A DNA stretch of 64,000 nucleotides from Dipteris shenzhenensis (Eukaryota), in assembly GCA_047967505.1 (NCBI GenBank), contig CM106538.1; one strand, 5' to 3'. Positions 1 through 64,000 of this stretch are shown piece after piece. The position numbers and the translations under genes are program-made. Positions within the stretch are counted from its first letter, which is position 1. Each line of letters starts with the position of its first letter. Below the pieces are notes generated by a model, which was not told the DNA's origin, searched no databases, and was given only the letters and a program-made list of their open reading frames with translations.

Positions 1-745
1 AATTTCAGGTCTTCAAAGCTGTGCTGTGCATTTGTAGACCTCATAAAAGCATCTTTCTTCAAAAGGTCCGTCAGAGGGGCTGCCCGCTTGGCAAACTTGC
101 GAATAAAGCGCCTGTCGAAGGAAGCAAGACCTAGAAATCCCCTCAACTGAGTAGGGTTGCGTGGCTGTGGCCAATCCACAATGCATTTCACCTTTGCAGG
201 ATCCACTCGAATGCCATCCTTGCTCACAATGTGACCAAGATACTCAACCTCTTGTGCCATAAAAGTGCATTTGCTGGCTTTAGCATAAAGCTGATGCAAC
301 CTCAAAATTTCCAGCTCTTGCTTGACATGTCTGATGTTTTCATGCTTATCCTTGTTGTAAATGAGGATGTCATCAAAAAATACCAGCACATATTTGAAAA
401 GGAGAGGCTGTAAAATCTTGTTCATGAGTGCCTGGAAGATAGCTGGTGCATTGGTCAATCCAACATGCATCACCTTGAACTCATATAGTCCCCTCTCTGT
501 GCGAAAGGCTGTCTTGTGCTCATCCCCAGCTTTCGTTCTAATCTGATGATAGCCGGACCTCAAATCAATCTTAGTGAAAAACTGAGCACCCTTGAGATCA
601 TCCAACAAGTCATCTATCTTGGGGATTGGAAACCTGTTCTTGATGGTGACCTTATTCAAGTCTCTGTAGTCAATGCACATACGGTAAGAACCATCCTTCT
701 TCTTCACTAGGAGCACAGGGGATGCAAAAGGAGAAGTGCTATGAG
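1..745 (-). pseudogene. Ty3/gypsy reverse transcriptase fragment
   Basis: Manual translation: [48 protein letters not shown]...[12 protein letters not shown]...[10 protein letters not shown]...[20 protein letters not shown]...LRGFLGL; frameshifted. Confidence 0.92.
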
Positions 746-1987
746 CCAAATGGTTGGTTTCTGAGGAGAATCCCTCATGTATCGCCACCATGTGTGGGCA
801 TAGTCTTGCATATGCATACCTGCAAAAATGATGCGCTTCTCCTTAGACTTGGGGTAGAAGCAAAAATAGTCTTCCAGCTTCGTGAGCCACTCCTCCAACT
901 CATTGGGAGTGCGAGTGTCCCCTTTAAACTTATGCACTGTGAGTTTGTCCTTCATATCCTTAGCTGCATAATTCTTGTGAGTGTAGCCTCCAGGAGTGCG
1001 GGCATCATCACGCTTGAGGTTCACATAATTGGAGAAGGGCATCTCAAGTTTGATGGCCTCAGGTAGGGCCCTGTATGAACGCAAAGAATCTGCCAACATG
1101 TCATCAAAAGTGGCTCGCTGCCCACCATCAACCCTCTGCTGCGTAGAAGTTGTTGCCATATGATGCACTGGCTGCGTCTGGCTATATGTGCTCGCTGGGG
1201 GAGCGATAGGTGTATGAACTCCGGGCTGGGTCTCTCTGCCAAGTGCATCTCTCCGGAATGATGGCATACCAAAGGGCTGAGAAGAGGACTGACCTCTCTC
1301 CTAGGGGTGTGGGCTGCCATATAAACCCAAGCCAACTCCAGGCATACTCGTTGGTGTGGTGAAAGGAGCACTAGCCGGATGCACACCAACGGGTCGGCCC
1401 AAAAGAGACGGTTCAGCATGCATAGATGCAGAAAGATGAGAGCCAAAAGATGGCTTGACATCTTGCAAGAAGGTGCTGTGTGGCACAGAAAATACATCAT
1501 CTATGTCGAGAGAATCCCCAAGTTGGGGTACATGCAATGGTCCAGAAGACTGATGCTCATAGGCATGATGGCCATTTGCCATAAAACCCCTGTGTGGGGC
1601 AGACAAAACATCCTGACTATTTGAATGGTCCCCTTGCTGGGATGCGGGCTGCTTACCCTTATCCTGCATAGCAATGGCAGATGTGATTTGCTGACCAATC
1701 TGCTGTCCCATCTGGACAAGAGCCGTATCTTGCATATCCATGGCTGTGGTAAGATGCTGGCTGAACTCCTGTCCTATCTGGCGGAAAGCACCCTGGAGGA
1801 TAGAGGAAAGGGCATCTAGAAACTGCGTCTGCGCTGCCTGGGCTTCCCGGAATGCAGGAGAGAGAGGCTGAGTGGAAGGAACCTCTGCACCACCAGTGGC
1901 TGCAACCACTGTGGCAGGCACTTACTCATACTGAGCAGCCTCATCAGTGTCATGCGATACATCTCGAGGGACACGCTTCGGTGCCAT
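746..1987 (-). pseudogene. gag of element A, disrupted and C-terminally truncated
   Basis: ORFs 1922-2158, 1301-1921 and 707-1267 in succession; capsid-like KFKGD...LEEWLTKLEDYF...[13 protein letters not shown]; abuts RT directly with no zinc knuckle or protease. Confidence 0.8.
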
Positions 1988-2991
1988 GGTGATTGGCCCT
2001 GGAGAGAGGAGCTCGAATATAGCTCGAATATAGGCAAGGAGAAATGGATAACAAAATCTTGCGTAATTAGCACCCGAGATAATGCGTGGAAACACGAAAA
2101 TGTTGATGGAGAGGCTTGGAAGAAGGGTCGTTGAAGAAGCTTCGAAAACGAGGTCCAAATGAGCCCAAATAGGGTTGTGGAAAGCCCCGAAAAGAGGCCG
2201 GAATTATTATTATTATTATTATTTTTTGGGGGTGAAAGGGATCCTAAGTCACCTAGGACTACTCTAACCTAGGACCTTAAGGACTGTTAAGACAGTGTCT
2301 TAGACCAATCTAACCCAATGTTTAACCTTTGTTAGTACTAACCTAACCTAGAGCCAAACTAACTAAACCTAATTGACTAAACCTAACCTAATCCAATCTA
2401 CTAACTTAACTCAATCCACTAACTAAACCTAACCAAACTAGCCAGACCTAATCTAACCCAACTAACTCTGACTACTGAACCCTAGGAAAGAAGAAGGGCT
2501 AAGGTTTTTTTTGGCAAGGTAAATGGTGACGGCGGGTGACGATGATGGGGTGGGGCGGGGTGGGGTGTGGCAGCCATGGCGTGGTTGGCTAAGGGAAGCA
2601 AGGACGGTGGGAAAATTGGAGCAGCGATGGTATCCGGGGTAGTTGGAGTAGCGACGACGGGATGGCGGGGGAGCTGGAGCAGCGACGACCAGAGTGGAGT
2701 GGATTTGGAGGTAGGGAACGACGGGGAAGTTGGAGCAGCAACGTAATCGTACTGGATTTGGAGGCAAGGAACGACGGGGAAGCTGGTGCAGACTTGGAGC
2801 AGATACGTAAGGACACGTCGTTGATGGCGCACGTCTGTGCTGTTTGTTGCTGGTAGCCCACGCTTGTTTCCTTGACGTAGCTGGGCCGACGATGGGCTAG
2901 TAGTTCCCCTCAGTCTGAAGCGCTGGTAAACTACGATTGATAGCAAGACTCAGTGAGGGTCAGGTGCCAAGAGCTTGGGCTTTGATACCAA

Positions 2992-3307
2992 TGTAGAGAA
3001 GGGGGTAGGGACAGATTTGGAGAAAGGTGGATAGAGGAGTAGAAGGGGGAGAGAAAGAGAGGGGAAGAGGGAGAGGAAGGGTAGGAGAGAGAGAATGAGG
3101 TAGGAAGAGAGGGAGAGATTGAGAGGGAGTAGGGAAGAGAGAGAGAGAAAGTGAGTGAGCGTAGGCAGGAAGGAGGAAGGGAGAGTAGATAGGATTAGAT
3201 GTCACATCAAAAAGTACATAGTAGTGGGTGGATGGAGACTTATATAGTCCCTCCACATTTTCCACCTAAAGGGCCTCTAACTTGACCTCTTTTTCCCCTT
3301 CATTACA
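2992..3307 (-). repeat. 5' LTR of element A (~316 bp)
   Basis: TGTA...TACA termini, adjacent tRNA-iMet-type PBS, clearly homologous to 4453-4755. Confidence 0.85.
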
Positions 3308-4755
3308 GAGTGGAAGAAACCTCTGCACCACCAGTGGATGCAGCCACTGTGGTAGGCACTTGCTCATACTGAGCAGCCTCATTAGTGTCATGCAATATAT
3401 CACGAGGGGCATGCTTTGGTGGCATGGTGACTTGCCCTGGAGAGAGGAGCTCGAATGTAGGCAAGGAGAAATGGATAGCAAAACCCTGCTGTAATGAGCA
3501 CCTAAGATATATTGTGGAAAACACGAAAATGTCGATGGAGAGGCTCAGAAGAAAGGTCGTCGAAGAAGCTTTGAAATGGGGCTTGAATGAGCCAAAATAG
3601 GGCTGTGGAGAGCCCTTAAAGAGGCTGAAAATTTCTGAGGTTTTTTTTGGGGTTTTTGTTTTTGGGGGGGGGGGACCTAAGTCACCTAGAACAGCTAGGA
3701 CAGCCCTAACCTAAGAACTCTAGAACAGTTAGGACAGGTAGTTAGTATGACCTAACCTAACCATGATTGAACCTAGCCGTGGTTAGGTTGACCTTATAAC
3801 CTAACCCAATCTAGCTAACCTAACCTCACCTAACTAACTAAGGCTAATTGACTAGAGCAAACCTAACAGCCTAACCTTCCTACTAACCCCTGGTTGAACT
3901 AACCTAGGAAGACTTGTAGGACTAAGGTTTGTTGGACAGGCGTGGCGTCGGCATGGCAGAGGCGAGGGTGCGGCGACGACGGGTGCTGGCGGATGCGTGG
4001 CCACAGAGGTGTGGCAACGGGGGACACGTGGGTACGTGAGGCAAGACGCGGGTCGACGGACAGGTTTGTTGTGGCGGGTATGGCAGTGGTATTGCGGGTG
4101 TGATTCAGGCTGAGCGGTGACGTTGGAGTCGAGATTGGGCACCACCTGTTGAGTTCTCGTCAGGCAGCTAAAGTCTGTGTGATCCTGTAGGCTGGTCCGT
4201 TTGCTTACGGTAACTACTGGTCGAGGTTCACAGGAGGATAGTCGTTTGGCCGGTGAGGTATCCCATCCCCAGGCACTCCTCCAAGCATATGCAAATGCGC
4301 CTGCTAGTCTTCAACGCTCGTGGCTTCTAGATGAGCAGATTTCAGGAGATGTGACGATTCCCTGTCAGCGCTATTTGGTCTCGCTCTTGGTCGTAGTTGC
4401 ACGTTGGCACGATGGTATAGCATTGACTCCTGGGAAAGTGCTCTGATGCTAATGTAGAGAAGGGGGAAGGGGCAGATTTGGAGATGGGGAGAGAATAGCA
4501 GAAGGAAGGGAGGAGAAGAGAGGAGAAGGGGAAGGAGAGAGGAAGAGAGAGAAGGATGAGGGGATAGAGAGATAGAGAAAGGGAGGAGAGAGAGTGTGAG
4601 CGTAGAGCAAGTAGCAGGAAGGAGGAGGGAGAGTAGATAGGAATAGATGTCACATCAAAAGTACCATACAAATCATTAGGAGTTGACTTATATAGTCCCC
4701 CTTCTTTCTCCTATCTTACCACCAATATCCCTCCTTTTTTCCCACCTTCATTACA
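3308..4755 (-). mobile_element. 5' part of related gypsy element B (LTR 4453-4755, degenerate PBS, leader, first ~35 gag codons), interrupted by element A
   Basis: LTR homologous to 2992-3307; PBS-like TAGCATCAGAGC; gag start MPPKHAPRDILHDTNEAAQYEQVPTTVAASTGGAEVSST parallels element A MAPKRVPRDVSHDTDEAAQYE.VPATVVAATGGAEVPST. Confidence 0.85.
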
Positions 4756-4762
4756 GGGGGCA

Positions 4763-5543
4763 TGTAGCCCTGGATCTGGCCTGGCAAAATGGAACCTCAG
4801 AGCAGGCGTACGGCCTGCAACAGGGCCCTGTGAAGGGCGCGATAACATCAGCAGGGTACGGCCCCACTGTATGGGGCTGTACGGAAGCCTATTGGATGAA
4901 AGACAGGGCTGATGGAAGCCTGGCTGAAGGCAGGATCTGCAGTGGCCAAAGGCGCCTGCATGGCAGGCGCCGTTGGGCCTTGTATGGAGCCTGCAACAGG
5001 CCTGGAACAGGGCCAGCAGGTGGGCAGAGTGCCTGGGCCTATGGCGGGCTGCCACGTGGCCAGGCGGGGTCAGTTTACAGACTTGGGGGGGGGCAGACTG
5101 GTCGGCCCAAACAGACCCTAAAAATCGGCCAGTCTGGTCAGTTTTTGCAGCAAGGCCTTGGGCCTATGAAAGGAGAGGCTTTGGGCCTCAATTGGATATC
5201 TTCTGGAGCAGCAAAAGACAAGCAGACAGGAGCAGCAGGAGCCCTACTCTTGGAGCCTATTCCCAGAGGACCACCTAGGCTGACATTCAGGGCAGCAAGG
5301 TTGAGGAGAACACTCTAGACAGAGAGTCTACATTTGCTCGAGGTGGAGCACGCGAGCTTAGAGATCTAGAAGTGCTTGACATCTAGTAGGAGAACCTTTT
5401 GGTATTGTATCCTGTCCTACTTTGTGGACGGACGGAAATATAAAGTGTTGCTTCTATATTTGTCTCTTAGCATTGTCTATTTACTGGCTTGCACATCTAT
5501 GCACATTAAGTTAAGAAGTTTGTGATTCCAGACCCCTACTACA
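4763..5543 (+). repeat. Probable 3' LTR (~780 bp) of a third retroelement
   Basis: TGTAG...CTACA inverted termini, preceded by a PPT-like remnant GGGGGCA; GC-rich U3-like part followed by an AT-rich part. Confidence 0.55.
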
Positions 5544-5619
5544 CTGTGTGAGCTCCTAGGAAATACTGTAAGTCTTCCACTGTGCGTATTCTCTGTTGGT
5601 TCATTTCTAACAGATTACC

Positions 5620-6120
5620 TCATCACTTTTAGAAGCAAATATGAGTACTATGAGTTTTTGGAATGCCATTTGGGCATACCAACGCTCTAGGTGTTGATGA
5701 ATGATTTACTACACTCATAAATCAGAAAGCTCATAGTCCGTTTAGTGATGATATGTTACAACAAAAGTATTGTTGAGCATAGAGAACATTCAAGAAAGTG
5801 TTCAGTCTCCTAAGAGAAGCTAGTCTCTACATGAATAAGAAAACAAATGTGTTATGGATGGTTAAGTTTCAATATCTAGGATTATCGTTGCGTGAGTTGA
5901 TCCCTGATAAATTACCTTATCTTTGGACAAGAAAGTTTTTGATGTAGTAAAGAGAGTAGTGTTGTATGCCGTGATCCATGTTTTGAAAGCATGGAGACAT
6001 TATTCATATGGTGCAAAGTTTTATGTTGTTGTCGATCACGATACTCTGAAATATTTTTGCAAATAGTCTGATTTGATTAATAAAGTTGCTGATGCATTGT
6101 CATGCATTATGCATAATACG
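5620..6120 (+). pseudogene. Highly degenerate gypsy RT/RNase H remnant
   Basis: TFRSKYEYYEFL..PFG.TNA and VIHVLKAWRHYSYGAKFYVVVDHDTLKYF...NKVADALS motifs. Confidence 0.7.
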
Positions 6121-6399
6121 AGTTTCATAGTATTAGAAAGCGCTGTAATGATATGACATTAGAGAACTCAGAAAGTTGGCGAGTATGTCCAGAGCCTTTG
6201 GCCTAAGGCTGTTGTGTTAAAACTTGGGGTTAGAGATGACCTGGCATGTAGGGAAGGCCATACATATGTAAGAAATACCGTAGATGATGGTATTCTTAAG
6301 AGTAATGGCAAGAAAGTAGTACCTAATCAGAATGATCTAGCAGAATTTCTTTTGCACAGATTCTAGCTCGTCGTCATATTGCTCCTTCCACTTATAGAC

Positions 6400-6720
6400 G
6401 ATGTTTGTCGTTGTGACAGTCTATGCCCCATTCATGATTCGGTTCATGATTTCTTATTTCTGTTACAGCAACAGCTTCAGGTTTCCCCAGTGCTTGCTTT
6501 GGCAATCGATTTTGGTTGCTGGACTTCCATCCGGTTAGGTAGTGATATGATTTTTTTCAAAAACTGTGTTTGTTATTGGGCAGTATGGACCCTACGGAAA
6601 GATTGCAACCATCAGGTCTTTGGTGAGCCCTTTGTTGCTAAATATCAGTTATGTCGGGCATCTCTTAGGCTATCATTTTATGATTGTCTATGTGCATGGG
6701 ATCTAGATTATCCTACCTAT
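6400..6720 (+). pseudogene. Degenerate LINE ORF2 C-terminal (zf-RVT-like) remnant
   Basis: C..LCPIHDSVHDFLF and YWAVWTLRKDCNHQVF resemble the C..C...ES..H.F and W..W..RN..VF motifs. Confidence 0.45.
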
Positions 6721-7325
6721 CAATATTTAGAGGCCCAGCAATTTTGGTCTTGTTCCAACCATTGACGCCCAACATGGGTATGAAAAACCAACGGCACAAA
6801 CCCACACATGTGCTAGTGCATGCATCTAGGCTTTTCATTGAAAAGCGCATGTGTAGACGTATATATGGGACAAGACTTGTAAGGTGCTTGGACCCATAGT
6901 GACCTAGAGATATGCGAGGTCTTGTCTCATTATGAGACATAGAGCCATGGATTTCACCTTATCCTATAAAAAATTTACCACTTGAAGGTGCGGGTTACGC
7001 ACCCTTAATCAAGAGCTCATGTTCCTCCAAATGCAATAGAACCTTGCAAGAATCTTTATACCATCATTATTTAGAGGCCTACCAATTTTTGTCTTGTTTC
7101 GACCATCGATACCCATTGCCCAACATGGGTATGAAAAACCGACATTGCAAAACCACACGTGTGCTAGTATATTCCCGTAGGATTTTTAATTGAAAATTGC
7201 TATATGGGACAAGACTTTGTACAGTGCTCGGTCCCATTATGTCCTAGAGACATACGAGGTCTTGTCCCATTATGAGACAGAGAGCCATGGATTTGACCTT
7301 ACCCTATCAAAAATTTATCAAGTAA
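6715..7325. repeat. Diverged tandem duplication (~350-bp period)
   Basis: Blocks TATTTAGAGGCC, GCCCAACATGGGTATGAAAAACC and GAGGTCTTGTC.CATTATGAGACA.AGAGCCATGGATTT each occur twice. Confidence 0.8.
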
Positions 7326-7390
7326 AGGCTGTCGCTTTCTTTGGGACTGTTTCTTGTAATATAATGACAAATGGATTTCACAAAAAAGTT

Positions 7391-7405
7391 GTGTGTGTGT
7401 GTGTC

Positions 7406-7468
<63 letters not shown>
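7391..7468. repeat. Compound (GT)n/(CA)n microsatellite
   Basis: Seen directly. Confidence 0.95.
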
Positions 7469-7474
<6 letters not shown>

Positions 7475-8156
7475 GAATCCATGAACATGCCAAACACATC
7501 CTCCTATAAAGTGGTATTATGCTTTTTCCTATTCAATGCTGATATGGATTTGGCTAACATTAACTATTACCAATTATTTGAGATGTAGATTTGGTTCAGT
7601 GGGAAGTCAAGCAGTCGACTATAAGATCCACGCTGCATTCAGGATGACTGTGTTTTTGAGCCATAGCTTGTTTTTGAGAATAAACAGCATGGTGAATCCT
7701 TACTTCTATGCCATCTATATCATGTTCTTTTTGGGCGCTGGGGTGTGGGGGGGGGGGGGGGGTGTTCAAGTCAAACTAAATTAAAAGTTGGAGTCTTTAA
7801 ACAAGTTCCCATCATGAGCTGTTTACTGTTGATGTATTATATTGATTCAATTGACTTCCGTGTACACCTGTCAAAATTTAAAAGCACAGCTATTGCCACA
7901 TTCTGTGCATTTATCACTAATCAGATTATCAGGTGTTGAGCTTTTAAGGGTAAAACGTTCAAACAATTTTCTCCACCTGTTTCATTCCTAAGCCTGATCA
8001 GCAGTATTTGTTCTTTCTGATCTGACTAGTCCTGTAAATAATAATTTTCCTGGAATATTAAAATTGTATGGTGGAACTGTCTACTGTGTGTTCTATTTAT
8101 TTGTTTCTCTGAATGCATTGGATAGTTATGATATGTAAGCGATGGTATGTATGCAG

Positions 8157-8315
8157 CCTTCATCTGATAAGAACAAACCAACGAAGCTTCACAGGAGGAA
8201 GCATCAGATCGGGTCTTTGTATTTTGATATGAAGCAGAAAGAGATGGAGCTTTTAGAAAGGAGGGCTAAAGGAAACTTGACTAAGTCTCAAACACAGGGA
8301 AAATATGGTTGGTGA
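8157..8315 (+). CDS. PRCC: Terminal coding exon of a PRCC-family (proline-rich, mitotic checkpoint MAD2B-interacting) protein
   Basis: After TGCAG acceptor: PSSDKNKPTKLHRRKHQIGSLYFDMKQKEMELLERRAKGNLTKSQTQGKYGW-stop, the conserved PRCC C-terminus (RKHQI...KYG[FW]). Too short for the ORF track. Confidence 0.88.
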   Translation, partial: PSSDKNKPTKLHRRKHQIGSLYFDMKQKEMELLERRAKGNLTKSQTQGKYGW

Positions 8316-9152
8316 GGTCCATTTATCGGGGAAATATTGGATTGGAAGCATGGTGCCTAATATTTCAGGGGCAACCGGAGATGAAGAAGCAAGCATGATG
8401 GACCTTCATCAGATGCTGAGCATGGGTATGGCAGATTGATGGAAAAACGTCTCGTAAAGCTTACTTTTGGGCGTGCTTAATGTCAGTGCCATAACTTTGT
8501 AAATCATTCCTGCCTCAGAGTGTCAGGCTCTTATTCATTTGTGTTTTGCAATGGGAAATGAATAAGATATGAAATGTGAGTGGCCATGGTCAAGCTTCCT
8601 GTTTAATTTTGGTTCTATTTCCTCGTGTAATTGATGACTTTGGCTAGCATGGTAGGATATCTTCCCAATTCAGATGCTTCCTGCAGCTAAGAGTTTGACA
8701 TGTTGGCAAAGGCAGACAGTATTAAGGCATATGCCCTACACATGCATGCATGTGTGCACCCAGTGCTTGCTCAAGTGTGTGCAGATCTCTCATAAGGAAA
8801 AAGGACTTTCTATATTTGGACCAGAGGCAAATGTCTTACATGAATTTCTTATTTTTGGAAAGTTTGATGTGAGTATATATAGTTAACTTTTGTGGTTCGT
8901 AGGTGGAAATATGTAGAAGGAACACTTTTAGCAAAAAGGACATGCTATGCTTCTATACAGAAGTATGAATATGGCAATGCAAGAAAAATGGTGTAACTCG
9001 TCGAAGAATTTGGAAGCTTCTTGTGAGCTGAAGTCAAGTACGTGATGATGTAATGAAGTATAAAGAACTATCTTGGTTGACATGGAAGAGAGTTGGTTTG
9101 TGTGGCTTTGTAGTCTCTTATTGTTGTGTAATGGACTTGTAAGGGCTTTTCA

Positions 9153-9154
<2 letters not shown>

Positions 9155-9198
<44 letters not shown>
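9155..9198. repeat. (CT)n microsatellite
   Basis: Seen directly. Confidence 0.95.
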
Positions 9199-9201
<3 letters not shown>

Positions 9202-11099
9202 TGCACTCGTGCCATGGAATTGTGCAAGCTCGATTAGAGTGAGCTGGGCACCTCAATTTCATTACTTGTGAATATTGAATATTTGGCTGCCAAGGATACC
9301 TTTCTTCTAGTATAATGTGGATTTGTCGAGTGACACCGGTTTTTTGTTAGCAATGAGACACCATGCTCCTCGTATTTCTTTCACTATGGCTTGTTTGAGA
9401 AGTGAGATTCTATTTTATTAGGGCCATGTGAAGCCTCTTGGATGCTTGAGCATCCTCCTATCCCATACGCGGCAAACATCATTTGAACTACTTTCTATAT
9501 TATTTATTGAGATGGGGTGATATTTGCACCAGCTAGGACAGGTTGAACCAGAGGGGCATTTTATCATTGCAAGATCTTTAGTGCTTTTGCTTCTATCGTT
9601 AACGCGTTCCTTGATTCATCAACCAAATTAGTGTCACTTAACAACTTTTATTTGGTGGTAGTCTCGCAGAAGACATGCTCCCTTCAGAGCTTTGGGATGG
9701 AGAACTATTAATTTGCTGAGAGAAGCATGACCAATCTCTAGGATATTTTGTTTGATTTTTTTAGCAGTAGACTTATGAGAGCGGCTTAGAGAGTAAAGGC
9801 AATGTGTTGATGATGCATTCTTAGGAGTACGTATGACCTAAAAATGACATGCAGTGATAATGGGTCATTGTATTGTACCTTTCAATTTATTTATTCAAAT
9901 TCCCCATGTATGGAAGATGTAACCATAGCCAAGTTCACAAACTCACGTGGATATTCAAAGTGTCAAAGTTGTGTAGTTATAGGAGTTTATAGGAGAATCA
10001 AGTTTTACTTTGAGCCAGCTCAGGTTGCAGTTTCTCATACTCTACATGGCATTGCACGTATGATTGAAGTGGAACTTAACCAGTATACTAAAGTTATTAG
10101 ATGGGGTGGACGGAGCTGTATGGACATAACAGCTAATAAGTGAGGTAGGAGCTAATGAAAGTGAGGATTTTTTAAAATGAGGGGGAGACTTGTGGATACC
10201 CTATGTTATATAATACTGGCTGTTGCTTTCTGATTTACTATCGGGGATATTAAACCACTAGAATATGATGTAACTTTTTTTCTTTGATTAATGTCTAATA
10301 TCAAAGAAGATTTTTTTGTAGGAAAACCTTTGCTAAATCCTTCTAATTCATAAACATGTCTCCTCTTCAAATTAAAAGGTATTTGTATAGCTGCTTATGC
10401 TTGGGCACCGATGACGACATAAGCATTGCTTTGCTTGCTAGGTATGTCTACCCTTTTTTGGGGTGGTGGGGGGTGGTGTTTAGCTCTTTTTTCTTCTCTT
10501 TTGTTCTCTCTTTTATTAGCACTGGCTCGTTAGAGACAGTGCTTTAGTTTGGGGTTGAGAGTAATGTGATTCTTTTCTTTTTTGGATTTTTTGAAAAACT
10601 CGGTCACTATGACTTTAGTCCAGTTAACTGGAGGACTGTGAGGCTTTTTGCATGCACTCACGGTGCAAGCTTGAATCTGTGATTGATGCCCCTCCCTTTC
10701 CGCTTGTTGCATCACCAGCCTCCAATTGCTCCAGATTGTTTCAATCTCTGTTCCTCACACTTTATCGTCGCCTCTGTCTCTGCTCACGGTGCTCCATTCC
10801 TCCAAGAAACTCAGCAGCATCACAACAGTTTGCTTGCCCTTGAAGATGCATTGTGCGCCGGACCTTCTTGCGATGTGCCGGTTTCTCCACCAGCTCTAGA
10901 TTCGTTGCTCTGCTAAATCCATACAAGCTAGGTTAGGACCTTCGGACTGTGTATAGAAGGTGAAAGGTACAACTGAGATGTCTGTTGAATCCATGCAAGC
11001 TACGCTGGCGCCTTCAGACTGTGTATAGCGAGGTAGAATGAAATACTAACTCTCTTGGAATCTCGCGCTCATAATTTACTGTAGAAACACCCTCATAAG

Positions 11100-11148
<49 letters not shown>

Positions 11149-14100
11149 CATAGCTAGGGCCCAGGACAACATGTCGGGTTGGACCCCCCCAAGGTATTTT
11201 ATTTCTTCAAGAGAGAATTTGTTACAAGAGTTCAGCATAGAGCTGCCTGATACATGATCCGACGTGAATCCATATTACAAGGGCTTCAAGCTCATTTCAA
11301 ATCGGCAACATGCCACTTGTCTAAAATCTAGACTAAGTCGTATTACATGCCACTAAGGGCAACTCTGGAGTCTTTGAAGCACTTGGTCACGCGAACCGCC
11401 TCCTAGATACTTGTTAGGCTCTCGTAGCGCTTAGGAAAATAACTCTTCCTAGTATCTGCAACAATTAATTAAAGCGCACCACCATGGCATCCATTAATTG
11501 TTAGCGCTTTGCACGCAAATAACACACTGTGGACTAATTCTAGTCACGGTGGGCGTCCCCACTGAATACATGTGCACACATAACAAATATAAAAATATAT
11601 ATTTATTCTCTGGTTGATCGGAGTCAACACTCTTGATCATAATTAAGGAGCTTTGACCAAGGGTCGAGGCGCCTTAATTATAGCCAAGTCTCTCCAACCG
11701 AAGTTGGCACAACTCTCCAACCGAAGTTGGCACATCTTGGTTAATCGTGGTTAATCCTCTTGGCGCATGCCAAGTCTCGTTGACCGAAGTCAACATTCTC
11801 TGACCATAGTCAGCTCTGTAGTTCTCTGGTTAACCGCAGTTAACCCTCTTCGTAATAAACCAAGTCTCCCCGATCGAAGTGAGGTTTACTTGACTAGAGT
11901 CAAGTATCTTTGACCGTAGTCAATCCTTTGACCATTAAAAGAACTCTTTGATCATAATTAACACATATAAAACTCTTTAATTATGATCAAATAAATGGTC
12001 AACTGTACTTTGACTTGGGATATTTACATTGTGGTGACATCCCCTCGGCTTCTATTCAGTTGACCTCAACTGAAAAGCTTCCTTGTAAACATCCAAAAGT
12101 TGTGGATGATCGGATAACATGTCTTCGTCCATCCACTTGGCATCTAATGTCGTATAATTCTTAAATTTTACAAGATACCTGTAAAACTCCTTGCCCTGAG
12201 GGCCTTTGCGTACAGTATGGTACACAATTTGCTATGGCTGAAGGACCTTCTCCAGCTCATCCACTTCTGGTGGATCCTCTGATACTAGCTCTCTAGGCTC
12301 TGGCCCCTGGAATTTCTTTAGAAGACTCACATGGAATGCATTGTGAATCCTCCAATGCTCTGGCAATGATAACCTGTATGCAACCTCATTTATTCTTTCT
12401 GTAACCTTGAAAGGGCCATAGTATCTGGGAGATAACTTTGCATACACTTTCTGTTTGCCTTTAAACTTGCGGAGCCTAGCTTTTTCAAACTTCAAAAGTA
12501 CCCAATCCCCTTCCTTGAGATCTAACTGTCTTCTATGCTTATTTGCAGCTCTTTTATGCTTCTCTTGAGACCTTTCAATTGCTGTCCGGACTTGGCTGTA
12601 AGCTGTCTGGAGGTCTCTCACAAACTGATCAGCTGCAAATATTTCATTCTTGGTCCTCAGGATAGGTGGCAAAATCACCTTCCCATAAATGACCTCAAAG
12701 GGGGCTTTCCCTGTAGAGCTGTGTACTGTATTATTGTAAGCAAACTCTACCAATGGCAGGTACTTTTCCTAGTCTGAACCTTGGTCACCCACGTAGCATT
12801 TCAGCATGTCCAATGCTGTAGAATTTGCTACTTCACTTTGACCATCTGTCTGGGGATGGAAAGAAGAAGAAAAATTCAGATTCGTCCCCATGTTATCAAA
12901 TATAGCTCTCCAGAATAGACTGGTCATTCTGGGATCTCGATCACTGACAATGGACTTAGGCATACCATGGTGCTTAAAGATCTATGCCATGAGAAGCTTA
13001 GCCATATGATCTGCCTTTATGGTTTTGCGAACCGGAATGAAATGAGCTTGCTTGCTAAATCTATCAATGATAGTCCAAATCCCATCATTCCCTGACTTTG
13101 ATCTTGGCAAATCAAAAATAAAGTCCATTGTAATACTTTCCCATGGTGCCTGAGGCACGGGAAGAGGCATAAGTAGGCCACGTGCCTTCTGTCTATCATA
13201 CTTCACTTTCTGACACATAAGGCATTCAGTAACAAACTGATGTATATCTTTCCGCATCCCTGGCCAAAAGAAATACCTCTCTAGTGCTAGAGTTGCTATA
13301 ATTCCTCTGTGTCCAGCATAGGGAGGTGCATGGCATTCCTCCAAAATCTTTTTCCTCATCTCTTGAGTGATGCGTAGGCAATCATCTTTCATTAGATACC
13401 CATCTTTCAGGGAATAGTGACTGGTAGATTGGCCCTCCTGCATTTGCTGTAAAATCTCACCAAAATCTGCATCATTAGCATATTGTTCCCTCATGCCTTC
13501 CAGGTCCTGATGATAAGCAATAGTCACATTATCGACCCGGGGTCTTCGGGACAAGGCATCTGCCACTCTGTTCCAAATTCCTGGGGTATGGAAAATCTGA
13601 AAATGATACATTGACAGCATGTTTGCCCATTTCATATGCTTCTCGGAAAGCTTGGTCTGAGTCAAAAAGTATCTCAGACTTTGGTGATCTGTTTTAACAG
13701 TAAAATCTGCACCCAAAAGATAATGCTTCCATGTATGGATGGCATGAATTATAGCCACTAACTCTTTCTCATAGATTCCCAGATATCTTTCAGCATCACG
13801 CAATCTTCGGCTCTCGTAGGCTACTACATGTTCATTCTGATGTAATGCATCCCCAACACACTCTCCACAAGCATCGCAATCAACATCAAAAGGTTGATAG
13901 AGATCCGGGACTACAAGAATAGGCTCTGTAGTCAACTTCTCCTTCAGTGTATTGAATGCTTTCTTCTGTAATTCCCCATGTGAAGGCTGCATTTTTCTTA
14001 GTAAGGTCATGTAATGGAGCTGCGATATGAGCAAAATGCCTGATAAATCTCATATAATGGGAGCAAAGTCCCAAAAAACTACGGACTTCATGCACAGTTT

Positions 14101-14257
14101 TCAACTCAGGCCATTCTTGGATGGCTCGGATCTTTGCAGGATCCATCTGTATCCCATTCTTGGATATTATATGCCCCAGATAATGGATCTCTTCCAAGAA
14201 GAATTCACTTTTCTTGCTATTGGCAAAAGTTGATGATTTCGAAGTTCTTGAAATACC

Positions 14258-14919
14258 CATTAGAAAAAAAGGGAGCTCATTTTGGGGCCTTTTAGAAGAG
14301 AGAGAAAATAGGCTCTCAACCAATCAGGAGTGGGCCAACGTAACGTTGAAAATTCAACAAAAGAAGATGAAAATAAGAAAAAGAAATAGTACTGTATGTT
14401 CGTAGAAGCATGTCACATTAATGAGGTGATCTAATTTGAATCTTTAAAAAATTTATTTTCTGTGCAGAATTTGGTGATTTTGACACCGTAAACGCGTCCG
14501 GAACGGCCCAAAACCCCAAGAATGGCACTGGAAACGCTGGAATCGGACATCCGGAGGCCCAAAAACGGCCAAAAAACGAGAAAGGTACCAAATCGCGTTT
14601 ATTAGCAAATCTCACTTTTCGGCGTTTTTTGGCCGTTTTCGAGCCTCCGGATGTCCGATTCCAGCGTTTCCAATGTCGTACTTGGGGTTTCGGGCTGTTT
14701 CGGACGCGTCTGCGGTGTCAGAATCACCAAATTCTACACAAAAAAGTGTTGCTCTTATATGAACATTGAATGTAAAGCATGTGAAAGAATATATTTATTC
14801 CTTTTCACACTGACATTTCTCACGCAAGTATCCATATTTTCTTGCTTTTGTAGAGAGAGAAAAGAGGAAATTGTGAATTTCTTACAGGGCCCCAAAATGA
14901 GCTTCCATTTTTCCTAATG
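14258..14919. mobile_element. Non-autonomous TIR element (662 bp) with CATTAG termini and internal hairpin, no TSD
   Basis: Left CATTAGAAAAAAAGGGAGCTCATTTTGGGGCC; right end reverse-complemented CATTAGGAAAAATGGAAGCTCATTTTGGGGCC; removing it restores the RT frame HLAL-VFQELRNHQL. Confidence 0.9.
14461..14740. repeat. Long inverted repeat (arms ~115 bp)
   Basis: GAATTTGGTGATT...GGAAACGCTGGAATCGGACATCCGGAGGC versus GCCTCCGGATGTCCGATTCCAGCGTTTCC...AATCACCAAATTC. Confidence 0.9.
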
Positions 14920-16511
14920 AAAGCAAGATGTTCCCTGTGCTCTTCTTCTGTCTTTGAAAAGACTAGGATATCATCAAAGAAAGTACCCGTGAAGTGCCTG
15001 TACTTTCGGAAGATGCGATCCATCATTCTATTGAATGTGGCTAGAGCATTTGTCAACCCAAAAGGCATCACTAAGTATTCATACAACCCAAACGTAGTGC
15101 GAAAAGCTATCTTATGCACATCTTTTGGTTGTATCTTGACTTGATGATAGCCACTCTTCAAGTCTATCCTACTAAAAACTGAAGCTCCATTTATCTGATC
15201 CAGTACATCATCAATGCGTGGAATAGGGAATCTATTCTTGATGGTCATTTTGTTCAGTGTGCGGTAATCGATGCACATACAGAATGAGCCATCTTTCTTT
15301 TGTACTAGCAGTACAGGGGAACAAAAAGGAGACGAGCTGGGCTGAATCAACCCTTTCAACAGCAAGTCCTGTACCTGAGCCATAATCTCCTCTCTCTGAG
15401 TCACACTGACTATATGGGGGCCTATTGGGTGGCTCGCTTTCAGGAGTGAGTTCTATGCCATGATCCTCAGGTCTCTCAAGGGGTAGCTCCCCTGGCAAAG
15501 CATCGGAAAAGCAATCTTTAAAGTTTACAAGAAACTGAAACTTATCTTTGTCTGCATCATTCATTTCAGCATGCATATCATTCTCTTTTTCTTTTACAAA
15601 AACCATGCACGTGGAAATTGTAGACTTTATTGCTTTACCACATGTAACATCAGATACAATGGGTCTAGTCTCCCCTTTATTCCTGCCCAAATGTGCATCA
15701 GTACATTTGGCTCCCCAAATGTGCCAAGACTCTTTCAGGAAGAGTCAACTTCACTGCCTTGCGATGAAACCAAGGCATTGCCAAGACTACATCATGATCT
15801 TTGAGTGGAGAAATGAAGAAGTCTTCCTGATCCACATAACTCTGTACATGAGGATGGAGCTTCCCTATCAAGGGAGTGACTGGCATAGGATTCCCACAGA
15901 ACATCTGATCGGCATCCAAAGCCGTGCCCAACTCCTCCGTCTTTATTCCCAGCCTCAGGGCTAGGTCCTTTGATATGAAATTATCAGTAGCCCCTAGATC
16001 AAATAAAATTAGTGCTTGCTGGTCTCTGACTTTGCCCCATGATAGCAGCAATTCTCGTTCTTTTGGGTTTGAAACATGACCCAGTATGTTAGGAATTCCT
16101 CGTGCCATTGGCTTTTGCGGTCCCCATGGCTTCTCTGCCTCTTTTCCCTTCGAAATTGAAGGCTTTTCTGGGCAGTGGGCAGCCACATGCCCCTCTTTGC
16201 CACACTTGAAGCATTTCCCATCTCTACGGAATTCAGCTATCTGTTCAAGGGTGAATGGAGATTTGCCTTTATATGACTTTGAAAACTAAGTACCCCTCGG
16301 CTTCTGAGGCTGAAACCCTTTCTTTTCAACCTTGGGGTACTCTTTCTTTTCTGATTTTGAAAAATCTGTTTTCTTTCTTTTAGCACATCCTGCATGCAAG
16401 GATAGTACTGTAGATGGATCTGGTAACGGCACAAGCATAGTTTTTTTAAAACCATGTGGATGCAAAAATCTCATAGCTCAAATGGTAAGTTTTTTTTCAA
16501 AAACCATGTGG

Positions 16512-16557
<46 letters not shown>

Positions 16558-19500
16558 CCCTTCCCCCCAATGAAGCCTTACATCTCCAAGATTTCAAAAG
16601 TGTATGTGCTTGCCCTCGTTCTTCAACTTCATAATACCTTGAGAACAAAGAATACCTAAACTTCCCTCTCAAACTTCTTCAATTTGCCATCTTTGTAATT
16701 TGGGTGCTTTGCAAACTCTTTGATTAGTCATCTTTGCCAAAAGGGTTTTCCTTTGCACAACCTTCGACCTCTCGAGCTCTCTAGCTAGGGCGGTCTTCCC
16801 ATCTTCCATACCTTTAATCTCAAGGCTATCGCATCCTGTTCCTCTACTTGGGTCTCCATTAGCATATGCTACCATTGGGCAAGCAAATTCTCAAATTGGC
16901 AAGCTAATACGGAGAGATCGTCACACACGACTATCCCAGTTTGATTAAAAAATTTGATAACCCATTACTAGCGTCGCTTGTTAGAACCTCAAGGAGATTT
17001 GTCAAACTTGTAAAAGGCACACAAGCAAAAGCATGTGATATTTGCATTGATGTGTGTGGCAAAGAGCGTCACCATGGGGATGTCCCTATTAACGCATAAA
17101 GATGGTATTTTGGCACTTTGTGAAAGACTTGTTGATTTCTCCTCACATAGTGACGAACATGTGAGGCCTCAATGAATGTTTCAATAACATAAGAGATGCT
17201 CTCGGATGCATTGATGGAAGCAGGAGAGAAAATGGAGAGCAATTGCAAAGGATTCATTATGAATGCAACATTTTTTTAGGGGATTCAGTTGAACATGATG
17301 GCATGGAGCTTGGTTCCAGGTCAGCAAGCATAGTTAGAAATCTTAATCAAATTGAACCCATGGCTTTAAGGCAAGAGTGCATGGACAAAAAAGGCACATT
17401 TCAAGGGGCATAGCCATAGGACACAAATTTTGCAATGTCACCACCTTGCAAACCAACCTTGCCCAATGTAACTGCTTTTCGAAATAGTGAAGACACTTTT
17501 AAGTAATGTTTGTAAAGTGGTTTTTTATTCATATTTTGGACTCGATGTCACGCCTTATGGGAATAAGTTTCATCTTATTTGATTGTTATGAGCCATGCAA
17601 GCAAGAAGGCTTTGCCCACTTTGTCAGGTTCAGTTTCTAGCCTCTTTGTATATGGTTTTCAAGATTGGTAATTTGATGCCCCCATACCTTTAGGCTCTTG
17701 TAATTTGCAAACTCTTGTATCTTGCATTCGCCATCTATTTGAATATATGACATCTGCATATTTTTTGGGTTATTAAGCTTGGTTGTTGCAGGGTCAACAA
17801 GCATAGTCTGCATAACGTGTTCCAAGTCCTTAATATTGAAATGTTTGCATAACATATGCATACTTGACTTTTAAAATACTATTTTCAACTTACATATAAT
17901 TGTGCAACAAATAAACACATTGAAGCAATCCATAGAATGTGAACTAACAAGAAAACATATCAAAGAAACCCATTAAAGATTTTGCAAGGTATTCAAATCT
18001 AGACATTTGTATGAATGGCTCCTCCTACACTTTTAAGAATAAGTTATTTTGGTCACATAAGATGTGCTTACTCATTCTTGTGAGTGATCCTGTGTACTCT
18101 TCTCTGCAAATGTTACATCTCCACTTTGACCAACGAACATCATAACTAAATCGTATGCATTTGCAGGATTTAGACCTTGTCCATGAGCCTCATCCTAGGA
18201 TTCTAGATGTGCTATTCTGGTATCCATCATAGCTTGAGGTTCTTGACAAGATAGTATATCTCCCACCAAGGGAGTCTACATTTTGCACGGGTGGCTCCTC
18301 TCAGAATCGTTGTAACTTTTCGGCTCTTGGTAACTTCCACTTTTGGAATAGATTTTGTTGATTGCCTAAGAAGTGCTTACTGATTCTTATGACTGGTCCC
18401 ATGTACCCTTCTCTATAAACTTTGCATCTCTACTTTTAACCGACTAATTGTAACATAATCGTATGCTTTTGCAGGATTTTGACCTCATTTCTCTAGAGAA
18501 ATGATTTCTATCAAGGTGGAAAGGGAAAAATAAACCATTTTACTCCCACATGTGTATTTCTTGTTTCCATACTTAAAGGCTATAGCTTCTTAAACAAAAT
18601 GTCCAAAAGCATAGACTCATATCAACACAAACTCTCCAAATAGAATTAGTATATCTCACAAATATAAGGCATGATTCCAATCCAAAAACAATGCAAAAAC
18701 AACCTCTTGGAAATCTTCATACCTCACATAATCCCCTTCACATTCATTGCCTTGCTATTGTGGCTGACTCTTACCCTTCTACTCTAGATATTGGAATAAC
18801 TTTGACCAATTCAGCAACCATGCTCATGACTCAGTTGTGGTCCACCTTACCCCAACATGCTAAGTTTAGCAGTTATGAACGACAATCTTGCTAGTTGAGG
18901 AGAACTTGTGGGTCTCACAAAGATTTGTATACGCAAAAAATAGGCAGGACAACTAGTCCAAAAAACCATTGGTACATGTCCTTGCACCATCCTATTACTA
19001 TCTACACTAGCAGTTTCTATACATGTACTATTGGTTTTAATAAAAATTCCATTGGTATATGGACTTTTACTACTAGTATCATGGATATTACTATAAGGAT
19101 AATGTGTGTTACCACCGATATATTGAGAGTAACCATTTGTAGGAGTTAATGATGCATGTGATATGTTGATCCCAGTGATTTGCATGTCATCTTCATGATT
19201 TCCCTCAGTCATGCCTTGATTTGAATTAGTTCGTTGCCATGGAAGCCTCTCTTGCAAATAGGGTATGAGCACTAAAATTGAATGGGTTGCTACTTGGTAA
19301 GGATTTACTTGGCTCTCATTGAAGAGCTTGGGTATCACTTGGCCCTTCAAATTGTCCAATTACATTGTTCCATTCTTGAAAACTTCAATGAGCTTGTAGA
19401 GGTCATTCCAAAACTGATTTTGAGAATGGGTTTGAGAGGATCCAGTTTAGCGTTGTATAATAGAGCAACCCTTTCTTCAAATTCTTGGAAATAATATGCA

Positions 19501-19739
19501 TATCATGAGAAGCTTACCTTTTGCATTGTATGACCTATTGTGACCAAGCTACTCAGGTTCATAGTTGATCCAACTGTCGAGTTATTGCAGTCATTTCTTG
19601 ATTGCTTCTAGCTCACTAAGCTAATGCTTAATGGTTAGTCAAAGACTAAAACTAGGAACTCCATAGGAACCACAAAAACTAGAATCCAAACCAAGTTCCA
19701 TCTAAATTAGAGTCAAATTTATAGTCACCTTGTATTATT

Positions 19740-21240
19740 TATGATATGCCCATAATATAGCATGCAACTTGGTATCTCAATCTCTGCAATGTGTACTGGC
19801 CGTCTTGGTGAGAACAGACTTGAGTACCTTCTTAGTTGACTCAGCTTAGCCATTGTACCAAGGATATTAAGTGGTTTCCATTGGATATATAACCATGAGC
19901 TCGGTTGTCAGATATGTGAAGACCTCATTCATGAAATGTGTTCCTTGGTCATCACTTACAAACTCAATGGGACAACCATACGTACAAATAACAAATTCAT
20001 AGATGAACTTGTCACACACCGAGCCAAGTTGTATGTTAGTGTTTTTTCTTCTATCCACTTGGTTGCATACCCTATAGCAACTATAACATATTTATTCTAT
20101 GTGTATAGAGCCATATTTTTAAATGTGCCAATATAATGCAAGCCCCATTTTTGGAAATTTCCCAAGGCTAACTTGATTGAGGGAACATATGATGCTATGG
20201 CCAAAAATGACATGTCCTTTGGCATACATTACATTCCACACAATGTGCATGAGCATATCAACAGAGAGTAATCCCCACGAACCTACTTGCAAAACTTTCT
20301 AAGCTATAAGTTCTTTGTTGAAGTGTGCTCTAGCAATCTTGGTGTATGCATCATTTAGTACAACTTCTCATTTGTAAGGTAGTAAGCCAATAACGGAGGA
20401 CCATATCTAGTATCTACTCATGGAGATAAAATTTTTCCTCCAATTAAGCTACGCTTCGAAGATTTGAAAGCCCATTCGCTTCACTTGTCTTGGGGAATAT
20501 GCTCAGGAAATGTTGCCTATGATAAATATTGGAGCATTTCATCATACTCAATTTTAGACAAATTAACATCAAATAATTGATCATCTAGGAGCTTGATTGT
20601 GATTCCTTAAGCCCTTTGTGGGGCATGTAGTTGTGAGAAATAGTTTGTACTTGCATGTGACTTCTCAGGTTTATGAAATGATTTTAAAGCTGAATTCCTA
20701 CATCCAATATACTAGTCATCCTTGGATGACTATTTTGTTAATTAAATACAATAAAGCCTAATGATCAATATAAAATATAAAAGTATTACCAAGAAAATAG
20801 TGTTAAAACATAAACCATCCGAAGATCTCCACGCTTGGTAGTGATGTAATTGCACTTGTGTGTTGTCATAAACTAGCTAGCATAATATTAAACCAAGTAA
20901 TTTAGTCTATCCTCTAGCTCTGCCAAAAGAATGCTGATGGCATACTCTAATGTGTCCGCATGAACCAGGGAGATCACATCCCACCTAGGTTGCCTTCTTA
21001 GAACTAGTTTCTTGGTTCCTTTTTCTGAGCATGAAGAGTCATTAACAACTCCTCAATCCACAAAAACCCAGTTTCCTTTTTAGGAAGCTCATAAAGAGGA
21101 CACTACAATCTAGGCAAAATCTTTTACAAATATCTTATGAAACCTATTGAACGCAACAAGTGATTTGAGTTGTTTAGGTTCTTGAGCTCTGTCATCTTCT
21201 CAATTTCTTAGATATTTCTTGAATTAGTCCTAATACCTTC
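19740..21240 (-). pseudogene. Old degenerate Ty3/gypsy pol (RT end, RNase H, integrase)
   Basis: YGCPIEFVSDDQGTHFMNEV integrase motif; HYFLGNTFIFYIDH.ALLYLINK RNase H motif; many stops. Confidence 0.7.
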
Positions 21241-21309
21241 CTTGACCAAGCAATATACCAATCCTCACACTTGGTCAGGCTCAAAGAGATTCTTGCCTGC
21301 CTACACCTG

Positions 21310-21435
21310 GCAAAATCTTTGTCAAAGGCAAGAAAAATCTTTGTCAAAGGCAAGAAAAATCTTTGTCAAAAGAGATTCTTGCTTGCCTACACCCTCCCTA
21401 CACCTAGCAAAATCTTTGTCAAAGGCAAGAAAAAT
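21310..21435. repeat. Short tandem repeats AAAATCTTTGTCAAAGGCAAG
   Basis: Four copies seen, three of them adjacent. Confidence 0.8.
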
Positions 21436-24400
21436 GTATAGATATTGTCGAGTATACATCAAAATCATCTAAATAAATAGCAATGAGATCAGTTACGTCT
21501 GGCCTTTGGTCTACCACCACATCATTGCACAAGATTCGGGGTCACTAGGAGGTCACTAGGTTGGTTTGATGTCTTTCACCATTGGAACCTCATCCCAACT
21601 CCACATCTCTTGCATGTACAACTCACAGTCAAAAAGTCATCATGATTGGGGCTTGATATCCAGTGAGTATAATGGACTAATGTGCCCATGGCTTAAACAT
21701 GGACTCCTTGCCTTGCTTGTGCAGATATTTATTTGCTTTTTCTCATCAATCGAAGGCATGCCTCGCCTTTGGACTTGATGCATGCCCAATTGGTCGATGA
21801 CAATGCTTGTGGCTTGACACATAGATCGTTCCATAGATGGTCTTTGAATCTTGGTTCTCCATGGAAAAATGCACAGAATCTTCATGCCACCACCTCAAGG
21901 GGACCTTCCATAGTTAGCTCCTCATGATGCCTCGGGTACAAGATATGGATTGGTTCCTTTTGGTCTTGATGTAGTCATCAAATGCTATCTCATGATGTGT
22001 ATAGCTTGTTCTTCTCAATCCTCATGCTCTCCACTATCAGGGGACATTGGTTACTTATGCTCTGTGGAGGACATCGAGACACTCTTGTCAACTTACTATA
22101 AGACTCATATACTGGTTGACAACAATTAACTAATTTTGCAAGCCCTTGATGATACTTCTCTCACCATTTGTGAAGATGCAAGCGATTGACATTCTCGAGA
22201 GAAGTTGAATAAGAATTTTGCCGAGAGGACATGGAGAACTCAACCTTGATTGAGCTATTTAACAATAACTTTTTTTGAGATAACAGTAAGAGTACACATC
22301 ATTTGCGGCACACTTGGGGAACATTCATGATCAAGTACATAATGTATAATCATGTTCTACATGGCAAGTCTATAGCTCTGTCAGTGATGGCCAGTGTTGT
22401 AGTGCTACACTTGAGCCATCTCATGACTGTAATCCATCATCAATTTGCCCTTAAAAAGAAGAACGACATGTTTTGTCGTGGTATGCTCACCAAATTAGAT
22501 GACTTCTACTCTGCATTGGTCACCATAGATAGTATCATTATTGAAGAGATATCTATGATGACGTGCCAAAATGATGAATCTACTAGTCTGATCGATATGT
22601 GAGGTCTATGATAGCAATACCCTACATCCATTCTATTCCAAGAGGGTAATCCTTTTTGGTGGAGACATGCAGTAGCTCCCAGTGATATACAAGTGTAAAG
22701 TTGCTTTGAAAGACTATTATCATAGATGCAAACATTAGCAACTCATGCTTATGAAAAATCATGTGTGTTCCACTACATGCAAACCTCGTGGCATCTAAGT
22801 GGTCCATAGTTCCACAGCTTCTTGAACATCATCTACACAATGACACCAACAAAAGATTAAAGATCCAACAATATCTCTGCAGCATGATAAACATAGATGA
22901 GGATGTATAGAAATTAATTAACACAGAGACCTCTATTCTATGCATACATAGGGAGAACATGCAATGATATAAGCAATCATCTACTAAGATCACAATTCTC
23001 AACCTTTGATTTTGTGCCGATCCAAATCATATCAAATGTCAAGAACCTTCAAGAATTACAAGATTGTATCATGGACCTAGATTTGCATGAGGTTTAACAC
23101 ATGGCGATTGGTGCTAGAACCATACTAACAGAGAACATCAACTTGACGATATGAGCTACCAATGGAGCAGTAGAAACTAATCATAGCCTAGAGTGGCATG
23201 AAAAAACAAGCATAGTGACAAAGATTCATGCCATCATCTCCTCAACATGCGAGCCTATTGCACTCAGACGCTCAAAGCACATGCAAAGTTCTTGATTCAC
23301 AGGACTTGGTACCACAAGACGACATTTCTAGTCATTCTTACACATGCCATGACTGCACACAAGTAACAAGACTCAACACCACAAGGCAAGGCATCAATTG
23401 TGATACATCAATCATTTGCACTAGGATTGACATACATCATACTCTCTTAATTAACAAGTCGACAAAATATTCGTATCTTGCATCATAGAAAATCAATCGA
23501 CTTCATGCCCATGCCTTAGCCACAATATACTTGAAAATAGTACTAACCATAACTCAATCATTGATTGTACTTCACACCCCCTACCTCCGAATAAGAACAA
23601 ATAGATCATGCAATCTTAATATGGTAATTTTGATGGCTAGATAGCTACTTAATCATTTTAGGGAATGATTTTCAAAATAGGTTCTAAAATTAATTGAAAA
23701 CGACAAATTAATTCATTGGATAAAGCTCACATATTCATAATATAGCTCATTCGCTTTGCTTTAGCACGTATGAAAAAGGTGTCTCTCTTCATGTAGATGG
23801 CCAGCACAAAAGATGTATGCCTTCATGCATTAGTATTTTTTCTAATCTTTGATGTAATTGATATTATTATACGATATCCTTCATAAATTTCTTTTAATTT
23901 GTAGCTCTTCGAACAATTCAAGCTAAAAGCAATAGAAAAAAATAGTCAAAGAAGCGTGTGCTTTAAAGGAGCAAAAGAGAGCGACCAAAGTTTTTTTCAA
24001 CGAAAAACAAATAAGAAGAGCCAACATATTGGGAATACTACCAAAGGAATATATCTATGGATTTAATTCATACGTGCAATATCATCCCTTCATGGCTAGG
24101 GAAAGAAATATCTTGGAAGAGAGGCCAAAAGGAAGCAATAACCTTGCAGATGGCTTGAGTCTTGACAAAGCAGATTGTACAAACACTATCCAATGGAGAT
24201 GAGGCAACAAACATTGAGTTGTTAACTAATACGAAAGCATAAGCAACACTTGATAAATACACCAAGGGGATATTAACTATCTCCTGCATAACAATGCTAC
24301 ACTTTGGATTCATTGTCAATCTCGAAGAGCTTGCCGAAGTAGACAAGCGAGTAGTTGACAACATAACACATCAATTCAAAGACACTACAATTTGCAGTAG

Positions 24401-26303
24401 GCTTAATGGGCTAATAACCATTGAAAAAGTCACATAAAATATGGAGCCAAAATTGGTGGAGCAATATTATAGGACTTTTGCGACTATCTTTCTAGCACCC
24501 AAAAAGTTAACTACACAAGATAATACGATGTACAAATCAATACCTACTTCCTTATTTCATATTGTCATACAATTATAGTTACTTAGATATAGATCCTAGC
24601 ATATCATGTAACAACGTTTATGGAAATAAACAAAGTATAACATTGAAAAATGTATGGGAAATGTCTAGATCAACCCACTGACTAAAATGATTGATGATGT
24701 CTATAGGTATATTCCATTTTGAAAAGCACTTTGATATGGAGATCCTAGCATCAACTCCAAATAAAAAGGAAGAGCATCACGACTAGGAATGACATTGACT
24801 TTAAAGGGTTACAATAACAACATGAAAGGAAACCTGCAAGTTTAAGAAAATAATGCTACTTGAAGCATAACAACCTAACTAAGATGACTTGATTCCACTT
24901 TCAAGCATTCACAATGCACTTGATATCCACGTACAAGCATTCACAATGCACTGCATGTTTCTACTTGTGATTCACATGTAGATGTAACCAAAATTTAAAT
25001 TCTATAAAAATTTCATATTACTGTATATTTACTTCATTCCAGTTTATACATTTATATACCACTTTATGTCTTTAGTTAATTCACGCAGTAAAATAAATGC
25101 AATTCAATTTTGTTAAGATGTTCATTCTTTCTTCACACTTGATTTTCATGCATTAATATAAATACAATTTTACTTTTGGTTAAAACATCCATTCTTTCTT
25201 CTCACTTTACTTTCACCCTTAGGCTATCTACTCATCCGAGTTGGACTTTTCTGTGGTCTAACTTTGAAAGATGCATGGCAATTTATACAAGTAAAAAATG
25301 ATGAATATTATAGTAGCTAAAACATTAATTTTTTAATGGATTTTGAAGTTGCAAAAATAAGAGTGTGGTGTGGCTAGATTGTGCACTAGTTGCAGACTGG
25401 GGTGCCTTGAATTCATGAAAGTTTTTTGTTCCTGTGCATTATTGCTCCTCGTCTTTTGTGACAAAATTGCTCGCCAGCAATTGCTCGGCTTTAAATGTCT
25501 ACCTCCCCTCCCCTTACGCAACCAAAACCGCCACATGGCAGTGATTCATGAAGACTAACGGAGTGTTGCCAGTCAAAGTTTGGTGGTGCAAGGGTTTTCC
25601 AGTCAGCAATCCCCCAAATGGAGTGTGCAATTTCGAGCATGTGATCTCCATTGTCACGGTGGGCTTAAGTGCCAATGCACACAAGGTTAAAAATGCATAG
25701 TTGGTGTGACGGAGTCAAGCCAGAAGTCTATTATTTCGTGTGAACGAAAGTATGGCGCCTTTAATACATCTGACAGAGGTTTTGATGAGCTACAAGATGC
25801 TTTGTTTGAGCTGCAAGGAGCTACACAGCTATGTGGCAGGTGCTGATTTGTTGGAGGAGAGATCACGCACCAATGCCAGCGTCCTCCAACCAAGCTTCGA
25901 AATTTGGGCAGCGTCCAAGACTAGCCACCACCAGTGACCAGCCTCGCATTGTACATAGTTTCATTCTACATAGTTGTTGAGACTTTGAAGTTCATTGTAC
26001 ATAGTTTGCAGGTTTGTTGTGAACAATGTGAGCAAGGAGACTTGGTGCGCATTGAAACGCTTTGATCAAACGGGAAGCTGCATGTGAAATGCTGGCAAAC
26101 CGATGCGGATCAGCTGCGAGGTCTGCGAGCAAAGCCCGGGGGGCTCGAAGGTTCCTCACTAGAGCTGAGAACGTTCAGCTTCTCGTGATGCGTGTAAAGG
26201 CTTATATGGTATTGGAGCAGGAGAAGCCGTGGTAAGTGCATCAAATCCAGCTCGCTCCTCTGGCGATATTGTCGAAAGTTTGTTTGGACTTTTGCAAGCA
26301 TGG

Positions 26304-26709
26304 AGGACACCATGCACACCCTCTCCCTGCTATTCCTCGTGATCCTGCCGCAGAACCATCTCCAACACCTGCAGCCACCTCGTTGCCTTCACAGCGGATC
26401 ACCATACAGCATCGATATTGCTTTGTAAAGTTTTGGAGCCACACAGCTTTGGCCAGTAGCTCTACAATTCCATCCGTAGAAATCTCTGCACCTTTACTGT
26501 AGTTCTAGGACACCATGTACACCCTCTCCCTGCTATTCCTCGTGATCCTGCTGCAGAACCATCTCCAACACCTCACCCACCTCGTTGCCTTCACAGCGGA
26601 TCACCATACAGCATCGATATTGCTTTGTAAAGTTTTGGAGCCACACAGCTTTGGCCAGTAGCTCTACAATTCCATCAGTAGAAATCTCTGCACCTTTACT
26701 GTAGTTCTA
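26304..26709. repeat. Near-identical tandem duplication (~203 bp x2) upstream of the AP2/ERF gene
   Basis: AGGACACCATG...CCTTTACTGTAGTTCTA repeated at 26304 and 26507. Confidence 0.95.
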
Positions 26710-27148
26710 CCGTCATCCTATTCTGCAGGCAATTCCTCCGTCCTTATCGGTATCTTCAACATCAGCAGTCCGTTGCGTCCTTGATAAGAATTGACTCGTT
26801 CCTCTCCTCAATCGTGACCATATTACTATATATGGCTTTTGTAAGATCTGTCAACATACTCCCGCTGCAGGCAGCAGGACACACTCACACTCCTGTGACT
26901 CATGTGGCTTCCTTTCGCTTTCGGAGTCGTGGCTCAGTTCTCCTAGTGAACCGCCCTAACTACGGCGGTTCCAGTGCGTTTCCGTGGACAGCTCCATTTA
27001 CGTAAGTCTATTGTGTCCTCGATCCGCTATTCACTCTGCTTTTGACATTTGGATCCCCCAACAGCGTGCTCTGAATGTCGCCTCTGTTTAGCATTGCTCC
27101 ATCCCCCGTCCATAAGAATCTTGCCCCCAACGGATATTGGATCCATCC

Positions 27149-27862
27149 ATGGCTAGCCAATCGTTCTTGTCCCCAGTGGCCAAAGGAGGTCAAGAAAAAG
27201 AGCCGCCCGGCGGAGAGTCGATGACAAAGTTTGATCATGGCAAAGGCCCTAAAACGTATCGAGGGATCCGCAAACGCAAATGGGGCAAATGGGTTTCCGA
27301 GATTAGAGAACCTCAAAAGAGATCACGCATCTGGTTGGGATCATATACAACTCCAGAAGCGGCTGCGCGCGCTTACGACACAGCGGTGTTCTGCTTGAGA
27401 GGACCTTCCGCCGTTCTCAATTTCCCGAGCTCGCCTCCACATATCAAGGCCGATACTTATCCCGCTTTGTCACCCAGGTCGGTACAGAAGGCAGCTGTAG
27501 CCGTGGGGACGGCAACAGACGACGCATTTCAGATATGTACTCCCGCTGCTGCTGCTCTTTCAACTAGGGAACCCCCCCAGCCGTTAATATGGAATTTGGA
27601 GAGCTCAAAGGGGACTCAGGCGAGGATACAAACTCCAATTACCCACGAGGTGTCTACGATAAATCGGACCAATGCTTACAAACCCGATTACCAAGATATA
27701 GTGGAAGATCCCAACAAGTCGCAAGATGTGCCTTGCCCTACTGCACGATTCCAGAAGGCAACAAGCGGCAGCACACCGTTAGCTTTGTTTCCAGGGCAAT
27801 CCTCAGACAACATAGATTGCATAGAGTCTATACCAGATGCGTGCTACTTGAATTATTACTAG
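27149..27862 (+). CDS. AP2/ERF transcription factor, DREB-type, intronless
   Basis: [57 protein letters not shown] (V14/E19 DREB signature) followed by [10 protein letters not shown]; first ATG at 27149. Confidence 0.93.
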
Positions 27863-29839
27863 CAGCTCTAGATAAGACACGCTTAAGCATCTGTAGTGCT
27901 GTCGGCGAAATCACTCAACGTTCGTGGATTAATTTACATATGAAATGGATCTACCACCGAGATGGTCATGAACACGGTTCTTATTGTGTGTCTTATGTTG
28001 ATTTTATCTCCTTTTGAGAGTAGATCTTCAGACTCGGACGGTTATCGCATGGAGTCACTACTGAATTCTTGCTAATAGAATGGTTAAGCAAGTAGGGACG
28101 ACGATCGCGATGAAGCCAGACTGTATTCGTGATAATAGAAGTCGTATAGTCTAAGCATATAGAATGCTCTCTTGCATGCTTTGGAAGGATGACTAGTATA
28201 AGTCTCTCTCCCAGGTCCGGATCTTGTCTACGTCATCTTTTGTTGTTGTGACCATCCAATTATAGCTTCCCTGCCAAATTGTGTCTACTGAAGTACTAAC
28301 ATAGACTTTATTTCCCGTTTTCTTTTGGCTGGTGTGATATGGCTCCAGCCATGCGGGTTGATGTAGAAGTGAACACTAAAGTTTTATGTCCCGTTAAGTT
28401 GCATTGTTCAAGGATCTTATGCAAAAGATACTTGGTTTTGCATTGTCACGCACAAGACTTGAACTTCATCAAAACAAAAGGTTACTCTTCATTTGGTTCC
28501 ATTTAAGAGAATTGTAAACTTTTCCATCCATAAAAATAATGAGTGCAAAACAAAAGGCTTAAAAGAGGACTCTCAACCTTAGCAAGAAGCATGGTTTTCA
28601 TGAAAATTTAGCATTCATTTTGGGCCATTGGATCAAGTCAAGGATAACATGATCCAAGGGCTTCAATTGAACCCCTTGTGGATTTTGAGCTATCATAGAT
28701 TCTGTACGATCGTTTTTGTTTTGCCGCCCCTAAACTTCCATAGCCGTTTGTACTGCAAGAATTTTGCAATGCTTCCTCTCAACTCTTTGCATGTTTGGAA
28801 CCTCGAATGCAACCTCCAGTAAACAAGGGAGAGCGTATGAGTTTTTCCCAATGCTTAGTGGGGCTTGAAGTGGACGTTCTAGCTTCATTTTTTGGGTCGC
28901 TTTGGGCAAAAACAACTCATGGCAGTATTTGGGAGATTGCACAATATAGAGGTAAGATCGTGGCATTTCTCCCACATTTATTGAAGTTTATAGTAGGGAT
29001 GCAAAGCTATACAAGCTTTCTTGGGAAAATTTGGAGCCTTACGTGTGTGATGGGCACTCTTCTTTACCTGTGCACTCCTTGGAAGAAGGTGCAATGGAAG
29101 CCCTCCATAATCTCCAATGCAGCCATGTGCCAGACGAATGCATTACATTGGTGATCTCATGTAAGAGAAAAGGTGCAAGATATGTAAAGAGAGTGCCAAT
29201 GCACCTATTACACAACCTATACTCTCCCTTGAGCCATCACTTCAACTGCAATTGACCCCTACGAAAGTTACATGTGAAACAACGTTTGTAGATACAATGC
29301 CTTTTGCTATCAATACGTTTATGGAAGCGATGCCTTTACAAGTCAGTCCGTTTGGAGATATCTAGGTGATGAACTGGAAGCAAACATTGGCTCTCCTTGC
29401 GTTGCCTTGGTCTCTCCTACTCATCAACAAAGAGCAAGGCCAAGAAAGTAGAGACACAATGGACAGGGCAGGCCTAGAATTGGTCATAATATTGTTCTCG
29501 ATGGAGAGGAGGCTTTACAACTTTCAAGGCCTTTTTCATCACCCAATCAAGATGCCACTTTGCATCAGATGGAAGCTAATAGAAAGTTTTCAAAGCGAAG
29601 AGTGGGGCATCCCAATAAGAGAAGGGATGGAAAATGGCTTCCTTCCCATGGTTTAGAAGAAGTGAATCAAGATCAATCAAGTGATGAGCATGCAATTGCA
29701 AGAGAAGGAGTGGATCTTGAGGATGAGATCTTAGAAGTAGATGGGCCATTGTTGGATGAACATGATGGTGACAATGAATGGAGCCATGTTGCGACCCCAA
29801 ATTGGAAGAGCGGGAAAGCTTTCAAAACTAAACCATATG

Positions 29840-30719
29840 CTACATTCTTTCCTTTGCCTTCTTTCTTTTGACTTGAAGTTCCATATTTGGGTCAATTGGC
29901 ACGTGAATTTCATGAGATTCGATTATTTCTTATTTTGTTTCCTTTGGATTTAATTGACATGGTCATTACTTGAGACAAATAGATATGCACAAGAGCAACA
30001 TGCACGCACATTGGGTTTACATGAATCCATGCGAAGGTGGAATCCTTTGGACAGACATTCTCTTCTTAGGTTCTTGGGTGTGTCATTAGGAATGCCTTGC
30101 AATTCATGGGCAGTAAAAAAATTTATTGGAAAAAGGGAACACAGGGAGTTGTTACTTTCCCAAACTATGGAGAGAATATGGCCGACTACACCAACTATCA
30201 ACAAATCAAGTGTTTTTTGCATATTAGAGACAATTCACAAAGGCCACTTACTAGGGGAACAGCTAGAGAGCACAAACTTTGGCAAATTATACCCATTAAA
30301 GAGAGGTTGAATGCCAATTTTCAGTAGTATTAAAATCTTGGTATGTCAGTCACAGTGGGTGAGAGGATACCATTTAAATGTAAAATGAATCCATCCCATG
30401 TGTATAATATGAAGAAGCCTCGCAAGTTTGGTATGCAACTATGGAACATGTGTGACTCCAAGGTAGGCTATAACTATTCTTTTCATGTATATGATAAGCT
30501 TCCATGTCCAAAGCTCTCTTTTCATGTAGTCTCAAGTCTTGTTAATGACTTGAGAAGAAAGGGTCATCACATTTACTTTGATAGGTACTTACATAAAGCT
30601 TCTAGGGCACTTGAGAGATGAGGGGGACATGGAGGAGTAGGTACATATGTTTGGTATAGGAAACACTTTCCTAAGAAAGATTTGCTCCACATGCAAAAAG
30701 AGCCTTGTGGAACTTGCAA
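29840..30719 (+). pseudogene. piggyBac-like (DDE_Tnp_1_7/PGBD) transposase, N-terminal half
   Basis: ETNRYA, LLRFLGVSLGM, KLWQIIPIKERLNANF, VYNMKKPRKFGMQLWNMCDSKVGYNYSFHVY, GHHIYFDRY, GVGT...RK motifs. Confidence 0.85.
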
Positions 30720-31299
30720 CACTACAGTGGCATAGGTCCATTTTCGATAAAAATATCGACCTTTTTTACACTTTTTTTTTTTGACAGGCGCAAAGGTCGT
30801 TATTTACGTTGCGGTAGGCATCAAAAAAGAACGGTCGCTATATAAGCGTTGCTATATAGCGACACTAATAAACGTTGCTATATAGCAACACTGGTAAACG
30901 TCGCTATATAGCGACACTGGTAAACGTCGCTATATAGCGACACTGGTAAACGTCACTATATAGTGACGATTAACAGAAGCTTTAAAAAACATTAGTGGGG
31001 CTAAACAAGGCCATAGCAAGCTCTATTTTGCCCCACTAATGTTTTTTATTTAGTAATTATAAAAGAATGTTTTTTATTACAAAATTTCCCTTATGGAAAG
31101 GGTGATACAAAATCGCTCAAATGAAGCGAGTGACAGAAGCATATACATGTCGAAGATATACAACATTGTTTGTTACAAAATTACCCTTTCGAAAAGGGTG
31201 ATACAAAATTGCTCAAACGAGCTGATATACAAAAGCATATATATGGCGAAGTATATGCAAACTACTACTATTACTACTACTGCTCATCCGAATCATCGT

Positions 31300-32842
31300 C
31301 GTCCTCATCCTGCTGGCTTGATCCTTGGCCCTCGTGAGCTGCGTCTACTTCCTGGTCCTCGTGAGCTGCGTCTGATCCCTGGCCCTCGTCGAAGTCATGT
31401 AAGCCGAATCCCTCATCATCACCACTCACCTCCACTGATGGGATGTTTGAGCTTTGATTCTAAGAGTGAAACCATATTAATTAGAAATTAGATTGGAACT
31501 TAAAGAATAAAACAGTTTAAAAAGTGAGATTAAAAGTAGTAGACTTATACCATGCGAGCAGCCACCTCAACCCAATCGACTGTCGCTCCTAGTGCCTCCT
31601 GTGCTCAATAAACCACAGCTTTGTTCCTACGCAAAACGAGCGTCTCGTCTCTGTGTTTGTAGGAAGGTGACCAATCGCAGCTTGCTGTGGGCCCAATTTA
31701 CGAGAGTTAGATAAAGTGCATGCAATATGTAGTAAAACAAATAGAACAATATATTAAATGAGAAGAAGTAGACTTACCACGGTTGCCTCGAACGCCAACC
31801 GTTCACCTGCACCAAAGTGCGAAGTACCTATGGAGTCCAGCCATCTCCTCTTAGCCCTCCTCCGACCCTCGAACATTTCAAGATGGTCCCTAATTAGCTT
31901 CGTCTGCCTAGTTGGGTTTAGCTTTCCCCTTTGCGATGGAAGTATACAAGGTTGACCTACGATGCTTCAAGACCAAACCCATGTGCTCTCACATGTAATT
32001 CTCATTGAACTCCCAATTTGGGGGGTTAGGGTATTTTCTTTTCAATTCATTGATGACTGCCTGCTTCTTTTGGTCATCTTGGTACCACAAGTCAGTAGCT
32101 ATGCTGCTCCTAAAGTGGTGGCTCATCAATTGCCTCATGGTGGCCATCACTGGTGTGTCCTTTTTATCCTCTATTATCTCTCCAGCAGCCGTGATTTGAT
32201 AGGACAGGTGCTCGACTGGGTAAGGAGGACTCATGGTAGTGGCATAGTCAGAGTGAGTAGTGTTTGTGTGAGCGCTTCCGGAGCAAGAAGTAGTAGTGGG
32301 AGTAGGAGAGGGCAAGGGACCTGACTGGTACTGGGTCTTAGGACTAAGTAGAGATCTGTAGGAATGTGAGTGTGCTGACTCGTCTACATCTCCTGAGTCA
32401 GCACAACATAAGCGACCCCTCCTGCTCTTCCTTCCCTTATGATGGGCATGCCTAGGTGATGACCCCTCAGTCAAAGGGGCTAGAGGGGACGACTAGATAG
32501 TAGGTCCAGCGGTCGGTGTAGGAGAGAGATTTGCTGAGGTCCTCTAGGATAGCAGAGAGAAGAATCTTGCTACCTCCTCATCGGTCATCTGTGTGACAAA
32601 CTCGTCGGGACTCCCGACAAAGCCATGGGCTGCTAGCAAAGGAGTTTCCAAGGGGTAGTCAGAGTGCTACACCCGACAAGAGTCGGGCTAGGGGTAGTCG
32701 TAGGGGTAGGCCTCTGAGGTATCGCCTGAGTGGAATCAAAGTCCTTTGGAGAATAGAGATCATAATGTCTCCTCCTATGTGGGTTTTTGTACTCGTCGGA
32801 CGTGCGATGTGATCCCATGTCTAATTTGGGGGGATTGGACAA
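31300..32842 (-). pseudogene. CACTA second ORF (TNP1/Transposase_24-like, spliced, decayed)
   Basis: ORFs 32633-32842 and 31989-32474 continue to ...SIGTSHFGAG...ATV followed by a GTAAG donor; homologous copy at 61400-63030. Confidence 0.55.
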
Positions 32843-32929
32843 ACGTATTCACAAACATGAAAATAAAAAACAAAAGACAAGAGCGAGTAAGAAGCGGAAA
32901 GCATATGAGGGAAAGCATAAGAAGCAAAA

Positions 32930-34290
32930 GAGAAGGAGAAGTATAAGAGAAGGAGAAGAGAAAACAAAGGGGAAAAGAGATTGAAAGAGGGAAAAAGAAC
33001 CAAATATGCATAAGAGAAAAAAGAGAGAAAGCATATGCATAAGAGAAAAAGAGAGAAAGCATATGCTTATGCTTATGCATAAGCATATGAGCATATGCTC
33101 ATGCATAAGCATAAGCATAGGCATAGGCATAGGCATATGCTTATGAAAAGAAGATAAAAAGAGGGAAAAAGAAGAGAAGGAGAAGGAGAAGGAGAAGAAG
33201 AAGGAGACATATGGTCATGCATAAGCATAAGTATAAGAGAAGAAAAAACATATGCTCATGAAAGAGGGGAAAAAGAAGAGGGGAAAAGAAGAGAAGGAAG
33301 AGAGGAAAAGAGATTGAAAGAGGGGAAAAAGAAGAGGGGAAAAGAAGAGAAGGAAGAGGGGAAAATGAGCATAAGCATAAGAGAAGGAAGGGGGGAAAAG
33401 AGATTGAAAGAGGGGAAAAAGAAGAGAAGGAAAAGAGGGAAAAAGAGATTGAAAGAGGGGAAAAAAGAAGAGGGGAAAAGAGATTGAAAGAGGGGAAAAA
33501 GAAGAGGGGAAAAAGAAGAGGGGAAAAGAAGAGAAGGAAGAGGGGAAAAAGAAGAGGGGAAATGAGCATAAGCATAAGAGAAGGAAGAGGGGAAAAGAGA
33601 TTGAAAGAGGGGAAAAAGAAGAGGAGGGAAAAAGAGATTGAAAGAGGGGAAAAAAGAAGAGGGGAAAAGAGATTGAAAGAGGGGAAAAAGAAGAGGGAAA
33701 AAAAAGAGAAGGAAGAGGGGAAAAGAGATTGAAAGAGGGGAAAAAGAAGAGGGAAAAAGAGCATAAGCATAAGAGAAGGAAGAGGGGAAAAGAGATTGAA
33801 AGAGGGGAAAAAGAAAAGGAAAGGAGGGAGAAAGAGATTGAAAGAGGGGAAAAAAGAAGAGGGGAAAATAGATTGAAAGAGGGGAAAAGGAAGAGGGGAA
33901 AAGAAGAGAAGGAAGAGGGGAAAAAGAAGAGAGGAAAAGAGCATAAGCATAAGAGAAGGAAGAGGAAAAAAGAGCATGAGCATAAGAGAAAAACAAAGAA
34001 AGCATATGATTATGCTTATGCATGAGCATATGAGCATAAAAGAAAACGAGAGAAAGCATAAGCTTGAGCTTATGCATGAGCATATATGAGCGAGATATGA
34101 GCATATGAGCATGCATAAGCATAAGCATAAGCATAAGAATAAGCATAGGCAAATACATATGCTTATGAAAAGAAGAGAAAAAGAGAGAAAGATTATGCTT
34201 ATGCTTATGCATGAGCATATGAGGGAAAGAGGGGGGGAAAGAGAGAGGAAAAGAGGGAAAGAAGAGGAAATAAGAGAAGAAAGGGAAAGA
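32930..34290. repeat. Purine-rich minisatellite within CACTA
   Basis: Shuffled units GAGATTGAAAGAGGGGAAAAAGAAGAGGGG and GCATAAGCATAAGAGAAGG. Confidence 0.9.
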
Positions 34291-35439
34291 GAGGGTTCCT
34301 ACACCCATCACTGCAACTTAAGGCGCTAGCTGCAGGCTAATGCAAATAAAGAAAATAACAAAAGGAAAAAAGAGGAAGCACTTTCTTACTTGGAATAGTC
34401 TGGCTCGGTGTTTTGTGGGCTGGCCCTACAAAAGAGAGGAAACATACCATTTTTTAGATAACTTAGAGAAGCAACTTCTCAAAGGGATTGGGTTGATGAG
34501 ACAAGCATAAGCCTACAAATAAGGAGAAAGCATAAGACTACAAACAAGGAGAAAGAGGAGGAAGAGAAATACAAAAAAGAGAAGAGGTGAGTCTTCTTTC
34601 TTTCACCAAATCTCGTTTTTTGTCCTTAACCTCTGAAAATCAAGCATGAAAACTAGCACATAGCCTTAGCAATATAAGGAGAAACATGCTTCAACACTCA
34701 AAAGAGACTCACCTTCTTGAAAAACTTCCTTTCACACAAGCAGAGAGGGAGAAGGGTGGAGAGGGAGCACAAGTGTTGGGAGAGGGGCTGGGTAGGGGTG
34801 AGGAGTGGAGAATAGAGAGGAGGAAAGCGAGGTCGTCGAATATAAGGTGAGAGGAGAAATTTTTGCTTTTCTCGCAGTAGAGATGTGAAAGACTGCATTA
34901 CGCAGGGTTTCGGGTTTAAGCCCCTAGCGTCACTATATAGCGACGTTTATATCCAAAAAGCATCACTATATAGTGATGAAACATGGCAAAATGTTGCTAT
35001 ACAGAAATGGAATAGGGAAAAGCGTCACTATATAGCGATGGTTCAGGCTTTCTCTCTTTTTCTTTCTTATCTCCTCTCTTTTTCCTTCTTTTTTCTCCTC
35101 TCTTTTCTCATTTTTCTCCTCTCTTTTCTCCTTTTTCTTCTCTCTTTTCTCTCTTTTTTCTCCTCTCTTTTCCTCTCTTCTTCTCTCTTTCCTTCTCTTT
35201 TTTCCCATGTGAAGCTTCAATAGCCTACCATTGAGCAAACAAATACAGACTTCTCTTATTCTAATTCAAAGAATGCAAGTCTGTAAATGTCTGCTCAATG
35301 TCTTACAGGTATTCTAAGCTTAATGCTCAATGTCTTACAGGTATTCTAGCCTGTAGGATTAGTGACATGACTTCTTTGTTGCTTTGAGAATCATCATTAT
35401 TCGAAGCTTATGTATGTTTGAATTGTGATAGGTTGCTCT

Positions 35440-38400
35440 AGAAGATGTTGCTTCATCAAATACCATGTCCGCATCAAGAGATGAAGTGAAGAAGATGCTA
35501 ACAATGGTGGCTATGGATTATGATACAATCCATGCTTGCCGCAATGACTGTATTCTCTTTAGTCATGAGCATGGAGATTTGGCTAGTTGTCCGAAGTGTG
35601 GGGAACAATGATATAGAGATGACTTGCAGGGTGAGTAGATACTGGTAAAGGTCTTGAGACACTTTCCCATCATTGCAAGAATATAGCACATGTTCCGATG
35701 CAAATCCATAGCGGAGTTGATGACTTGGCATGCATCTCATCAGTCCATTGATGACACATTGAGGATTCCCGCAGATTGTGCAGCTTGGAAGCACATAGAC
35801 AATCAGTGGCCGGACTTTGCGAGGGAGCCATGCAAATTACATCTTGGGCTTGCCATGGATGGCCTAAATCCTTTCGGGTTATGCTCGACATCTTGGTCGA
35901 CATGGCCCATAGTCTTGGTGAATTACAATATCCCACCATGGCTAACAATAAAGAAGGGACACCTCATGCTTGCACTACTTGTCTAAGGAAGTACAAGGCC
36001 AAAAATATGGACGTGTACATGGCACCTTTGATAGAGGAGTTACAGATCTTATGGAGAGGAGTGCGGGTCTTTGATATTTCTAGAGCTCCTAGACATACCA
36101 ATGATATTTTGTTCAGGGGTATCTTGATGTGGACCATGCATGACTACCTAGGATATGGAGAGTGCGCAGGTACGTGGTTGTGTCTTTACATGTATAATAT
36201 AGGATTATGCTTTTATGAGTATCTTTCACACACGTCTTTTACTAACACATTCATGCACGCGTGCAGGATTTGTTACAAGTGGGTACCATGCTTGTCTTAT
36301 TTGTGGACCGGGTTTGAAGTTGCTTGCACGATACTTCAAACATAGGAGGAAAAATGTTTATGAAGGTCATGCTCAATACCTTCCGCTAGATCATCTCGTG
36401 TGTGGAGGTCAGCTTGATCCACCACCACCATATTTGAAGGCAAGTAACTGGATTTAGACTTGGAGGGCAAATGGAGAGGAACCTCCTCGTGGTATGAAGA
36501 GGCTATTGATCTTTCACGAGCTTCCTTATTGGGGTTAGTTACAAATCAATCATCTCTTGGATCCCATGCATATCTTCAAGAATGTGGGGGCTACTATTTG
36601 GGCACACTTGGTTGGTTCTAAAGACTCGAGAGGAGTGCGAGAAGACTTGCATGCTATGAATAGGATGTATCGTTTGTCGCCCCAAGTGCGTGCTTCGAGA
36701 GAAGTTATTCCCCTGAAAGCAACATGGATCCTCTCCATGAGAGAGAAGGCAGCGATCAAGGCGGACATTGCCTCTTTTCAAACACCCATAGGGTACATGG
36801 GTTGCTTGAAAGGAGCATTTTCAAAGGACAATAAGCTTAGTGGGCTCAAGTCCCATGATTGGCACAAGGTCTTACAGGGATTCTAAGCTGTAGGATGAGT
36901 GTACCAATAATCATGATGCATTAGTGTAATTATGATTATGTTATATTATTGACATGACTTCTTTGTTGCTTTGATAGTTCATCCTCCCAATTACAATAAA
37001 AGGGTGCTTACAAGAAGATGTTAGAAATGCTATATTCAAGATCAGTGGTATTGTGAGGTATGCTTACTATCAAATCGCATTGATTGCATTTTCTTCAATT
37101 TAATATGAACGATTTGTAGACTGAGTATGAATATATCTTACATGGGCATGTGAAATAGGTGGATATCTCAAAAAGAGATCTCCATATCGAGCATCGAGAA
37201 GGATAGGGTGGAATCCATCGAAGTCGTATGCTTGCTTGAGAAGCACTTTTTGTCGAGCATTATGACAACTCAAGTGCACTTGCTTGTGCACATAGTTGAT
37301 GAGGTGGCCATTGTAGGTACCATTCATAATTGGTGGATGTTTTTTCTCGAGTAGTTTATGAAAACTTTGAAGGGATTTGTAAGGCAAAGAGCAATACCAG
37401 AAGCAAGCATGGTAGAGGGATGGCCTGTGCAAGAGTCATTAGTATATATCACGGAGTTTCTTGTATCCACAGATCTCGATATGCTAGAAGCTTGGCATAA
37501 CAAGGATGATGATTGCATCGTTGGCGAGGTTCCCCTAGAAAAAGGGATTGAAAGAAAGATGAGTGAAGAGCAAATGGAGAAATTCAATAAGTTTTGTATC
37601 CTCAATAGCAAGGAGATGCAGAAGTGGATTGAGAGATATGAAGCGGCCAAAGCAGAAAGAATAAATGCAAGGACGAGATTCAGAGTAATGTACAGGCGAT
37701 CGCAACCATATCCATGGGATCTCGCCCTTCTCGCCACTCACATGTCAATTGATTGGCTACAACTGGCTCTCTGTAAAGCCGAATGTGATGGAGAGATAAT
37801 AAACAAGCGCGAGCGAGAGTTATCATCTGGATGTATGATGCATGCAAGTTTCTTTCATCTTGACATAATTAAGTGATTATTTGTTGGCAATATACGCTAT
37901 AAAATAGATGCATCTTCATTGTTTTAATGATGATCTTTTACAGCAAAGTACAGTGCATTATGGTCATATGGATGACATTTTCGTGTGGAATGCATCGATT
38001 CAAAGAGAGTCACGTATGATTGTGGAGTCATGGCTAACTTCAAATACGATAGCCGAGCAAGTGCTTCGGATATCAATCTTCTCTCCTCATAGTTGGATTA
38101 TTGTGGAACCATACGTGAAATCTATGAAATTTGTTTTAGATGATTTAGTCTTTTCATTTTTGATGTAAAATGGTTTAGAACTATTTACAACGGTCCCCAT
38201 GCGACAGTGAGAAAAGACAGTAGCGATTTCTTTCCAATAGACTCCACCAAACTTTGGACTGATGAAAGTGATACTTTTATTCTTGTCGAGCATTATGAGT
38301 AGGTGCATACTAAGGATTTAATTAATTGAAGCTTTGGTTTTTAAAGATCCATTGATACATATCCTTAAGCATAATTTGATATATGTAATTGACGGCATTT

Positions 38401-38560
38401 GGCACCCATCTTTAATATAGGTGGTTTTTCATCCGGATCGTTCTGATCGAAGATGGTGGTACGTGATCCAAGTTGCACCATGAAGTAAGCAAAATTTTGA
38501 AGATAGAGATGTGGATATGGAGATGCCACTACCAATGCCGGATCCAATTGATCCAGATGG
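35440..38560 (+). pseudogene. CACTA TNP2-like transposase (Transposase_21/DUF4218 region), spliced, with stops
   Basis: IHACRNDC..CPKCG, AWKHIDNQWPDFAREP..LHLGLAMDGLNPFG, TWPIVLVNYNIPPW, LMWTMHDY, DPMHIFKNV, GLKSHDWH, MKTLKGFVRQRAIPEASMVEG. Confidence 0.93.
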
Positions 38561-39250
38561 ATCTAGCAAATAAGATGAAGATCATAATATGAGCCAAGAG
38601 GAAGATGCGCATAATGATATCCTACGAGAGGAAGATGGAGATCATGATATTGAGGAAGAAGATGACGATCATCAAGAATCACCACACTTTATTGTAGAAG
38701 ATGATTAAGTACTCTTAGGTGAACGTACGATGCTAGAGTACGATGATGATATAGGAGATCAACTCGGTATAGAATTAGAGATAGACTTATTTTGCACGTT
38801 AGACTTGGCTCAAGATGAAGCCGTTGATGTAAATGCTCTTCATTGACTTTTTTCATCTCAAACTTGGACATGAATATATGAGCTTCAAAGGCTTGGTGTA
38901 CATGCTCTTGTACTTTTATTCTCTCAAAGGATCAAACATGTAAAATTTTGTCATTGAGAAAAACTATCTTTTAATGTCGGTATGAGAAAAAACACTCTTT
39001 GTAAGTCTCAGTGTTGCTATATAGCGACCATTCACAAGTCTAATAAGTGTCGCTATATAGTGACCATTCACAAGTCTAATAAAGGTTGCTAGATAGCGAC
39101 ACTCTTTAAACGTCACTATATAGCGACGTTTGCCTAAAGTCACTATAAAGCGATGCTTAACGAATCTCGCTTTGATTATCGACGATTAGCGCCCCGCGTG
39201 CACTAATCATTGGTCCTTAAGCATCGGAATAAGACCCGTGTGTAGTAGTG

Positions 39251-39869
39251 CAAGTTTGCTTTGCAACTCAAAAATGCCTTCTTGCTTGTGCATGGATGGA
39301 CAAAAAACCCATATTCTTTGCTTCAAATGTTTTTGGGATGAGGAGAGGGGATCTAAAAAGGAAAATTTCCAATGATGTGAAGGTTTCACTTCCTTGTCCA
39401 AAAATTGCAATTCAATATAACAAATTCAAGGCTAGATGTGACACCTTTGATAGTTTGGTCCTTGGCCAATGATTATAGCATGGAGAGTGCTATGCATGGT
39501 TGGAAATGGTGGCATGCCTTATTTTGGGGCTTGATGGACTCAATCTTTACAAATGCATGGATAATATGGAGGGATATGAATGATAAGGTGATGATAAGAA
39601 GGATGTCAACCGATTTAAGCTCATGCTAAGGCTTCAAGAGCAGCTTGTTGATAATGCATTTGCGAGCTTGTATTCAACTAGAAGCATAGGCCAAAATGAT
39701 TTGTATTTGGGAGGACACATGATTATGAGAATGCAGGATGAGGCACGTAAGTTGTGTGTTGTTTGTGGTGCAAAAATAGCAGGAGATTGCTTTTTGAGGG
39801 TAAAGAAGCACAAGAAGCAAAGGCATCTAGAACAATTTACAGTTGTGTAAATACAATAAACACATCATG
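39251..39869 (+). pseudogene. piggyBac-like transposase, C-terminal half
   Basis: AWMDKKPIFFASN, PKIAIQYNKFKARCDTFD, KWWHALFWGLMDSIFTNAWII, RKLCVVC...RTIYSC; resumes immediately after the CACTA TSD. Confidence 0.85.
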
Positions 39870-40157
39870 CATTAGGGGAGAATTGGCATCTCAAAAGGAA
39901 CTCCAATTAGTGTTTCCTAATTTCAAGGGATTAGAGAGTGATTTGAGGTGTACCAATGAGAGTGCTAGAAGATGTCGAGCAATGGTATGTTGAGGTGGAG
40001 TGTGGGTAGGCCTACAGAGAGTCCCTATTGGTTGCTCCCCTTACACTAGGGACCACCCAAACCATCCCCCCCCCCCTAACCCATGTTTGACCCTCCTACT
40101 AGGTGCACCTCCCCCACATGAGCCCAAAACTGCATTCAATGGGATGGTAGGGCCCAA

Positions 40158-41077
40158 ATGGCAAATTACTCTTCTCCCCTCCCTCTTTCTATTATGGTCC
40201 TTGTCCCCCCTCATCATCGATGGAGAAGAGTACGTATTCGTCCATGCCATAGAAATTCTTTTTGGACTACGAGAGAGAATGAGGCACTTGGAGTCCTATC
40301 GGGGTTCGATGTTGACATGTGTCAAAGATCTCGGGGTTTTAGGTACCAAAGACTAGACAATGGAAGACTTTCTCTTGACGATGCTGGTTTCAATGAGGGA
40401 TGCAGACATGTCCATATACGATGCACAACCCTCTCATACAAAAGCTTCCACCTCCACCAACATAGGTCAGGAGAAAATGTCCACCTCCCAAATGGAACAT
40501 CACATAGGACCTGGTTCCATCAACATTGCAAATGAGGAAGGGATAGAAGGCGACGACACTGGAGTGGTAAGTTCAAACAATATTTTTTATTTTGATGTTC
40601 TTTCAGTATAATTTGTTTTCGGTTTTCTAATGTTTGTTGAATTGTTGTAGGATGCATTTGAGCTTGATGAATTCTCATCTCGATGGGGTAATGTTTGTAG
40701 CACATTTAGGCGAGATCATTGTTTGGCCCATTACCTTGGTAAAGTCGTAGAGCATATCATGGTCTTTCATAGCAAATTTTCTCCTCGAGGTCCTTCAAAA
40801 CTGTTGAAGTGCAAGGCATTGTCACGCACTATCGGATGCTCCAACATTACTCGGAATGCTGACAAGTCATTTTGGTACACCGCCTAGATGCTATCAATGC
40901 CTTTAATTCGAACATTCATGGCAGGGCATTGACAACAACGGCTATGTCTTTGGCAGCAGAGGAGAGGAGGATGTTAGTGCTGTTGCGGCTAGGTTTATAT
41001 CTAGGAATCCACTAGGGGATTCAAAGACCCCTATTCTCAATGTACTCAAACTAGCCAAGAAGAAAGATAGCCTGTGA
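40158..41077 (+). pseudogene. Spliced ORF of unknown function inside the transposon (3' end approximate)
   Basis: MANYSSP... with frameshift to IIDGEEYVFVHAIEILFG..., stop, MEDFLLTMLVS...GDDTGV; GTAAG..TTGTAG intron 40567-40650; in-frame exon DAFELDEFSSRWGNVCSTFRRDHCLAHYLG... Confidence 0.5.
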
Positions 41078-41299
41078 GGCCTTTTGTATATATAAGCATA
41101 TATTTAAATGGATATTTCAATGGATACATGACTACATGTCTTTATTATTTGTTTTAAGTTATCATTGCTCGTCATGAATTCCATTGTATTTTGTTTATGT
41201 CCTTGATGATATATTTTCTCCATCATTTTAATTGTGTTAATTTAATAAATTTCTAGCCAATTTAGTATCATTTTCACCAATTCTGGGTATTGAGAGTTC

Positions 41300-41575
41300 A
41301 TTTCTGTCAAATCCTGAAGGATTTTCACCATAACACAGAAGGGAAAAGTGTTCGGCATGTTGCCAGAAAGCCCAAAACCCACCACAGTGTGAATTTGGGC
41401 ATTCTAGCAACTAAAGCCCAAACCCACCATGGCGTGAATTTGGGCATTCTGGCAAGTTGCAAGAATGCCCAAATTCACGCCGTGGTGGGTTTTGGGCTTT
41501 CTGGTGTCTTGGCAATGTGTCAGACACTTTTCCCTTCTGCGTGACAATGAAATTCCTTCAGGATTTGACAAAATT
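41300..41575. repeat. Internal inverted repeat/hairpin between convergent genes
   Basis: TGTCAAATCCTGAAGGA..CAGAAGGGAAAAGTGT..GGCGTGAATTTGGGCATTCT versus AGAATGCCCAAATTCACGCC..ACACTTTTCCCTTCTG..TCCTTCAGGATTTGACA. Confidence 0.9.
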
Positions 41576-41758
41576 CAAAACTTACATTGAAATGATCAAT
41601 TATAGCAGTCATAGAAATAGAAAATACACAACAATACGGTAGTGTAGAGAATGTCGATATATTTTATTTAAAAAAATCGGCCCTTGGGCCTTAGATACAA
41701 GATAGTGTCTTCAAGGGCAAGGGGTGGCCTAACACCTAAGAGTGGGCTATAAGAGAAT

Positions 41759-42714
41759 CTAGGGCTTCAAACTTGGGTCACTCCATAGCCGCTTCGCCAA
41801 AGCCATGTCCTTGTCCATGACCGTGACGTGCTTTGCATGGATGGCACACAAGTTGGCATCCTCGAATAGAGCAGAGGTCAATTGCTCCACAGCCTCTTGG
41901 AGTGCTTCCATAGCTCTTATGCTAAAGTCCTTGAATCCCTGTGCTATCTCCCGTACCACACGTTGGAAGGGAGCATGTGGGATTAAGTTGTCAGTGGTAT
42001 TCTGCATTTTCTTGATCTCCCTCAGGGCCCGTGCTCCTAGCTTTGCTTTGTACGGCTTCCTGATTCTTGGTGGGGGCCTCACAGGTACCCAAACACCTTC
42101 CCACGACCTCCTATCTGCCTTGAACTTCTTCCATTGCTCTTGTCTGCATTGGTCCTCCTCCGAGTCCTCCTCTCACTGATGTCTAGAGCTTTGGCCTTCT
42201 TTGGGATGGGGCTTCCTTGGAGTCTGCTTTACCCTCCTCATGGGCTCACGGATCATCTCTGTGATGGGTTGTATCTCTGGGAGAGGGAAGATGGTGCTCT
42301 TCGTGGCAATGTGTTGGCCCTCAGGAAGCCTCTCTATGTCCAGAAGGTTATCCAACACATTTTGTTTGATCCGGAGAGGGCTCTCATGGGGGGAGGGGAA
42401 GGCCGAGGGGAAGGTTGAGAAAGGCTGAGGGTCGAGGCTGAGGGGAAGGTTGAGGGAAAGGTTGAGGGTCAATGACGGTGAGGGGAAGGCTGGGGAGAAT
42501 ACTGAGGGGAAGGCTGAGGCTAAGGGGAAGGCTGAAACTAAGGAGAAGCCTGGAAGACCTCATAAGAGTTGGGGGAGGGCTCACAAGAGTCAAGGGAGGC
42601 ACCACTGGACTTGGATAGGTTTGTGTGTGTAGATGCCATGGAGGTGGTGGAGCTAGAGGAGGAAGGGTGGAGGCGGTGTCCAGTGGGTCTAGCCGTGTTC
42701 TTCACTCTTGCCAT
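41759..42714 (-). pseudogene. Divergent histone H3-like gene with a ~210-aa N-terminal tail (one frameshift, in-frame stops)
   Basis: Starts MARVKNTAR; histone fold [92 protein letters not shown]. Confidence 0.9.
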
Positions 42715-43104
42715 TGAATAATGAGAGTTAGGGTTTTTAAAAACGTTTTGTAAGGGCCCATCATGTTTTGACATCCCTTTTAATTACGTTTAGGGTTTCA
42801 TCATGCCCCTACCCTCGCCCTAACCCCTCCAACCCCCCCCAATCTTGTCGCCCTCCCCCTCCTTGCCCTCCCCCTACTTGCCCTACCCACACCCGTCGCC
42901 CTCCCCCATACCCCCCATCCCCCCTCCCCCCACCCTTGCTACCACTCCACCCCTCCCTTCTCTCCCCCCTCCTTCACCATGTCCCCACTTTCCCCAACGT
43001 CATGTGAGTACAAAAATTGTGGTCAAAATAAGCAACATATTAAAGAGTGAGTACACAAATTGTGGTCAAAATAAGCAATATATTTATTTCATATTTGTAT
43101 ACAA

Positions 43105-44996
43105 TTACACCATAGCTTCCGTTGGTGGTTGGACCCATCTGCTCCCTTCTCTCACTCTAGCTTGCAACCAACGTGCGACTCCTCGACTCCCTATGGATGC
43201 TTTCCAAGCACTATGCCTTCTATTCTTTGATACAATTTGAACTGCTTTTGCAAGTTCTGATGCCTTTGCATTTTCAGACTTCAAAGTCCTTCCTAGTAAA
43301 CATCTAAAAAACCAGTCGAACATCTCATGCAATGCATTGCTGCGAGTGACACCACCACCATGCCTTGAGTTCTTGAAGTAGGCTGCCTTGGCTCTATAGT
43401 GCAACTTCTCCATGCCTTGTGTATTCCAAATGGAAAAAGGACCCCAATTTTGTACAAACCATGGTCCGTGTGCATAGAGAATATGCTGCAAACATGATGA
43501 GAATCAAATCAGCAACAACAAAAACTATTTATAAAGTAAGTGCTAAATATTACAATGGTGCCAAGATTACCATGTAATGCGTAATGTGCGACTCCCCCCA
43601 TGCTTTCACCATTAATTGCATAAACTCTTTCATAGCCATCCTGAACCTTTCATAATACATCTCATCGATTTGAACCTGGTGAAGCAATTTTATCAATGCA
43701 TCTACCTTTGTCCATACTTTAGCTCTCAAAGTTGCTACTTGAGGATCAGAAGCCTTATTGGTCGTGCATTCACACAATGCTTTCCAATATTCCCAACCGA
43801 AACTACTTTGAGACAATGTATGTTTGTCTTTGTCGAGATTGTGGTTCAATAGGAATCTCCTTGCCTTCCCTCCACCCATGGACACTTTTGCAAGAAGATT
43901 CTATGTTGCCTCGGACATTTTCTTATCCTCGTTAAGTTTGACATGTCCTCCATGGAATCCCATCTCTGACAATAGCTTCTTAGCTTCTGCAATGCACCGT
44001 GCGGATACTTCTTGCGGAATTAAATTCCAAGCATAAACAAGATGCAAATACAACAACTTATCAAGCATGCGCAGTTCTGTGTGTAAAGTACATATGTGTA
44101 CTCTCTCAAGTGGGATGGGCAAGATGGGATCTCATTTTGGATCCTTCTTATCGTGATTGTGAGCTTGCATTTGGCAAGATAGAATGCCATTCTCCCATTG
44201 TAAGCCAACCTTTTGCTTACATTGCGAACACATGCAATAAAGGCATGTGTTCATTACATTTGCCCCTATATCACAACCATGCAAGCACTTGAGGGTTTTT
44301 AGATCACCAGCAAGATGCCATTCAACTTGAAAGGCTCCATGGCCATTGACTGTCAATGTTTGCCCTTCCTCTTGTCTTCGGATGGTCGATGGGATTCCTG
44401 TTCTATCCTTTTGCACTCGTTCTTCTGCCTTCTCTCATTCCTTCTCTACGGCTGATCGAACTTGATTGTATATAGATCTTTCCAAGCCTTTTTTGGACTT
44501 AGCTAGCTTACAGAGTGACTCTTCTAATTTATGTCGCTCCAAGTCCAATGCATTTTGCTCCAAGTCCAATGCTTTGGCTTTATCATGAAGATCATGGTTC
44601 TCCCTTTGAAGATCCTACATAGAGTTATGCATTGCAACAATGGTGCTATTTCTTAAATGTGCTAGCATCTTTGCTTCAGCTCTGCACATCTCGTGCTTGC
44701 ATAGCCATTTAATGAGCATTGTTTAACCAATTGCAATAACCAAGCAACCCCACATGTCCATTTCCAACAAATTGAACTAGCTCATGCATTGTATGGAAAG
44801 GAGGGCTCTTTTGGTTGGCAAGATCTAAAGGATATAAGGATCCTTCTACCCAAAGGTTGAGATGTTTCTTTCCTTGAGAATGAAGACTGTGGATTTTGGA
44901 AGCTCCCCTCAATCCTAGACTACATGTGCTTGCATATTCAGCCTCCAACTCTAAGTGAACCTGGTACTTGTTGGAGATGTCCTCGAATGGTGCCAT
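43105..44996 (-). pseudogene. RAG1/Transib-like DDE transposase, spliced (intron 43486-43570), decayed and probably internally deleted
   Basis: Ordered motifs LAGDLK..CLYC, ICTLH, MGGGKARRFL, ITHYM|HILYAH, GPFSIWNTQGMEK; N-terminal coiled coil; first catalytic Asp region not found. Confidence 0.75.
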
Positions 44997-45059
44997 GACT
45001 AAAGGATTGTAGAGAAGGAGAAGGCGTGGAGATGCAAGCTTGAAGGAGCAACACGCAGG

Positions 45060-45535
45060 AAGAGGGAGGCGAGGAGGAGGAGGGATGGGGGAGGGAGGAC
45101 CAGTAGTTAAAGAGAAGGAAAGGGGGGTAGACCAACAGGTGTGGAGGGTGAGGAGGAGTAGGCATGGAGGAGGAGGGAGGGAGGAGGGAGGAGTAGGATG
45201 GAGGGGGGAGGAGGAGCAGTGGTGGAGGAGGAGGGAGGGGGAGGGGAGGAGGAGCAGGCATGGAGGAGGGAGGGAGGGAGAGGGCAAGAGGAGCAGGCAT
45301 AGAGGAGGGAGGGAGGGAGGGGGAGGAGGAGGAAGGGGGAGGAGGGAGTGAGGAGGGGGAGAGGGAGAGGAGGAGAGGGGAGGGGGAGGAGGGAGGGAGG
45401 GAGGGGGAGGAGGAGGGAGGGGAAGGAGGGAGTGAGGAGGGGGAGTAAGGGAGGGGGAGGGAGGAGGGGGAGGGAGGGAGGGAGGAGAGAGAAGGAGGGG
45501 GAGAGAGGGAGGGAGGAGAGAGAAGGAGGGAGGGA
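45060..45535. repeat. G/A-rich low-complexity tract upstream of the transposase
   Basis: (GGA/GGGA)n; the Pro/Gly-rich ORFs here are artefacts of it. Confidence 0.9.
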
Positions 45536-46166
45536 AATCAAAATTTGAATTTTTTGGTTTCCACCTAGGAGTAAGAGTTGTGTAAGAGGTGGGGTCACTT
45601 TTGGGCTTAACCCACCTAGGTGAGGGGAAGTTAGGACTTTTTGGGATCTACCTTGGCCCTTTCATTTGGACTAATCCATTTCTTAATCCATTCCTTATGA
45701 GGCCCTTTTGAGACCCCAATTCTCCCCTAATGGGTGAATTTTTCATGCTAGTTTCGTTAAGAAGTGAAACTTTTATATTAGTGTCAACAGTTTCTATATC
45801 CTAATTAAATAAATGTTTGAAACATTTGCCAGGATTTGAAACTTTTATACAAAAAATATGAAGTTTCACCAGGACTTGCATCTTTTACTTCAAAATTGAA
45901 AGGAAAAGATATAAAAAGCATACTATGTTATATTTATATTGTGAAACTAAAAGAATTACCTCAATAAAATCTCGCCAAGATTTTATATTAATATTAGCTT
46001 CGATAAAAACATCCCTGAAACACATGTTTGTTGATCCTTGTTTTTGCCTGTTTCATTCTAAGGATGTTGTTACTTCTTTGAATGATGGTGGAAGGATACA
46101 TTGAAGAATAGGGCATTGAGAAACCATCTATAAGTTATCGTGTTGGCTTCTTGTTTGTATATACAT

Positions 46167-48727
46167 TGTTGAGATATGGTGCCATGAGCACATAGATTAA
46201 AGGGCAAAGGTATGTGATAAGGAAAGAATTAAAGTAGCCACCCTAGGATGTGGACTACAAGATGTGAAGATGTGGATTGAGGATATCCACAAGGAGAGAT
46301 GTGGATGAGAGGATCACACATGTGTTGACTATTCAAAGGGTACTCTCTATATAAGAGGCCTATCATGTATGGTTGAGAATAGCACATTGGCATAGTTTGA
46401 GTGTTTCATACTTTCTGTCTCTCTCCCCATGGCTTTCCATATTTGGTTTGATCCTCCATGATCTTTATGCTCATTAAGTGATAGATTAGGCTAGTACGAT
46501 CCATACTTTGACATGGTATCAGAGCTTAGGTTTAGCTAAGCCTAGATTGAGAGGTTTACATCTTTCATTCCGTTGATGAACTATTTTTGTTCATTTCGCA
46601 TTGAGGAATTCTATTCTATTGAAGTCCAAAGACCCTCTGTAGCACAAAGATTTTGTCAGGAGAGAGTTCTCCGTAAGGTTTAATGGACATGTTCTTGGTC
46701 GATAATGCTTCTCTGTAGGGTCTTGTGTACGACTATCTCTTGTGCTCCCTAAGGAACAACTCGGCTTCTACAGGTTGATTCAACGAGTAGCAGAGTTGCA
46801 GCTCTCCACAGCCATCGGGCTCTACTCAAGCACACTCTACAACGAACTGTCTCACAGTGACTCACAATGGTGGCCTCCAAGCATGGCCTCTTCGACGACC
46901 TTATACAACACCCGCACGCGACGTCGTAGCTGCAAGCCCCGTCCACCAGCGCCATAGCTAAACGAGCTGCCACCACCTTCTACCTCCAGCGCTCCTACTA
47001 CCTGCTCCAAAGACAACGCCAACAACGGGATCATCTCAACAGCAAGGATTGATTCATAGTTATTATCAAGCACTTCATAGTGGCAGCTCGCACTCAGCCT
47101 CGACGCGGTTACGTACTACGTATCATTCTGAGATTCGTAAAATTTTGAGTCTAGTCGTCTGAAACATTGCGGGCAGCTAGCTGCAAAATTATAACCCCTA
47201 GTGAGGGAAAGGAATCAGGTAAGAAAAAAAGGAGGTGCAGGCGACGTTTGGATACCGGATTTCCTAGCTCCTTCCACAGTCGACGGCTGCCTTCCACAAC
47301 GGCCTGTGCGGCTCTCCAAACGACCTTACGAGCTTAGAAAGCTTCGACGAAATGACCTTACGAGCTCATCTCTGATCATCTGAAGCACCAAGCAGACTCA
47401 CAGTGCGCTCCTCTAAGGCTCCTTGGATAGGCAACGACCTCCAAAGCCTTTGCACACCAGCCAAACTCTATTCGACTCAGCCAGCAGCAACGCTAGTAGG
47501 ACTTCAGGCTCCATCAGTCTTACACCGACGCCTCATGCTCAGACGACACCGTCCTCGCAATCCACGCTCCACCACGTCGTCTCACTGCAAATCTTTTCTC
47601 TCTTTCTCTCTAAGATTGTAAACCACGACACGTGGTAGGATAAGATTGAACTATGGTTAAGTTTAGCCTTACCTTGGTCAATGGTTAAGTTCAGGATTGG
47701 TTAACTCCCACATCACCAGTGCCACTAAGCACACAGCTTCTTGCTAAGCACAGTTTGAAATTCAGCATATGAATCCCTCTGCCACATCATCAAGGCATAG
47801 AAACTTCGATAAGGCGTAACTTCCAATCCAGGAAGAATTTGGACATGTTCCAAAAAGGGAAAGTGATCGTCTTTTCAGGCTCCACGCGCCTGTCATGTTA
47901 GAATTATTGTATGCAATTAGACACTGCCAATATTGAAAGTATTCAATTGGTAAGACCTTTGCAACAAATGAAAAAGCAATGCATGAATGTAGAAAGCATG
48001 CCAAAAGCACAAGTGTATGAGATGACCATAGCCCGAAGCATGGCATCCACACAAAGCATCAAGGCACATGGAAGAACAAAGCATCATGCATGAAGCTACA
48101 CCAAGCAAAGAAGCAAACGACATCGTCATCAAGCCATGAGCCAAAAGGTGACATCAATGGAATGTATTGAAAAGCAAAAACCTTGCCAACCTTGCCTATG
48201 TTTTGTAATCAAACCTGACCACCTGAGAGTAGCTATGAAAGCACCCAGGGGAGGTATTGACATGTAAAAGCCACACTTGACCACCTTAAGTAGCAATGCA
48301 AGCACTAAGGGGAGGTGATGGAATGTAACTCACATCTGACCACCTTGCAGTAGCCAAAGGATCATGGCACCAAGGGGAGGTGTTGAGATATGGTGCCATG
48401 AGCACATAGATTAAAGGGCAAAGGTATGTGATAAGGAAAGAATTAAAGTAGCCACCCTAGGATGTGGACTACAAGATGTGAAGATGTGGATTGAGGATAT
48501 CCACAAGGAGAGATGTGGATGAGAGGATCACACATGTGTTGACTATTCAAAGGGTACTCTCTATATAAGAGGCCTATCATGTATGGTTGAGAATAGCACA
48601 TTGGCATAGTTTGAGTGTTTCATACTTTCTGTCTCTCTCCCCATGGCTTTCCATATTTGGTTTGATCCTCCATGATCTTTATGCTCATTAAGTGATAGAT
48701 TAGGCTAGTACGATCCATACTTTGACA
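46167..48727 (+). mobile_element. Non-autonomous LTR retroelement (TRIM/LARD-like), recent insertion
   Basis: 347-bp LTRs 46167-46513 and 48381-48727 (TGTTG..TGACA), identical by eye; PBS TGGTATCAGAGC 46514-46525; PPT AAGGGGAGG; TSD TACAT; no recognisable gag/pol. Confidence 0.96.
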
Positions 48728-48899
48728 TACATGTATCTTGATTTCTTGGTCTTGAAATTATTTTTTATGTCTACAATGTACAAAACTCTTTTGGCTGACA
48801 TGACATTGGTGTTTTCTCAATGTTTCTTGAAGCTTAGATTGAATTTTGCTCTAGGTATTTAATTTCCATTACTATTTTTTAGTTTTTCAATTAATGCCT

Positions 48900-50500
48900 C
48901 AATTTCAGGTCGTGCTTGTGAATTTATCTTTACCTATGATTTTAAATAGGGCCATTTCATTTGTGGAGACTATTGCCAATCTTTTCATTGGATTATAGAT
49001 ATCTTTTTGACTTCTTACAAGTCTATCTGAAGAGGTATCTTATGTGTTCATGAAAAATTAAATGCATGCTTGTTATCTTGTTCCCTTCTAGAGACTAGTT
49101 TTAAAGATGTGTCAAATTCAAATTTATTATATATCCACTGGATAGTAGTTACCTTGTTGGCTTTGCATGAGTTATTTTCAAGATGTATGAAAGTATTTGA
49201 TTATGTATTCATGCCAAACTAGGTGAACAATTTATTGAAAGATCCATTTGGGATTACAAAGTTTTCTTGAAGAGGTATCAAAGCTATTGATAAGTTATTT
49301 GTTGGATGCTATTTATCTTGTTGGATGCTAGTTATCTTGTTTATATATGCATGTATCTTGATTTCTTAACTTTAACATTATTTCTTGTGTAGGACACTTT
49401 TTTTTGGTATCTACAATGTATGAGACTCATGAGTTGGTAGAGATTACATTCGAGCTTGGATTTGATTTTGCTCTAGGGTAAAAGCAGGTTAACTGGCACA
49501 ACATAGCATATCCCTAGGCATTGCTATTAGCACTCCTAGTAAGTTCTTCTAGCATATCAAAACAAAATTTTATACACACTTGTGCTTGTAGCATACCCTA
49601 TACACAAATTTGCCATAAGAACTATTCGTTGCACAATTTACTACATATATGCCATGTGGAAATAATTAATCTTTAGTGAAGTTAGAATAACTCTATTGAT
49701 TAGCACAAAGAGAACATTGTGGCTCTTTCATTGGATTTTAAATATCTACCAAAAGAGGTATCAAAGTCATTGATTATGTAACCATGGGAAACTCTTGTGT
49801 GTGTATGTATCTTGCTTTCTTGGCCTTCACATTCTTTTTTGTGTCTACAATATAGGAAACTCTTTTGGTACTAGAGATGACATTGCAATATAATGTCCCA
49901 ATTTTCAGGTCATGTTTGTGATTTTATCTTCACCTATGCTTTGAAATAGGAAGATTTCATTTTTAGAGAGTATTTGAATCTTTTTAGTGGATTTAGATAT
50001 ATTTGTTGGCTTGCTATGAGTTCGTCTAAAGAGGTATCAAAGTCAATGATTATGTGTTTATGCAAAACTAGTTGCATGATAATTATCTTGTTGCCTTTCA
50101 ATGAGTTCTTTTTAAGAGGTAGCAAAGTCCTTAATTATGTATCCATTGGATCGTAGCTATCTTGTTGGATTTCCATGAGTTTTTTTGAAGATGTTTGAAA
50201 GTCATTGATTATGTATTCCAAAACTAGTTGAACTATTTAGTGAAAGCATCATTTGGGACTATAAAGGTCTTTTGAAGAGGTATCAAAGCTATTAATTAGT
50301 TTTTCATTGGATGCTAGGTATCATCTTGGCTTCCCATAAATTCTTTTAAAGGCATATCAAAGTCATTGTTTAGGTATTCATGCAAAACTAGTTGGACTAT
50401 TTATCAAAAGCATTGTTTGGGACTATAAACTATTTTTGAAGAGGTATCAAAGTCATTGATTATTCATTCGTTGGTTGTTAATTGACTTGTTGGCTTCTTT
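48900..50500. repeat. Degenerate AT-rich tandem repeat array
   Basis: Recurrent GAAGAGGTATCAAAGTCATTGATTATGTATTC and GCAAAACTAGTTG motifs. Confidence 0.75.
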
Positions 50501-51020
50501 TGGGAAATGAAATCTTTAGTTTTGTGTCAAAAAGGACATTTTAAAGGATTTTGTCTTTGAGGACCCTTATTGTATATGATAACATGTATACATGTATTGA
50601 CTTTTTACGTGTTCATAAATGATTTTTACTATCTCCAAGTCTAGGAGATATTGTTCTCTATGATAAGAATGAATATGGAAAAAATGATTCTGGGATAGAA
50701 AGTTTTTTTCCCTAGGCACTAGAGGGTTTTTTAAATCGTGGAAGCATGTCACCCTATGCATCCAATATGAGGAGAGGAGATAGATTGCCTTTGTTCATCT
50801 TATCTTTACCATGATATTTGTCATGAAAATTGCAATCCTTGAAGGAAATTTGCATTCAAGAATGGTGCAAACTGCAAAACTCCTTTTTGTAACCTTAAAA
50901 GGACATTTTTATGTCTTGTTAAGTTACCAATCTACTCCCAATCTAGTGTTAATATTATTTGTCCTTGCATTAGCATTGAGCTATAAATAATTCCTATTTC
51001 AACAAGTTGCAAGTTAGATT

Positions 51021-51024
51021 CACA

Positions 51025-51112
<88 letters not shown>
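51021..51112. repeat. (CA)n microsatellite
   Basis: Seen directly; (CT)n and (AT)n follow at ~51446-51510. Confidence 0.95.
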
Positions 51113-51116
<4 letters not shown>

Positions 51117-51443
51117 TTATAGTTCCCCCCCAAAATCCCTCTCTACCTCTCCTTACACTGAAATATAATTTACAGCCCCCCCCCCAATCTATTTTTTTTT
51201 TGTTTACCCCCCTTCTATATAATTTCCAACCCCTTAAAAAAAAATATATCTTTTTAATTTACATATGTGTGTGTGTAGTTTTAAAATACTTATAAACACT
51301 CAACTTTCTAAGTATTTAACCACAGTTTGCATAGTCACTTCTATCCCCCTGTTGCTTTCACAAATAACCACTTCTTGCCTTATTGATAATTTGGCAGTTC
51401 TTTTTCTTATTTCATTATGTATTCAACCATAACTCTTTGGTTG

Positions 51444-51491
<48 letters not shown>

Positions 51492-52439
51492 GATATATAT
51501 ATATATATATAATAAATATATATTTGGCACTTCACTATCTATATACTTATTTAATTAATTAATATTTGTATTAATGAATTATTATATCTTTCTATTTATA
51601 TTTCTTTCTAAATATATATATATCTCATTATTTATCTTTCTTTATATTGTATAAATGATTGGCCGATAACATTTTACCCACATTACTTTTTAAATAATTA
51701 CTTTATTTTACTTCTTTATCACTCAAAACCTCAAGACCCAAAACCCCCCACCACACTCCTTTTAATTGACTACCTAATTGTCACCTTACCACCTTAGTAA
51801 GTTTCTACCCCCTAACCGTGCTCTAACCTCCCTTCTTACCTAACCACTCTTCCTTCCTAATTGGCCACCACCACCACCCTCCCTTGCATTCATTTCTATT
51901 TTCCTTCTTGGTCTTAATTGCATGGGTTGGCCATTTTTTCTCCTTGCATATAATTGTCGATGACTGCTTCAGTATTGTTGATTCCTCATGCCTCCATTGT
52001 GGCGCAAGCCTCCCTCTTCGATTTCCCAGGTGACTATCTCCCTCTTTGATCCTCCTTCTAACTTTCTACTCCTGCCTATGCTCTCGCAACGTCCCCCCTT
52101 CCTTCCTTTTTCTCTTCTGGTGTCCCTGTTCTTCATCACCTTGCAAGTTGGTTCTAATTCCCTTGGCCTTCTTGGGACCTCTTCTGTGGTAGCTACCTCT
52201 TTTGTCTCATACTCTCTCACGGCTGGTTTCTATTACCATTTATGCATGAAGTAACTTCTCCCTTAGCCACTTCTACTTCCTTTCTTGGTGAATCGTAGAT
52301 TCTTTAACAGCCATTATTTTGTTAAAGGTGATGGTTTTCTTTGCAAGCTATCCTCACGACATCGCTTCACACTCAAGGTTTGAGCTACTTTGCTTCTTCC
52401 TTTGGCTCGGTGCGCTTACTTCATAATTTTTACATAACA

Positions 52440-54975
52440 CACTACAAGACACGGGCCACTTTTCAACATAGATACCGATGCTAAATACAAATGATTTTTA
52501 AGAAAACAAGTCAAAAGTGTCAGAATGTCTATCAATGTGCGCATCGCAAAGAATGCATCGGTATCATTGTCGGTATGGGCACTGATATCTAAGTTTTCTT
52601 AGTGTCGATATAAGCGTCAATATTAGCATTGGTATATATCGATGCTGCAATGTCGGTATATACTGATGCTTTGATAGAATTTAAAAGTATTTTTGTGCAA
52701 TAGGGTGGGGTTGTTTCAGCCCCATCCTACCCTACAAATCTTTTTCTCCATCAGAATCATTTTAAAATGTTACAAAGAGGTCTACAAAATCATGTTACAA
52801 TGTTACAAGAAAGGTCTACAAAATGATGTGCACTACAAAATGGCAAAAGTGTCGAAGTTCAAATTGGCAAAGCTACCGAAGTATTGTGCTACAAAATGGA
52901 AAAAGTGCCAAAATACAAAATGACAAAATGTCCTATCCTACTCCTCCTCCTCCTCCTCCGAACTCTCCTCGAGTAGGAAGAGAAAGAAGTAGAGGATGAG
53001 AAGAAGGAAGAAATAAGAGAAGGAAATGATGAAGAAAGGATAAGAAAGAGAGAATAAAAGAGAGGGAATAAGATAAGAGAAAGAAGAAGAAGACATGAGT
53101 AAAAGAATAGAGTAAGAGAGGAGTAAAAGAATAATAGAGGCTATGAATAGAAAAAATAATAAGAGAAAGGAGTAAGAGAGGGAGAATAGGAAAGAGATTA
53201 GTGGAATAAAAGAGAGAAGGAGAGAAGAGAAGAAGAAATTGAAAGAGAGGAGGGGAGGAGAAAATGGGCAAGGGTTCCTAGGCCCATCACTACAGCAGCT
53301 AGCACTTAAGGTGCTAGCTGTAGGCCAATGTATGGATGAAAAGGAAAACAAGAGGGAGAGAATGCTTGTTCTTACATGTTAGAAAAGCTATCTACAAGAT
53401 CAATGGCATTGTTAGGTATTCTTCCTATCATATCACCTTGATTATATTTCAGACAATTTTAATTGATTGGTAGAAAATATTGAATCTCACGTGTGCTCAT
53501 GGAATAGGTGGATCCCACAAAAAGAAATTTCTATATCGAGCATCAAGAGGGCTCAAGTGGACTCCATGGAAGTTGTATGCTTGCTTGCGAAGCACTTTGC
53601 CTTAAGAAAAGGAGAAGAAGAAAGAGTTGGAAGAGAGGAAGAAAGAGAGGAGAGAGAAAGGGTTGAGAGGGGGGAAAAATGATCAGAAGGGAATAAGTAG
53701 GAAGAAAAGGAAGAAGACAAGGAGGAAAAAGAACATGAGAAGGAGGAGATGAGAAAGAAAGAAAGAAAGGAGAAAGTAAAGTGGAGAAGAAAGAATAAGA
53801 AATAAGAGGAATAAGAAAATGAATAAGAAGGAGATGAATCAGAAGAGCATAAGAAGAAAGAGTAGGCAGAGAAAGAACTAGAGGATAAGAAGAAAGAAGA
53901 AATAAGAGAAGGAAAGGAAGAAGAAATAATAAGAGAAGAGAGAATAAAAGAGAGGAAATAAGATAAGAGAAAGAAGAATAAGAAAGTAGTTAAAGAATAG
54001 AGTAAGAGAGGAGTAAAAGAATAATAGAGGCTATGAATAGAAAAAAGAATAAGAGAGATGATTAAGAGAGGGAGAAGACAAAAGAGAAGATAGGAATAAA
54101 AGAGAGAAGGCGAGAAGAGAAGAAGAAATTGAAAGAGAGGAGGGGAGGAGAAAAGGGGAAGGGGTTCCTATTCCCATCATGGTACCTATTGTTGAAGGTA
54201 CTAGTTGTAGTCCATTGTATGCACAGAAAGGAAAACAAGAGGGAGAGAATGCATGTCCTTACTTGGAGAGTATGTGTCTTAGGCACAACTACGGATGATC
54301 CCACATAGGGTTTTAGGTTTTTTCCCCTACAAAAGAGAGGAAACATACCATTTTTAAGAAATTTAAAATAGTTAGTGAAAGGAGGAGTTTGGAAAAGCAA
54401 CACACCAAAGGAACGGAGAGGAGACAAGGAGAAGCCTAAAAACAAAAGCAAAACACGAAAACAAGATGTAAAGATTACATATTCCTCTCTTTCATGATTT
54501 TTTTTTCATACATTGTTCTGAACTTTCATAGTTTTGAGAGAAAGAAAGGAAAGGAGGAGAGAAAATAAGAGAAAGGGAGGGAAACTAGAGGAGAGAGAGA
54601 AGGAAACATAAAGGAAAGACAAAGAAACAAAAAGAACTTGAAATAGGAGGAGATGAGAGAAAGTCTTACCTTGAGGTTAAGAGGGAGCTCTTGCAAGTCT
54701 TTGAGGTGGAGAGGGAGAATGTAGGAGAGGATGGAGAGATGGGAGGGGGATGGAGGAGTGAGAAGGCAAGGATGGAGGGTGATTGCAAGCCAAAATCTAG
54801 GAGGGAGGATGCAAGGAAGAAAAATACAAATGGCATCATGGGAAGGGAGGGTGTAGGTTTTTTTTTGTGGTACCATCGGTTTAACTGACAATGGTTTTGG
54901 CATTGCAGGATAGAAAAGCAAAAGTGGTGGTATGGGCATCAGTATATACCGACACCCATATCGATGAAACAAGGG
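52440..54975. mobile_element. CACTA derivative, left part (right boundary uncertain)
   Basis: CACTACAAGACACGGGCC terminus; ATACCGA/TCGGTAT subterminal motifs; purine-rich tracts; TNP2 fragment RWIPQKEISISSIKRAQVDSMEVVCLLAKHF (53505-53600) homologous to ~37157-37250. Confidence 0.75.
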
Positions 54976-54979
54976 TTTT

Positions 54980-55335
54980 AAACAGGGTTTGGGGGTTATG
55001 AGGGTTTAGGGTTCAGGGGGCATGGGGGGTTTAGGGGGTTTTAGGGATTTGGGGGGGGGGGTTTATAGGCGGTTTAAGGGGATTTTGGGGAGGTTTAGGG
55101 GGGTCGGGGGTGGTTTAAGGGGGTTTGAGGGGATTTAGGGGGGATTTAAGGGGGTGTTGGGACTTCAGGGTTTAGGGTTTGGGGGGTTTAGGGGATATGG
55201 AGGGGTTGGGGGGGTTGGGGGGGGGGGAAGTGAGGGGGGGGTTTAGGGGGTTTGAGAGGATTTAGGGGGAGATTTAAGGGGGTTTAGGGGGTGTCGGGGT
55301 TTTAAGGGGGTTTTGGTTCTAGATTTGGGGGGGAG
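54980..55335 (+). repeat. G-rich degenerate telomere-like (TTTAGGG) tract
   Basis: Repeated GGGTTTAGGGG and GGATTTAGGG units. Confidence 0.75.
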
Positions 55336-56019
55336 TGGGGATTTTGTATATTTTTGGGTGTTTGGACCTGACTTTGTGGGACGGTTTTAGATGTGTTCAA
55401 GTGAATAGATGAGTAGTGACAGCTCATTGGATGGGGGGCCACCTCTCAGGAGTGTGGAGTGGCTCTGTGAGAGGTTGCCTTGTCTTTGTACACATTACAG
55501 GCGAGAGGTTCCATCATTAGCACTATAGTGTCATGTGCCACTTGCAGATGTTGAAGAATATCAAAACACTATATAAAAAATTTTTGAACTTTCTCGCTTC
55601 ATTTGGACCTTTTTTTTTTAATTGGTCACCTACGCTCAATATCACTTAGTAGACTCATAAATTGGGTATTTTGGGAACACTAGATGTGTAAGTTCCACAT
55701 AACCGAAAATATCCCCAAGGTTGTAAGTGGTGACCTTTACTCGATACATCATGGGTAAATTTGCAAAAAAATGGATCGCCCCCTCACAAATATGGTCTAA
55801 TAAAGCTTAAAATGTTGTGCACCTCCACTCAATATGCAATATATGGAAAGAGTCAATGGTTGAATTAAATATATAGGGGGTGTATAGGTGCACCATTTGA
55901 TTGTACGGAAAAGAGTTTTTCGAATTCAATCTATAGGGGGTGTATAGATACACCATTTGATTGAATACCATTTGTATAGATATACCATTTTCTAGGAATA
56001 AGGCTTACAATATATTATC

Positions 56020-59000
56020 CTAGTATGCTTTTGAATCTTGTTCAGAGTCATCAGATTCTGGTATTGCATTTTCATGTGATGGGTTAAGCCTAGCCAAATG
56101 ATGTTTAATATGTACAAGGATAGGATCAAGAATTGTGATACATTTTTCAACATCATAGCCATAGGCTTCTTTTTGTAACATCGAGTCCTTGATTTCCAGC
56201 AATGAATAATGCTACTCACTTCCATGTTTGTCAAGCCCTCTTTATTTGGAATCCATTCACGTTTCTTTTGCAAGCAACCCTCATGATGGTTGTTTCACTG
56301 TGTATTTTTTGGGGAGATTTTTCAAAGGCTTTGGTTCATACCATAAAGCTGTGAATGTTATAGGAATTCCCTTTTGATCCCTTGCTATATGAGCAACCTT
56401 TGCCATACAAATTGGGCCACCTTGTTCATCCAACTCTGAATCTGCATCAGATGCCCAAACTATAACAAACATACACTCTTCAATCTCATCAGATGGTACA
56501 AACTCTGGTAAGGGTTTATCCCCCTTCCTACCACAATATTTTTGAAGTAAAAGGCATTGCTCAGCTTCTTCCTCATCTATTGTTGTATTTGTATCCAATG
56601 TGGATCTCGATGCCAGAGCTTCTTTTGGCTAAAAAGATTCAGAGTGTTCAATGCTTATTAAATTTTCTTGTTTTTGTAAAGATTTGACAAGTTCCTCAAC
56701 GAACTTGATTATCTCCCCATTCTTTATTGCCTGCTCAGGATATTTTTGCATCATACTTTGAAGATGTTTAATAATGGCATCCATGCCTTTCATTTCATCT
56801 ACATCAAGTGCTTTGTTCTTTACAAGAACAAATCTAGTTTCCTCCAATGGAGTTATTCTCTGTAATAAAGCATATGGCTCACTCCATAAATGATCTTCAT
56901 CCACTGAGTAGTGCTTCCATTGCATCACTTGAATATCATTATGCATGCTAAATCAGAAATAGTGTGGATTTGTGTGCCATGCTTCATCTCCCCCTTGTAA
57001 ATGTGGCTGTATGAATGCCCTCCAATCTACCATTCTCTCCAAGATAGCCACTTCTGATTCCTCCTTTTGAGAGCCTCCATTTTTTTTCCCAATTTGAGAC
57101 ATCATATCCTCCAATGTCAGATCATCCCTTGACTTTAACTCTCTAGAGATAACACTAAATATTTGATCTATGTCTTCATGTGTATGATCGACAAGAAGAA
57201 AACCAACTTCCACTTCTTCAAATATTTTCAATCCAACCAGCATAGAGCATAAGCCAAATATATATCTATTCTTATTTTCTCTCTAGCAGTTATCGGCATG
57301 TATACGCAAGGTGCGAGGTAAACATCTACATGCATCTCTTACCTTCTGTATTGCTTTTATGATGGATGTTGCGACTTGGTTACTATCATGTTCATGCAAA
57401 TAATAAATCCATACATTGCATAAAAGATTCAAAATCCATGCACTAATACTCCACACAAATGTGTTTCTAGTCCACGTTTACCCTCCAATGGCGGTGGGGT
57501 ACGTCTATACCTTGGTAATGTTGTTGTATTCTGATCCACGCCATCAATGGTAATGCACATGGACTTTTTGACATGCACAATAGCTTCCTCTCTGCAAGAG
57601 GCATACAACAATTAATCTAGCATCTTGCACATGAGTTAGATGGATTGTTCGCCATCTTATATATTTTCCTTACTTGTGCTCACATCAAATATGTTCAATG
57701 GCATTTTTCAATTCATCACATGTATTCCATTTTGACATCCTTTGCTTTGATGGTGTCTTGACATGGAAAGACTGTCCACACCAAATTTTATACAAGGTTG
57801 CCCTTGAAATCATGCTCTCTTCTCTATCTTATAAATTTTTATTGACTGTTCCAAGCACAACCTTCTTTGTCATTCCCAAAAGATGATGATGTTGGCATTC
57901 CACACTTCCATTCAGCATTGTTTGTGGAAGATGAGGTTGTGGTAATGCATGGTCATCAAGGATTTTCTTTAATGTTGCAGCAGCATTTCTAGTGCTTCTT
58001 TTTCCTTTAAGCTTGTAGGCATTTCCATGAATTTTGTGAATCACTTTGTCTTTTACCTCTACCTAGATGGTCCAATATGTACCATTAACCATGGGTTTCA
58101 ATTTGGGTTTACAATGTCTTGTCCTTGAGTCCTTATCACCTTGATGAAGAAAACAAGAAAACTCTTAAAGAAGATAGTTATGTGTATTAGTCCCTGTCTT
58201 ACTCCAAATGCTGATGCGCATGGCTTCACAATCATCTTTTGCAACTTTTCTTATGCAAAGTTTCCTACAACAAAGGCGCATAAGAGTCCTTTCTATATTC
58301 TCCTCATATAACATTACATGCCTCTTGGATTCTGGAATTGGTGCCATGATTTGTCGCTTCTTGGCACTCACATACTTTCTTTTTGTGATGAATAATGTCT
58401 TGTGTGTCCATGTTGTGTGTCCATTATCTGGCACTGAATCTATTTCCCTTGAATCTTCATCTCTAAAATCAAATGCAGAGTGCCATTGGGAATTATTTGA
58501 TGTCACTTTATAATATCTTGGAATTGGCAATCTAGTAGACAACTTGTTCATTAAAGTCAACCTGTTCTTCCAATGCCTCTTGAATTTTGTGGTTGAAATA
58601 TTTCTCCTTCACAATTAGATGTTCTGCCATCCATATGCTCCATGCTAGTAAGTACATTAGGACCATCACAAGTCTTATATGTTCTGCCATATCTATCCTC
58701 CATTCCAATGACAACATCATGATCATGATCATTAATATCAACAATTCTAGTGAGCATGTTTGAGTTGCTTCCAATACAAGACAAGTCTTCTATGCATGTG
58801 AGAATGTTTGAGTCGCTTACAATACAAGACAAGTCTTCTATACCAGTGAGCATGTTCAAGTCTCTTGCAACACAAGACATGTCCTCCATACTAGTGAGCA
58901 TATTGGAGTAACTTGAAACCTCTCTTGCATCAACATCACTTATTATAATGTCCTCAACACCTGAAAGCATGCCACTATGGTAGTCTTTAGAGCTACCATG

Positions 59001-59900
59001 ATTTCTTAATTTTAAGCCCATTTGTCTAGGTCTTTTCTTCTCATAATACTTTCCTATATCTTCCACCACATTGAAGGAAAATTTCTTGATAGATAAATTT
59101 CAAGAAAGCTAATCCCCATTTGACAATGTTATGAACCTGAAGATGAGATGTAGTATTAGGAACCTCTAGATGTGACATATTATCTATTGCATTTCTAATG
59201 ACCCCTTCACTAGTCAGCTTAATTACCTCCACCATACAAAGAAGAATATGAGCATAGCCTTTAAATATGCCAAGTGCTAACACTTCTCCTGAGCAAGACA
59301 ACATCTCAACTTTCCCCCCCTCAAAGAAAGTTCTCTTGATATCTTGAAAGTAGATCTTAGGAACGATTTCATCTCGGTCCCAAAGAGTTCTATGTGCTTG
59401 CATATCAAAAATGTCACATTGTAACATATCACCCAATGTTTCAAAGTCTCCACTCGAGGGGGTCACTATGTATAAACCCTCTATATCACGTGCGTTCAAG
59501 GCCTATTTCTAAAATCACTTATCTGTAAATTTGTCATTAATAAAATGTACCCCTTTTCTATACAAATCTGTAAATTTTTCCCAAAACTATTTTAAATAGT
59601 CCCTTATGTATATTTATTTCTATAAATTTTAGAAATAAAATATATCCTTATGTTGAACTCAGGTGATAGGGTTACATACGATGAGTGACTCCCTCGAGAG
59701 TCTCCATGTGGATATTTTAAATGCACTACAAGACTTAGAACTTTGGTGATTATCACCACACATCTCCTCTCACCACAACGTTGAAAATGACACACATTCA
59801 TAGGATCAAGACTATGCATTTGTTCAAAGCCTATGACTTCATTATACTCGTATAACACCACCTCTAAACCCTCTGTTAGGGTAAATACTTGTAACAATTT
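56020..59900 (-). pseudogene. Sola1/DUF7869-like DDE transposase, decayed (ends approximate)
   Basis: ITIDGVDQNTTTLPRY; LPRTLRIHADNC*RENKNRYIFG; GFLLVDHTHEDIDQIFSVIS; upstream CCRKLC motif. Confidence 0.7.
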
Positions 59901-60069
59901 TAGAAATAAAGCATTAGCAACTATAAAAAAACCCAACAAATCTCACACTTGAAATCAAAATACAATATATATTGATGTGTACCCCAACGTAAACCCTGAC
60001 CCTAAATTCTAAACCCTAAACCCTAACCCTAAACCCTAAACATAAACTCCAAACCCAAAATCGTAAACG

Positions 60070-60880
60070 TACCTCCAACCTATTGCATATGCAATAGGAT
60101 CGTGGAAACAACCACAATCTGTTGCACAAATCACCAAAATTTGGTGATTTGTGCAATAGGTTGGGGTTGCACCCACCAACCTGTTTGGGGGCACTCACTA
60201 AATTTTGGTGATTTGTGCAACAGATTGGGGTTGCACCCACAAACCTATTGCACATGCAATAACCCGTTGCAAAAATCACCAAAATGATAAATTATTACTT
60301 GTATTTTAGGGTTCAGCTAGGGTTTGTAATCTAGAGTCTCAGGTTTAGAGATTATGTTTTAGGATCTAATATATAGGTTCTAAGGTTTAGGATCCACCAG
60401 GTTGTAGGGTTTAGGGTTTATGGTTTAGGATTTATAACTTTGTATCTTAGGTTGGGGTTGTACCCACCAACCTGTTGCACATGCAATAGGTTGGGGGTTC
60501 CCCCAACCTATTGCATGTGCAACAGGTTTAGGGTGCAATAGGTTGGGGTTGCACCCACCAACCTTTTGCATGTGCAATAGGTTGGGGGCCCCCCCAACCT
60601 ATTCCATGTGCAATATGTTGGCCTCCCCCCCCAACCTCCTACATGTGCAACAGGTTGGTGGGTGCAACCCCAACCTATTACATGTGCAATAGGTTGGTGG
60701 GTGCTAATCCCAACCTGTTGCACAAATCATCAAATTTGGTGATTTGTGCAACAGAGTTAGCACCCACCAACCTATTGCATAGGTTGGGGTTGCACCCAAA
60801 AATCTGTTGCACATGCAACAGGTTGGAGGGTGTCCCAACCGATTGGACATGCAACAGGTTGGTGGGTGCAACCCCAACCT
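60070..60880. repeat. Array of palindromic repeats CCAACCTATTGCACATGCAATAGGTTGG
   Basis: Many direct and inverted copies; telomere-like CCCTAAA run at ~59990-60045 and TTTAGG-like run at ~60305-60450. Confidence 0.88.
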
Positions 60881-63800
60881 CACTACAAGGCACAGGCCTT
60901 TTTCTGATGGAAATACCGATCTTTTTTACACTAAAAAGTTTTTTTTTGATGGACGCAAAGGTTGGTATTTACGTCGCTATTAGCATCAAAAAACGGTCAC
61001 TATATTAGTGTCACTATATATAGCAACACTGGTAAAAGTTGCTATATAGTGACACTAGTAAATGTCGCTATATAGTGATGATTAACATAAGCTTTAAAAA
61101 ACAATATGTGGGGCTAAACAGGGCCACAACAAGCCCTGTTTTGCCCCACTAATGTTTTTTTTAAGTAATTACAAAAGAATTTTTTTTGTTACAAAATTTC
61201 CCTTATGAAAAGGGTGATACAAAATTGCTCAAACGAGCCACATATACATGTCAAAGATATACAACATTGTTTGTTATTACAAAATTACCCTTTCGAAAAG
61301 GGTGATACAAAATTGCTTAAACGAGCTGACATACAGAAGCATATACATGGCGAAGTATATGCAAACTACTACTAATACTACTACTACTACTACTATTACT
61401 ACTCATCTGAATCGTCATCCTTGTCCTCGTTGCGCTGGCCTGAGATCCCTGGCCCTTGTGAACTATGCCTAATCCCTGGCCCTCGTGAGTTGTGCCTAAT
61501 CCCTGGCCCTTGTGGAAGCCTTGTAAGCCTAATCCCTCATCATCACCACTCACCTCCATTGATGGGACATTTGAGTTTTGATTCTAAGAGTGAAACCATA
61601 TTAATTGGAAATTAGATTGGAACTTAAAGAATAAAATAGTTTAAAAAGTGAGATTACAAGTACGAGTAGACTTATACCGTGCGAGTAGCCACCTTAGCCA
61701 AATTAACCGTTGCTCCCAGTGCCTCCTACTCAAAAATAAACCATGGCTTTGTTCCTATGCGAAACCCACGTCTCATCTCTGTGTCTATGGGAAGGTGACC
61801 CATCGCAGCTTGCTGTGGGCCTAATTTACAAGAGCTAGATAAGGTGCATGCAATATGTAGTAAAACAAATAGAATAATACATTAAATGAGAAGAAGTAGA
61901 CTTACCATGGTTGCCTCGAATGCTAACCATCTACTTGCACCAAAGTGCGAAGTACCTATGGAGTCCAGCCATCTCCTCACAGCCCTCCTTTGACCCTCGA
62001 ACAGTTTGGGATGGTCCCTGTATTGCTTCTTGAAAAACTTCCAGTTAGCTTTGTCTGCCCAGCTGGGTTTAGCCTTCCCCTTTGCGATGGAAGTATGCAA
62101 GGTTGACCTCTGATGCTTCAAGAGGACCCCCATGTGCTCTTTCATGTAATCTGAACTCTCAATTTGGGAGGTTAGGATATTATCTTTTCAATTCATCAAT
62201 GATTGCCTGCTTCTTTTGGTCATCTTGGTACCGCCAGTCAGTAGTTATGCTGCTCCTAAAGCGATGGTTTATCAACCGCCTCATGGTGGCCAGCACTGCT
62301 ATTGAGCCCTTTTTATTTTCTATTATCTCTCTAGCAACCATGATTTCATAGGAGAGGTCCTCGGCTGGGTAAGGAGGACTCATGGTAGTGGCAGAGTCAG
62401 AGTGAGCGGTGTTACTGCAAGCGCTTACGGAGTGAGGAGTAGTAGTGGAGTAGGAGAGGGCAAGGGATCTGACTAGTATTGGGTCTCGGGACCAAGTAAA
62501 GACCTATAGGGATGTGAGTATGCTGACTCGTCTACATCTCCTGAGTCAACACAACATAAGCGACCCTTCCTACTCTTCCTTCCCTTATGATGGGCATGCC
62601 CAGGTGATGACCCCTCAGTTGAAGGGGCTAGAGGGGATGGCTGGTGGATAGTAGGTCCAGCCATCGGTGTAGGAGAGGGATTTGTTGAGGTCCTCTAGGA
62701 TAGCAGAGACAAGAATCTCACTGCCTCTGCATCAGTCATCTGTGCGACAAACTTGTCGGGACTCTCGACAAAGCCATGGGCTGCTAGCAAAGGAGTTTCC
62801 CAAGGGGTAGTCACAGTGCTACGTCTGAGAGGAGCCAGGGGTAGTCACAGTGCTATGTCTGAGAGGAGCCAGGGGTAGTCACAGGGGTAACTCAGGGGTA
62901 AACCCCTGAGGTGTCGCCTGACTAGATTCAAAGTCATCTGGAGAGTAGAGAGCATGATGTCTCCTTCTACGAGGGTTTTTGTACTCGTTGGACGTGCGAC
63001 ATGATCCCATGTCTAATTTGGGGGTATTGGACAAACATAGACACAAACACAAAGATAGAAAACAAAAAACCAAAAACAAGAGCGGGTAAGAAGCGGATAG
63101 ACAATTAATTACTTAAGACGATTATGAAATTCAAACTTAAGAAATTATGAAAAGGCAATTAATCACTTGTGAAAATTATGAAATGACATCAATGCAAAAA
63201 GGATAAACATGAAAGAAGGATTATTTACTTAAGACAATTATGAAAAGCTAGTTTTGAAATGACTAATATTTATGAAAGACAAGTGGAATCCAATGAGATT
63301 TTCATATATATATATATAAATTAGAGACCAAAAGCACGTCTCCAAAATTATGTATATAAAAAATATGTCTCCAAAAGTATGCTTAAGCAAAATTTGTCTC
63401 CAATATAGGTCAACTACTCTGTGTTACTGTTTGAGGTGCTTTCCTCCTCCGTACTGCTAGGTGGGTCACTGGGGACCTCATCCTCCACCTCTTCTAATAT
63501 GCGATCATGCTCTTCAGTGATTATGTACTCGCAATCCACGAATGCCTCCACACAATCCATTATGTCCTTTACACGATCATATTTGAGGCTCCACCGGTTG
63601 TGGTAGTCTCTCTACAACCTACGAAGATTCCATAGATTGTGTCGTGCATTCCTCAATCGCCCTTGCTCCACTACCCTTCGGCTTCAACCCCACCTAGAAG
63701 CAAGCACCCCCACGTTGTACTTCACCTAGTCACTCTCTTGTGCAATCTTCTCTTTTACATGAGCTAGCAGAGAAGCTATGTCTATAATCCCTACAACGTG

Positions 63801-64000
63801 GGGAACCGGGTTGGGGTTTAGGGAGGACACCCATGGGTGAGGGCTAAGGAGAATCTGTTTGAAAAAAAAAAAAACCAAATACGGCTAAGGAGCATGTGAA
63901 AAAAGAAACGAATATGAATAAGAAGAGGGGAAAAGAAGAGAAGCATAAACATAAGCATAAGCATAAGAGAAGCATAACCATATGCATAAGAGAAGGAAAA
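60881..64000. mobile_element. CACTA element of the same family as 30720-39250; runs off the window end
   Basis: CACTACAAGGCACAGG terminus, GCTATATAG subterminal repeats, collinear homology of ~60900-63100 with ~30740-32900. Confidence 0.92.

Follow-up and report, generated by a model that had tools for sequence, protein, structure and literature searches.

The minus strand of the 64-kb window (the whole stretch of Dipteris shenzhenensis DNA that was analysed, 64,000 nucleotides) carries a single H3-like locus, which codes for an H3-type histone fold and is best read as a copy of a gene for a long-tailed H3 variant, most likely a fairly young pseudogene situated in methylated, transposon-rich DNA (we put the probability of this reading at roughly 0.55). 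As written, the copy cannot encode the 318-residue protein that a first-pass annotation of the sequence had proposed. The observations of that annotation are partly confirmed and its interpretation is partly supported. Features of the locus are listed in Table 1.

Table 1. Features of the H3-like locus, in order along the minus strand.
Feature	Position	Strand	Remarks
AAACCCTAA copy 1	42790-42798	-	plant telo-box type; 76-84 nt upstream of the first ATG
AAACCCTAA copy 2	42728-42736	-	14-22 nt upstream of the first ATG
First H3-N-terminus-like motif, MARVKNTARP	42685-42714	-	K4 kept; proline at the K9 position
Frame piece A	42541-42714	-	58 codons, Ser/Thr/Pro-rich; 0, 1 and 5 stops in the three frames
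Tandem repeat	42393-42552		12-nt unit (10.3 copies) and 18-nt unit (2.9 copies)
Frame piece B	42176-42559	-	128 codons, same frame as the fold
Second H3-N-terminus-like motif, MRRVKQTPRK	42212-42241	-	K4 and K9 kept
In-frame TGA	42173-42175	-	breaks the stretch colinear with relatives
Fold-bearing frame	42172-41762	-	137 codons, intact
Pre-alphaN motif KKFKxDRxxWE and proline run	42068-42133	-	common to four relatives
Histone fold (alphaN, alpha1, L1, alpha2, L2, alpha3)	41786-42070	-	from Pfam, PDB and AF2
Shortened loop 1, GFKDFSIRA	41912-41938	-	three residues below H3 length
TAG stop	41759-41761	-	ends the C-terminal extension, which is common to relatives
AATAAA	41663-41668	-	91-96 nt past the stop; putative poly(A) signal

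The identity of the fold, first described as clearly H3 but divergent, is borne out by a match to the Pfam Histone family (PF00125, residues 35-129 of the 137-codon frame, E = 4.5e-28) and by matches to solved structures (best E about 3e-26, with H3 accounting for 60 of the 60 PDB sequences listed); it is about 55% identical to canonical H3. The AF2 model (mean pLDDT 79.2) places helices at residues 47-58, 66-76, 85-112 and 120-131, with pLDDT of 87-96 across alpha2 and alpha3 and a loop 1 of eight residues, and the best 50 Foldseek matches shown for it are H3 chains of nucleosome structures; this predicted likeness to H3 is expected from the sequence and is not independent proof of function. 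C109, H112 and D122 of the 137-residue frame occupy invariant alignment columns and are presumably equivalent to the H3-H3' interface residues C110, H113 and D123 in H3 numbering, and the interface stretch LCAIHAK...KD is retained.

Loop 1 is short, as the first-pass annotation had noticed: it aligns as GFKD---FSIRA with DFKTDLRFQSSA of H3, a gap of three residues, and falls below the canonical length of the H3 family. Among 139 aligned H3-family rows (three unmeasurable; 136 measurable, including the window), the spacing that separates the ALQ of alpha2 from the end of alpha1 is 14 in the window; 125 rows have 17 and a further 10 have 18-21, so that the value of 14 is unmatched among the 135 other measurable rows, all of which have a spacing of at least 17.

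The differences between this fold and canonical H3 are not distributed at random. Measured against 48 divergent H3 proteins, a reference from which the window and its four relatives (see below) were left out, the fold keeps 24 of the 27 columns with conservation of 95% or more versus 3 of the 18 columns with conservation below 60%, a contrast reached in none of 10,000 permutations. A neutrally decayed canonical H3, the outcome that had been named as telling against a genuine variant, is therefore rejected, because the differences fall on variable columns. The four relatives keep 23-25 of the 27 conserved columns in the same test and so show the contrast as well; the divergence thus bears the stamp of selection acting on a functional H3. 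A long-lived functional gene and a fresh copy of one look alike in this test, which cannot tell them apart.

The coding capacity of the locus is a different matter. Where a single reading frame had been read from 42714 to 41759, stops on the minus strand leave three pieces instead of one ORF of 318 codons: TAG 42540-42538 closes the MARVKNTARP frame after 58 codons, and the frame of the fold is shut by TGA 42562-42560, open from 42559, and cut again by TGA 42175-42173. Since a single ORF is absent, a continuous product needs both a frame change inside 42559-42541, an interval at the edge of the tandem repeat, and read-through of a stop. The distance from 42714 to 41762 is 953 nt, which is no multiple of three, as expected after a one-base indel. 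In the non-repeat middle segment (42391-42176) the three frames contain 0, 4 and 5 stops, the fold's frame being the sole open one, and a BLASTP alignment with one relative (P0037) is colinear from just past the second motif, through the TGA, and into the fold; together, these two observations suggest that the TGA is a nonsense change in coding sequence and not part of an intron. We read the region of about 318 codons as formerly continuous coding sequence. The long Pro/Ser-rich tail of the first description stands as an architecture, which is matched by the 335-residue relative P0036, but much of it is simple tandem sequence of 12- and 18-nt units (42393-42552) and its frame is broken. The 12-nt array has an indel level of 11%, and a 21-nt repeat pair (42559-42599) lies beside the 12/18-nt array.

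The same lesions would be explained differently if the locus were a working gene with at least one intron, the exon bearing MARVKNTARP being joined, for example, directly to an exon that holds the pre-alphaN motif and the fold, with the repeat, the second motif and the TGA left out, to yield a protein of 136-188 residues, the size of CENH3. In 23 one-intron GT-AG models the ORF that starts at the first ATG becomes uninterrupted, and an intron at 42558-42170 (389 nt) takes out both lesions together; telo-box motifs upstream and AATAAA downstream also suit a working gene. However, ORF-restoring pairs are expected by chance given the abundance of GT and AG (two-intron models number 1,673), the candidate at 42558-42170 has a G+C content of 55%, the same as the exons, whereas plant introns are usually AT-rich, and the segment that would be skipped is open solely in the fold's frame and colinear with P0037. 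We consider a spliced gene of this kind unlikely. Tiny introns were rejected as well: the GT-AG interval at the TGA spans 33 nt, which is shorter than plant introns, and an intron at the frame change must have a length of 2 mod 3, where the AG sites give 9, 21 and 27. The AAACCCTAA element, which we take to act as a promoter element, has seven matches in the window versus 0.74 expected from shuffles, and two of the seven are those just upstream of the H3-like gene.

It is quite unlikely that the gene of about 318 codons is intact and that both lesions are assembly errors. The frame change lies beside the 12/18/21-nt tandem repeats, where consensus errors are common, and assembly errors typically include frame changes of this kind within repeats, which counts against reading it as a real mutation; moreover, the remaining sequence is open and constrained. 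The TGA substitution is nevertheless a less typical assembly error, and both the CpG observed/expected ratio of the locus and its unique loop deletion fit decay. We infer that the lesions are real mutations.

Both H3-N-terminus-like motifs of the tail were found where they had first been seen, with K4 and K9 as listed in Table 1. The pattern M.R.K.T.R occurs at just these two sites when the 64 kb are translated in all six frames, and with 0.01 matches per shuffled window the two motifs are taken to be real and not due to chance. Proline at position 9 is found in 2 of 325 motifs of this type from the stored H3 proteins (P0036 and P0040), and the K9 context of the second motif is PRKP, not ARKS. 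The reported absence of an ARKS-type K27 motif likewise holds in every frame of the locus. Residues 1-152 of P0106 align from the start of MRRVKQTPRK (42241) to 41786. A recent duplication giving rise to the two motifs was rejected (DNA alignment score 16, shuffle mean 16.9); their protein alignment has a score of 32, which 4 of 500 shuffles reach.

An exhaustive HMMER search of 1.84 billion representatives with the read-through translation (X at the TGA) returned 10,212 proteins at E values up to 0.001, none of them close, and those that score highest are gene models containing more than one copy of H3. Four single-domain matches align past the fold: P0031 (132 aa), P0036 (335 aa), P0037 (337 aa) and P0157 (208 aa), all unnamed proteins from short ENA/Logan contigs whose clusters are singletons or pairs. 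The window and these four relatives possess a pre-alphaN motif of the form [RW]-[KQ]-K-F-x-x-[DE]-[RK]-x-x-W-[ET], followed by a proline run before alphaN, along with LIP.A.F.R.V in alpha1 and an extension of the C-terminus that ends in L[KR]. A profile of the 40 residues before KPG in the four relatives, made without the window sequence and run against 2,321 sequences (278 stored proteins, with few exceptions relatives of H3, plus 2,043 ORFs from the six frames of the window), picks the fold frame of the window at E = 8.4e-4, compared with about 1 for the next ORF of the window and 3.3 for the top scorer among some 275 further stored proteins (almost exclusively H3), a near-copy of P0157 aside. 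P0036 begins with MARTKQTARP, and so combines the rare K9-to-Pro change with the pre-alphaN motif and the C-terminal extension. The four relatives differ from the window in that their folds are just 44-52% identical to it, loop 1 in them has the H3 length or exceeds it by one residue, and their tails have nothing else in common with that of the window.

In a tree of the fold only (57 rows and 104 columns, without plant CENH3 and with few starred branches), the window is joined to P0031 with support of 85/73, unstarred. This tree splits the window and the four relatives, and forcing them together costs 6.8 lnL, a constraint that the AU test does not reject (p-AU 0.371).

Closer kin did not emerge from other searches: no relative more than 58% identical was found in protein, metagenome or viral searches. 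A word-based protein search with the fold gave 14 matches among 20 candidates, none close, and a profile search with the family alignment was dominated by gene models with at least two tandem canonical H3 copies, P0036 and P0157 being the only family members among the 120 matches listed. The tail of P0036 matched 1 of 1,484 candidates, which was P0036 itself. Of the 496 stretches in the metagenome scan, 311 encode relatives of H3; the 80 best are 39-58% identical, and the pre-alphaN motif is absent from 11 translated metagenome stretches. The viral scan gave matches in 2 of 9 stretches, neither of them kin, one being the H4-H3 doublet of a giant-virus bin, and for the fold the Protein Atlas returned nothing but generic histone clusters. 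A search of the literature by full text, which cannot match sequence motifs, gave no description of the pre-alphaN motif or of a transposon-encoded H3 in the portions of the papers available.

Like CENH3/CENP-A, the window gene combines a fold of the H3 type, about 50% identical to H3, with a long and divergent N-terminal tail and a C-terminal extension. CENH3 differs in possessing a loop 1 longer than that of H3, as had been pointed out in the first-pass annotation, and this agrees with the measurable CENP-A-like rows, whose spacings are equal to or longer than that of H3 (P0013, 17; P0010, 18; P0004, 21), whereas the window has the H3 length minus three and so lacks the loop 1 of CENH3. A dead copy of the host CENH3, duplicated or retroposed, would account for the long Ser/Thr/Pro-rich tail behind a MAR.K start, for a 13-residue stretch resembling LIP.APF.R.V (which we take to be a plant CENH3 motif), and for a fold without an intron, unlike plant CENH3 genes, which contain introns; a working parent would also pass on the pattern of constraint. 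Such an origin appears quite improbable, however, given the shorter loop 1 (14 versus 17-21 in the measurable CENP-A-like rows), the position of the window in the fold tree apart from the CENP-A-like cluster of P0009, P0010, P0004, P0007 and P0013 (a tree without plant CENH3), and the AATAAA at 41668-41663, after which no A-run, the mark sought for a processed pseudogene, was found.

Arabidopsis sperm-specific H3.10 (HTR10/MGH3) and H3.15 are H3 variants in which an altered tail removes the normal K27 context. The window gene resembles them in lacking that context, but H3.10 and H3.15 are near-canonical in length and fold. Variants of this sort embody the reasoning of the first-pass annotation, by which nucleosomes without normal K9 and K27 contexts might resist silencing marks, or the tail might serve as a decoy for readers and writers. 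According to the available part of a study of plant H3 genes (PMC4357034), H3.1 and H3.3 carry the signatures A F S A or T Y H L at positions 31, 41, 87 and 90. Aligned to H3, the window has A, R and E at positions 41, 87 and 90, and nothing equivalent to position 31, so the absence of the signature residues indicates that it is neither H3.1 nor H3.3. By the criteria in the same portion of that study (PMC4357034), the window gene, judged on its sequence, falls into the heterogeneous plant 'H3-like' class, and it has in common with the atypical HTR genes described there an H3 fold, off-signature residues at 41, 87 and 90, an aberrant N-terminal part, and the lack of an intron in the fold. Unlike the 'H3-like' genes as presented there, it possesses a tail of about 200 residues with KKFKxDRxxWE-polyPro, two H3-N-terminus-like motifs, a three-residue deletion in loop 1, and a broken frame.

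The window resembles plant nuclear DNA, is rich in transposons, and includes gypsy-type ORFs for RNase H and integrase. A CACTA element (30720-39250) starts with CACTACAGTGG, ends with ...GTAGTAGTG, is bounded on both sides by the target duplication CAA, and contains 26-nt subterminal repeats, inverted subterminal repeats (39009-39131) and tnp2 transposase ORFs (35755-37876). Direct repeats of 2.2 kb that are 88% identical (30720-32901 and 60881-63100) both start with CACTACA and are the 5' ends of two CACTA elements; the second copy starts at 60881 and runs past the end of the window. Just before it, three close AAACCCTAA units (60011-60039) lead into approximately 1 kb of direct and inverted 40-nt repeats (60019-60999). 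Location of the H3-like gene inside the CACTA element was rejected, the gene being 2.5 kb beyond the end of the element. A piggyBac-type transposase gene (29954-30618 and 39233-39847, both +), unusual for plant-like DNA, is apparently split by the CACTA insertion (30334-30618 matches DDE_Tnp_1_7 of piggyBac at E = 9.9e-8; the downstream half was spotted by eye only). ORF pieces at 56284-57282 (-) belong to another transposase-like gene with DUF7869 (ORF 56956-57282, E = 1.3e-29). Two direct repeats of 348 bp (46167-46514 and 48381-48728), which are 100% identical and separated by 2.2 kb, resemble the long terminal repeats of a small element inserted very recently, and a MITE-like foldback with 50-nt arms that are 94% complementary and a 45-nt tandem unit (41297-41578) is situated just downstream of the H3-like gene. 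Purine-rich minisatellites of the GA/GGA type (33000-34300, 44940-45650 and 52900-54200) give rise to long spurious ORFs.

Four ORF pieces in different frames (43108-44434, -), which share the strand of the H3-like gene and lie immediately upstream of it, look like a transposase-like gene of an unnamed family; they have no Pfam match, and their Protein Atlas neighbours are unnamed. Inverted repeats at 39786-39934 and 45671-45814 (score 63, versus 22.7 +/- 3.6 and a maximum of 36 in shuffles) bracket both genes; a 30-nt core (CATTAGGGGAGAATTGG..TCTCAAAAGG) can be discerned in them, and their ends are undefined. The H3-like gene might on this evidence be an accessory gene of a DNA transposon together with the transposase-like gene, supplying an H3 without the K9 and K27 contexts, or else a tail that acts as a decoy. 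The upstream ORFs resemble unnamed eukaryotic proteins (the nearest named neighbour, with a weak score of 0.78, is DUF4218), and the CpG depletion of the locus is of the kind seen in transposable elements. Against this, the part of the repeat that matches best lies inside the arms and no target duplication was found, the upstream ORFs match no Pfam family, and the gene is outside the CACTA element. Furthermore, chromatin genes captured by transposons are readers, remodellers and SET enzymes in the available part of a survey of such captures (bioRxiv 10.1101/2021.11.30.470311), a part in which histones go unmentioned. Carriage of the H3-like gene by a transposon is thus weakly supported, and a role as transposon cargo is very unlikely.

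The preferred reading, a pseudogene copy of a long-tailed H3 variant gene, draws on the composition of the locus as well as on its broken frame. The CpG observed/expected ratio of 41762-42714 is 0.28, with a TpG+CpA excess of 1.14, compared with 0.41 for the window and 0.41-0.56 for its transposons, and with 0.85 for an AP2-domain ORF (27116-27862, +, E = 3.7e-12), the sole examined stretch that resembles an unmethylated host gene. The H3-like locus has the CpG depletion of long-methylated DNA; such depletion also occurs in body-methylated genes, which counts against the decay reading. The TGA at 42175-42173 could derive from CGA by deamination. Just two lesions or so in 953 nt point to a recent inactivation, corresponding by a rough, uncomputed reckoning to about 2% neutral divergence. 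With so few lesions, an intact frame of 137 codons and telo-boxes upstream, the gene could be active or only just disabled; we infer that it is silent.

The ancestral product of such a pseudogene would have had about 318 residues, starting with MARVKNTARP and carrying a tail of about 200 residues and the KKFKxDRxxWE-polyPro motif ahead of an H3 fold competent to pair with H4, with a short extension at the C-terminus. For most of its history the gene would have been constrained in the manner of a functional nucleosomal H3. The constrained fold and the retained H3-H3' interface residues make it most likely that the ancestral protein was incorporated into nucleosomes as a variant H3, and the pre-alphaN motif is the best candidate for a site that may bind a dedicated partner, either a chaperone or a reader. 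The present copy would then have acquired two breaks of its frame, the change at the edge of the tandem repeat and the TGA, along with the three-residue deletion in loop 1, which is found in no relative and may be read as a sign of decay.

A broader possibility, also unlikely, is that the locus belongs to an undescribed, ancient class of long-tailed H3 proteins, defined by the K9-to-Pro change, the absence of a K27 motif, and a KKFKxDRxxWE-polyPro docking motif, with intact, expressed members in this organism and in other eukaryotes; members of such a class might be carried along with DNA transposons and form nucleosomes that evade silencing through K9 and K27.

As it stands, the locus represents a mostly ordinary outcome, the relic of a divergent histone gene among transposons. 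Atypical H3 variants can rewrite chromatin states, and a tail motif common to a few unnamed long-tailed H3-like proteins hints at a class of variants with a partner of its own. The copy described here is probably dead, and its value is that of a pointer, the pre-alphaN motif and the architecture exemplified by P0036 being handles by which intact relatives may be sought.
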